A DNA stretch of 49,369 nucleotides, the filler included, from Jimgerdemannia flammicorona (lineage: Eukaryota), in assembly GCA_003990765.1 (NCBI GenBank). It is 2 parts of 2 records of this genome, joined end to end, with 100 filler letters (N's around TTAATTAATTAA, not from the genome) between each part and the next. Parts side by side here need not be neighbours in the genome. Positions count along the whole stretch, not along the records: positions 24,738 to 49,369 come from RBNJ01000949.1; 1 more part is not named here. The stretch is one strand, 5' to 3'. The notes below the pieces were generated by a model, which saw only the letters and a program-made list of their open reading frames with translations, ran no database searches and was not told the DNA's origin. The position numbers were made by a program, and so were the translations under genes. Position 1 is the stretch's first letter; every line of letters starts with the position of its first letter. This document shows positions 1-49,369 of the stretch, piece after piece.

Positions 1-29
<29 letters not shown>
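1..29 (+). repeat. poly(A) run at window start
   Basis: 29 consecutive A; possibly a retroposon tail at a contig end. Confidence 0.8.
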
Positions 30-32
<3 letters not shown>

Positions 33-494
33 CTCTAATTGAGAGAGTTTTTTCAAGTAGTAAAGATCTTATAGTAGCTAAAAGAAGTACTTTAGACTCT
101 GAAACAATTTATAAATATATATATTTGAAGATATAGTAATTAGTCTAGTATTTTAATAATAATAGCTGATCCTAAATCTTAAAATATAGTTAAATTTTAA
201 AATAATAAATAAATAAGTACTTAGATATCATATTATATATATAAGTACAATCCAGAACTTATAGATATACATATATACTATATTCAAATATAATTTCTAA
301 ATATATATCTATTATTATATTCAAATATAATTTCTGTAATTTTTAATTCTAATAAGATAAGTGAGATGTCATTATATCTATCTGAGAGTACTAAAGATAG
401 ATGACAAGCAGTATGAATAGCATAATATATAGAATTTCAAATATATTTAAAGTTTAAAAATATATATATTATATATACTTAGTTACTATATCTG

Positions 495-1165
495 AAATAT
501 TTATACTTATAAGTTTATAAATCTGCAATTTTGTGAGTAATAAGTATAAGCCCATAATTCTATAAGTAATAAGCATAAGCCAAGAGTTTCAAATATTATA
601 ATAAGTATAAGTCTACAATCTTGCAAGTAATAAGTATAAGCTAAGAGTTTCAAATATTGTGATAAGTATAAGTCTGTAATCTTATAAGTAATAAGTATAA
701 GCTAAGAGTTTCAAATATTATAATAAGCACAAGCCTGCAATCCTGTAAGCAATAAGTATAAGTTAAGAGCTTTAAATATTGTAATAAGTATATAAGTCTA
801 TAATCTTATAAGTAATAAGTAAAAGCTGAGAGTATTAAATATTATAATAAGTATAAGTCTACAATCCTATAAGTAATAAGTATAAGCAAAGAGCTTCAAA
901 TATTATAACAAGTACAAGCTTACAATCTTATAAGTAATAAAAGTCTATAAGTAATCTCATGAACAATAACTATAAGTCAAGAGCTTCAAATATTGCAACA
1001 AGTTCAAGTCTATAATCTTGTGAGCAATAAAAGTCTATAAGTTTATAATTCTATAAGCAATAAGTATAAGCTGAGAGCTTTGAATATTGTAATAAATATA
1101 AGTCTGCCCATAAGCCTATAAGTAATAAGTATAAACTGAGAACTTCAAATATTACAATAAGTATA
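495..1165. repeat. degenerate AT-rich minisatellite, ~61-bp period made of two subunits
   Basis: Alternating AATAAGTATAAGTCTACAATCTTGCAAGT and AATAAGTATAAGCTAAGAGTTTCAAATATTGT units, e.g. lines 601, 661, 721. Confidence 0.85.
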
Positions 1166-1238
1166 GATAAAATATATATAAATAAGCTAGCTTTAATAAT
1201 AAAAAACAAAACAAAAACTAAAAACCAAAAACCAAAAA

Positions 1239-1445
1239 ATGATCTTACCTTATAAAAAACTTCAATTCTATATCAATTATCTTTCTGAAGTCTTTGAGAA
1301 TATGAACAATACTATCAATAAGGTTGTCATCTGGTTAGATGATAAAGAATCTAAGACTGATAATGAATACAAGAAAAAGAAAAAGAAGATTGAAGAAACA
1401 ATTAAGCAATTTATCTTAAGATCTATATCTGAAGTTATCCCTTAG
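1239..1445 (+). pseudogene. degenerate ORF with Hsp70 C-terminal lid-like helix
   Basis: INKVVIWLDDKESKTDNEYKKKKKKIEE resembles the Hsp70 lid pattern (I.WLD.....EEY..K.KELE); short and by eye only. Confidence 0.25.
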
Positions 1446-1487
1446 ACTACCTCTGAAGTCTCTACTCTTGAGGCTTCTGAAGATACT

Positions 1488-1690
1488 ACTCAAGCCTAAG
1501 CTGCTACTCAAGTCTAAGTTATCACCTAAGCCCAAGCTACTGCTACTCTAGCTCAAGCTATCACCCAAGCCCAAACCACCACCTAAGCCCAAGTTACCAC
1601 CCAAGCCCAAGCTATTATTTAAGCTACCACCTAAGCCCAAGTCACTGCTTAAGCCCAAGTTACCACCTAAGCTACCCAAGCTACTATCTC
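1488..1690. repeat. degenerate ~18-bp tandem repeat (CAAGCCCAAGCYACCACC)
   Basis: About 10 copies with C>T variants such as TAAGCCCAAGTTACCACC. Confidence 0.75.
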
Positions 1691-1908
1691 AAAAACTAAA
1701 AATTGATCTTGTATAAGCTATAACAATTATAGAAAATATAGAAAACCATCTTGTATCCTTCTCAAAATCTGTCAATAACTCAATTTATTAATCTCTAATC
1801 ATTTACTGAAAAAGAGATCATATAATAATATATACTTACTAAATAGCTACTATTATAGCTAGATGTAGTTGAGATTAGAACCAGGACCAGGGTTACATAT
1901 ATATGTAT

Positions 1909-3480
1909 TGTAACAGTGATCCCAGAATGATGATATCAGTATAGAAGACAGTCTTTCCTTACAAGCTACCAGATTGGAGCATAAGAAGATCATACAGTAT
2001 ATAAGATAAGCAATGATAACCAACTATAAGTCATTGTGACCACAGTATAGGCATCTTGAGGAATATAAAAGAAGGATCAAGGAACTGTAGTAGTAGCAAC
2101 CAATAAGACTCACCAATCTCAAAATAGCTCAAAGACTTATGTACTATAAATGAAATGTCTGCTGCTTGCCAAACCTCAAGGTCAAGAAACCACCAAGGTA
2201 CCTCAGTTGAAGAAAGGATATTACAAGACATCAGAAGAGCCATGAGGACTCACACAAGAAGGACTCCTAGTGTCAACCTGGGTACTAGTAACTCTTATCA
2301 TTATATTCTCTACTGCTGTGAAATGGAAACAAGGATCACTATTGCAACTAAATACCTCTAAATGTAGCAGGAGTACAAAATAAGAAACCTCCTCTACTGG
2401 GAGTTCCCACAGGCTAGCTCTCAAGAGTTACAAGATGCCACTTCCATGGATATATGTGAAATAAGAATAGCTAAGAAGATCTATCAGATCTTCAGGTATA
2501 TACCATAGTTGATCCCTAACTTGGAGTATGTTAGAGTCTCAGACTTTAGAGATCTATCAGCCTACTGTATCAATGTACTAGAAGCCAGGGTGGCTACAGA
2601 AGCCCAGTCCACTATCACCCTCAATAGTAATGAAGTAGAAGACTTCTGGCATCCCATCCTTCAGAACAACTCAGACCAATTCCTGCAAGGATTGATCTCA
2701 GTATTCCAAGGCCCAAGCATTCAGATTAGATCTCCCCAAGACCCCACATTTGTTCTCTATTTTGTAGAAGAGAAACTCATAGATTGAAGAGCCCTCAATT
2801 TCTCTGCCAAATGTAATAATATCATTGGTAATGACATTATCCCACATGACATATGCAAAATGTGTGACCTATATAATGACAACAAGATGGATGAAACATT
2901 TATAGACCTCATCTCCTTTGAAGACATCCTGACCTCAGATGAGAAAGAAGTCCCTATGGTCCTAAACATTCTGCTCTAAAGTCTCTTAGTTACACTGAAT
3001 TATGCCAGCACTCTTTTCCTGTATAACAGCTATTCCTTTACTGGTATTCTGATATGACTCAGAATTACATATTTCAGCACCATTTTCTTGTATCACTAAA
3101 ATTATACCAGTATTCTGAACCTATGCAACTATTAATGACAATACTGGAACTTAGCAGTTTCCTATATTTAGGTATTTTATTTTAGTTATTGGAATTTATA
3201 TTTAGCTTTATATCTTAGCAACCATTGAATTATATTTTGTATAAATACCCCTCTTATTTCCTCTGAAATAAAGTCAGTTCCTCTTAGTATAATATATACA
3301 ATTCCTTGCAAGTAATCTAAGAGATAACAAAACAGTTTAAAGATAAGAAGTTTGAGGACTATAAGATCTTGGGAAGGCACTCCAATAAAAACTTGCTTAT
3401 AACAAACTTGAGTTAGTCTAAGAGATACATCTTGAAGAGAATCTGATATATTTGAAGAACTCAGCAACCACTACATAACA
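1909..3480 (+). repeat. 5' LTR of A1
   Basis: TGTAACAGTGA...CACTACATAACA; homologous to 9192-10737, 17978-19469 and 47924-49361; TATAAATA near 3240. Confidence 0.93.
2155..2979 (+). pseudogene. U3-encoded ORF of family A (~275 codons, unknown function)
   Basis: ORF-track pieces 2155 and 2509 are in one frame up to the TAA at 2977; the same frame is seen in five LTR copies. Confidence 0.75.
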
Positions 3481-3483
3481 ACT

Positions 3484-3500
3484 TGGTGCCCATTGGCTGG
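3484..3500 (+). promoter_or_regulatory. primer-binding site of A1
   Basis: TGGTGCCCATTGGCTGG 3 nt after the LTR end; primer tRNA not identified. Confidence 0.75.
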
Positions 3501-3599
3501 TGATTCAAGACAAATCTCTCACTTTCAAGCTGAAAAATAAACAATTCCACAATAACTACCCTGACTATAAGAGTCACTCCTGCAAGAATTCAAGATAAG

Positions 3600-6500
3600 A
3601 TGGAAATGTATTCCCCTATATTCTATGGATATACTACTGAAGAGTCAATTGTGACCTTTATTGAAGACTTTGAATAATTTGCCACTATATAAGCCCTTAG
3701 TATGGATACACAATTGGCCCTTCTACTAGTCAGCCTCAGAGGACCTGTCAGAGATAAGTTCAATGCAGCCACTATTGCTAATAATAGTGCAGCCAAACTT
3801 GCCAACATGAAGGCCTTTCTCAGAATAACATACTATTCTGAAGAGATCAAGCAAGCTCTCAAGGATCAACTCAACACTATCTGTCAGAGACTCAGTGAAG
3901 ATCTCAACTTATTCTATACCTGAATCTGCCATCAGATTGTCTTGGCTGGCTATGATGATACTCTCAGGGAACAAATAGTGGATTCAACCTTTCTCAAAGG
4001 AGTTCACTCTGAAATTGCTCTAGCAATCTAGTCTATCCCAGCTACACTGACTCTTGATCAGAAAGTGGTCTTTATACAGAGATATTAGACTATCAGACAC
4101 TCTGCTGAATACTTAATGAAGAAAATAACTAGCATTAAGATAGAGCCATCAAAGCCAATTAGTATCATACCCACCATAGTTGTAAACAGACAACTATCCC
4201 CACCTACCCTCAAGATAACCAAAGCTGACTCAGTGGAGAAACTCACCAAGCAGTTTCCTGAGATAACTGCATACCTTGGTAATGTTGTTAGAGAAGTCCA
4301 AAGCACTAACAGGAGACCAGTACAGAGATTTGCAGCTACCACAGAAGAATGTAATATCATATACTTCAGATGTGGAGAAGAAGGCCATTATGCAAAGAAT
4401 TGCATAACCAAAATAAGATACAAAGCCTAATCAAGCAATACTAGTAGAACCAGAGAACAAACCAATACAGTAGTCATTGAGGAGATTAGTGACACTGATG
4501 ATGAAGAATACTATAAGGAGTTTGAATTCTATCCTGTTACTAAAGATATCAGAATCTGGTCCAAGCTCTATGATAAGAAGAGCAACAGCAAGCCAGTTGG
4601 AAGATTAAAGAAGACTCCAGCTATCATTATCTAAAGTAAGACCCAATCCGAGGAGATTGATCAAGACATGGAGTTAGAGAAAGCTGTTTGCCAAATCATT
4701 GAAGACACTACTCCAGTCTCAGGAGAAAGCAAAAGCAAGAAGAAATAGAAGCTGTACAAGACCAAGATTCACCAGTATGATATCTACAAGGACCTCAAGG
4801 AACAGAAGGTCAATACTACTTTTGGACAGCTAGCCAAAGTTTCTGCCTTCAGATAGCAGTTGAGAGTAAGACTTGCAACTACTACCAAGAATCACAAGTA
4901 CAAGATTGTAGAAGCTCACAATGTACAAGAAAATGATTAAGAAGACTCAGGTGAAGAATCTGAAGACTAGCATAAGACATCAGCCTATATCTCATATTAG
5001 ATCGAAGATTATATCTTTAATGCCATTATTGATACTAGTGCTGGAGGATGTCTCATAAGCAAGAAGGCAATTAACCACCTAGGCTGAGATATTGAAGAGT
5101 CTACTAAGATAGTCTATATCACAGCAGATGGTACATGAGCTACCCCTCTTGGCAAAATCTGAGAAGTCTCTATTAAGATAGGAGGAGCTACCATCTCAGT
5201 AGATGTGATTATTACAAGTACCACTAACTATGATATCCTTATTGGTAATTAATGGCTTCATAAGGTCAAGGCCATCATTGACCTCAATGCCCAGAAGATA
5301 TAGATCAACTATAGAGGAAGAAAGATACAAGTCTCTATCAATGTCCACAAAGGAGTTCTACTAAATATGGAGGAAGGAGATGAAGAGGACACAGAAGTCT
5401 TCATACACTTGGTGAATAAGAACAAGAACAAGACACCCAAGCTCACAGATGAGCAGTGGTACAACAAGATCATCAATAACTATACCTCTTAAGAAAGATG
5501 CCCCCATAGTACTAGGATGTACTGCTCTGAACACCTGAATGACTGCTGGTTCTGTATCAGTAAAGTCAGGAAAATCTGCCAACAAAAGTATAAGCAAGAA
5601 GTTGCTGAAGTAAAAAAGAAAGCTGAAGAAGATGACCAGCCCCCAGAGCTTCAAGCTGACAGTGATGATGAGGAGGAATAAGAATCAGACATTACCCTCA
5701 AAGTCAAGAAGTTTCACCCTGAAGCTAAGATCCCAGAATACAAGACTGAAAGAGCCATAGGAATGGACCTTGCTAGTATCCAAGATACTACCCTTGAACC
5801 ACAGACCACCACTCTACTTGGTACCAGAATTGGAGTCAAGTTGCCAGAGAACCATGCTGGAATTATCAAGACTAGGAGCAGTCTGGCCAAAAGCAAAATC
5901 TCAGTTAAAGGAGGAGTAATTGACTCTGATTACACTGGTGAGATCTTCCTCATAGTCAGGAATCACAACCCCACCACTCTATTCAAAGTCAAGAAGTATG
6001 ACAGGATTGGCCAGATGCTGATCTATGAAATCAAGAAGCTTAAGATTACTGAAGCCATTGAACTCATCAAGACCAAGAGAGAAGAATAAGACTTTGGATC
6101 TACTGGAAGAGGAGCCTATACCACTACCAAGATTACTGAACTTGAGCACAAGAAAGACAAGGACCAGAACAAGCACACATATACCATTGGAGAAAACTTT
6201 CCCCTGGAAGAACAACTTCTCAAGATCCTGTACCAGAATGAAGAAGTACTTGCTACAGACTTTAGGGATATCTATAATTAAGAACCTAAGTACTATCATG
6301 AAGTTGACACTGGCGATACCAAGCCCTTCTACCAGAAAGCCAGATATATACTACCTGCCTACAGAGAATGGCTATGAGCAGAACTCAAGGAAATGAAAGA
6401 AGCTGGAATTATTAAGCAAGCTATTAGTTCCTGGGCTTCACCCATTTGTCCTTACCTCAAAGAAAGGAAGTAAGCCTGGAGAGTTTGTACCAAGACTCTG

Positions 6501-7629
6501 CATTGATTACAGGAAGCTCAATACAATCACCAAGAAGGATAGGCAGCTCTTACCAAATATTCAAGAAATCCTTACCACCCTTGGAAGTGAAGCCAAATAC
6601 TATACCACCTTGGATTTGTTCTCAGGCTTCCATCAGATTGGTCTCACTCAAGATGCCAGTGAGAAATCAGCCTTCATCACATCTGATGCCACCTATATCT
6701 ATCTGTGAATACCATTTGAAATGTGTAATGCCCCAGCAAGTTTTCAGTAAATGATGAACAGAGTTTTCAGTAATGAGATTGGAAAATGGCTCTTTATCTA
6801 TGTTGATGATGTGATCATCTTCAGTAATACTGTATGGGAATATGTCAACCACATACAGCTAGTTCTCAAGAAGCTCAAAGAGTATGGCCTCTACATTAAG
6901 CCTAAGAAATATAAGTTTATAGCTCAGAAAATCACCTACCTAGGACACCTCATCAATCAGACCAGAATCCACACAGACCCCATGAAGATTGAGGCTGTTG
7001 TAGCCTACCCAAGACCCAGAACAACTACAGAAGTCCATATCTTCCTTGGACTGGCCAGCTACTACAGAAGATTCATCAAAGAATATTCCAACATTATAGT
7101 ACCTATCTATAAGCTACTGAAGAAGGAAACCAAATTTGAATGGACCAAAGAATACTAAGAAATCTTCAATGAACTCAAGACCAGATTGACCCAAGCACCT
7201 ATCCTCAGAAGACCAGATTGGAACCTAGAATTCATCCTGCAGACAGATGCAAGTACTATAAAACTTGGAGCAGTCCTAGCTCAGAAGAAAAATAGACATG
7301 AATATATCATCTCCTATGCAAGCCAAGGTATCCACAAAGCAGAACAAAACTACAAGTTATGTAAGCTTGAATACTTAGCAGTAGTTTGGGCAGTAGACAA
7401 GTTCCACTACTATCTAGCTAAGAAATACTTCACTATTCAAACAGACTATTCCACTCTTGCCTAGCTATTCCACACTCTGAATCCTAAAGGAATATATGTC
7501 AGATAGATCTACAGGCTGCAAGAGTATGACTGTACTATCAAGCACTACTCAGGGAGAACTAACATCAATGCTGATGCACTCTCAAGGATACTCCAAAACA
7601 CCCCCATCAAGACTATTCAATATAAATAA
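3600..7629 (+). pseudogene. single-frame Gag-PR-dUTPase-RT-RNase H polyprotein of A1 (stops, one frameshift near 6445)
   Basis: Zn knuckle (Y)FRCGEEGHYAKNC ~4362-4403; PR AIIDTSAGG ~5020-5048; RT YVDD ~6799; RH LQTDAS ~7240. Confidence 0.93.
5690..6110 (+). pseudogene. dUTPase domain between PR and RT (A1)
   Basis: Motifs AIGMDL, RSS, GGVIDSDYTGEI, RIGQ, R...FGSTG. Confidence 0.92.
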
Positions 7630-8878
7630 GGAGTTATACTATGGATTAATCAGCTATCTTGGGCAGTGAAAGATACCCAACCACCTTGAACTCTGGACAA
7701 TCACTATCATCAACCAGACTTGGAAACAGTTTGAACTAGATAACACTATACTCAGAAAAGGAGAAAAGCTTGTAATATCTAAATACAAGAAGTATCAAGT
7801 AATGAAGGAAGTATATGAGCAAGGATACCTAGGAGGAATCAATACATATAACAAGGTAAGAAGAACCATATGGTGGTCCAAGATGGAAGAAGACCTGTGC
7901 CAATTTGTCAAAAGGTGTGATAAGTACCAAAAACAGAAATAAGATCAGTAAGACCAGACATCCAGGTCATTAATAATTGAGTCTATTCTCTTCCACTATA
8001 TCATAATAGATATTATTGGGCCACTACCAGTAACACTATCAGAAAACTGCTATATTATAGTTATTGTAGATCTCTTTACTAAATAGATAGAAGCAGGAGT
8101 ATTACAAGAAGCCAATGCCCTCTCTATAGCTGACTTCCTGCACCAAGAAATCATCTGTCACTACAAGACACTAAAGAAAATCACTACAGACCATGGCACA
8201 GAATTTGTCAATGGATTCTATAAGATAATATATCAGAAATACAAGATTCAGTACATCAAGACCACTGTATATCACCCTCAAGGAAATAGACAGATAGAGA
8301 GAATCAATAAGACTCTCAAGAACATCCTGGTGAAGATCTCAGACACATATGAGAATTGAAATAACTACCTCCCAACTGCCCTCTCTGTCTTACAAGACAT
8401 ATGATCACAGAGTACACACTTTACCCCAAGAGAACTGCTCTTTGGAGAAGAAGATTCTGATGGAATCTCAGCCACAAATCTAGACTTAACTTACTTAACT
8501 TGAAGACAGGTTGACTCAGAAATCTGGAGACTACACCAAATCAGGACAAAGGCTGAAGATTACATCATTAAGTCACAAGTACTGATAAGGAAGAATGCAG
8601 AAAAGAATCACAAGACCCTAGAACCCATCCAAATCAGAGAAAAGGTCCTATTATATTGAAATATGATAGAAGCCTCATGGTCACAAAAACTGGAGCCCAA
8701 ATGAGAAGAACTCTTCTATGTACAAGATATCAAGAGAACTATCTTCTGACTTAGAAAAATCTCAGAGACCATACTGCTTACTATAGTATATAGGAACAGA
8801 CTCAAGAAATACCATAAACCTATATAAGAGAAGCAAAACATGATGACTACCCATGAGATTCTAGTTTTCAAATTATAA
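7622..8878 (+). pseudogene. integrase of A1, in a separate reading frame
   Basis: Degenerate HHCC region (WWSKM..D...FVKRCDK), DIIGPLP, VDLFTK, TTDHGTEF, YHPQGN..IER, GPY/F-like tail. Confidence 0.9.
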
Positions 8879-9181
8879 CAGCATGTCCCATGACCAGCAA
8901 GCTATCTGTCTGGATTATTCTCTAAGGGATACAGTACCAGCAACTACTCATCTGTGAGACTTTTGAAGCTAGAGGAGTTTGAACCATCAACTGATTGATT
9001 AAGATTAGAATTAGGCCCTTGCTCTATATGAAGAGAGTGATCCTTTACCATCATGCCAAAATACAAAGAGAAGATACCAGCCTATAAACACTACTTTTCA
9101 ACCCCTTGCCAGAGGTTATGGGATCAGCAAATTTTTCAGGACTGGACCAATAAATAAGGACATCTGAGAAGATCCTTATTC

Positions 9182-9191
9182 AGGAGAAAGA
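9182..9191 (+). promoter_or_regulatory. polypurine tract of A1
   Basis: AGGAGAAAGA abutting the 3' LTR; AGGAGGAAGA in copy A2. Confidence 0.8.
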
Positions 9192-10737
9192 TGGAATAGT
9201 GATCCCAGAATGATGACATCAGCACAGGAGACAGTCTTTCCTTACAAGCCACCAGATTGGAGCATAAGAAGATCATATGATATACAAGATGAGCAATGAT
9301 AACTAACTGTAAGTCATTATGACCACAGTACAGACATCTTGAGGAATATAAAAGAAGGATTAAGGAACTACAGTAGTAGCAACCAATAAGACCCACTAAT
9401 CCCAAAATAGCTCAAAGACTTATTATAAATAAAATGCCTACTGCTCACCAAACCTCAAGATTAAGGAATCACCAAGATATCTCAGTCAAAGAAAGAATGT
9501 TCTAAGACATCAGAAGAGCTATGAGGACTTATACAAGAAGGACTCCTAGTGTCAACCTGGATACTAGTGACTCTTATCATTATATTCTCTACTATCATGA
9601 AATGGAAACAAGGATCACCATTGCTACTGAATGCTTCCAAATGTGGCAGGAGTACAAAATAGAAAATCTCCTTTACTGGGAGTTCCCACAGACCAGCCCT
9701 CAAGAGTTACAAGATACTACTTCCATAGATATATGTAAAATAAGGACAGCTAAGAAGATCTATCAGATCTTCAGGCATTTACTATGGTTGATTCCCAACT
9801 TGGAGTATATTAGAGTCTCAGACTTCAGAGACCTGTCAGCCTGCTGTATCAATGCACTAGAAGCCAGGGTGACTACAGAAGCCCAGTCTACTATCACCCT
9901 TGACAGTGATAAAGTAGAAGACTTCTGGTATCCCATCCTCCAGGATAATCCAGACCAATTTCTGTAAGAATTGATCTCAGTATTCTAAGGCCCAAGCATC
10001 CAGGTTAGACCTCCCCAAGACCCCACATTTGTTCCCTATTTTGTGGAAGAGAACCTCATAGATTGGAGAGCCCCCAATTTCCCTACTGAATGTGATAATG
10101 TCATTCCATATAACATATGTGAAATGTGCGACCTATGTGATAACAATAAGATGGATGAAACATTTACAGATCTCATCTCCTTCAAAAACATCCTGATCTC
10201 AGATGAGGATTAAGCCCATATCCTGAACATTCTGCTTTAAAGTCTCTTGGTTACACTGAATTATATTGGCACTCTTTTTTTGTGTAATAGCTATTCCTTC
10301 ACCAGTATTCTGATATAACTCAGAATTATTCCAGCACTATTTTCCTGTATCATCAAAATTATACTAGCATTCTTAACCTGTGCAACCATCAATGCCAATA
10401 CTGGAACTTAGCAGTTTTCCATGTTCTGGTATTTTATTTTAGTTATTAGAATTTATATTTAGCTTTATATCTTAGCAATCATTGAATTATATTTTGTATA
10501 AATATCCCTCTTATTTCCTCTGAAATAAAGTCAGTTCCTCTCAGTGTAATACACATAATTTCTTGCAAGCAATCTAAGAAATAACAAGACAGTTTAAAGA
10601 TAAGAAGTTTGAGAACTATAAGACCTTAGGAAGGCACTCCAATAAGAACTTGCTTATAACAAACTTGAGTTAGTCTAAGAGATACACCTTGAAGAGAATC
10701 TGATATATTTGAAGAACTCAGCAACCACTATGTGATA
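9192..10737 (+). repeat. 3' LTR of A1
   Basis: Colinear with 1909-3480; mutated termini TGGAATAGTGA...TGTGATA. Confidence 0.92.
9434..10240 (+). pseudogene. U3 ORF copy in the 3' LTR of A1
   Basis: 148-aa open segment 9521-9967 in frame with the ATG at 9434. Confidence 0.75.
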
Positions 10738-10948
10738 GTGTGTAAGAATTTCGAAAATATATATCAGTTATGTATAAATTTCAATTAGGTGTAAATTTTG
10801 ATTTGAATAAATTTCAGTTATGTATTTATATGTAAATTTTAAGTAACACATCTTTCAAATAAAGAACTGATTATCCTATAATCTAAGTTATTAAGAATCT
10901 TAAATTAATATTCAATTTAATTTGAATTCAATTTGAATACAAAAATCC

Positions 10949-10969
10949 TCAATTTATTTGAGAGTACTA
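10949..10969 (-). mobile_element. possible degenerate hAT terminal inverted repeat
   Basis: Reverse complement TAGTACTCTCAAATAAATTGA matches TAGTGCTCCAAACGAGTCAA (24487) by transitions plus one indel. Confidence 0.45.
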
Positions 10970-10986
10970 CTTATAATAATATATAT

Positions 10987-11448
10987 TGTGACAGTTGGTC
11001 TGAATTAGTAATATGAATTAAGAGAATAGATATTTGATTACAGTATCTGAATCTGATTCCCAAATATAATATAGCCTTATGAATAGTAGTTATTTTACAA
11101 ATATTAAAGTTTTAATGAATATTAATATTTTCACAAATGTCAAGATTTTACAGATATTAAGGATTAATACTTATGAAAAGTGACTTATAGGAAACATAGT
11201 CATAACTTAGTTACCTTATAGCTAGTAAACTTGTATATATAAATATCTCTAGTATCTAGAGTGAATAAACCTCAGATCTAAATAGTTTAAAGTAAAGAGA
11301 AAACAAGAGAACTAGTAAGCCTGTAGGCAGATATACTTCAAACTAACCCACTCCTATATCCTGAGAACTCTATAGAGTTAAAGAAGATCAAGTTTTCAAG
11401 ATATAGAAATCTGATATACTTACACAGTTATATGACTACTATATTACA
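10987..11448 (+). repeat. putative short 5' LTR of element C (~460 bp)
   Basis: TGTGACAG after ATAT; ends TATTACA just before the PBS-like sequence; TATAAATA near 11238; partner LTR absent so the 5' edge is inferred. Confidence 0.55.
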
Positions 11449-11568
11449 ACTTAATGCCTATTGACTGGTAATTCAAGATAAATCTCTCACTTTAAAGCTA
11501 AATGATAAATAACTACTACCACTCAAACAATCATATAAATCAAACTAAGACATCTAGATAAGATAGAT

Positions 11569-14500
11569 ATGAGACTACCAATATTCCACAGATATACTTT
11601 AGATAAATCAATCATCACCTTCATTGTTAATTTTAAGCAATATGCTGCTATAAGAACTCTGACAGTAAGGCAGCAAGTAGTATTCATAACTATAACCCAT
11701 GTGAAAAATGATGACAATACTGTGCTGATAGTACAGAAGACCTGGCTTAAAGCTATCTACTATATAGACAAGATCAAGTAAGCTCTAAAGGATCAGCTCA
11801 ATACAATATATCAAGGAATGAGTAAAGATCTAAACACATTCTATATCAGAATTTGATATTAGATAATTTTTATAGATTATAATACTGCTATTAGAGATCA
11901 AGTAGCTAAGATAACCTTTATGAAGAGAGTCTACTCAGAGATAGTCATAGCCATCTGCTCATCACTAGTAGTTCTGGATCTGATATAGAAGGTTATCTAT
12001 ACTCAGTGATATTGAACAGTCAGACATCTACAAGACTATATAATAGAAAGAGTCATAGAGTTAAAATTGAAACACCTAAGGTAACCAGTATAATCTTTAC
12101 CACAGTGATCAATTAAAATATACCTCAACTAAGAGCTACTGAGTAGCAAAGAAACAATGATCTTATGGAGGAACTAGCTAAAAAGTTTGCTAAAATGACT
12201 GCCCACTTAGGAGATGTGGTAAAGGAAATCAGAGAAAGAGATTGCTATCCAGTTTAGAAGTTTGCTACTATCTCAGATAAGAAGAGAGATATCTGCTATA
12301 TTTGTAGAGAAGAAGACTACTACTTATATAAATATATAAGTGAAACTAAGTGCAAGATACAGCTAAGTAATATCACTCAGAATAGAGAACAGGTCAATAT
12401 CATTATCTTTAAAGAAATTAGAGAATCTGATAAAGAAGAATGAGAGGCCTATCCAGAACAGACTACTATGAAGGATATTTATAAAGAACTCTATAAGAGA
12501 CCACCAGAGATTCTTAAGAAGAACTCAGTGGAGAAATAGATGAAAACTGCTACAGAAGGCTAAGCTGAAGAAATAGATCAAGATATAGAGCTTGGGCAAG
12601 TAGTTCAAGATATTATTTGAGGAACTACTTCAGTTCCAGCCAGTAAAGAAGAAAAGAAAAGGAAGCTTTGCAAAATCAAGACCTTTAAGTATAATATCTT
12701 CAAGAATCTTAACTAATAAAAAGTTAATGCAATCTTTGGCCAGCTAGCAGAAATCCCCACATTCAGATAGCAAATAAGATATGGACTTGCTGAGATAACT
12801 AAGAAGCAAGGTTGGAAAATAACTGAGGTCAATAATGTTAAAGAAGACTTAGGAGAAGAAAGTGAAGACAATTGCAAAACCTCTGCCTATATAATCTATC
12901 AAATCAAAGATCAAATCTTTGAGGCCATCATTGACACTAGAGCAGGAGGATGCCTCCTTAGCAAGAAAGCAGCAGACCACCTAGATTGAGAGGTTGAAGA
13001 AGTAATTAAGTTAGTATTTATCACAGTAGATAGAATAAGAATCACATCTCTAGGAAAAATCTGAGATATCTCTATTAAGTTTGGAGGAGCAATCATCTCA
13101 GTAGATATTATTGTAACCAACACAACCATCTATAAAATTCTTATCAGCAACCAATAGCTTTATAAAGCCAGAGTAATAATCAATCTAAATGCTCAGAAAA
13201 TATAGATTCTCATCAATATTAATAAAGAAGTACTCTCTGAAATGAAGGAAGAAGAAAGTGAACAAGAAGAGGCCTAGAGTGACTATCTAGAAAAAGAAGA
13301 AGAAAGTCAGATAGATCAGTGAAGAGGACTGGTGTAAGTGAATTATTGAAGGATATATACTATAAAGAGTCTGCTCTCATGGAATCAAGATGTATTATAT
13401 AGAGTATATTAATAATTACTATTAGTGGATTAGTGGAATCAAGAAGATCTATCATGAAAGAAGACAAAAGGCTCTTGAGAAATAGGCAAGAGAAGAGAAG
13501 AAGGAGGAAGAGAATGACAAACCACCAGCTCTTCTGAAAGACAGTAATGATGAAGAGGAGATCAAGGTCAAGATTCAGAAAATCTACCCTAATATAGTCC
13601 TACCAGAATATAAGTCAGAGAATGTAGCTGGAATGGTATTGCTACAATAGAAGAAACTATACTTGAGCCCTAGATAACTACTCTACTTACAACTTGTCTA
13701 GAGATAACTATTCTAAAAGACTATATCAGAATCCTCAAGACAAGAAGCAGCCTGGCTAAAAGTAAGATTACTATTAAAAGAGAAGTTATTGATTCAGATT
13801 ATATTAGAGAAATACTACTCATTACTGAGAACTACAATCCTATAATTCCATTCCCAATTAAGAAGACAAACTAACTGGTACAGATATTAATCTTCTCAGT
13901 TCTTCAGTCAAAGATTATAGAAGTCAAGAAGTTGGAGAAAATAGAGACGAAAAAGAAGGGATTCAGATCCATAGAAAGAGGAGTATTCACTAGTACTAAG
14001 ATCACTAAACTGGACCACAAGAAGGAGAAAATATACAAACAAGCAAAGTTATACTATAGGAATCAAATTTCTACTCAAGAAGGAACTTGAGAAGATACTT
14101 TATAAATTTAAGAATATTCTGACCACAGATTTTAAGGATATCAAAGAGAAGGCCCCATACTACTATTATGATATAGATATAGAGAATACTGAACCAATCT
14201 ATCAAAAAGCAAGACCAATTCCACTAGCCTACTATGAATAGCTCAAAGAAGAAATCAAGTAGATGGAAGAAACTAGTATTATCAAAGAAATCAGTAGTTC
14301 TTGGGCTTCACCAGTTGCACTAGCTCCAAAAAAAGAAAGTAAATCAGAAGAATTCACTCCAAGGCTCTATACTGATTATAGGAAGCTCAATCTAACTACT
14401 AAGAAGAATTATCAACCACTACTCCTTATCAGTAACATCCTTATGACTCTGAGAGATAAATCACAGTATTATAGTACTTTAGATTTATATTCAGGATTCT

Positions 14501-15497
14501 ATCAAATCAGTCTTACAGAAGCAGTAAGTGAGAAGTGAGCCTTCATCATTTCAGATAGAACTTATATCTATCTGCAAATACTATTCAAAATATGCAATAT
14601 ACCAATAAGCTTCTAGTAAATGATGAACAAAATCTTCTGCTATAATATGAGAAGATGGATGATGGTTTATATGGATGAATTTATCATCTATAATAAAATA
14701 GCTGAAGAATATCTACAGTATATCCAGTAGATGATAGAGAAGCTAAGGAAGTATGACCTATATATTAAGTCCAAAAAGTGTAAGTTCATAGAAATTGAGA
14801 TCTCCTACCTTGGCTATATTATCAATCAAGATGGAATACATACAGATCCTCTCAAGATTCAAGTAGTAGTAATATATCCAAGGCTCACTACTATTACTGA
14901 AGCATAAGTCTTCATGAGACTCATCTTATACTATTATAGATTTATCAAAGAATTTCTCAATATTATAGAACTAATCTATGAACTCAATAAGAAGAATATC
15001 AAGTTCCAATAGACAGACAGACAATAAAAGGCATTTGATGAACTCAAGATCAGGTTGACTCAAGTATCCATTTTCAGAAGATCTGATTAAACTCAAGAAT
15101 TCAGCTTACAGATAAATATAAGTATATAAGAACTAGGAGCAGTCCTAGCTCAGAAGAAAGATAAAATAGAGTATATCATTATATATCTTAGTTGAAGAAT
15201 CTGAGGAGCTAAAAAGAATATGAATCCTATAAGTAGAAATGTTTTGCAGTTATCTGAGTTATAGAAAAGTTCTACTACTATCTTACTAGAAGATACTTCA
15301 CTATCCAGACAGACTATTCAGCCCTTATCTGACTACTGACCATCAGGTAACCCAAAGAAATCTATATCAGATAAATTATAAAGTTACAGGCATATGATGT
15401 AACTATCATATACTAACCTGGAAGAATTAATACTAATGTAGATACCCTATTACAGATATCTTAAAAGACCTCTAACCAACAAATCAATAATGAATAA
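11569..15497 (+). pseudogene. Gag-PR-dUTPase-RT-RH of element C
   Basis: MRLPIFH.. gag start like A; SSSWASPVALAPKK and YRKLN RT motifs; many stops and frameshifts. Confidence 0.85.
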
Positions 15498-16396
15498 GGA
15501 GCTTTACTATAGAATTACCATCTATCTGAGATAGTGAAAGATGCCCCAATATCTAAAAGAATAAATATAAATGATTATCAATAGAATATAGAAACAATTT
15601 AAAACTGATAGAGAAATATTGAAGAAAGGAAAACTACTAGTCATATCCAAATACAAGAAGGAGTAAGCAATAAAATCAGTATATGAACTCAGTCATCTAA
15701 GAGGAACAAATATCTATAAAAAAGTAAAAAGAACAATATGGTGGTCAGAAATAAAGAGAGATATCAGATGATTTGTCAAGACCTGTAACAAATACCAAAA
15801 ACAGAAACAAAATCATTAAATCAGACTCTGAGATCAGCATACATAGAACTAGTACTCTTTGCTCATATAGTAATAAATATAATTGGCCCTCTACTCTTGA
15901 CTTTGACTAGTAACTAATATATCATTATCATTGTAGACTATTTTATAAAATAGATAAAGACAGGATCTCTCAAAGAAGTCAATATATGGTTAATTGCTGA
16001 TTTCTTCTATAAAGAATTATCTGTTAATTCAAGACGTCATTATAAGTAACTACAGACAAAGAAACAGAATTTGTAAACTAGTTCTTTGAGGTTCTCTATA
16101 AGAAGTATAAGATTCTATATATTCAGACTATAGTCTATTACTCTTAAGAAAATAAATAAGTGGAAAGAACCAATAAGACTCTTAAGAATATTATCATCAA
16201 GATTTGCAATAACTATAAAAACTGAGATCACTATCTACCAATCGTATTATCTGCTCTCTAGGATATCTGATCATAAAGTATCTATTTTACACTATCAGAA
16301 ATACTATTTTGAGAAGAAAGTTCTTAAGGAATCCTATTATCCAATAGAGATACTATATTGAAATATATAGATATAGAGATATAGAATTATAAATAA

Positions 16397-16457
<61 letters not shown>

Positions 16458-16768
16458 GAGATATAGAGACTATACTAAATCAGAAAGAAGGCTAAGAATT
16501 ATATAACCAAGATACAGGCACTATAATGAAATAATGCAGAAAAGATTTACAAGCCTTTAGAGATTATCAAGATAAGAGATAAATACCTAGTATATATATC
16601 AGAACATATATAGTAGAAGCTTCATAGTCATAAAAGTTAAAGCCTAAGTGGGAAGAATCTTATCTTATATAAGATATAAAAGAAACCACCTTTTAGCTAT
16701 AAAAACTCTCCAATACAATCATCTCTACTATTATTTACTAAAACTGACTCAAGAAGTATCATAGCTAA
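15490..16768 (+). pseudogene. integrase of element C (separate frame)
   Basis: MNKELYY start, WWSE..CNK region, IGPL, VDYF, TTDKETEF. Confidence 0.8.
16371..16467 (+). mobile_element. ultra-truncated poly(A) retroposon insertion with 15-bp TSD
   Basis: ATATAGAGATATAGA (16371-16385) + ATTATAAATAAAT + A-run + ATATAGAGATATAGA (16453-16467). Confidence 0.85.
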
Positions 16769-16939
16769 TTAATAAAGTACTGCTGCAGCTCTCAAGATCA
16801 CTAGTACTATACATATAATGAGCCATAAAAAGACAATGGTATATAGTGCTCCAAATGAGTCAATTTGAATTAAATCCAGATTCAATTTGTTATATGATAG
16901 TTTGATCTGAATCTCAAATCTGAAGCAATCTGAATCAAC

Positions 16940-17210
16940 TCAGATTAATCTGAATTCACCCTATCTGAATTGTCCCATCTGAATCACCCATCTGAATCAT
17001 CTATCCAAATCACCCCATTTGAATCATCCCATCTGAACTACCTCATCTGAATCACCCAATCCAAACTACCCAATCTAAATCACTCAATCCAAATCACTCA
17101 ATCTAAATCACTCAATCCAAATCACTCAATCTGAATCCTCCAATTCGAATTCTTCAATCCGAATCCTCATCCAAATCCTTCAATCAAATTCTCTAATCTG
17201 AATCCTCCAC
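16940..17210. repeat. hAT subterminal 13-15-bp tandem repeats (ancestral ATCCGAATCGCCCC)
   Basis: Roughly 18 copies of ATCYRAATCACYC; unmutated version at 24592-24637. Confidence 0.85.
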
Positions 17211-17977
17211 ATAACTCATATGCTAGATATATCTATATATAATATATATATATACAAATATACATATATACATACAAACACATAAACACACATGTTGACA
17301 GATCAGTCTTCAACAGTTTATAGTACTAATGATGCTTCAAGTCAAATATCTTTGATAGTTCTACATCTTCCACAAAATCCTTGCTCCAAAATCTGATAAT
17401 ATTGTGCTAAGACAGAAGATGATGTTGTTTGTAACTATTGTAGATAAAAAATTAAGATGCATCTATTGATATAACTGATACTTTTTGTTTGATACATATA
17501 TAATACTGTTTCATCTACCCCCATAAACTGCATTAGCCAGAAGTTCAAAATGCTTGATGGTATGACTTCAAATATATATTGATATATAAAAGACAAGCAC
17601 TCTGGACAAAATCAAAAAGAACATAGAGATAAATAAAATTGACATCCAAGCTATAGTAAGTATATTTATCTAATTGCCTAACTATTTCTGTATCAACAAC
17701 CCCATTTAATCAAAAATATTTAGCCATACTCTTTAGCAGAATATCAAAATTAGCTCATTTGCTAGATTGTGTATACAGACCAGCTATTCACAACCATTGA
17801 GAGTGATCAATTGCATAGTATCTTTGGCCTCCTCAAGCATGATTTATATTTGTTAAGTACTGATACTATTTGCAAAGATATCCTGGAGGCCTATAGAAAG
17901 GAGCATGACAATCTCCACCAGATACTTCAGATAAAATAAGAGCAGTACTATAGACCTTTGCAAGTTGAATTATATAT

Positions 17978-19469
17978 TGTAACAGTGACCCCAGAATGAT
18001 GACATCAGCACTGGAGACAGCCTTTTCTTGCAAGCCACCAGATCAGAGCACAAGAAGATCATATAGCATATGAGATGAGCAATGATGACCAACTGTGAGT
18101 TATTGTGACCACAGCATAAGCATCCTGAAGAATATAAAAGAAGGATCAAGGAACTGTAGTAGCAGCAACAAATAAGAACCACCAATCCCAAAATAGCTCA
18201 AAGACTTACCACAAACAAAATGTCTGCTGCCTGCCAAACCTCAAGGTCAAGGAATCACCAAGGTATCTCGATCAAGGAAAGGATATTCCAAGACATCAGA
18301 AGAGCCATGAGGACCCACTCAAAAAGAACTCCTAGTGTCAACCTGGGTACTGCAGACCCTTATCACTTTATTCTCTACTGCCGTGAAATGGAAATAAGGA
18401 TCACTATTACTACTGAATGTCTCCAAATGTAGCAGGAGTATAAAATAGGAAACCTCCTCTGCCAGGAGTTCCCACAAGCCAGTACCCAAGAGCTACAAGA
18501 TGCCACTCCCATGGATATATGCAAAACAAGGATAGCTAAGAAGATCCATCAGATCTTCGGGCATGCACTATAGTCGATCCTCAACTTAGAGTATGTTAGA
18601 GTCTCAGACTTCAGAGACCTATCATTCTGCTGTATCAATGCACTAGAAGCCAGAGTGGCTACAGAAGCCTGGTCCACTATCACCCTCGATAGTGAAGAAG
18701 TAGAAGACTTCTGGTACCCTATCCTTCAGGATAACCCAGACCAATTCCTGCAAGGATTGATCTCAGTATTCCAAGGCCCAAGCATCCAGATTAGACCTCC
18801 CCAAGATCCCACATTTGTTCCCTATTTTGTGGAAGAGAACCTCATAGACTGGAGAGCTCCAGATCTTGTTCCCAATTTTCCCGCCATAGCCAAATGTAAT
18901 GATGTCATCCTGCGTGACATCGACATATACAAGACACATAATGAAGTACATGAAAATGATGAATTCACAGATCTCATCTCCTTCAGTAATGATGATGACA
19001 AGGATGAAGCTCCTATGGTCCTGAACTTTCTGCTCTAAGTTCTGTGTTACACTGGATAATGCCAGCACTGGTATTCTCATATAACACTGGATAATGCCAG
19101 TACCAGCATTTTGATGTGACACTAAATAATGCCAGTATTCTGAACCTGTACAACCATCAGTACCGACTCTGGAACTTAGTAGTTTTAGTTATTGGAATTT
19201 ATATTTAGCTTTATATCTTAGCAACCATTGAATTGTATTTTGTATAAATACCCTTCTTATTTCCTCTAAAATAAAGTCAGTTCCTCTCAGTACAATACAC
19301 ACACTTCCTTGTAAGCAATCTAAGAGATAACAAGACAGTTAAAGATAAGAAGTTTGAGGACTATAAGACCTTGGGAAGGCACTCCAATAAGAACTTGCTT
19401 ATAATAACTTGAGTTAGTCTAAGAAGAGAATCTGGCGTATTTGAAGGACTCAGCAATCACTACGTGACA
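17978..19469 (+). mobile_element. solo LTR of family A with ATAT target-site duplication
   Basis: TGTAACAGTGA...TCACTACGTGACA with ATAT on both sides; no PBS or PPT adjacent; hAT transposase continues on both flanks. Confidence 0.93.
18220..19038 (+). pseudogene. U3 ORF in the solo LTR (273 codons, no frameshift)
   Basis: Only two in-frame stops (18430, 18571), both TAG where copy A2 has TGG. Confidence 0.8.
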
Positions 19470-21059
19470 ATATATATATTTATAAAGAGCTTACCAATTT
19501 AACCTCACATTCAATAAGTAGAATTTGGCAGGCAAAATTTTATTTATAATTGACACATAGATATCTCCCAATGCAATTTCATTTCTGGGCATTATCAGTA
19601 ATTGGATTGATCTTAATTAGTAGCTTAAATCTCTCACTCTTGACTTCATCAAACTTGCTGACCCTTATTCTAGAGAAAATATCACAGATACTTTTATTAG
19701 TTATATCTGGAAGCTTGGGATCACAACCAAGGTAAAAAGGGGGGATTGCCATCAGATCAGTATTTTGAGAGAGATCCTAAAACAAACAGATTTTATTGGT
19801 TATTTATTTTCACTCAAGTACAGATTTTGGCCATTATGACAGACAATATTACAAACAACTTAACATTTTTTGAAGTTTTAGCAGATAGCCTCAAATAGGA
19901 AAATGTGACCTTCAGTACAGAAAGCTATTATGTATAATGTCAGGCCCATATACTAAACCTCACTGTTCAGGACTATCTTATATATATAGACAAAACATCC
20001 AAGAGAGGAGGGGCCTAGAGTATAGTTTCTAAGCTACACAAACTGGTTGTATGTATCAGTCCAATTATCTCCACAATGATGAGACAAATTCACTATACAG
20101 TATAGGACAATCAGTTTAGCTCTGAATGAGCTGATATTGGATATCTGTATGTGTTGGAACTCAACATTTGCAATGATTCAGTGTGTGCTGGAGTTTGCTA
20201 TAGTATGTGTTCTTTTTTTTTTTCAGTCAGCTGAAGCAACTTATTTCAGATGATTGAGGATTTTATTTATTTTTTTGTAAACAAAAAAACAAAACAAACC
20301 AATAGATTCAACAGTTGCTACCAACAAAGAAATGTAGAGTGAGGTACTAGGTGAAAGTGAGTGGGATGTACTTAGGAATATAGTCAGAGTTTTGAAAGTA
20401 AGTAGTGATTGCTCTAGCCCCATACTTATTTTGTCTGCCTCTATATAATATAATACCTCACTACACATAACTGACAGTGTTTTGATGATTATACAAAGGA
20501 TATAGTCAAACAAATGACCCTGACAATAAGCTCTGCAATACCAGTATACAACCTTTTGATTGACCAGCTAGAGGACAAGCTCAAGGACAGGCTGGTGGGT
20601 TGTGGTAATTTATGGTTAAGCTTAGATCAGAGAGATACCATGGAGATTACTCTAAGCAAGTTTAGAAAATACTACTCCAAAACAGATACTGCTGTATACT
20701 CAATCAGTATAGGTATATTGGTGTGTGGCTGTTACCTCTTCCAAACAGAGAAATCTCTACAAAAACTCACTCTATTTTCTCTAAACAGTACTGGACCCAT
20801 ACTTAAAGCTATAATACTATAAAGATCAGAGCTGGGAGCAGCACTTCATTGAGGAAACCAAGCAGACTATAATTAAAATGTATCAGAAAAACTACATGCT
20901 ACTGCAAGGTTCTGGCTGAAGTCTGAATGAATATACCAAGAAATCCCTCCTGTCTCACATTTACTTCAGTAGAAAGAAGAAGAGAGAGCTATCAGTAGAA
21001 GAGCTGCCATCAATAGATGAACTCACTATTTATCTTACCAGCAATCACATGATTCTGCT

Positions 21060-22375
21060 GGAACCAGTATACATTCAGAATCACCACCCGCCCCACCAGG
21101 GAAATGTGATGACCCCCCCAACCTTTTAGAGCCTCCCCCCAAATGTCCACTCTCCTCTCCTACCACACCTATGGCAGGACTGATCTATATACAGAGAGGA
21201 AGATACCGAGATACTGCACCACCTCTCTTGTGGGGACAATTATTCCAATGACATCCCCTCCCATTAGCCCATTTCCCAACATCATTGTCTCACATTTATG
21301 CTAGTTGAGCCTTGCTCCAGAGTGTGCCTCATACCACTCCACTGTTTCCCGAAGAGCCTCTACATCTGCTACTAATCTAAGTCCAACTACCATATTATCT
21401 GCAAAGGCCCCCACCTTCCACTCCACACCATACACAGAGAGCCCAGCCACCCTCCTACGGATCCTATCCATTAAAGGTTCCAAGGAGAGTGCAAAAAGAA
21501 TAGGGGACAGCAGGTCCCCTTGAGGGACTCCCCTCCCCAAGGGGAACACCAAACCCCTGTGACCATTACACAACAGCGCTGCTCTACTCCCTTCCAACAA
21601 ACTTAACATAGAGGCCTGAAACTGTGGCGGAACACCAATTCTGTCCAGCACCTTGTCCAGCCAAACCCACCAAACACAGTCGTAGGCCTTCTCCTGGTCC
21701 AAAAAAACCAGTCTACCATCCAGTCCACAGGCCTGGGCTCCTTCAATAATGTCATGCACCCAGGCAGTTCCATCTCTGATAAGCCTACTGCCTACAAAGC
21801 CCTGCTGCTTCTCACCCAGCACCTGTTGGGCAACCTTCTGTAGCCTCACAACAATCACCTTAGTCACCAACTTCTGATCCATATCCAGAAGCATGATTGG
21901 TCTCCAATTCTTCCAATTCTCACACCTGCTCTTATCTTTGTACAATAGTGCCACCAGCCCTAAGTCCTGCTCCCCAACCCACATGCCATTTAGAATAACA
22001 TAGTCACAGAGGGCAGCCATCTCTTCCAGTATTCCAGGGACTTTTGCCATCTTCTTCCAGAAGTCCCATGGTAACTCATCCTCCCCAGGTGCTGTCCCAA
22101 GCTTAGTTGCTGCCAGAACTCCTTGAATCTCCTCCTCTTGGACTGGTAAGATCAGATCACCCAGTCCCTCTACCTGCAGTGGCTCCCACTCCTCCAGTGT
22201 GCTACCAATCACCTCTGCATCAGTACCCCCTTCTTCCTCACTCCACAGACCCCGCCAATTCTCCTTCAATACTCCCAGGATCTGCTGCATACCATGCACC
22301 AACTCTCCCTCAGCATCAAAGACCCCATCTCACTGATGTCTCACTCACCTGGCTTTGAGGAGCCTAGACAAGTAC
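21060..22375 (-). mobile_element. internal RT fragment of an L1/Tx1-like LINE
   Basis: 333-aa ORF with APGEDELP, NWRPIMLL, QQGFV, FLDQEKAYD, GVPQGDLLSPILF, FADN; diverged relative of 24738-30605; no poly(A). Confidence 0.9.
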
Positions 22376-23589
22376 TGTAAGAGGGTTGCTTTTTAGGATA
22401 ACCATTACATAGTTCTGGAAAGGTTTTCTGGAGGTTCTGGATATTCTAGAAGACTGTTTTCTTATGGTCAAGATCAATTTCATATGGAGTACGTCCTCTA
22501 TGCTTATTGATTTCAAGATCGGGTTGATGTCTCAACCAAAGTCCTTTTTCGGACTAGTTCTGGATGTTCAGGATTTTCCGTATTTCAGGAAGTTCAAGAA
22601 ACTAAGACCAGCTTTGTTGAATTGGTGTATTGCTGCAGACAGTACCCAATTAGGAAATTTCATGACAGTGGTCATTGTCCCAATAAGTCTCATATGTAGT
22701 TATGAACTGTTGTAAGTTCATTGGCAAGGTTGGCGGAGTGATCAGGGTTGGCAGAGATCCTTGGCTAGAGGTCATGTTGGCATCAGAGGGATCATTGTCT
22801 TCTGCTTTATCTTCATCGAAGTGGATTATATCGTAGATATCCTTCATGGCGTATCCTACTTAGGGCATTTGCAGGATTTGATCATTGGGGTGTGGGAAGG
22901 TTCTGTCTGTGGTTTTGATGTACTCAAGGTACTTGTGGTTGAGTTCTTGTATCACATCATCGATTTGGCCATAGGACAGGGTAGCAACCATTTCACTGAT
23001 AGTAACTCGGAGGTGGGGAATAATGGTACTGTACTCATAGAAGAGTTCTCGATGTTTGCAGGTGATGAGCTTCTGGTGTTGAGACATCTGGATAATATCT
23101 GTATCGTGGTGGTGTTCGACCATGTCTTCCAGGAGGTGGCTGATCTGGTAGTAGCTTGAGATTTGTCTGATTCGGTGGGCCTCGCTAAGCATGTTCAGAG
23201 CATTCCATCGGGCTTCTATGAAGTAGAGGGGTGCTAGGCTATGGATATTCATGAGGGGCAGAGGGGGTGTGGCTTGGTTGACAATGGCATTCCAAATGTC
23301 AGCATGGATATGGTTGTAGATCTCAGTGGTCATATTTGTGTGTTTGGAAGTTGTGGTTGTTGTTTGTTTTGGTTCTCTGATTCGACGCATCTTGGTGCTC
23401 GGTATATATGCATTTGGTCCTAATTGGTAAGGTTCCGTTTGTGTAAATCTTGTGTTCCGTGACTTCATATTGACTCATCTTTGTGCACTGTGACTTTGGT
23501 TTGACTCAGCTTCGTGATCAAGCAGGTGATTTCCAGATTTGTTTGGAGGTCACGTGTAATTTCGGTGGCTTGGAGGTTGTGCGCTTACA
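22376..23589 (-). repeat. 3' LTR of B2 with ~820-bp internal deletion
   Basis: TGTAAG...CTTACA termini; junction near 22660 joins positions equivalent to ~34213 and ~35035. Confidence 0.88.
22650..23333 (-). pseudogene. N-terminal part of the family B U3 ORF
   Basis: ORF-track 22860-23468 and 22650-22847 are in one frame; ATG at 23333 is conserved in all three B LTRs. Confidence 0.75.
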
Positions 23590-23729
23590 ACTCTCCCCTT
23601 CTTAGCTTTCGACGTCCTTGTCAGGGCCTTCTAATTTTGTTCTGCTGAGTTCTTGGTTTGGTTTGCAATAATTATAATGTTTGGGAGGATAATATATAGT
23701 ATGTACAGATAGGTGTGGAATATTTGGTT

Positions 23730-24486
23730 CTAGTTGTTCAAGGAATCATATTCCTGAACTAGGTCAGTAGCATTCTGGAGATTGGTCTTGGGTTTCCAGG
23801 TTGCATCGTGGATCAGGTAACCTTTCCATTTGACAAGGTACTCAGGGTGGTTCTTGTTACCGCGTTTGTTGAGGATTTGTTCAACTTCATACTCTTCTTG
23901 GTCATTAATGATGACAGGTGCAGGTGGTTTGGTGGTCCGGTTTGGAAATAGCTCGTCATCATTGTCATTGTATCACTTGAGATGTTGAATATTAAAGACT
24001 GGGTGAATCTTAATGGTGTCTGGTAGTGCCAGTTTGTAGGAGGTTGGAGAGACTTGTGCAATGACTTCAAATGGTCCAATGAACTTGCTGTTCAGCTTTG
24101 TAGATGGTCTGTGCTTGAGGTTGTCAACTCGGTATCCTCTGATGTCTAGTAGAACTTTTTCTCCAATATCAAAGGTTTCTTCTCGGCGGTGTTGGTTAAC
24201 ATACTGTGACTGTTGTTCTTGAGCTTGTGATAAATTCTCAATTGCAATCTGGCTTAGATTGTGCATTCAGAGTAGGAATTCTTCAACAGCTTCGACTGTG
24301 GAGAGTTCATCAGTAGTTCGGATAAGCATCCAAGGGGTGTTTGGATTTTGTCCAGTGTTGGCGAAGAATGGGGTCATTCCAAGAGAGGCTTGTTTGCTAT
24401 TGTTGTAGGCAAACTCGACTGCGGTGAGATGTTCATGCCAATCATCTTGTCTGTAGGAGACATAGTTCCTTAGCATTTGTTCCAGA
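23730..24486 (-). pseudogene. integrase C-terminus and chromodomain of B2
   Basis: AVEFAYNNS, KFIGPFEV, IHPVFN, EYEVEQIL..EYLVKWKGY..HDATWKP. Confidence 0.9.
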
Positions 24487-24637
24487 TAGTGCTCCAAACG
24501 AGTCAATTCGAATCAAATCCGGATTCGATTCGTCACATGACGGTTTGATTCGAATCTCAAATCCGAAGCCATCCGGATCAACTCAGATTTAATCCGAATC
24601 GCCCCATCCGAATCGCCCCATCCGAATCACCCATCCG
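24487..24637 (+). mobile_element. left end of a younger hAT copy (D2), cut by the gap
   Basis: Colinear with 16844-16990 but with CpGs intact. Confidence 0.85.
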
Positions 24638-24737
24638 NNNNNNNNNNNNNNNNNNNNNNNNNNNNNNNNNNNNNNNNNNNNTTAATTAATTAANNNNNNN
24701 NNNNNNNNNNNNNNNNNNNNNNNNNNNNNNNNNNNNN
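24638..24737. other. assembly gap with artificial TTAATTAATTAA linker
   Basis: 100-position N run with a central 12-mer giving stops in all six frames. Confidence 0.95.
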
Positions 24738-24957
24738 TTTTTTTATAGTCACTTGGACTCCACTATTTATTTCCATCTATTAATAATTTTACAGTTTTAC
24801 CCTCTCACTACCCGATCCCCATAGGAGTACCACTCTGCCTATTCATACAAACAAAAACCACTTTCGCACTCACAACCCCAATCCTCCCTCTACTCTGCCT
24901 ACAGATTTATTCTACCAAATGACACCTTCGACCCCCTTTCAACCCCCAACCCAGCCA

Positions 24958-27900
24958 TCAGCCCGTCAAGGTGTCTTCCATAAGGCTATGCCACCTCATC
25001 AGCCTGACCTCGGAGCCAAGTTTCCTCCCATCCTCAAATACAAATAGCCAGTGACTGGCCAGCCCCACCCAAATGGCCAAAGCCCACCCTAACGTCAGCC
25101 ATTCCTTCCCCACCCCCCCCTCCAGTCTATCCCTTAAGTCCTCCCATCGCCCCTGCACCTCAGCTCTCCTGCGCACTATTCCCAGATGATCTCTAATGTT
25201 CTGCCAAAAGGAATGAAGTACCTCACACTCTCCTAGCCAATGTTCAGGCATCTATACATATCCCCCTTCCTGCCCTACATTATAACACTCCTCACAGTCG
25301 AAGCAGCCCCCCTTGATAAGGTGACCAGAGCAGAAGTTGAGCATAACATTTCGCCTCAGCACATGCCACCAGACCACCCAGTACTTCAGCAGCAACCACC
25401 TCTGTACCTTGGCACTCCAGGCCCATATGCTATGCCAGTCCCACTCCTCACCGATTCCTACACCCTGCCAACTACTAGGCCACAGATCCTGGCCTGGTCC
25501 CCATTGGCATTTAACCCCATCATCAATGTCAAACTCAAGTAAGGGAACACCACCTAGTAACACTCAGTCCTATCTCCATATTGCTGGATCCCAAGCCTCC
25601 TCCCCTTCATTTCTCTGCTACCTAATCCCAATGCGGTGTGCCCCCTCTGCCACTCCCCACCAGAAGCCTTTGTATCATAGTTGCCCAGAGTTCTGAAGGC
25701 CCACAAGTGCTAGGAGATCACCCATCGAACCTCTCAGAGAGGATCTCATCTCCTAGAATTTCTACAGTAGTGGAACCCAACCACCTCCTCTCAACTCTAC
25801 TGCTCTCTTCAGCCACCAAGCTCTCAAGCAGTGCAGCCTCTTAGGAAAGTCAATCAGCCCAAGTCTCCTACTCACCACTGGTAAGGACAAGACCTCCCAG
25901 TTGATCTGACTCTGCCTTCCAGCCCAGATCCACCCCTTGGCCAGCTTCATCAATTGCTTCACCACCCAAGCTGGGAAGTCTAGATGATAAGCCAGATACT
26001 ATACCTTCGGCAGCCAATAGATATTCAGAATCAAAATGCAGCCCGCCAGAGACAAATAACGGCCCCTCCAACTCCTCAGGGCCTCCTCCCAAATGCCAAC
26101 CTGCTGCTCCCACCAAAGTCTGGACAGAACCGACCCATACACTGACAGAAAAATACCCAAGTACTGCACTGCCTCACCAGCAGGGACAATCATACCAATA
26201 ATCTCCCTGCCCACTAGACCATTGCCTAACACCATTGTTTCGCACTTATGCCAATTAAGCCTAGCCCCAGAGTTCACCTCATACCACTCTACTGTCTTCT
26301 TGAGCTCCTCAACATCCGCAACTGATCTCAGACTGACCACCATGTTATCTGCAAATGCCCCTACTTTCCACCTGATGCCAAAGATAGAGAGCCCTACTAT
26401 CTTCTGCCATATTCTGTCCATGAAGGGCTCCAGAGACAAAGCATACAAAATGGGGGACAGTGAGTCCCCCTGGGGCGCCCCCCTACCCAGGGGAAATGCT
26501 ACCCCTCTATGTCCATTACACATGAGTACTGCCCTACTTCCTTCCAATAGACTGACCATAGCGGTCCTGAACTATCATGGGACCCCAATCCTATCCAAAA
26601 CTTTTGCCAACCAGACCTATCGCACCTGGTCATAGGCCTTCTCCTAGTCCAAAAAGACCAGATGCCCATCCAGTCTACTGGCTCGCACCCCTTCAATAAC
26701 TCCATGTACCCATGCTATACTATCCCTGATGAGCCGGCCTCCAACAAAGCCCCGCTGCTCCTCACTCAAGACTTGCTAGGCTACCTTTTGCAATCTTGCA
26801 ACCACCACTTTGGTAACCAACTTTCTGTCCATATCCAGTAGCATAATCAGCCTCTAGTTCTTCTAGTTCTCTTGGCTTCCTTTGTTCTTATAAAGCAATG
26901 TCACCAACCCTAGATCCTGTTCTCCCACCCATCTCCCTATCTATAGAATCCAATCACACAATGCCCTTATCTCTCTCACTATTCCAGAGACTCCCACTAT
27001 TCTTTTCCAGAAGTCCCAGGGCAGACCATCCTCTCCAGGTGCCATACCCAAGGTTGTCGCAGCAAGAACCTGGTGGATCTCCTCCTCTAGCACTGGCAGT
27101 ACTAAGTCATCCAACCCAGCTACTCGAGTAGAGTGCCAATCCTCCAAGGCCTGATCAATGTCCTCAGCATCTGCCCCACCCTCCTCCTCACTCCACAATC
27201 CACTCCAATGCTCCTTTAAGGAGCCAAGAATGTCTTGTACCCCATGTACCAATGAACCATCAGCATTAAGCACCCCCTCCCACCTTTGCTGCACTCTTCT
27301 CACCTGAAGGGCCCTTGAAAGATACTTCAAGAGCCACTCTCCTTCCTCCAGCCCCTGCCAATGAAGCCATGCTGCCAGACCCTGGACCCTAGCCTCCTCC
27401 TCAATCTGCAGCACCTATTGTAGTTCAGCCACCTCTATTTGTAACCTTATTGAACACCAGTCCTCCTCTCCCTCCAATGTCGCCAGTCTTGCCCAGTCCC
27501 CCAAGAGTCTAGATAGTCTACGCACCACACCTGCTGCCTCCTCTGTCTCCCCGCCTCCAAACCAGCCTCACTCCAGAAGGCCCTGGCTATCTTCTTCATC
27601 CTCATCCACTGAATATCGACTGTGACACCTTCCACTCCACCTGCATTTGAATAACTTTGGCCCATTTACCCCACCTGATCTTGTCATCTAGTAGGGAGGA
27701 ATTGAGATGCCAATGTCCAGGCCCATCCCCACTTCCCCCAAAATGTCCCTGCCCCAAAAGCCCCCAATGATCTGACCAAAGACACCATTCCACCTCCAAT
27801 GACTTTCAAACATCCAGGCCCCAGCAGCTGGCCATCAGAATCCAATCAATCCTTGTCCCCAGGCCTCTGGCCCAGTGTGTGTACACCTTCCTATTCCCCC

Positions 27901-28447
27901 AACATTCTCTACCTGCATCTACCAGAGCACTAAGTCTCTCCACTTCCTCCCATACTGCCAGTTCTCCACTCTGCCCCACAGCACCTTGTCCTCCATCAGT
28001 TCTATTCCTCAATATGTCTCTGACCATATTGAAGTCCCCACCCAGCACATCTACCCCAACCTCCATAAGAATCCCACTCTCCTGTAGGTCCGTCACCCAG
28101 TTCACCCACTTGCCCTGTACCACAGAGCAGTAACAGGAGTCCACCATGACTAGCTCCCAATCTGCATGTATCCACTCTCCCCAGACCAATCTATCCCCCC
28201 AGCTCTGCACATCCTGTATCTCCCCTCTGCCCTTCTGCACCAGAATTTCAACCTTGCCCTTCCAAACTACCTCACCTCCCCACTCCTTCATCCATTCCAG
28301 TCTATCCAAGTCATCCTCACACCTGACATCCTGCAAGAGGAAGAGATCAGCCTCCAATCCCTTCAGCCAAGTAAAAATGTTCTTACATCAATAAGCACCC
28401 CATAACCCATTTATGTTCAAAGAAAAAATGTTGGTTGTACTATTCAT
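24958..28447 (-). pseudogene. LINE ORF2: APE endonuclease - RT - C-terminal Cys/His motif
   Basis: SLNINGL, DLFLLQD, VLGGDFN, TRIDWIL, SDH; APGEDGLP, QGDSLSP, FADN, YLG; CFDC...EHWLGEC; stops and frameshifts. Confidence 0.92.
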
Positions 28448-28478
28448 AAGAGAGATTATATAGTTCCAGATGCACCCT

Positions 28479-30512
28479 CTACTGCTCCATGTCCACTTCC
28501 TCTTGTGCCCTGTCCAGGTTGCGCTCAGCAGTAGCTTCAGCTTCCTTGATCCTCTTAGCCTCCAATTCAGCCAGGATTTCAGTCGTCTCCCCATCCTCCT
28601 TTTTCTCAAACTCCTTGCAGTACTCCAAACAGACCTCCTGCCAGAGCTGCAACCCATGCCTCTTGGTCCAACAGTGGGCAGCCCACTCACATGCCACAAT
28701 TGCCAGCATAGCTTCCCTCTCCTTATCTACCTCATACCCCTCCTCCTCCAAGTATACTGCCAGAATCTCTGCCTTCAATGCCACCTCCACTCCATCACCT
28801 TGCAGGATCTCTGCCCAATGCTCATCACTCATCACTCGAAGGTCAACCTCCCCCAGCTCTTCTGCTGCCAAGTTGTTCATCATCTGGTATACCCAGAGCA
28901 AGTTTCCTACCTCCTTCCCTCCTGGGGTTGCTGGCCTCCTTCCATCCAACATCATAGTATCAGCCCCCACACTTGCTGACTTATTCCATCTCTCCTCTGG
29001 GACATCCACCAATTCCTCTTCCCCAGTTGCCTCTACCAATCCCCCCTTCTCAACATTTGGGACTCCAAAGTGCACCTGCTGAGCACCATACATCGGCACA
29101 TTGTCCACCACCCTACCTCTCACCGCCAGACCCCTTCTGATAAGGGGAGAGGGTGAAGGTGAATCCTCCCAGGTTTCCTCCCAAACCTCCAGTGTGCCAT
29201 CTTCATACAGATTCTTGTTCAGCATCTTTACAGTCTCCACCTGCCCCCCCTCCTCATTCCTTCCACTACTAGCAGCCCAGACACTCACCTCAGCACCTCC
29301 AGTAGTTACACTATCACCCACCTTCCTTGTCACCTCCGCCCCCATTTTTGCTAACAATTCCCTCTGCCTTCTACGCCCTTGGGACCTCTCCCACACCTCC
29401 ATGTTGATATGGACTCGCTTTCCTCCAACCACCTCAAGATGTGTCACCGCCTCAAATGCTTTCCATGCTTTTGCCCTCCTCTCAACTACTCCACTCAACT
29501 CTTCCAGTGCCTCCAGCAAATCCTCCTCCTCCTCCTTGCTCCCCTTTACTCTTGTTACCTTGTGCAAGATAGCCCCCCACATCATCACTAAGGGCCAGTC
29601 CCAAGCCTTCCCAGTAGCCTCCCACCCAGCCAGCCGAATCCTGACATCAACATCACCAGTCCAGAGGGAGGTTCCTTCCCACACTCTGAACCCAATATCA
29701 ACCATCTCTCCATACTCCGCCATAATCTCCTCAACTCTCTTCCTCATCTCTACAGCAGTAACAGTGGGAACTCCTTTCACCAGAAGTTGCACTACTCTTG
29801 GGTCCCACCACAGGCATCTCACCATTGGTACATATACTTCGCCCACTTTCATTCCAGCCTTCAAAGCCTCCTCCAGTGGCCCAGTCTCCTCAAATCCCAC
29901 CTCCACCCCTTCTAGGCCCTTCAGGAACTTAACCGATGCCACCCCACTCATCTGCTTCACAATCAGCCCTAGAACCATTTTTGTCATCACCGCCAAGCCC
30001 TGGAAACACATCATGACTGCAAATTCTGAGATCAACTTCTTGAGTAACAGAGCTACTGTCAGTTCTGTTACACCATCTGCCAGGTCCCCAGGCCTCGTGC
30101 CCTTCCCACTGCTCAGTTCACCATCAGCAGTCCCATCTAGATTTTTTTCCAGATTGCCTGTCACACCCCCATCAGCAGTCTCCACCCCAGCTGCTACCCC
30201 CCCTGCTCCACCCCTATGGCCCTCCAGAGAGGTACCCCCAAGAGGTTGCTACCTGGTTGCCCTCACTGGCACCTTTCCCCCCCTCAGCCAGCTCTCCAGT
30301 CCAGCTCCCTGCTGACCCCCCTTCACCTTCTCTGCAAAGCTCACTCTGCCAGACCCTTGACTGCCAGCTCTGCCCCCTCCTTCACCACAGCCTCCCACCA
30401 GCAGGCCCCTCATGCTTCCCCCCAAGCCAGGGCCTCTCCCCACTTGCTGCCATTCAAAAGCTCCAGGGCTACCCTGCCCAGTACGCACCTCAGGAAGCTC
30501 GTTGGTCACCAT
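28479..30512 (-). pseudogene. LINE ORF1 (678 codons, one internal TAG at 30249)
   Basis: ORF-track 30249-30512 and 28479-30185 are in frame; SFAEKVK motif, RRM-like LLVKGVP..EYGEMV..WTG region, acidic coiled-coil-like tail; directly upstream of ORF2. Confidence 0.82.
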
Positions 30513-30610
30513 GATACTAGTAGCTTGTCTCCAGAAACTATATCAAAAGTGTTGCCAAAAGATTGTGTAACCTGAATGTTACCAGAGAAAGATGGCATGC
30601 CTCAATATAT

Positions 30611-31339
30611 TTATTATACATCTCGCGTATGTTGATGTCACGTGGGATGATGTCATCGCTGATAACATCATCACGTTTGGCTGTGGTGGGAAAATCAGAA
30701 ACAAGATCTGGAGCTCTCCAGTCTATGAGGTTCCCTTCCACAAAATAGGGAACAAATATGGGGTCTTGGAGAGGTCTAACCTGGATGCTTGGGCCTTGGA
30801 ATACTGAGATCAATCCTTGCAGGAATTGGTCTGGGTTGTTCTGAAGGATAGAATGCCAGAAGTCTTCTACTTCTTCACTGTTGAGGGTGATAGTGAACTG
30901 GGCTTCTGTAGCCACCCTGGCTTCAAGTGCATTGATACAGTGGGATGATAGGTCTCTGAAGTCTGAGACTCTAACATACTTCAAGTTGGAGATTGACCAT
31001 GATGCATGCCTGAAGATCTGATGCATCTTCTTAGCTGTCCTTGTTTCATATATATCCATGGGAGTGGCATCTTGTAGCTCTTGGGTGCTGGCTTTTGGGA
31101 ACTCCTGGCAGAGGAGGTTTCCTATTTCATACTCCTGCCACATTTGGAGGCATTCAGTAGCAATAGTGATCCTTGTTTCCATTTCATGGTGGTAGAGAAT
31201 GAAGTAATAAGGGTCTGCAGTAACTAGGAGTCCTTCTTGAGTAAGTCCTCATGGCTCTTCTGATGTCTTGGAACATCCTTTCCTCAACCGAGATACCTTG
31301 GTGATTCCTTGACCTTGAGGTTTGGCGTGCAGCAGGCAT
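30611..31339 (-). pseudogene. U3 ORF in the A2 3' LTR
   Basis: ~190 uninterrupted codons from 31182; small deletion near 31222. Confidence 0.78.
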
Positions 31340-31581
31340 TTTGTTTATGGTAAGTCTTTGAGCTATTTTGGGATTAGTGGTTCTTGTTGGTGGCTACTAC
31401 TGCAGTTTCTTGATCCTTCTTTTATATTCTTCAGGATACTTGTACTGTAGTCACAATGACTCACAGTTGGTCATCATTGCTCATCTCATATACCATATGA
31501 TCTTCTTGTGCTCCAATCTGGTGGCTTGCAAGGAAAGGCTGTCTCCTGTGCTGATATCATCATTCTGGGGTCACTGTTACA
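30611..31581 (-). repeat. partial 3' LTR of A2
   Basis: PPT AGGAGGAAGA (31582-31591) then TGTAACAGTGA; homology stops near 30611 at the LINE. Confidence 0.9.
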
Positions 31582-31894
31582 TCTTCCTCCTGAATAAGGA
31601 TCTTCCTGAGCATCCTTATTCATTGGTCTAGTTCTGAAAAAATTGCTGATCCCATAACCTCTGGCAAGGGGTCGAAAACTGGTGTTTATGGGCTAGCATC
31701 TTCCCTTTATATTTTGGCATAATGGTGAAGGGTTGCTCCCTTCATATAGAGCAAGGGCCTGATTCTGATCTTGACCAATCAGTTGATAGTTCAAACTCCT
31801 CTGACTTCGAAAGTCTCACAAATGAGTAGTTGCCAGTGCTGTATCTCTTAGAGAATGGTCCAGACAGATAGCCTGCTGGTCACAGGACATGCTG

Positions 31895-33135
31895 TTATGA
31901 TTCACGGACTAGAACCTCATGGGCGGTTATCACATTTTGCTTTTTTTGTATAGATTCATGATACTTCTTAAGTCTGTTCCTATATACTATAGTAGGCAGT
32001 ATGGTCTCTGAGATTTTTCTAAGCCAGAAGGTAGTTCTCTTGATATCTTGCATGTAGAAGGGTCCTTCCCATTTGGGCTCCAGTTTTTGTAACTATGAGG
32101 CTTCTACTATATTTCGATATAGTAGAATCTTTTCTCCGATTCGGATGGGTTCTAGGGCCTTGTGATTCTTTTCTGCATTCTTCCTTGTCAGTGCTTGTGA
32201 CTTGGTGATATAATCTTCAGCCTTCTTCCTGATTTGGTGTAGTCTCTGGATTTCTGCATCAACCCATCTCTAAGTTAGGTCTAGATTTGTGGCTGAGATT
32301 CCATCAGAATCTTCTTCTCCGAAGAGCAGCTCTCTTGGGGTAAAATGTGTGCTCTGTGACTGTATGTCTCGTAGAACAGAGAGGGCAGTTGGGAGATAGT
32401 TATCTCAATTCTCATATGTCTCTGAGATCTTTGCTAGGATGTTCTTGAGGTCTTGTTGGTTCTCTCTGTCTGTCCATTTCCTTGAGGGTGGTATGTGGTG
32501 GTCTTGATATGCTGGATCTTATATTTCTGATATATTATCTCATGGAATCCATTGACAAATTCTGTGCCACAGTCTGTTGTGATTTGCTTTGGTGTCTTGT
32601 AGTGGCAGATGATTTCTCAGTATAGGAAGTCAGCTATAGCACTGGCTTCTTGTAGTGCTCCTGCCTCTATCCATTTGGTGAAGAGGTCTACAATAACTAT
32701 AATATAGTAATTTCCTAATAATATTACTAGTAGTGATCTAATGATATCTATTGTAATGTGGTGGAAGAGGATAGGCTCAATTCTTGATGACCCAGGTGCC
32801 TGGTCTTGCTGATCTTGTTTCTGTTTTTGGCACTTGTCACACCCTTTGACAAATTGGTGCAGGTCTTCTTCTATCTTGGGCCACTACATAGTTCTTCTTG
32901 CCTTGTCATATATGTTGGTTCCTCCTAAGTATCCTTGCTCATGTACTTCCTTCATTACTTGATACTTCTTATGTTCAGATATTACTAGCTTTCCTCCTTT
33001 TCTGAGTGTAGTGTTGTCTAATTCAAACTGTTTCCAAGTCTAGTTGATGATGGTAATTGTCCAGAGTTTGAGGTGGTTGGACATCTTCTGCTGCCCAAGA
33101 TAGCTGATTAATCCATAGTATAGCTCCTTATTCAT
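31895..33135 (-). pseudogene. integrase of A2 with its own ATG
   Basis: MNKELYYGLISYL, HEQG.LG, CDKCQ, VDLFTKW, YHPQGNGQTER, PKWEGPFY. Confidence 0.9.
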
Positions 33136-33925
33136 GTTGAGTGGTCTTGATGGAGGTGTTTTGGGGTATCCTTGAGAGTGTATTGGCATTGGTGTTGGTC
33201 TTTCCTGAGTGGTACTTGATAGTATAGTTATACTCTTGCAGCCTGTAGATCCATCTAGCATATATTCCTTTGGGGTTCAGAGTGTAGAATAGCCAGGCAA
33301 GAGCGGAATGGTCCATTTGAATGGTGAAGTATTTTCCAGCTAGGTAGTAGTGGAACTTGTCTACTGCCCAAACTACCACTAAGTATTCAAGCTTACATGA
33401 CTCGTAGTTCTGTTCCACTCCATGGGTACCTCGGCTTGCATAGGAGATGACATATTCATGTCCATCTTTCTTCTGAGCTAGGACTGCTCCAAGCTCTATA
33501 GTACTTGCATCTGTCTGCAGGATGAATTCTAGGTTCCAGTCTGGTCTTCTGAGGATAGGTGCTTGGGTCAACCTGATCTTGAGTTTATTGAAGGTTTCTT
33601 GGCACTCCTTGGTCTATTCGAATTTGGTCTCCTTCTTCAGTAGCTCATAGATAGGTGCTGTAATGTTGGAGTATCCTTTGATGAATCTTCTGTAGTAGCT
33701 GGCCAGTCCAAGGAAGGTGTGGACTTCTGTGGTTGTTCTGGGTCTTGGGTAGGCTGCAACAGCCTCAATCTCTATAGAGTCTGTGTGGATTCTGGTCTGG
33801 TTGATGAGGTATCCTAGGTAGGCAATTTCTTGAGCTACAAACTTACATTTCTTAGGCTTGATGTAGAGGCCATGCTCCTTGAGCCTCTTGAGGGCTAGCT
33901 GTATGTGATTGACATGTTCCTGTGC
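33128..33925 (-). pseudogene. RT C-terminus and RNase H of A2
   Basis: KPKKCKF, YLG, FLGLASYYRRFI, LQTDAS, ARWIYRLQEY. Confidence 0.92.
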
Positions 33926-35990
33926 TGTAAGAGGGTTGCTTTTTAGGGTAACCATTACATAGTTCTGGAAGGGTTTTCTGGAAGTTCTGAATATTCTGAA
34001 AGACTGTTTTCTTATGGTCAAGATCAATTTCATATGAAGTACGTCCTCTACACTTATTGATTTCAAGATCAGGTTGACGTCTCAACCAAAGTCCTTTTTC
34101 AGACTAGTTCTGGATATTCGGATTTTCCGTATTTCAGGAAGTTCAAGAAACTAAGACCAGCTTAGTTGAATTGGTATATTGCTACAGACAATACCCAATT
34201 AAGAAATTTCGTGATGGGGTTAGGAATGGGACCTAACAGGGAGTGGATTTACTTAAGAGTAGTTTGTGGATTATTAAATAGATTTATTTGCTATTTATGA
34301 TATTGCTATACTAGGAGTAGTTATATGGAGGGATATTGTGGAGAAGTGTTCAGGAATGTTCTTATGTATTCGAGTCTAAGATTCTGAGGTCTGGGGGAGG
34401 GAGTATTTATATTAGTGAGAGGCTATCTGGACTATGCTGAATATGGATATACATAGCACTAAGTACCTTGCTGAGTCAGAATGCAGTCATATAGTACAAG
34501 TGTGATCTGACATATCAAGAGATCATCTGGCTGCTGAGTCAGTTCACAGTCACATCATATAAGGCTAATCTAACTATACTATGACTGCTAGGCTATTTAT
34601 GAGTTTAGGCACTATCTGGGTAGTCCTCAATGACATCACTATCAATTGCATCATCTCTGATGAAGTAGTTATCTAGGAAGAGTGGTTTGCGGATTACTTC
34701 TCCTTGTTCGCTGAGGTAATAATATATTGGAACTTTGTCTCTATCCCACAAGATGGCATCATCAGTCTCATATGCTGGATAAGGTATTGGTGGGCAAAGG
34801 AGGGGTGCATCATCTTCACTTTTGTCAGATTTGCTGTCTGCATACTTTCTGTAGGTTATAGCACTATGAGTCATGGGGTTGTAGTAAGCTGGTGGCTGTG
34901 GTTCATGTTGCTCATACTTAGGTGGTGGAGTGGTTGGTTCAATCTCGAGAGTTGTCTGGAGGTACAGGTTGTGTTCTCCAGTCTCTTCATTGTAGTTGAA
35001 GTAATCAGGAGTAAACGTGGGTTGGTATTCATGCCAGTGGTCATTGTCCCAATAAGTCTCGTATGCTGTTATGAATTGTTGTAAGTTCATCGGTAAGGTT
35101 GGTGGTGTGATCAGAGTTGGCAGAGATCCTTGGCTAGAGGTCATGTTGGCATCAGAGAGATCATTGTCTTCTGCTTTGTCTTCATTGAAGTGGATTATAT
35201 CATAGATGTCCTTCATGGTGTATCCAACTTGGGACATTTGCAGGATATGATCATTGGGGTGTGGGAAGGTTCTATCTGTGGTTTCGACATACTCGAGGTA
35301 CTTGTGGTTGAGTTCTTGTATCATGTTGTCGATTTGGCCATAGGATAGAGTAGCAACCATTTCAGCTGTGGTAACTCGGAGGCAGGGAATAACAGTACTA
35401 TACTTGTAGAAGAGTTCTCGATGTTTGTGGGCAATGAGCTTCTGGTGTTGAGACATCTGGGTAATGTCTGTATCATGGTGGTGTTTGATCATATCTTCCA
35501 GGAGGTGGCTGATCTGGTAGTAGCTTGAGATTTATCCAATTCAGTAGGCCTCGCTAAGTATGTTCAGAGCATTCCATCGGGCTTCTACAAAGTAGAGGGG
35601 TGCTAGACTATGGATATTCATGAGGGGTAGAGGGGGTGTGGCTCCATTGACAATGGTATTCCAAATGTCAGCGCAGACATAGGTATAGATCTTGGTGGTC
35701 ATATTTGTGTGTTTGGAAGTTGTAGTTGTTGTTTGTTTTAGTTCTCTGATTCGACGTATCTTAGTGCTCGGTATATATGCATTTGATTCTGATTGGTAAG
35801 ATTCTGTTTATGTAAATCTTGTGTTCTGTGACTTCGTATTGACTCAGCTTTATGCACTGTGACTTCGGTTTGACTCAGCTTTGTGATCAAGCAAGTAATT
35901 TCCAGATTTGTTCAGAGGTTATGTGTAATTTCAGTGGCTTGTTCAGAGGGTGATGTGTAATTTCAGTGGCTTAGAGGTTGTATGCTTACA
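33926..35990 (-). repeat. 3' LTR of B1 (2065 bp)
   Basis: TGTAAG...CTTACA; TATAAATA near 34405 on the minus strand. Confidence 0.95.
34605..35702 (-). pseudogene. U3-encoded ORF of family B (365 codons, unknown function)
   Basis: 295-aa open segment plus 70 upstream codons with two stops (TGA, TAA) that are sense in B2. Confidence 0.82.
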
Positions 35991-36004
35991 ACTCTCCCCT
36001 TCTT
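35991..36004 (-). promoter_or_regulatory. polypurine tract of B1
   Basis: AAGAAGGGGAGAGT before the 3' LTR; same in B2 (23590-23603). Confidence 0.85.
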
Positions 36005-36416
36005 AGCTTTCGACATCCTCGTTGGGGCCTTCTAATTTTGTTCTAGTGTTGTTACACCATTTGGGAGGTCAAAAGTCCAGTAAAGTCTATTTTTTCAGAA
36101 AGTGGCATGCTCATAGTACAGTTGCCTAATGCATTGGATTCATATATTAAAGAGTTGTGTGTTCAATGCTGTATGCTGGAAGTGATTCTGATGTCATTCA
36201 CTGCTGGAGAATTTCCTCTAAGGAATCTTCTTAAATGTCTATGCCTTGTTTCCCACCAGTGGTATGGGGAGAATGGGCTTGCTTTCAGTTTTGTTATTTT
36301 TCCAGAGGGTCAGTATTCTTGTCTTATTTTGCTGAGTTCTTGGTTTGGTTTGCAATAATTATAATATTTAGAGGAATAATATATAGTATGTATGGATAGG
36401 TGCAGAGTATTTGGTT

Positions 36417-39400
36417 CTAGTAGTTCAAGAAATCATATTCCTGAACTAGGTCAGTAGTATTCTGGAGATTGGTCTTGAGTTCCCAGGTTGCATCATGGAT
36501 CAGGTAACCTTTCCATTTGACAAGGTACTCAGGGTGGCTCTTGTTGCCATGTTTATTGAGGATTTGTTCAACTTCGTACTCTTCTTGATCATTAATAATG
36601 ACAGGTGCAGGTGGTTTGGTTGTCTGATTTGGAAATAGCTCATCATCATTCTTATTATATCGCTTGAGACGTTGAATATTAAAGACTGGGTGAATCTTAA
36701 TGGTGTCCAGTAGCACCAATTTGTAGGAGGTTGGAGAGACTTGTACAATGACTTCAAATGGTCCAATGAACTTGCTGTTCAGCTTTGTAGATGGTCTGTG
36801 CTTGAGGTTGTCAACTCGGTAACCTCTGATGTCCAGTAGAACTTTTTCTCCAATATCAAAGGTTTCTTCTCAGTGGTGTTAGTTAACATACTGTGACTGT
36901 TGTTCTTGAGCTTATGATAAATTCTCGATGGCAATCTGGCTTAGATTGTATATTTGAAGTAAGAATTCTTCAACAGCTTTGACTGTAGAGGGTTCTTCAG
37001 TTATTCGGATAAGTATCAAAGGGGTGTTTGGGTTTTGTTCAGTGTTGGCAAAGAATGGGGTCATTCCGAGATAGGCTTGCTTGCTATTGTTATAGACAAA
37101 CTCAACTGTGGTGAGGTGTTCATGCCAGTCCTCTTGTCTGTAGGAAACATAGTTCCTTAGCATTTGTTCCAGAGTTCGGTTCATTCTTTCAGTTTGGCCA
37201 TTAGTTTCTGGGTGAAAGGCTGTGGATAGTGCAAGTTTTGTTCCAAGGTGTGTATGGAGGGCTTTCCAAAAATTGCTGGTGAATTTTGAGTCTTGGTCAC
37301 TAATGATGATCTTGGGAAGACCATGGTAGTGGAAGATGTTGTCAAACAAGAGTGTGGCTATGTCTGGTGCTGTTGCAGTAGTGGTAGTAGGCACAAAGTG
37401 AGCTTGTTTGCTGAGATAGTCCACAAAGATAACAATTGCATCTTTTCTGTTCTTAGTTTGGGGTAGTTATACAATGAAGTCTATAGAGATTTGTTCCCAA
37501 TTCGCAGATAGTACTGGAATAGAGTGAAGTAAGCCAGGTTTTGCTAGTGTTGAGGACTTGTTTCATTGGCAGGCATTACAGAAAGTGATATAGGTTTTGA
37601 GCTAATCTGCCATGCAGGGCCAGTAGAAGTTTCAGGAGATAACTTTGTAACATTTATCAAATCCTAAATGTTCAGCTATAGGGGCATCATGACATTCAAA
37701 TAGGATAGTCCTTCGGAGGTCTCAGTTGTTTGGGACATACAGTCTGTCTTTGTAGTAGATAGCATTGTCCTTCAGTTGGTATTGATGATACTGTGTATGC
37801 TTGTCAGCATTATTACTATTCAGGATTTCTTGCAGTGCTTGAGCTTCCTTATCATCGGCACATGCTGTGATAATTTGTTCCATGATGGAGTTTGTAACCA
37901 AGGTGAGAGTTTGGATAACCTCTTCAATTGGTGGTCTGGAGATTGCATTGGCAATAATATTTTTCTTGTCAGGGTGGTACTGAATTTCATAGTCAAAGTT
38001 GGTGAGGACTTTCATCCATCTAGCTTGCCTTCAAGAAAGGGTAGCCTGTGTCTTGATATTGACTAATAACTTGTGGTCAGTCAATATAGTAAAGTGTGCT
38101 CCTTCTAGATATGGTTGCCATTTGATCAGAGTGTCTACGATGGCTAGCATTTCCTTCTCGTGGGTTGCATAGTTAATTTCAGCATCATTGAACTTGTGGG
38201 AGTGATAGGCCACAGGGTGTCCTTCTTGCATGAGTACTGCTCCAAGAGCTAGGTTAGAGGCATCAGTAGTAACTTTATATGGCAGTGCAGGGTTTGCCAC
38301 TTGAAGTACTGGAGTGGTTATCAGAGCATCCTTTAGTGCTTGAAAGGCAGTATCTTGCTCAGGTCCCCAAGTTATAAGATTGTTGAAGTCTTTCTCTTAT
38401 TTTATGGTCCAGGGTTGTTCTTATTTCTTGCTATGCTTGGTCATTTGGGTGAGGGCAGTAATGATTTTAGCAAAGTTGGCAACAAATCACCTGTAATAGT
38501 TTGCTAATTCCAGGAATGACTAGAGGTCTTTCAGCTTCTTGGGTCTGGGCCAATCTTTGATTGTGGAGATTTTGCTGGGGTCCACTTTGATTCCATTTGG
38601 AGTGACAATGTGTCCAAGGAATTGAATTTCTTTCAGAAGAAATTCGCACTTACTGAGTTTTGCAAAGAGTTGGTTTTCTCAGAGTTTCAGTAGTACTAGT
38701 TCAAGGTGTTCAAGATATTCCTCCAGGGTTTTGCTGAAGACTAGGATGTCATCAATGTAGACAATAACGAATTTGTCTAGATATGGATGCAGAATGGTAT
38801 TCATCAGTATCTGGAAGGTTGCTGGAGCATTAGTTAAGCTAAAGGGCATAACCAGGAACTCAAAGTGTCCATAGCGAGTTCAGAAAGCTGTCTTGTAGAT
38901 GTCTTCTTCTTTTATAGCAATTTACCAATAGCCATTTCACAGATCAAAAGAGCTCATGAATTGTGGGTTGATAAGTCTATCAAATATTTCATCAATCCTT
39001 GGTAGTGGGCAACAGTTCTTGATAGTCTGTTCATTGAGATCATGGTAGTCAATGCACATTTGCAGGTCTCCTCCTTTTTTGACAACAAAGAGGACTGGTG
39101 TGCCATAGGGTGATGCACTGGGTCTGATGAATCCTTATTCTAGGAGTTTGTCAATTTCTTTCTTGAGTGCATTGATTTCTCTCGGAGACATATGGTAGAT
39201 TGACTTGAAGGCTGGTTTGGCATCTGGGATAGTCTTGATGGCATAGTCTACTGCTCATTTAAGAGGTAGGCCTTTTGGAAGTTTCTTTGGGAATATGTCT
39301 CGAAATTTCTGGAGTAGTGGTCTGATATGGCTGTCAACTTTGGAAAAATCTTCTTCAGAGTTCTCAGGTTCTCCTTTGGATGGGCAGATGGAGATGGTGA

Positions 39401-42215
39401 AGAGAGGGCATTTCTTGGCCAATTTCTTAAGTTGTAGCTTGTTGATGTGGGTGATCTTTGGTCCAGGGTCACTAGAATTAAGTGGGTCCTTTTCGCCTTA
39501 CAGTTTGAAGTTGTGGTGTCCTTTCTTGATGGTCAGAGAATGGTTTACCCAATCGATCATAGGGTTCTCTTGTTTTAACCATGGAGTCCCAAGGATGATT
39601 TCATTGTCAGGAAGTGGTACGATTTGGAGGGTAACATGTACTCAGTAGTCACCAATTCAGAAGGGTAGATTGCAGACTTCTTTGCTAATAACATGTGAGG
39701 TTCCATCAGCTATAGCAACTGCTTGAGTTTGCTGTACTAAAGAGGTGAAGACCTTGAGTCTGTTGACTGTCTCTTCATTGATAAAGTTGCCTGAGGCACC
39801 ACTGTCTATCATAATCTTGACAGGTGCTCGATTGACAAAAGCCTTAAGTGTGAGCAGTTTGTCTGATCCAATGGTGGTTATTTCGGTTGTAGGAGCTTTC
39901 CTTCTATTGGTTCTTCTTTGTGCCAGTTCATTGACACAAGAGAAGCAATCATCAATCATTTGGGAAGAGTACATTCCAATGCTATGAGGGCATTGGCCAC
40001 TTGGTATATATCTATCTTCAATCTTCTTATAGAATTGTTCTTCTTTGCTTATGGTAGGTTGGGCTGGGGCCTTGTTTGATGAGCCAAATCCTTTGAATCC
40101 TCGGATGGTGGGCAGTAGTTCAGGGACTTCCTTGACTGTCAGGGTTGACTCGATTTTTTCGAATAGGATCTGGGCAATGCAGAAACCAATAGGGATCTTG
40201 AAGGGTGTCCAACTGTGGTTTTAGATGAGGACAATAATTTCACCTGTGTAATCCTTGTCAATAACTCCTCCTTCTACTGAGAATTCTTTCAATGCTAGGC
40301 TGCTATGACAGCATATTCTTCCAACATGTCCTTCAGAGATTTAGATACTGATTCCTATGTAGACTTATTTGACTTCTCAGTTGGAAACTATAGCTTCTTC
40401 GGCTGCATACAGGTCATATCCAGCTGCTTTCTGACTTCCTTTGGCTGGGGTCTTAGCAGTTTGTCTTAACTTAACAAAGTCCAGTGTTCTGGTGGTCAGG
40501 TTGTTGAGGTGGTGCAGAGTGGTAACAGTTGCTTGTGTTGCTGTTCAGGGTTTTCGGTTAGGGCAGGCACTGGCCATATGTCCTGTCTTTCGACAATAGA
40601 AGCATGCTCCGCTTCTTCAAAGTTCATTCCTTTCACCTTTGGTAAGTTTCTTGAAGGTACTTGGCTGGGTGGGTTCATAATTTCTGGGTATCCAAGAGGT
40701 GGATGTGGAGGGAGCTTGAGATGCTTCATACTTGGGTTCTTCTTTCTTGGTCCAAGTCTTTTTCTTGTTGTTGAATTGTCTTCGGGGCAGAATTGGTCCA
40801 GCTGTAGGATTCACTTGACTATAGTCTTGATTCTTACCAGACACTATTGTTGGTGATCACAACCAACTGGGCGGCCTTGTTCTCAGATTTTTCTAATAAG
40901 CCATTCAGACAGGGCATCGAATAAATGGTCTGCTCTTATACCATTTCATGCTTCATCATTGGCAATATATCCTAGGCTAACAGTGTTCAGGAGTGACTCG
41001 AGTTTTGTACAGAAGGTTTCAAATTCTTCTTTGTCATATATATCGAATTTGAGGTTGCGGAGTTTTACTCGGGATTCAGCGATCATGGTTTCGCTGCAGT
41101 ATTGGGCAATCATGAGTTGTTTGAGTCCAGGGGCTGCAGGATGGACTCCATATCCTGGGGCATTGTTTGCTGCATTCTGAGAAACTACTGCAGGTTGGAT
41201 ATCCCATGTGAGGGGTTTTTCAGGAAGGGTTCGCCACCATTCTTTGGCAGGTCCTTGGAAGAATGTAACAACTCAGTGGATATAGGCTGTAGTGGTAGCA
41301 AAGAGTTGTTCCAGAGTGTGGTCTTGATTGTTTATCAGAACACAGTCAGCAACTCGCTCATTAGTCCATTGATTGACTTCAAAGTTAGTGTCAACTATAC
41401 TAATAAAGCTTTGGACTTCTTGTGCAGTACCATTGAAGATAGGTAGGCTCAGATTTTTGATAGGTTGAGTCTGTTTAGCTAAGGCAGTAATGGTTGCTGC
41501 CATTATGGCTACCTAGGCTGTGAGGTCTAGAATCTGTTGGTTTACCATGTTGTTTACTGGAGGCAGTTGGACTGCTGGTAGTAGTGTTACTGGTACTACT
41601 TGAGGTACTAGTACAGAGTGTGATGGGGTTCTTTGAGTCTGTATAAGTTGCTGGAGTAGTAGTTGTGGGTCTGGAGTAAGGGCTTAATAGATAACTATTT
41701 GTTGCTGAGTAGGTATATTCTGTCCTGATGGAAGTACTTCTCCTTCGGTGGTATATCTGGGATCGAATTCAGTGAGATACTCCTCCTCCTCTTTAGTTTG
41801 GTCCCTGTGTAATTGGGTTTGCTCAGCATCAAAGTAGATGGAATCAGTTATATATCTGATTTCGGATGGACCTAATTCAAAGTCAAGTTCAGGTTCAGTA
41901 TTGGTTTTAGATTCAGGTAGGGCTGTAGCAGGGCCTTCTTCAGATTCAGGGTCAGGTAGTTGATGAAGGGTTTCTCTTGCTTCTTCTTAAGGATATGGCA
42001 GGCCTTGCTGTTCTGGAATCAGTAGTATAATGTGGTCTTGGTCCTGGTATAGTGAAAGTCGGTAGAGTTGAGCCACTTGGCTACAGAGGCTTGAGCTTTG
42101 TGAGGAACTAAGGCTAGAAAGACTGCTGCTGGTTGTCCTAGGTCGCTCGGATTTGTGGAGCTGACAAAACTCTTGTTGAGAAGAGTAAAGAAGGCTTCAA
42201 TAAGACTTTCTTCAT
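36417..42215 (-). pseudogene. Gag-Pol of B1 (start codon uncertain)
   Basis: Gag LPIFNG/AKEWW; CFYCRKTGHMASAC; PR IMIDSGASGNFI; RT VYIDD ~38750; RH TTDAS; IN SDQDSKF, FHPETNGQTER; chromodomain ~36417-36590. Confidence 0.93.
40075..40485 (-). pseudogene. dUTPase domain between Zn knuckle and protease (B1)
   Basis: Manual translation: AAGYDL, (H)SSLA, GGVIDKDYTGEI, IAQ, RGFKGFGSS; not in the ORF track because of stops. Confidence 0.92.
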
Positions 42216-42494
42216 CTTGACTTGCTGGGTGTAGTGCAAGGAGTTCGGTGAATAGGGTTTCGCCTATTTGCTAGTTTAATCAGAGTACTTCTTTCTTTGA
42301 ATGAAGTTTATCCCACTTGTTGCAGGTGTGGAGGTCAAATTGTCCTTGTACGTCAGGTTCAATTCTCTCCAGATTGTCAGATGGTTCAGGATAAATTCCA
42401 GTTCAGAGGTTGGGCTTTGTACCAACTTGTAGGAATTCTCAGAAGAGTTTGTAGTGGGGTGAGGAAGCGTCTTGAAGCAGAATTGGATTGTAAA

Positions 42495-42506
42495 CCACTA
42501 CTACCA
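42495..42506 (-). promoter_or_regulatory. primer-binding site of B1
   Basis: TGGTAGTAGTGG 3 nt after the LTR; compatible with a C>T-decayed tRNA-iMet type TGGTAGC (inference). Confidence 0.7.
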
Positions 42507-42509
42507 AGT

Positions 42510-44570
42510 TGTAAGAGGGTTGCTTTTTAGGGTAACTGTTATGTAGTTCTGGAAGGGTTTTCTGGAAGTTCTGGATATTCTGGAAGACCATTTTCTTATG
42601 GTCAAGATCAATTTCGTATGGAGTATATCCTCTACACTTATTGATTTCAAGATCAGGTTGACGTCTCAACTAAAGTCCTTTTTCGGACTAGTTCTGGATG
42701 TTCAGATTTTCCATATTTCAGAAAGTTCAAGAAACTAAGACCAGCTTAGTTGAATTGGCATATCGCTGCAGACAATACCTAATTAAGAAATTTCATAACA
42801 GGGTTAGGAGTGGGACCTAATAGGAAGTGGATTTACTTAAGAGTGGTTTGTGGGTTATTAAATAGGTTTATTTGCTATTCATGATATTGCTATACTAGGA
42901 GTAGTTGTGTAGAGGGATATTGTGGAGAAGTATTCAGGAATGTTCTTGTATATTCGAGTCTAAGATTCTGAGGTCTGGGGGAGGGGGTATTTATACTAGT
43001 GAGGGGCTATCTGGACTATGCTGAATATGGATGTAGCACCAAGTACCTTGCTGAGTCAGAATGCAGTCATATAGTATAAGTGTGATCTGACATGTCAAGA
43101 GATCGTCTGGCTGCTAAGTCAGTTCACAGTCATGTCGTACAAGACTAATCTAACTATACTATGACTGCTAGGCTATTTATGGGTTTAGGCACTGTCTGGG
43201 TTGTCCTCGATGACATCACCATCAATTGCATCATCTCTGATGAAGTAGTCATCTAGGAAGAGTGGTTTGTGGATTACTTCTCCTTATTCACTGAGGTAAT
43301 AATATATTGGAACTTCGTCTCTATCCCACAAGATGGCATCATCAGTCTCGTATACTGGATAAGGTGTTGATGGATGAAGGAGGGGTACATCATTTTCACT
43401 TTCATCAGATTTGCTGTCTGCATACCTTCTGTAGGTTACAGCACTATGAGTCACAGGGTTGTAGTAAGCTGGTGGCTGTGGTTCATGTTGCTCATATTCA
43501 GGTAGTAGAGTGGTTGGTTCAATCTCGAGGGTTGTCTGGAGGTATAGGTTGTATTCTCCAGTCTCTTCATTATAGTTGAAGTAATCAGGAGTAAATATGA
43601 GTTGGTATTCATGCCAGTGGTCATTGTCCCAATAAGTCTCGTATGCTGTTATGAATTGTTGTAAGTTCATCAGTAAGATTGGTGGTGTGATCAGGGTTGG
43701 CAGAGATCCTTGGCTAGAGGTCATGTTGGCATCAGAGAAATCATTGTCTTCTGCTTTATCTTCATCGAAGTGGATTATATCATAGATGTCCTTCATGGCA
43801 TATCCAACTTGGGGCATTTGCAGGATATGATCATTGAGGTGTGGGAAGGTTCTATCTGTGGTTTCGACATACTCGAGGTACTTGTGGTCGAGTTCTTGTA
43901 TCATGTCATCAATTTGGCCATAGGACAGGGTAGCAACCATTTCGGCTGTGGTAACTCGGAGGCGGGGAATAATGGTGCTATACTCATAGAAGAGTTCTCG
44001 ATGTTTGCAGGTGATGAGCTTCTGGTGTTGAGACATCTAGGTAATGTCTGTATCATGGTGGTATTTGATCATGTCTTCCAGGAGACAGTTGATCTGGTAG
44101 TAGCTTGAGATTTGTCCAATTCAGTGGGCCTTGCTAAGTATGTTCAGAGCATTCCATCAGGCTTCCATGAAGTAGAGGGGTGCTAGGCTATGGATATTCA
44201 TGAGGGGCAGAGGGGGTGTGGCTCTATTGACAATGGTATTTCAAATATCAGTGCGGATATAGGTATAGATCTCGGTGGTCATGTTTGTATAATTAGAAGT
44301 TGTGGTTGTTATTTGTTTTGGTTCTCTGATTCAATGCATCTTGGTACTCAGTATATATGCATTTGATCCTGATTGGTAAGATTCTGTTTATGTAAATTTT
44401 GTGTTCTGTAACTTCGTATTGACTCAGCTTTGTGTGCTGTGACTTCGGTTTGACTCAGCTTCATGATCAAGCAGGTGATTTCCAGATTTGTTCAGAGGTC
44501 GCATGTGATTTCAGTGGCTTGTTCAGAGGGTGACATGTAATTTCAGTGGCTTGGAGGTTGTACACTTACA
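42510..44570 (-). repeat. 5' LTR of B1 (2061 bp)
   Basis: Colinear with 33926-35990. Confidence 0.95.
43185..44282 (-). pseudogene. U3 ORF copy in the B1 5' LTR
   Basis: Same 1098-nt length as the 3' LTR copy; 250-aa open segment. Confidence 0.82.
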
Positions 44571-47500
44571 TGTGCAGTATTGCTGAAGATGATCACATTA
44601 TCAATATAGACAAAGAGCCATTTTCCAATCTCATTGCTGAAGACTTTATTCATCATTCACTGGAAACTTGCTGGGGCATTGCATATTCCAAATGGTATTC
44701 GCAGATAGATATAGGTGGCATCAGGTGTGATGAAGGCTAATTTCTCACTGGTATCTTGAGTGAGACCAATCTGATGGAAGCCTGAGAACAGATCCAAGGT
44801 GGTGTAGTATTTGGCTTCACTTCCAAGAGTGGTAAGGATTTCTTGAATATTCAGCAAGGGCTGCCTATCCTTCTTGGTGATGGCATTGAGTTTCCTGTAG
44901 TCAATACAGAGTCTTGGTGCAAACTCTCTAGGCTTGCTTTCTTTCTTTGGAGCAAGGACAATAGGTGAGGCCCAGGGGCTGATAGCTTGCTTGATGATTC
45001 TGGCTTCTTCCATTTCCTTGAGTTTGGCTCACAGCCACTCTCTGTAGGCAGGTGGTATGGGTCTGGCTTTGTGGTAGATAGGCTTAGTATCACCAGTGTC
45101 AACTTCGTGATAGTACTTGGGTTCTTGATTGTGGATATCCCTAAAGTCTGTAGCAAGTACTCCTTCATTCTGATACAGGATCTTGAGAAGTTGTTCCTCC
45201 AGGGGAAAGTTTTCTCCAATAGTATATATGTGCTTGTTCTGGTCCTTATCTTTCTTGTGCTCAAGTTCAGTAATCTTAGTGGTGGCATAGGCTCCTCTTC
45301 CAGTAGATCCAAAGCCTTGTTCTCCTCTCTTGGTCTTGATAAGTTCAGTGGCTTCTATAATCTTGGGCTTCTTGATTTCATGGATCAGCATCTGGCCAAT
45401 CCTGTCATGCTTCTTGACTTCAAAGGGGGTGGTGTGGTTGTGATTTCTGACTATGAGAAAAATCTCGCCAGTGTAATTAGGGTAAATTACTCCTCCTTTA
45501 ACTGAGTTTTCGCTTTTGGCCAGACTGCTTCTGGTCTTGATAATTCTGACATGGTTTTCTGGTAACTTGACTCCAATTCCAGTGCCAAGTAGGGTAGTGG
45601 TCTGTGGTTTGAGGGTAGCATCTTGGATGCTGGCAAGGTCCATTCCTATGGCTCCTTCAGTCTTGTATTCTGGGATCTTGGCTTCAGGGTGAAACTTCTT
45701 GACCTTGAGGGTGATGTCTGATTCTTGTTCCTCCTTGTCATTACTGTCAGCTTGAAGCTCTGGGGGCTAGTCATCTTCTTCAGCTTTCCTTTTTGCTTTG
45801 GCAGCTTCTTGCTCGTGTTTCTGTTGGTGGATTTTCCTGACTTCGCTGATACAGGACCAGCAGTTATTCAGGTGTTTGGAGCAGTACATTCTAGTACCAT
45901 GGGGGCATCTTCCTTGAGGGGCATACCCATCAATGATCTTGTTATACCACTGCTCATCTGTGAGCTTGTGTGTCTTGTTCTTGTTCTTGTTCACTGAGTG
46001 CATGAAGACCTCTGTGTCTTCTTCATCTCCTTCCTCTATATCTGGCAGGACTCCTTTATGGATATTGATAGAAACTCATATCTTTCTTCCTCTGTAGTTG
46101 ATCTGCATTTTCTGGGCATTGAGGTCAATGATGGCCTTGGCCTTGTAAAGCCATTGGTTGCCAATGAGGATGTTATAGTTGGTGGTACTTGTAACAATCA
46201 CATCTACTGGGATGGTAGCTCCTCCTATCTTGATGGGGACTTCTCAGATTTTGCCAAGGGGGGTAGCTTGTATACCATCTGCTGTGATATAGACCATCTT
46301 GGTGGACTCTTCAATGTCCCAACCTAGGCAGTCAATTGCCTTCTTGCTCATAAGGCATCCTCCAGCACTAGTATCAATGATGGCATCAAAGATACAGTCT
46401 TCAATCTGGCAGGGGGTATAGGCTGATGTCTTGCACTGGTCTTTGAATTCTTCACCTGAGTTCTCAGATTCTTCTTGTGCATTGTGAGCTTCTATGATCT
46501 TGTACTCTTGATTCTTGGTAGTAGTTGCAAGTCCTACTCTCAACTGCTATCTGAAGGTAGGGACTTCAGCTAGCTGCCCAAAAGTGGCATTGATCTTCTG
46601 TTCCTTAAGGTCCTTGTAGATGTCATACTGGTGGATCTTGGTCTTGTACAGCTTCTGTTCCTTCTTGCTCTCACTTTCTCCTGAGACTGGAGTAGTGCCT
46701 TTGATAATTTGGTGGGTAGCTTCATCTAACTCCATGTCTTGATCAATCTCCTCAGGTTGGGTCTTGCTTTGAATAGTGATGGCTGGGGTCTTCTTTGGTC
46801 TTCCAACTGGCTTGCTGTTGCTCTTCTTGTCATAGGGCTTGGACTGGGTTCTGGTACCTTCAGTAACAGGGTAGAATTCGAGCTCCTCATAGTATTCTTC
46901 ATCATCAGTGTCACCAATCTCCTCAATGACTACTGTATTGGTTTGTTCTCTAGTTCTGCTAGCATTGCTTGGTTGGGCTTTACATCTTGTTTTGGTCATG
47001 CAACTCTTTGCATAGTGGCCTTCTTCTCCACATCTGAAGCATGTGATATTGTATTCTTCTATAGCAGCTGCAAATCTCTGCACTGGTCTCCTGTTGGCGC
47101 TTCAGACTTCTCTAACAACATCACCAAGGTGTATAGTCATCTTGGCAAACTGCTTGGCAAGTTCTTCCACTGGGTCAGCTTTGGCTATCTTGGGGGTAGG
47201 TGGGGTTGGTTGTCTGTTTATAACTGTGACAGGTAAGATACTAGTTAGCTTTGATAGCTCCATCTTAATGTCAGTTATTTTCTCCATTGAGTGTTTGGCA
47301 GGGTGTCAGGCAGTCCAATATCTCTATACAAAGACCACTTTCTGATCAAGGGTCAGTGCAGCTGGGGTAGACCAGATTGCTAGGGCAATTTCAGGGTGAA
47401 CTCCTTTGAGGAAGGTTGAATCTGCTATTTGTTCCTTAAGGGCATCATCATAGTCAGCCAAGACAATCTGGTGGCAGATTCAGGTATAGAATGAGTTGGG

Positions 47501-47803
47501 ATCTTCACTAAGTCCCTGGCAGATAGTATTGAGTTGATCCTTGAGAGCTTGCTTGATCTCTTCAGTATAATATGTTATTCTGAGGAAGACCTTCATGTTG
47601 GCAAGTTTGACTGCATCAGTACCAGCAATGGTGGCTACATTGAACTTGTCTCTGGCAGGTCCTCTGAGGCTGACTGGTAGAAGGGCCAATTAAGCATCTA
47701 CACTAAGAGCTTGTATGGCAGTGAATTGTTCAAAGTCTTCAATAAAGGTCAGAATTGACTCTTCAGTAGTATATCCATAGAATGTGGGGAGATGTATTTC
47801 CAT
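44571..47803 (-). pseudogene. Gag-PR-dUTPase-RT(N) of A2, single frame
   Basis: ORF-track pieces 47689, 47083, 46543, 46003, 45643 and 45013 share one frame; CFRCGEEGHYAKSC; IIDTSAGG; dUTPase ~45290-45720 with RGEQGFGSTG; LCIDYRKLN. Confidence 0.93.
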
Positions 47804-47923
47804 CTTATCTTGAATTCTTACAGGGGTGACTCTTGTAGTCAGGGTAGTTGTTGTGGGGGTTGTTTGTTTTTCAGCTTGAAAGTGAGAGATTTACCTTGAA
47901 TCACCAGCCAATGGGTACCAAGT

Positions 47924-49361
47924 TGTCATGTAGTAGTCACTGAGTCCTTCAAATATACCAGATTCTCTTCAAGGTGTATCTCTTAGACTAACTCAAGTTT
48001 GTTATAAGCAAGTTCTTATTGGAGTGCCTTCCCAAGGTCTTATAGTCCTCAAACTTCTTATCTTTAACTGTCTTGTTATCTCTTAGATTGCTTGCAAGAA
48101 AGTGTGTATATTGCACTGACTTTATTTCAGAGAAAAAAAGAGAGGTATTTATACAAAATATAATTCAATGGTTGTTAAGATATAAAGCTAAATATAAATT
48201 CCAATAACTAAAACTACTAAGTTCCAGAGTTAGTACTGACAGTTGTACAGGTTCAGGATGCTGGCATTATTTAGTATTACATCAAAATGCCAGTGCTGGA
48301 ACAATTTTATATCACCTCAGAATACTGGTGTTGGCATTATCCAGTGTTATACATATGAGAATACTAGTGCTGGCATTATCCAGTATAACACAGAACTCAG
48401 AGCAGAAAGTTTAGGACCATGTGAGCTTCATCCTTGTCATCATCATCACTGAAGGAGATGAGATCTATGAATTCATCATTTTCATGTGCTTTGTTATACA
48501 TCTCGCATATGTCGATGTCACATGGGATGACATCATTGCCGATGACATCATCACATTCAGCTATGGTGAGAAAATCAGAAATAAGATCTGAAGCTCTCTA
48601 GTCTATGAGATTCTCTTTCACAAAATAGGAAACAAATGTAGGGTCTTGGGGAGGTCTAACCTGGATGCTTGGGCCTTGAAATACTGAGATCAATTCTTGC
48701 AGGAATTGGTCTGGGTTGTCCTGAAGGATAGGATGCCAGAAGTCTTCTACTTCTTTGCTGTTGAGAGTGATAGTGGACTGGACTTCTGTAGCCACCCTGG
48801 CATCTAGTGCATTGATATGGCAGGATAATAGATCTCTGAAGTCTGAGACTCTAACATACTCCAAGTTGGGGATTGACTATGGTGCATGTCTGAAGATCTG
48901 ATGGATCTTCTTAGCTGTCCTTGTTTCACATATATCCATGGGAGTGGCATCTTGTAGCTCTTGGGTGCTGGCTTGTGGGAACTCCCAGCAGAGGAGGTTT
49001 CTTATTTTGTACTCCTACCACATTTGGAGGCATTCGGTAGCAATGGTGATCCTTGTTTCCATTTTATGGCAGTAGAGAATGAAGTGATAAGGGTCTGCAG
49101 TACCCAGGTTGACACTAGGAGTCCTTCTTGAGCAGGTCCTCATAGCTCTTCTGATGTCTTGGAACATCCTTTCCTTGACCGAGATACCTTAGTGATTCCT
49201 TGACCTTGAGGTTTGGTATGCAGCAGGCATTTTATTTATGGTAAGTCTTTGAGCTATTTTGGAATTGGTGGTTCTTATTGGTTGCTGCTACTGCAGTTCC
49301 TTGATCCTTCTTTTATATTCTTCAGAATGCTTGTACTGTGGTCACAATGACTCACAGTTGG
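47924..49361 (-). repeat. 5' LTR of A2, cut near the window end by a T-run
   Basis: Ends CTACATGACA followed by ACT-TGGTACCCATTGGCTGG (PBS 47904-47920). Confidence 0.92.
48397..49230 (-). pseudogene. U3 ORF in the A2 5' LTR (278 codons)
   Basis: ATG 49230 to TGA 48397 in one frame, a few premature stops. Confidence 0.78.
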
Positions 49362-49369
49362 TTTTTTTT

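Follow-up and report, generated by a model that had tools for sequence, protein, structure and literature searches.

The long terminal repeats (LTRs) of family A, a high-copy Ty3/gypsy family of the fungus Jimgerdemannia flammicorona, carry a real accessory gene that lies wholly in U3, begins 242 nt inside the LTR and has been kept by purifying selection during replication of the element. Once integrated, copies decay neutrally by C-to-T change, and this includes solo LTRs such as the family member at 17978-19469 on which this analysis centres. The encoded protein belongs to an undescribed family (no Pfam, PDB or fold match) that is found in an unusual place and is shared among gypsy lineages of one fungus. 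Our overall reading, offered tentatively and with a little less than even confidence, is that of a selected U3 accessory gene with a TATA box of its own, whose product would be a nuclear, self-activating regulator.

The window (the whole 49,369-nt stretch analysed, from an assembly of 231 Mb in 35,354 contigs) consists of two contigs and an artificial linker at 24638-24737, in which 88 N flank a 12-nt all-frame stop word. The contigs meet only through this linker, so the ORF copies at 31339 and 49230 cannot be counted as neighbours of the remaining three. The genome gave 88 matches to the Zn2Cys6 family, in keeping with a fungus, and 18 to Sel1; FAS_meander gave 0, in a search without a working control. 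The features on which the argument rests are collected in Table 1. The carrier has the hallmarks of Ty3/gypsy elements, namely gag, the order PR-RT-RNase H-integrase, direct repeats with TG..CA ends, a PBS, a PPT and a target-site duplication (TSD). No chromodomain is visible after integrase in the decayed family A translation, which leaves the family outside the chromoviruses as defined by that domain. Its dUTPase (Pfam, 5682-6089) is placed between PR and RT, behind the protease, whereas that of family B (approximately 40400-40100, minus strand) stands ahead of the protease in translation.

Table 1. Features of family A in the window. Positions count along the whole stretch.
Feature	Position	Strand	Remarks
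Solo LTR, family A, 1492 nt	17978..19469	+	TG..CA ends; ATAT on either side; no adjoining PPT or PBS
Target-site duplication, ATAT	17974..17977 (left), 19470..19473 (right)		4 bp, perfect
Accessory ORF, 272 codons	18220..19038	+	Codons 71 and 118 are premature TAG; start context rich in A
Conserved ORF part, codons 1-213	18220..18858	+	Basic N terminus, then predicted helical domain; no shared indels
Variable acidic tail	18859..19038	+	Frame-keeping indels; two short conserved hydrophobic motifs
Upstream TATA-like box, candidate ORF promoter	18133..18139	+	Motif in 83/90 aligned copies; in the stretch formerly read as 'EEYKRR'
Downstream TATA box, candidate genomic-RNA promoter	19243..19250	+	79/90 copies; same block in ORF-less LTRs
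AATAAA poly(A) signal	19270..19275	+	About 27 nt below downstream TATA; 77/90 copies
5' LTR of full-length family A element	1909..3480	+	ORF copy 2155-2979, 4 stops; PBS from 3481
Decayed gag (CCHC)-PR-dUTPase-RT-RNase H-integrase region	3481..9191	+	Pfam zf-CCHC, dUTPase, RVT_1; translation; PPT at 3' end
3' LTR of the same element	9192..10737	+	ORF copy 9434-10240, 4 stops; TSD GTAT/GTGT
Truncated 3' LTR, second contig	30610..31581	-	Preceded by PPT; 11-nt frameshift deletion in ORF copy, which starts at 31339
5' LTR, second contig	47921..49363	-	PBS behind; LTR start cut by contig end; ORF copy 49230-48397, 834 nt, 4 stops

Several other elements share the window. A relative of family A (approximately 65% DNA identity in gag-pol, similar PBS) occupies 10987-11448 and 12562-16763; its LTR at 10987-11448 (462 nt) has a TATA-AATAAA block and no ORF, and the element at 12562-16763, whose 3' end is missing, may have carried an internal ORF. 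Elements of non-LTR type at 21064-22333 and 26014-30300 (minus strand) adjoin the truncated LTR copy at 30610 and contain RT (by Pfam, at 21304-22329) together with endonuclease-like and 589-codon ORF1-like frames. Decayed frames at 20241-20822, near the solo LTR, resemble a hAT transposase but have no Pfam match.

The first-pass annotation had described an ORF that keeps its frame in five copies of the LTR. Four do: those starting at 2155, 9434, 18220 and 49230 (minus strand) have the 825, 807, 819 and 834 nt reported, start with ATG, end in the same xLL-stop and fall into two C-terminal types. The fifth, at 31339 (minus strand), has its frameshift near codon 39 and, being truncated, ends near codon 245. 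The premature stops of the four (4, 4, 2 and 4, respectively) are indeed sense codons in other copies. Copies 2155 and 9434 come from the two LTRs of one insertion, and four lengths divisible by 3 are in themselves weak evidence; it is the family-wide tests below that put the signal far beyond chance. An extension of the frame upstream to the ATG at 18082, which had also been proposed, has to be abandoned. It is closed by two stops common to nearly all copies, across subfamilies; among 82 copies with 200 nt or more of upstream sequence, a single one has an open in-frame upstream ATG; and the stretch above the ORF, which holds the TATA-like box, gives no sign of coding selection (pN/pS 0.87, CI 0.21-4.81). 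Homologues from metagenomes start at the same Met as the family A ORF.

How many copies are still intact depends on how they are sought. DNA searches of the genome returned 3647 and 3694 first-look candidates, which are not copy numbers; 40 of each were scored and 30 of each fetched. Stop-free copies are rare among the DNA-selected loci, which comprise a solo type (S) and an A type, internal stops being absent from 2 of 29 S-type and 0 of 26 A-type copies. The length of the ORF is divisible by 3 in 22/29 S-type and 19/26 A-type mapped loci (3 A-type loci unmapped). A protein search of the genome, which is biased to good copies, gave 75 stop-free matches among the 125 listed, and 15 of its 26 mapped loci are open from end to end (3 divergent and 1 unmapped locus excluded).

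Selection was measured by comparing real copies pairwise and subtracting divergence within groups from that between them, using 31 S and 30 A copies picked by DNA search. Net divergence between the subfamilies was 0.071 for pS and 0.017 for pN, a ratio of 0.23 (bootstrap CI 0.13-0.40). The neutral control, made up of four LTR pairs of single elements that have diverged only since insertion (1909-3480 and 9192-10737, L065/L067, L072/L073 and L013/L018), gave 0.73; a further pair, L007/L016, was excluded from it for its 65 transversions and chimeric end. Within S copies, pN/pS was 0.88. The signal is specific to the frame: in a subsample of 14 versus 14 copies, the ratio was 0.27 in the ORF frame, 0.57-2.77 in the other five frames and 0.92-1.63 in the part of the LTR behind the ORF. 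Divergence at the three codon positions was 0.119/0.088/0.146 in the ORF versus 0.161/0.150/0.140 outside it, and 63 copies had a mean of 2.9 stops per 213 codons in frame, the two remaining plus-strand frames averaging 9.3 and 10.6. Among 90 aligned LTRs, 16 of the 21 shared indels (those in at least 3 copies) that fall inside the ORF have a length divisible by 3, versus 1 of 25 outside (Fisher p 3e-7), the events on the alignment not being fully independent. All of the shared indels inside the ORF lie in the tail and none in codons 1-213; some tail indels are in GAT and 15-nt repeats, whose slippage produces lengths divisible by 3 even if selection is absent. Single-copy indels inside the ORF are random (12/35 multiples of 3). 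The past selection that had been surmised from frame-preserving indels is thus backed by the pN/pS, codon-position and indel tests, and also by the open frames of metagenome homologues. An integrase control was uninformative, since the integrase sequences do not divide into the subfamilies seen in the ORF (net pS 0.014). On the same family A 3' LTR copies, the ORF subfamilies have a net pS of 0.063-0.070 versus 0.014 for the adjacent integrase, and the ORF separates the young subfamilies Y1 and Y2, whereas the sequence behind it shows no difference between them.

Decay after insertion consists almost entirely of transitions. The LTRs at 1909-3480 and 9192-10737 have diverged by 12%, by 175 transitions versus 11 transversions, and across LTR pairs the C-to-T decay was 0.73 at CpG, 0.31 at CpA, 0.27 at CpC and 0.04 at CpT, which covers a wider range of contexts than deamination of CpG. 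Mapping of 56 family A LTRs at both ends identified 25 as 3' LTRs, 18 as 5' LTRs and 13 as solo; the solo LTRs have perfect 4-bp TSDs in 10 cases and a single mismatch in the remaining 3. That every solo LTR deposits a whole ORF, as had been claimed, is correct in extent, since all 13 span the ORF, but not in coding capacity: only 3 of the 13 lack internal stops, and 1 of these 3 keeps the ATG. No sign of selection after deposit was seen in the 13 solo LTRs among the 56 mapped. With the ORF and its apparent promoter both inside the terminal repeat, each repeat left behind would amount to a whole gene, though mostly a decayed one.

The protein is conserved well beyond family A. Searches of metagenome proteins returned 6 and then 12 matches among 5.8 billion clusters and 5 among 1.84 billion representatives, all of them open frames on short contigs, unnamed or 'hypothetical', with identities from 77% down to about 30%. 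Of two loci found in metagenome contigs, L061 is real and L062 was discarded as a spurious match; no relative was found in viral contigs (0/106 stretches). Within this genome, homologues down to about 30% identity are present in at least three more families. Family A2 (3 loci) is 55-59% identical to P0010. Family C (123 scored matches) has the ORF approximately 207 nt inside the LTR and an integrase like that of family A. Family D (118 scored matches; protein 35-43% identical to A) is a chromovirus, with integrase and chromodomain upstream in 7/7 loci with more than 800 nt of flank, and its PPT and TG follow directly behind the ORF stop. Of 20 family D LTR loci, 6 have the ORF before the PPT, 10 are ORF-less with 1 kb of unrelated left flank, and 4 were too short or unmapped; the LTR itself retains the TATA-AATAAA block, while the upstream TATA and the ORF are outside it. 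The same gene is therefore internal in D and within the LTR in A, A2 and C. In family A the PPT stands in front of the gene, which places the gene in U3, and in family D it stands behind, which leaves the gene internal; the position of the PPT decides between the two placements.

A 250-290-nt DNA block just after integrase is common to A2, C and D at 77-84% and was not found in family A. Such sharing suggests that lineages have exchanged their 3' regions, and comparison of subfamilies suggests that ORF variants, too, have been exchanged across integrase backbones. The block (about 980-1270 in L165, with matching stretches in L150, L158 and L031) holds a short conserved reading frame of approximately 45 codons and a word resembling a tRNA B-box; an Rfam search of four loci gave one chance match only and none to the block.

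Family B, a chromovirus (Pfam Chromo) with an LTR of approximately 2.1 kb, has a 365-codon ORF at 35702-34605 (minus strand) in the same layout, with further copies near 43284-44380 and 22860-23300 (both minus strand). Its length is kept in 22/24 loci, and mean stops are 4.3 in frame versus 17 and 36. The first 130 residues align with the A-C-D profile almost without gaps (hhalign probability 17%, E 0.0015), and best-domain scores of 10 copies (mean 9.4, maximum 11.6 bits) compare with maxima of 10.1 for 2000 whole and 8.2 for 2000 local shuffles. From these comparisons, the family B ORF is likely to be a remote homologue of that of family A. The B protein is without a basic N terminus, and its predicted model (pLDDT 31.5) is unusable. 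CCAAT and TATA-like words stand upstream of the ORF, which has one metagenome homologue (63%).

An LTR promoter downstream of the ORF had been noted before, and the downstream TATA is indeed present, with AATAAA 15-30 nt behind it in 77 of 90 copies; that account was incomplete, in that a second TATA-like box lies above the ATG. In A, A2, the metagenome locus L061, C and D, a TATA-like word precedes the ATG by 62-87 nt without an intervening ATG. These five sequence types have little DNA likeness and include one in which the gene is internal, although TATA-like words abound in AT-rich DNA such as this, and the match in position should be weighed accordingly. In family B the pattern used gave no match, yet TATATA occurs at a like distance above the ATG. 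Given the TATA-like box above the ORF, each LTR probably carries a promoter, the ORF and a poly(A) signal, and the motifs suggest that an LTR has two promoters and that its R is short. Transcription of the ORF would start from its own TATA, close to the 5' end of its LTR, and stop at the AATAAA of the same LTR, and any LTR could thus give a separate mRNA of approximately 1.1 kb, while genomic RNA would begin below the second TATA; on the positions of these motifs, we regard this scheme as probable.

The protein itself offers fewer clues. AlphaFold2, given 31 sequences, produced a modest model (pLDDT 58, pTM 0.52) with predicted helices over residues 18-185, two short strands near 200-212 and a disordered tail (pLDDT below 50, 216-271). 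The first 40 residues have a net charge of +5 to +8, and the tail one of -7 to -11 per 40 residues. Most A-type proteins have in the tail the motifs FxxL[IL] and PxxLNFxL, which are missing from family C and which we presume to resemble acidic activation domains. Pfam gave no family for four ORF proteins and one weak match among 16 members (E 0.23), and PHROGs one weak match of 16. A PDB sequence search gave nothing at E 10, the best Atlas score (0.83) was below threshold, and Foldseek with the modest model found no match in the PDB or BFVD at E 0.001. In the VIA fold comparison, the best Z was 4.4, and the Z of 3.3-3.9 for Sin3 chains is taken to reflect a common helical arrangement. No known DNA-binding motif was seen in the protein. 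An env-like role was rejected, as there is no transmembrane stretch (maximum 19-residue hydropathy 0.64-1.07 in four proteins).

The explanation that we prefer is that the protein would act in the nucleus and raise the expression of its own element, as a trans-activator or an anti-silencing factor. The basic N terminus and helical core would serve nuclear import and binding of nucleic acid or chromatin, and the acidic tail with its short hydrophobic motifs would recruit host machinery. Resting on a predicted model and on analogy, such a role is a possibility that we put somewhat below an even chance, and the more specific proposal of a nuclear regulator resembling foamy-virus Tas, with a basic N terminus, helical core and acidic tail, is likewise held only tentatively. 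The same layout of basic and acidic ends also fits RNA-export or chaperone proteins, and the protein could act on RNA in the manner of Rev or CERV, an arginine-rich N terminus binding genomic RNA for export, stability or packaging. Full-length A-type proteins have 8-11 Lys/Arg within the first 50 residues, CERV of Cer1, a Ty3/gypsy element, provides a precedent (PMC10309623), and the post-integrase block of A2, C and D could be a response element. Against this stand the failure to find that block in family A and, if family B is homologous, the lack of a basic N terminus there, and an RNA factor appears unlikely. We also think it unlikely that the protein is a general counter-defence factor, directed at host RNAi, DNA methylation or heterochromatin and away from the element's own promoter. 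The heavy C-to-T decay of copies, which implies strong host silencing, would suit such a factor, as would a gene common to distant lineages whose ORF variants seem mobile across integrase backbones, but the core is under strong purifying selection with no sign of positive selection, and no likeness to a known suppressor was found. If the upstream TATA were the main promoter, R would extend to approximately 1.1 kb and the genomic RNA would have the ORF as its first cistron, in the manner of an ORF0, so that the ORF would not be a separate U3 gene. The two boxes are conserved to a similar extent (83 versus 79 of 90), but the family D LTR keeps its TATA-AATAAA block with the upstream TATA and ORF outside it, the related 462-nt LTR has that block only, and the AATAAA of the 5' LTR would shorten such an RNA, all of which renders this arrangement quite improbable. 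Chance opening of the frame is largely refuted by the pN/pS and indel tests, and it is scarcely credible that the frame is a relic with no function or arose merely from a low density of stops and slippage in triplet repeats: just 2 of the 55 DNA-selected copies are free of internal stops and tail indels do fall in triplet-like repeats, but the frame-specific pN/pS is far below the neutral control, 213 codons are free of shared indels, and conservation of the protein can be followed down to about 30%, beyond the point at which DNA can be aligned.

The LTRs of retrotransposons are regarded as non-coding sequence, and a solo LTR as either a promoter or an inert scar. In the present case, U3 of several abundant fungal gypsy families contains a protein gene under past selection, and the natural pair of in-LTR and internal versions shows how such a placement arises. 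Were the nuclear trans-activator or anti-silencing reading to hold, a fungal retrotransposon would possess a retrovirus-style regulatory gene, which could in part account for the repeat expansion in this 231-Mb assembly. A bolder proposal is that of a regulator cassette (promoter, gene and poly(A) signal) traded between chromoviral and non-chromoviral gypsy lineages of one fungus, moved into the LTR or out of it by a shift of the PPT, with solo LTRs that trans-activate or unsilence relatives. This we consider rather unlikely; if true, in-LTR placement would make each solo LTR an autonomous gene, and recombination between LTRs would remove the element but not its regulator.

In full-text searching, outside of which most subscription papers fall, no fungal retrotransposon emerged whose LTR was described as containing an entire protein gene; PMC2864245 depicts additional ORFs, of no assigned function, in fungal elements, and these may bear on novelty. 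Additional ORFs (aORFs) of LTR retrotransposons are located in the internal region, up- or downstream of gag-pol (PMC7264820). Examples are gene23 of Grande, with its own promoter and a nuclear product, and ORF0 of Retrosat2 (PMC7264820; PMC3485330). Like aORFs, the family A gene is an extra ORF present in most copies of the family and conserved as protein, and the family D gene is at the usual site, between pol and the 3' LTR. It differs from them in that the gene of A, A2 and C (and B) lies wholly in the LTR, with only D in the internal region, and in that the family A gene is in sense orientation and not env-like. CERV of the C. elegans element Cer1 is a small regulatory protein, neither Gag nor Pol, that is made from a spliced mRNA and exports RNA (PMC10309623). 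The family A protein, too, is small, belongs to neither Gag nor Pol and is encoded by an element of the Ty3/gypsy type, and a regulatory role is proposed for it by analogy, but no homology between the two was found.

The closest parallels in gene arrangement are retroviral. In MMTV, the whole sag/naf ORF lies in U3 of a long LTR, is present in both LTRs and is accompanied by a second U3 promoter, P2, upstream of the main one (PMC9412291). The family A ORF resembles sag in being wholly in U3, the upstream U3 promoter being here a candidate motif; it differs in its fungal host and Ty3/gypsy carrier and in having no Pfam or PDB match and no transmembrane stretch. MMTV Sag is a membrane glycoprotein. 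Foamy-virus Tas has an internal promoter and a C-terminal acidic activation domain (PMC517496). No homology to Tas/Bel1 was found here, either in Pfam or in fold searches with the modest model, and the likeness is one of organization: a 3'-end accessory gene with a promoter of its own, here a candidate, and a C-terminal acidic region. Tas lies mostly upstream of the LTR and, at about 300 aa, is similar in size to the family A protein.

What the first reader, a model, noticed from the sequence alone, without database searches (positions are those of the whole stretch)
33120..33145. Integrase is a separate ORF overlapping the RNase H stop (ATGAATAA), conserved across diverged families
Seen: in A2 RH ends CAA CAT GAA TAA while IN starts ATG AAT AAG (MNKELYY) in the +1 frame. 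The same junction is in C (15490-15497, AAT GAA TAA / ATG AAT AAG) and in A1 (7622-7629, ATG decayed to ATA). Gag through RH is one frame with no gag/pol shift. Known: Ty3/Gypsy IN is normally cut from Pol by PR. Inference: conservation in the diverged C argues for a programmed mechanism (termination-reinitiation, +1 frameshift or a subgenomic RNA) rather than decay, and raises the question of how IN is packaged.
Basis: partly seen in the sequence, partly recalled or inferred. Interest (0 to 1): 0.72.

Follow-up and report, generated by a model that had tools for sequence, protein, structure and literature searches.

The report
Retrotransposon with stand-alone integrase gene
A fungal-type jumping gene, and a whole lineage of its relatives, encodes its integrase as a separate gene that starts right at the stop codon of the main polyprotein, most likely so that ribosomes stop and restart there instead of making the single long protein that such elements normally use.

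Summary
Confirmed. In this Ty3/gypsy family the Gag-PR-dUTPase-RT-RNase H frame stops at TAA, and integrase (IN) starts 8 nt earlier in the +1 frame (ATGAATAA). 85 of 88 scored own-genome loci keep this register, the least decayed included. All 17 close metagenomic relatives whose contig holds RNase H are split too, with offsets from -11 to +2 nt (ATGA, TAATG, ATGN5TGA) in both alternative frames. A common frameshift is therefore rejected, and so is decay. Best reading (0.6): termination-reinitiation. The stop-start distance is tight, whereas a third ORF in the same elements is not tied to the IN stop. TAATG-type relatives carry a hairpin with 5 of 13 pairs compensated just upstream of the junction. 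Main rival (0.28): a separate IN mRNA. A sister group with 52-371-nt gaps has a TATA box about 43 nt before the IN ATG, but the core clade has none. The window's own family shows no hairpin, TURBS or TATA, and there are no RNA data. Eight paper searches found no description. This scan noted the same split five times before on other pieces of this genome; those notes' short listings mention no hairpin, ORF3 contrast or TATA group.

The parts
33128..33135 (-). A2 start/stop overlap ATGAATAA: IN ATG (33135-33133) and RH stop TAA (33130-33128)
33128..33928 (-). A2: 3' end of RT and RNase H, ending at the stop
   Evidence: Pfam RT_RNaseH E 2e-31
31922..33135 (-). A2 integrase ORF (decayed; HHCC, catalytic core, GPY/F-type end)
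   Evidence: tblastn 75-78% to the natural 410-aa copy P0001
44573..47596 (-). A3: 5' half of the same element (Gag with CCHC, PR, dUTPase, start of RT), in one frame; separated from A2 by insertion B
33926..44570 (-). Chromodomain-bearing Ty3/gypsy element B inserted into RT of A2/A3, 5-bp target duplication TGTGC; its RH and IN are in one frame
   Evidence: sequence directly
7622..7629 (+). A1 junction, ATG decayed to ATA
1910..10737 (+). A1 full element: LTRs of about 1.57 kb (about 1910-3479 and 9192-10737, 86.8% identical), PBS-like TGG after the 5' LTR, gag-RH about 3600-7629, IN 7622 to about 8860
15490..15497 (+). Family C junction ATGAATAA; C is 64-69% identical to A in DNA
30538..31248 (-). 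LTR-borne accessory ORF of family A (also about 2200-2950 and 9500-10240 on +), weakly homologous to ORF3 of relatives
   Evidence: hmmsearch E 1e-3 to 9e-7 within the window; no Pfam hit

Best explanation
IN is a separate cistron on the full-length RNA of an LTR retrotransposon clade. Ribosomes translate one Gag-PR-dUTPase-RT-RH polyprotein, terminate, and a minority restart at the AUG lying within about 11 nt (termination-reinitiation). Shown: the two ORFs, their own AUG, and the tight but frame-variable spacing across the clade. Inferred: the restart itself; its purpose, which would be to keep IN scarce when Gag and RT are made 1:1 from one frame; and packaging of free IN by binding RNA, RT or Gag in cis. 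In TAATG-type relatives a covarying hairpin just 5' of the stop is the likely cis signal. In the window's family no signal was found apart from an unstructured C/A-rich tail.
For: 17 of 17 core-clade metagenome loci with RH in the contig are split, with ATG-to-stop-end offsets of -11 (2), -10 (2), -8 (3), -4 ATGA (5), -1 TAATG/TGATG (4) and +2 (1). The RH tail varies from 11 to 29 codons after LSR, yet always ends at the AUG. Internal control: in 21 of 29 scored loci an ORF3 starts at a fixed spot in the IN C-terminus, but its offset from the IN stop runs from -4 to -407 nt, and only 1 of 21 lies within 11 nt. The hairpin in L063, L066 and L071 has 39 of 39 cells paired and 5 of 13 pairs changed on both sides, 0 of 500 shuffles reach this, and slid controls give at most 1; fold z is -2.8 to -4.3 in the four -1 loci. 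No TATA lies within 300 nt upstream of the IN ATG in 16 of 16 core junctions. These geometries match proven stop-restart sites: UAAUG in CHV1 and SART1, AUGA in victoriviruses, codons within 20 nt in TURBS viruses (PMC2699510, PMC6356909, PMC10275272).
Against: There are no RNA or protein data. In the window's family there is no hairpin (z +1.0), no TGGGA, no excess pairing to host 18S helix 26, no 18S site clearly above background (6 of 13 against 3-5 in control windows) and no excess synonymous conservation before the junction. The hairpin appears in only 4 of 16 junctions, and its covariation rests on 3 sequences, two of them close relatives, with the structure read from those same sequences. 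IN's own first codons generate stops: the unused frame also stops within the window in 8 of 16, so the 2e-9 null overstates the case. ORF3 is not tied to the IN stop, so if expressed it needs another route, and a sister group gives IN its own TATA box.
Confidence: 0.6

Rival explanations
1. IN is translated from its own subgenomic mRNA, made from a TATA-less promoter inside RT-RH or by splicing. The tight overlap is then only compaction.
For: 7 of 7 wide-gap loci (5 distinct elements; gaps 52-371 nt) have TATAAA[TC]A 37-45 nt before the IN ATG, the same motif as in the window's LTRs. ORF3 of core elements is not stop-coupled. The IN AUG often has a purine at -3 (10 of 16).
Against: There is no TATA within 300 nt and no shared YAG acceptor in core junctions, and no synonymous constraint. 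This reading does not explain why RH tails of variable length always end at the AUG while IN tails ignore the ORF3 AUG.
Confidence: 0.28
2. A programmed +1 frameshift near the RH end (for example at CCC CGA) makes an RH-IN fusion, which PR then cleaves.
For: In family A the IN frame is open for 47 codons upstream of the ATG and contains CCC CGA. All own-genome families seen are +1.
Against: 12 of 17 core relatives are +2, and six outer ones are in frame behind a stop. The IN frame is closed 1-13 codons before the ATG in L087, L076, L065, L073, L068/69 and L077. No slippery motif is shared. An invariant ATG would be unnecessary.
Confidence: 0.05
3. Internal ribosome entry or shunting to the IN AUG, independent of upstream translation.
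For: A C/A-rich unstructured stretch precedes the AUG in several junctions.
Against: It does not predict the stop-start proximity, and no shared structure was found.
Confidence: 0.05
4. Decay: a frameshift in a non-autonomous master copy that was amplified.
For: All window copies are dead, with many stops.
Against: Relatives at 40-48% IN identity with open ORFs are all split, in six different geometries. The best fused IN relatives found are only 36% identical or less.
Confidence: 0.01

Closest known systems
Ty3/gypsy (Metaviridae) LTR retrotransposons, including dUTPase-bearing fungal elements such as PosPlaTy3-5 (PMC2864245, passages)
   Same: LTRs, PBS-like site, domain order Gag-PR-(dUTPase)-RT-RH-IN, single Gag-Pol frame, HHCC and DDE integrase.
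   Different: IN is not part of Pol. It is a 400-445-aa ORF with its own AUG, usually followed by an unnamed ORF3.
Stop-restart in fungal RNA viruses: CHV1 (UAAUG, 2.5-4.4% efficiency; PMC2699510, passages) and victoriviruses such as HvV190S (AUGA with an upstream pseudoknot; PMC6356909 and PMC10275272, passages)
   Same: Same overlap types after a long ORF in fungal-type cells; an upstream RNA structure in one subclade; the downstream product is a replication enzyme needed in small amounts.
   Different: A retroelement; the structure found is a simple bulged hairpin and is absent from the window's family; untested experimentally.
SART1 non-LTR retrotransposon, UAAUG coupling (cited in PMC10275272, passages)
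   Same: A retrotransposon using an overlapping stop-start.
   Different: SART1 couples ORF1 to ORF2 and needs a downstream structure. Here the junction lies inside Pol of an LTR element.
Calicivirus and influenza B TURBS reinitiation (PMC10275272, section 13 and passages)
   Same: Stop and start within 20 nt, usually out of frame.
   Different: No UGGGA motif and no helix-26 pairing here.
Foamy virus Pol and DIRS recombinase as separately expressed enzymes (foamy virus recalled; DIRS 'separate ORFs' in bioRxiv 10.64898/2026.05.21.726589, passages)
   Same: An enzyme that must be packaged without being fused to Gag.
   Different: Foamy Pol comes from a spliced RNA and keeps RT-IN fused. DIRS uses a tyrosine recombinase.

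Membership tests
Ty3/gypsy LTR retrotransposon | LTRs flanking gag-pol, with PBS and PPT | tested here: met
   A1 LTR pair 86.8% identical over 1565 nt; TGG-starting PBS-like site and a purine tract by eye
Ty3/gypsy LTR retrotransposon | Domain order PR-RT-RH-IN with RVT_1-type RT | tested here: met
Ty3/gypsy LTR retrotransposon | IN encoded within the Pol polyprotein (usual layout, PMC3248453) | tested here: not met
   this is the variant feature
Termination-reinitiation after a long ORF | Stop and start within about 20 nt, any frame | tested here: met
   17 of 17 core loci within -11 to +2 nt
Termination-reinitiation after a long ORF | Downstream expression depends on upstream termination at that site | not testable with these tools
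   needs a reporter assay
TURBS-type reinitiation | UGGGA motif or 18S helix-26 complementarity upstream | tested here: not met
   0 of 16 core junctions have TGGGA within 120 nt; pairing to host helix 26 no better than controls
Victorivirus-type structure-assisted restart | RNA structure immediately 5' of the stop-start | tested here: inconclusive
   covarying hairpin in the -1 subclade; absent in the window's family; pseudoknots not modelled
Programmed +1 frameshift (Ty1/Ty3 type) | Constant +1 register with a shared slippery site | tested here: not met
Subgenomic IN mRNA | Promoter or splice acceptor upstream of the IN AUG | tested here: inconclusive
   TATA in 7 of 7 wide-gap outer loci, in 0 of 16 core junctions within 300 nt; TATA-less promoters cannot be seen

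The most novel reading that the evidence does not exclude
A widespread, probably Mucoromycota-centred Ty3/gypsy lineage abandoned the Pol-IN polyprotein. It makes Gag through RNase H from one frame and doses integrase by stop-restart translation, helped in one branch by a covarying hairpin, while a sister branch went on to give IN its own TATA promoter. That would be a natural series (fused, coupled, independently transcribed) and would require a Gag-independent way of packaging IN.
Probability: 0.45. Interest if true: 0.83.

Novelty: new variant of a known kind. Interest (0 to 1): 0.68.

Why it matters
LTR retroelements are taken to deliver integrase into particles as part of Gag-Pol. A successful clade with free-standing IN (over a thousand candidate matches in this genome) shows that this rule can be broken. 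It supplies many natural stop-start junctions in fungal-type cells, where only a few viral cases have been tested, and gives a specific hairpin to mutate. In practice such elements would be mis-scored as frameshifted or dead by TE annotation pipelines.

Tried and rejected
No RNA holder was listed for window 3400-10700, so no reads were laid; this is no evidence either way. Long 'fused' top hits of the profile search looked like possible spliced RH-IN joins. They are ordinary continuous Pol proteins, and the three I looked up are pseudoscorpion gene models; rejected. The 623-aa open frame in L189 comes from a 1-nt loss inside RH that destroys its C-terminal motif; rejected as a fused form. The shift=0 call for L184 was a script artefact, corrected. 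TURBS and helix-26 pairing, a recurring 18S site or shared hexamers and synonymous-site constraint gave nothing. A degenerate pattern for more hairpin-type junctions found 0 in viral and 0 in prokaryote contigs. A single-protein scan of viral contigs found nothing; alignment scans of viral and prokaryote collections gave only distant, mostly fused elements. The Atlas search of the LTR ORF gave only weak EST1-like hits below 0.9 with low recognition; not used. L095, L133, L153 and L169 were left out as apparent decay frameshifts or stops in other lineages. In one search the label F only meant a tail over 120 aa, so some F rows lack an integrase domain; that tree was used only for the core clade. 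No structure or complex prediction was run.

Full report
Observation. The window is a nest of decayed retroelements from a 231-Mb eukaryotic assembly. On the minus strand at 33135-33128 the RNase H frame (Pfam RT_RNaseH) ends ...QHE* and integrase begins MNKELYY in the +1 frame, overlapping by ATGAATAA. A1 (7622, ATA) and C (15490) match. A2 is the 3' half of an element whose 5' half (A3, 44573-47596) was pushed away by chromovirus B, inserted with a TGTGC target duplication. A1 is complete, with 1.57-kb LTRs 86.8% identical.

Copies in the same genome. Three searches gave 89 loci, of 1508, 1372 and 5699 first-look candidates, so this is a small top-scoring sample. Of 88 scorable loci, 85 keep the 55-nt anchor-to-ATG distance, 83 keep ATG and all 88 have a stop at ATG+5. 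The exceptions are private indels. The loci chosen by IN similarity alone include two with a fully open 415-aa IN (L196, L197), and they are split.

Relatives. The natural 410-aa IN of L028 (P0001) found 112 proteins, 57 of them covering at least 96% of the query at 39-92% identity. In the 53 that I aligned, Met1 is invariant and falls in the same column. Gene callers start at Met anyway, so the DNA loci are the real test. A search among longer proteins found fused integrases only at 36% identity or less (118 hits). The Atlas puts the nearest clusters most often in Mucoromycota, on 10-11 members with known phylum. Of the 30 best metagenome loci (IN identity 40-76%), 17 hold RH and all 17 are split; two pairs are near-duplicates. 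Offsets of the ATG from the end of the stop are -11, -10, -8, -4, -1 and +2. Sixteen dUTPase-bearing Gag-to-RH polyproteins group with them (28 rows, FastTree support 100), lack integrase Pfam domains, and the 15 printed end 13-31 residues after the LSR motif. On a 52-row subset IQ-TREE gives the core clade SH-aLRT 99. It joins all split elements, four short-tailed proteins and two fused ones at 90, which is suggestive only; FastTree scattered the outer split elements. One origin is therefore neither shown nor excluded. More distant split elements have -4, -11, in-frame +9/+12, +28 and +52 to +371 gaps.

Mechanism. Use of all three frames, and in-frame stops 1-13 codons before the ATG, exclude a shared frameshift or readthrough. 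For coupling: RH tails of 11-29 codons always end at the AUG (16 of 16 distinct junctions), against 8 of 16 for the unused frame. The formal null there (2e-9 over 11 lineages) is too generous because IN's first codons themselves create stops. The best control is internal. Core elements carry an ORF3 whose ATG sits at a fixed place in the IN C-terminus, found in 21 of 29 scored loci, and its distance from the IN stop ranges from -4 to -407 nt with 1 of 21 inside 11 nt. The four -1 junctions fold into a stem ending a few bases before the stop. In the three alignable ones every cell pairs and 5 of 13 pairs change on both sides, with amino-acid changes following the pairing; three sequences is thin. 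The window's family has no such stem (z +1.0), no TURBS-like motif, no 18S pairing above background and no synonymous constraint. Against coupling as the whole story: all 7 wide-gap loci have TATAAA[TC]A 37-45 nt before the IN ATG, like the LTR TATA in the window, and L127 has another before its pol ORF. Core junctions have none within 300 nt. I put restart at 0.6 and a separate mRNA at 0.28 for the core clade. The stoichiometry argument and the packaging route are inference. With Gag and RT in one frame, a restart of a few percent (2.5-4.4% in CHV1, PMC2699510) would keep IN scarce, and free IN would need to bind RNA, RT or Gag. That single-ORF Tf1 lowers IN by degradation, and that foamy Pol is packaged through RNA, are recalled and come from no call.

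Literature. Searches listed no paper describing a Ty3/gypsy element with IN as its own ORF; I judged most from listings and abstract starts only. Read as passages: PMC3248453, PMC2864245, PMC6431247, PMC2699510, PMC6356909, bioRxiv 10.64898/2026.05.21.726589, and PMC10275272 (passages and section 13). I did not open supplements; Additional file 1 of PMC2864245 (an old .doc listing fungal element structures) could bear on novelty. Repbase, GyDB and subscription journals were not searchable. The scan's own notes report this split five times on other pieces of this genome, and the accessory ORF many times. A word search for hairpin, TATA and ORF3 together found none; I saw only the short listings. 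These notes are repeats, not independent support.

Verdict. The feature is real, clade-wide and selected. It is a new genome layout for Ty3/gypsy that works like viral stop-restart but is not a TURBS member, and the mechanism is untested. Interest 0.68.

Noticed in passing
window 30538-31248 (-), about 2200-2950 and 9500-10240 (+), 18574-19038 (+), about 48450-49000 (-): Family A LTRs hold a roughly 240-aa ORF with no Pfam hit that matches a profile of post-IN ORF3s from relatives (E 9e-7 to 1e-3 in the window). Family C loci keep an L061-type ORF3 right after IN.
   Followed up: partly
window 34605-35531, 43284-44036, 22860-23474 (-): LTR ORF of chromovirus B; only a borderline match to the same ORF3 profile (E 0.015-0.07). 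B has dUTPase upstream of PR.
   Followed up: partly
L097:672-764, L101:2651-2911, L120:1077-1355, L127:3858-4229: Wide-gap group: TATA before IN; in L101/103, L120/123 and L127 a roughly 75-bp motif is repeated twice in the gap; further TATA boxes lie before other ORFs. This looks like a multi-promoter retroelement.
   Followed up: partly
L099:960-1080, L107:3760-3880: Fused elements that sit next to split ones in the trees keep M-D or L-D followed by the same N-terminal helix pattern at the RH/IN boundary: possible re-fusion, or the ancestral state.
   Followed up: partly
L094, L098, L104, L106, L110, L114, L116, L134: IN-like ORFs with no RNase H match upstream in the contig (0.2-1.5 kb available); possibly RT-less or Ginger-like elements.
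   Followed up: no
proteins P0447, P0448, P0449, P0455, P0457, P0468, P0470, P0485, P0504, P0508, P0512: A second group of Gag/Pol polyproteins that end 1-5 residues after the RH LSR motif with no integrase; DNA context unavailable.
   Followed up: no
L116:1880-1900; L140:920-940: In these outer elements the ORF after IN starts on the IN stop (TAATG, or directly adjacent), a second possible stop-start.
   Followed up: no
L066:1-8256: The contig is a circularly permuted whole element with a 7775-bp period, probably an assembly collapse of LTRs.
   Followed up: no
window 21301-22329 and 25999-30248 (-): Decayed LINE-type elements (endonuclease and RT, plus a 589-aa ORF1-like frame without Pfam hit); one interrupts the A2 3' LTR near 30713.
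   Followed up: no
window 484-1165: AT-rich tandem repeat with a 61-bp period.
   Followed up: no
window about 16399-16453: Long poly-A run inside the integrase region of C.
   Followed up: no
all LTR copies in the window: Decay looks dominated by C-to-T and G-to-A changes (CGA to TGA/CAA, TGG to TAG, ATG to ATA); seen by eye, not counted.
   Followed up: no

Follow-up and report, generated by a model that had tools for sequence, protein, structure and literature searches.

Probable accessory genes within the presumptive U3 of two Ty3/Gypsy retrotransposon families of Jimgerdemannia flammicorona

Two retrotransposon families with reading frames inside their LTRs

We analysed a window of 49,369 nucleotides from the genome of Jimgerdemannia flammicorona (GCA_003990765.1; parts of two records joined by 100 filler letters), in which a chromoviral Ty3/Gypsy element, referred to here as family B, carries a long sense frame inside each of its LTRs. 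The 3' LTR (33926–35990, minus strand; 2065 bp with TGTAAG...CTTACA ends) holds the frame considered in most detail below, the LTR-B frame, and the 5' LTR (42510–44570, minus strand; 2061 bp) holds a second copy at 43185–44282. Self-blastn gave 91.4% identity for this LTR pair. The element is recognisable as an LTR retrotransposon by its TG..CA ends, its 5-bp target-site duplication (GCACA in the sense orientation, at 33921–33925 and 44571–44575), a primer-binding site that starts with TGG three nucleotides past the 5' LTR (42495–42506), and a polypurine tract that adjoins the 3' LTR on its upstream side (35992–36010), all of them read on the minus strand. Less mutated versions of the primer-binding site were also seen at the loose ends of sequencing-run contigs, and the elements occur in contigs from soil-metagenome runs as well as from runs of one coded organism. 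The internal region (35991–42509, minus strand) is heavily decayed and retains Pfam matches to a dUTPase, a protease, an RNase H, an integrase, an SH3-like domain and, after the last of these, a chromodomain (PF00385, E 2.4e-14), the feature that marks a chromovirus. A third family B LTR (22369–23572, minus strand) has an internal deletion of 814 bp, which removes the equivalent of 34215–35027, taking both the TATA box and the frame's 3' half.

Element B sits inside a minus-strand element of a second family, A, the halves of which were placed by self-blastn at 30710–33920 and 44575–48213. Family A elements have TGTAAC..CACTACA ends together with PBS-like and PPT-like sequences, and they too hold a frame in the LTR, at positions 247–1071 of 1565. 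Five LTR copies were found in the window: a 5' LTR at 1909–3473 (plus strand; 1565 bp; frame 2155–2979, 275 codons, four stops), a 3' LTR at 9192–10730 (plus strand; frame 9434–10240, 269 codons, four stops), a further LTR at 17971–19424 (plus strand; frame 18220–19038, 273 codons, two stops), the 5' LTR of the minus-strand element, cut by the window end (47931–49369; frame 48397–49230, 278 codons, four stops), and the truncated 3' LTR of the minus-strand element (30600–31581; frame copy at about 30622–31339). The last of these copies has a 236-residue open stretch (P0002), an 11-nt deletion upstream of that stretch, and no C-terminus. An earlier reading of the window, made from the sequence alone, had described an ORF of about 275 codons for family A; a frame of 269–278 codons is indeed present in four LTR copies, the fifth being truncated, but all five are damaged.

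The Pol order of protease, RT, RNase H and integrase (Pfam) places both families in Ty3/Gypsy (Metaviridae), and in both the dUTPase lies N-terminal to the protease. A gag CCHC knuckle was found in A only. In family A, three frames read from two copies, both decayed, gave no chromodomain at E <= 0.01, in keeping with the earlier division into a chromoviral family B, where PF00385 was found, and a family A that lacks the domain. Remnants of a third, AT-rich Gypsy family (about 10.7–18 kb) have neither recognisable LTRs nor a relative of the A or B frame, and Rfam and tRNA scans returned no RNA genes.

The LTR-B frame occupies 34605–35702 on the minus strand (LTR positions 289–1386 of 2065), from an ATG at 35702 to a terminal TAA at 34605–34607, exactly where the sequence-only reading had put it. 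That reading spoke of a 365-codon ORF: the frame does span 365 codons plus a stop, but it is not open here, being broken by two C>T-type stops, a TGA at codon 54 (35541–35543) and a TAA at codon 57 (35532–35534), which leave 308 open codons (34605–35531; protein P0001). The copy at 43185–44282 has five internal stops, and the copy at 22659–23333 keeps 225 codons with one stop, its 3' half having gone with the 814-bp deletion. The codon-54 TGA occurs in either LTR of element B; the source of this element may have carried the break already, or a CpG site may have mutated twice.

Downstream of the LTR-B frame lies a TATAAATA box (34404–34411, minus strand; LTR position 1580), the presumptive genomic-RNA promoter and likely end of U3, followed after about 120 nt by AATAAA, the presumptive poly(A) signal (34283–34288, minus strand; LTR position 1703). 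This succession is conserved in both B LTRs and in the three of three A LTRs examined, where the distance is 27 nt. Two TGASTCA motifs (34535–34541 and 34472–34478, minus strand; LTR positions 1450 and 1513) stand between the stop codon and the TATAAATA box, and in the B 5' LTR only one of this pair is intact, a transition having degraded the other. Another two (35871–35877 and 35840–35846, minus strand; LTR positions 114 and 145) lie within a tandem duplication near the start of the LTR, in its first 170 nt, and are conserved in all three B LTR copies. They precede a possible promoter, the TATA-like TATATA at 35772–35777 (minus strand; LTR position 214 in each full B LTR), which the ATG follows at a distance of about 75 nt. 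One B LTR contains five TGASTCA sites against about 0.55 expected, a value scaled from the window-wide shuffle mean of 13.1; across the window as a whole there is no enrichment (19 observed vs 13.1 expected, with 8 of 100 shuffles reaching 19). In family A, LTR position 119 has a TGASTCA that survives intact in the two LTR copies of the minus-strand element and has been degraded by transitions in three others, and a TATAAAA at position 156 precedes the ATG at 247. Because each frame precedes a conserved TATAAATA box and AATAAA, we place both in the presumptive U3, with motifs as the sole guide to the U3 boundary, the two promoters and the poly(A) site. To this extent the frames lie, as had been claimed, in sense orientation, wholly within genuine LTRs and upstream of the TATA box.

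Evidence that the frames were genes

The length of the open runs is the first sign that these frames once encoded proteins. The 308-codon run of family B exceeds that in all of 1000 dinucleotide shuffles of the B LTR (maximum 178), as does the 216-codon run of the best A copy (1000/1000; maximum 184), whereas the most decayed A copy is not exceptional (94 codons, matched by 88 of 1000 shuffles). Indels inside the A frame come in multiples of three in five of six cases, vs 2 of 13 elsewhere in the LTR (one-sided Fisher about 0.01, computed by hand). Every stop inspected is a single transition away from a sense codon present in other copies or relatives.

Relatives of both proteins were all found among metagenome proteins, and they are scarce, with only six for A and two for B among billions of proteins. 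The six A relatives share 61–79% identity, and one of them is an undamaged, complete protein of 271 aa whose start and C-terminus equal those of the LTR-A frame. A conserved block spans residues 142–213 of P0005, and five relatives reach a conserved C-terminal LN[FI]LL despite several differences in tail length. For family B, P0010 covers the N-terminal 128 aa at 80–86% identity and starts at the Met of the frame, and P0009 covers the C-terminal 247 aa at 62–63% identity and is open across 247 codons, so that the two jointly span the whole frame; such database relatives are open by construction, several begin at an internal Met, and the end of P0008 is frameshifted. A search among proteins of 30–69 aa returned no shorter B fragments. 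No DNA locus of a relative was confirmed in metagenome contigs searched with the A and B alignments or in viral contigs searched with A, and none of the searches retrieved a host-like homologue of either protein.

Judged on their sequences, both LTR frames were once real protein-coding genes, because undamaged relatives exist, the indels of the A frame keep phase, and the stops can be traced to single transitions.

Relationship between the two LTR-borne proteins

The sequence-only reading went further and proposed that the A and B frames encode homologous proteins. Its starting observation, that the two LTRs lack nucleotide similarity, agrees with self-blastn. The peptide strings it quoted are present, with the qualification that the B string is partly a 'corrected' reading. 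The homology itself did not reach a significant score by any comparison, including the profile-profile comparison that had been named as its test: hhalign gave a probability of 0.99% and E 0.055 with shallow profiles (Neff about 1.4–1.6), 68 of 300 column-shuffled profiles scored at least as high as the real pair, and a reversed profile outscored it. The gapless core alignment is likewise at chance level, the best 37-residue window having nine identities, a count equalled by 276 of 300 shuffles. BLASTP between the two proteins gave a best E of 0.3, on an acidic motif of ten residues, and an exhaustive phmmer search with the B query against 1.84 billion representatives retrieved no A protein.

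AlphaFold models have helical N-terminal halves in both cases at low confidence (pLDDT 39.2 and 33.4), and the net charge of both proteins turns negative toward the C-terminus. The prediction, a soft one because pLDDT is low, is that helices make up most of the N-terminal part and that the C-terminal part is poorly ordered and carries negative charge. Neither could be assigned to a known accessory-protein family: no Pfam family matched at cut-off, PDB sequence profiles gave no matches at E <= 1, and the ESM Atlas gave no match >= 0.9 for A and none usable for B.

It could still be argued that both proteins go back, with divergence, to a single ancient accessory gene, which the two lineages inherited from a common ancestor or exchanged between them. 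The frames are placed analogously, both in sense, with starts at LTR positions 247 and 289 and with TATA and AATAAA further downstream, and the two elements have in common the infrequent arrangement of a dUTPase before the protease. The best hhalign alignment is colinear across 101 columns and takes in the motifs of the earlier reading, the predicted helices roughly coincide under that alignment (in low-confidence models), and both proteins contain a short acidic motif, RDD[VA]I..D[VI]I. However, hhalign itself, the column shuffles, the reversed profile, the gapless shuffles, BLASTP and phmmer are all non-supportive; the relative position of the acidic motif differs between A and B; and the compositions are unlike, with Tyr at 8.5% in B vs 1.8% in A and Arg at 2.2% in B vs 8.5% in A. 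As the RNase H domains of the two families are only 37% identical, a fast-evolving accessory gene could have diverged past detection. Such divergence makes homology hard to test and does not support it, and we regard a common origin as unlikely. These comparisons do not demonstrate a relationship between the A and B proteins. We regard their genes as two separate LTR-borne ones that occupy analogous positions, not as members of one family.

Interpretation and comparison with known systems

Taking the evidence together, we consider it probable that each of the two distinct Ty3/Gypsy families carried a genuine sense accessory gene wholly in U3, encoding proteins that are not demonstrably related. 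The embedded genes start 250–290 nt into the LTR, and each frame might have had a promoter-like module of its own in the first ~250 nt, comprising TGASTCA sites and then a TATA-like box 75–90 nt ahead of the ATG. An mRNA of the frame would end at the poly(A) signal of the LTR itself, such that any LTR, whether 5', 3' or solo, could yield an LTR-only mRNA of about 1.5 kb. Our guess, a weak one, is that the product would act in trans, as a regulator or adaptor belonging to the element.

A gene within the LTR is unusual for Ty3/Gypsy elements. If the reading of U3-borne genes is true, a 'complex' organisation like that of retroviruses could evolve in LTR retrotransposons that have no env gene; each element would carry two copies of the gene, which would also remain in solo LTRs; and long LTRs that annotation pipelines handle as non-coding may conceal genes. 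Its present value is that of a lead, all copies here being dead.

All eight frame copies are dead and full of C>T and G>A transitions, within a strongly CpG-depleted transposon nest. Synonymous to non-synonymous counts within the window are 14:24 (A) and 24:23 (B) for fixed between-lineage differences and 36:79 (A) and 19:30 (B) for private post-insertion differences, and the contrast between the two classes gave no signal of purifying selection (Fisher p 0.55 for A and 0.30 for B). Pairwise omega is 0.3–0.5 in some between-element pairs and about 1 in others. The in-window tests are compatible with neutrality, which would suit frames that were relics without function for the element, for example a piece of a host gene that reached U3 by transduction, or a short-lived frame; the stop common to both LTRs of element B, the loss of half of the frame in one B LTR variant, and the lack of any known domain point the same way. 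Against this stand the survival of the frame in five A copies, which represent at least two subfamilies, and its presence in metagenome relatives at 61–79% identity, the in-phase indels and the conserved block of P0005, a B relative that is open for 247 codons at 63% identity, and the failure of every search to find a host-like homologue. On balance, we find the relic explanation improbable.

Equally hard to credit is a frame in R or U5, in which the upstream TATA-like box starts the genomic RNA and the frame is the first cistron of a very long leader, present at both RNA ends: a TATA-like box behind TGASTCA sites does stand 75–90 nt before the ATG in both families, and the only AATAAA of the B LTR is downstream of the frame, but such a layout needs an R region of more than 1.2 kb, which is unusually long, and the downstream module is laid out as a canonical U3/R, with two TGASTCA sites, TATAAATA and AATAAA, conserved among copies.

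An extension of the U3 reading, to which we give a similarly small chance, would make these LTRs two-part, with an upstream module driving a self-contained accessory gene that stops at the poly(A) site of the LTR and a downstream module driving the genomic RNA, every LTR being a potential gene for a trans-acting protein, and A and B having diverged deeply from one ancestral LTR gene of this dUTPase-bearing Gypsy group. If that were true, the many solo LTRs too would be potential stand-alone genes for a protein that, for example, activates transcription, counters silencing or regulates copy number.

The probable U3-borne genes of families A and B can be set beside several known systems. Some complex retroviruses are distinguished by accessory genes that reside in U3. 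The sag gene of mouse mammary tumour virus (MMTV) is a superantigen gene in the U3 of the LTR, expressed from spliced mRNAs. It is a complete sense accessory ORF in U3, as the A and B frames would be if the motifs mark U3 correctly; an ORF of this type is duplicated in both LTRs because it lies within U3. The elements differ, in that MMTV is a vertebrate betaretrovirus and A and B are Ty3/Gypsy retrotransposons whose frames resemble no Pfam family in sequence. The lentiviral nef and foamy-virus bel/bet genes begin in the internal region and do no more than overlap the 3' U3. They resemble the A and B frames as accessory genes at the 3' end that share sequence with the LTR, and differ from them in that here the ATG comes after the PPT and the LTR contains the ORF from end to end. 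An ORF is also reported in the U3 of a foamy virus vector (PMC11362648).

Additional ORFs in plant elements (aORFs; Grande, RIRE2, Retand and env-like ORFs) are internal, mostly between pol and the 3' LTR, and run in sense or antisense (PMC7264820). They share with the A and B frames the status of extra ORFs that have no assigned function and no database homologues and are conserved across the copies of a family (PMC7264820). Their internal placement does not apply here, since the LTR starts at 35990 with the PPT upstream of the ATG at 35702, and the ORF is also in the 5' LTR. None of the wordings 'in the LTR', 'inside the LTR' or 'within LTR' occurs anywhere in that review (PMC7264820). We found no description of an LTR-internal ORF in Metaviridae in the literature searched, which excluded most subscription journals, so an earlier description is possible.

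Fungal Ty3/Gypsy elements that bear a dUTPase have been described from Postia placenta, Phanerochaete chrysosporium and Tuber melanosporum (PMC2864245). In the accessible part of that paper, a figure legend mentions an 'add. ORF' of unknown function and the text has nothing on an LTR-internal ORF (PMC2864245). Both A and B resemble the element PosPlaTy3-3 in having a dUTPase N-terminal to the protease, then RT, RNase H and integrase (PMC2864245), and B has a chromodomain besides this layout.

LTR-borne frames and the elements that carry them

Two Ty3/Gypsy families in the window, here termed A and B, carry a former gene inside their LTRs, an observation that is real and worth recording. The LTRs of the family B element (33926-35990 and 42510-44570; 2065 and 2061 bp) are 91.4% identical, start with TGTAAG and end with CTTACA. 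A 5-bp duplication (GCACA; 44571-44575 and 33921-33925) flanks the element, which has a primer-binding site starting with TGG after its 5' LTR and a polypurine tract ahead of its 3' LTR. We show that the B frame, running on the minus strand from an ATG at 35702 to a stop at 34605-34607, lies wholly inside the LTR in sense orientation (positions 289-1386, counted from the LTR start), while the family A frame occupies positions 247-1071 of 1565. These boundaries confirm the sequence-only reading, which had placed both frames within LTRs on the sense strand.

Pfam returned the same domain order for A and B, namely dUTPase, protease, RT, RNase H and integrase. The dUTPase domain lies just N-terminal to the protease (5682-6086 and 45032-45766 in family A; 39660-40220 in family B); fungal Gypsy elements with a dUTPase are known, and some Ty3/Gypsy elements of fungi have been reported with this N-terminal placement (PMC2864245). 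Family B ends C-terminally in an SH3-like domain and a chromodomain (E 2.4e-14), and no chromodomain was detected by Pfam in three frames of two family A copies, in agreement with the proposed chromoviral nature of B only. Because their RNase H domains are only 37% identical, A and B represent distinct lineages.

The B LTR has TATAAATA at position 1580 and a single AATAAA, at 1703, and the two LTR copies keep both motifs; in the A LTR, TATAAATA at 1332 and AATAAA at 1359 are kept in the three copies examined. Because TATAAATA followed by AATAAA is the usual U3/R layout, both frames would fall in a presumptive U3, upstream of the TATA box as had been suggested from sequence. By the same motif reading, each frame is preceded by another promoter-like module. 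Within its first 170 nt, the B LTR has a tandem duplication containing two TGASTCA motifs (114, 145); TATATA comes next at 214, 75 nt upstream of the ATG, and two further TGASTCA (1450, 1513) stand ahead of the downstream TATAAATA. The A LTR carries TGASTCA at position 119; the two LTRs of the minus-strand element keep it intact, and transitions have degraded it in three other copies. The conserved TATAAAA that follows it (156) is ~90 nt upstream of the ATG. TGASTCA, which we take to be a bZIP (AP-1/Gcn4-type) site, occurs five times in one B LTR, where ~0.55 would be expected (window shuffle mean), and is not enriched window-wide (19 vs 13.1 expected; 8 of 100 shuffles reach 19). From this motif anatomy, we tentatively suggest that the LTR gene might have possessed its own promoter and used the LTR poly(A) signal as its end.

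Coding history and decay of the frames

We consider it quite probable that the LTR frames are real, formerly functional genes, with relatives outside the window as the strongest evidence. In a word-indexed search, an A fragment matched six proteins (61-79% identity; E 1e-102 to 2e-31), one of them a complete 271-residue protein with an N-terminal Met and a C-terminal LN[FI]LL as in the window copies. For B, a 247-residue relative matches the C-terminal two thirds at 63% identity, and a 128-residue relative, recovered with exhaustive phmmer, has the same start Met and carries Arg and Gln at the stop positions of the B copy at 34605-35702. All A and B relatives lie on short metagenome contigs of 720-2375 nt that bear no informative names.

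No intact copy of either frame occurs in the window. The 365-codon B ORF described earlier retains its start and terminal stop, but codons 54 (TGA) and 57 (TAA) are stops, so that 308 codons are open. The copy in the 5' LTR (43185-44282) has five stops. A third B copy has one stop in the 225 codons that are left of it; its LTR (22369-23572) carries an 814-bp deletion spanning the frame's 3' half and the presumptive promoter of the genomic RNA (TATA box). Four full-length A copies contain 4, 4, 2 and 4 stops, and a fifth is truncated and bears an 11-nt deletion. Each stop compared is one transition away from a sense codon in another copy or a database relative. At codon 54, CGA in the third B copy corresponds to TGA in both element B LTRs (35541-35543, 44121-44123), a shared stop meaning either that element B was defective before insertion or that a CpG site mutated twice. 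One Trp codon of the A frame turned into a stop independently in three copies.

CpG is strongly depleted across the window (observed/expected = 0.14), and private changes in A and B LTR copies consist mainly of C>T and G>A. Their rate depends markedly on the 3' neighbour, at ~0.25 per site-copy for CpG, 0.05-0.10 for CpA and CpC, and ~0.01 for CpT. Either methylation-driven deamination or a RIP-like process may account for this pattern.

The 308-codon run of the B LTR exceeded all 1000 dinucleotide-preserving shuffles (maximum 178), as did the 216-codon run of the best A copy (maximum 184); the 94-codon run of the most decayed A LTR was equalled by 88 of 1000 shuffles and shows no excess. With one terminal gap of 328 columns set aside as an effect of the truncated copy, five of six distinct indel events in the A frame have lengths divisible by three (18, 15, 3, 3 and 6 nt), the sole out-of-phase event being the private 11-nt deletion, compared with 2 of 13 in the A LTR outside the frame (hand-computed one-sided Fisher ~0.01). 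In the A protein alignment, a near-invariant block (residues 142-213 of P0005) adjoins a length-variable acidic tail. Among in-window copies, synonymous:non-synonymous counts were 14:24 (A) and 24:23 (B) for lineage-fixed differences and 36:79 (A) and 19:30 (B) for private ones (Fisher p = 0.55 for A and 0.30 for B), and pairwise omega ranged from 0.3 to ~1.2; selection is thus not demonstrated within the window.

The A and B proteins compared

A single homologous protein common to both lineages, as the sequence-only reading had claimed from a gapless core alignment, fails the sequence comparisons applied, with no support from BLASTP, profile-profile, shuffle or phmmer tests. The best BLASTP segment between A and B was a 10-residue acidic motif (E 0.3), and the region aligned earlier gave E values of 5.8-58. 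The profile-profile comparison that the reading had proposed as a check returned a probability of 0.99% (E 0.055, 101 colinear columns); 68 of 300 column-shuffled B profiles scored at least as high as the real one under identical settings, and a reversed profile scored higher. The best gapless stretch of 37 residues holds 9 identities, the same as the claimed core, a number reached by 276 of 300 shuffles. Furthermore, a phmmer search with B as query retrieved no A protein from 1.84 billion representatives, and the two differ markedly in amino-acid composition. What they have in common is position and general shape: an N-terminal half predicted to be helical (low-confidence models) and a net negative charge increasing in the direction of the C-terminus. 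Deep homology appears unlikely, and keeps what share it has because the profiles are shallow (Neff 1.4-1.6) and the AlphaFold models poor (pLDDT 39.2 and 33.4).

For neither protein did Pfam return a family at cut-off, a PDB sequence search a match, or an Atlas search a usable neighbour (the Atlas's own A model has pLDDT 0.35). A tblastn search of the window found no further copy or relative, and hence no detectable origin of the LTR proteins in gag or pol. Arg is abundant at the N-terminus of the A protein, whose first 60 residues carry a charge of +8, and its acidic tail contains many hydrophobic residues; our guess is that this composition would be compatible with a nucleic-acid-binding or nuclear regulatory protein with an acidic effector tail.

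The LTR-borne A and B genes are a variant of an already known kind, the accessory genes of LTR retroelements; their closest analogy is MMTV sag, together with the nef and bel/bet genes of retroviruses, which overlap U3. Extra ORFs of LTR retrotransposons have been described in the internal region, in a paper (PMC7264820) that nowhere uses the wording 'in the LTR', 'inside the LTR' or 'within LTR'. A term search of a rotifer paper (PMC5408684) found no LTR-internal ORFs, the words ORF and open reading are absent from a broad paper on LTR structure (PMC3601003), and no ORF is placed in an LTR in section 5 of PMC2864245. A literature search covering few subscription journals and no supplementary tables of fungal element structures yielded no account of a U3-embedded gene in Metaviridae.

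The surrounding nest of retroelements

Self-comparison and Pfam scans show that the window is a nest of retroelements. One plus-strand family A element has LTRs at 1909-3473 and 9192-10730 (86.9% identical), and self-comparison revealed an additional A LTR (17971-19424) and the two halves of a second, minus-strand A element (30710-33920 and 44575-48213; 3' LTR ~30600-31581, 5' LTR 47931-49369, cut by the window end). The latter is split by the minus-strand family B element (33926-44570); this insertion into the RT region is clean and nested, with the 5-bp target duplication at 33921-33925 / 44571-44575. The third B LTR (22369-23572) and adjoining internal sequence extend to 24486.

Both elements are covered by contigs of soil-metagenome runs and of runs of a coded organism at 85-99% likeness, with differences that are overwhelmingly transitions and a summed depth greater over LTRs than over internal regions. 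Families A and B are abundant in whatever carries them, which is the sole conclusion drawn from depth because repeats are summed over contigs.

An AT-rich remnant of a third Gypsy family (10731-17970; GC 29-34%) has no recognisable LTRs and no relative of the A or B LTR protein was found in it; it shares 69-74% nucleotide identity with parts of family A pol. Minus-strand remnants of LINE-like non-LTR retrotransposons, with an Exo_endo_phos endonuclease and RT, occupy 21113-22329 and 24486-30600. The larger is GC-rich (51%) with strong negative GC skew and its two strands carry long frames that overlap each other (28479-30248, minus, 589 codons; 29083-30315, plus, 410 codons), neither matching a Pfam family. 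Near the window start (484-1165), a very AT-rich stretch (GC 26%) contains a tandem array of at least 7 copies of a ~61-nt unit at 63-86% identity.
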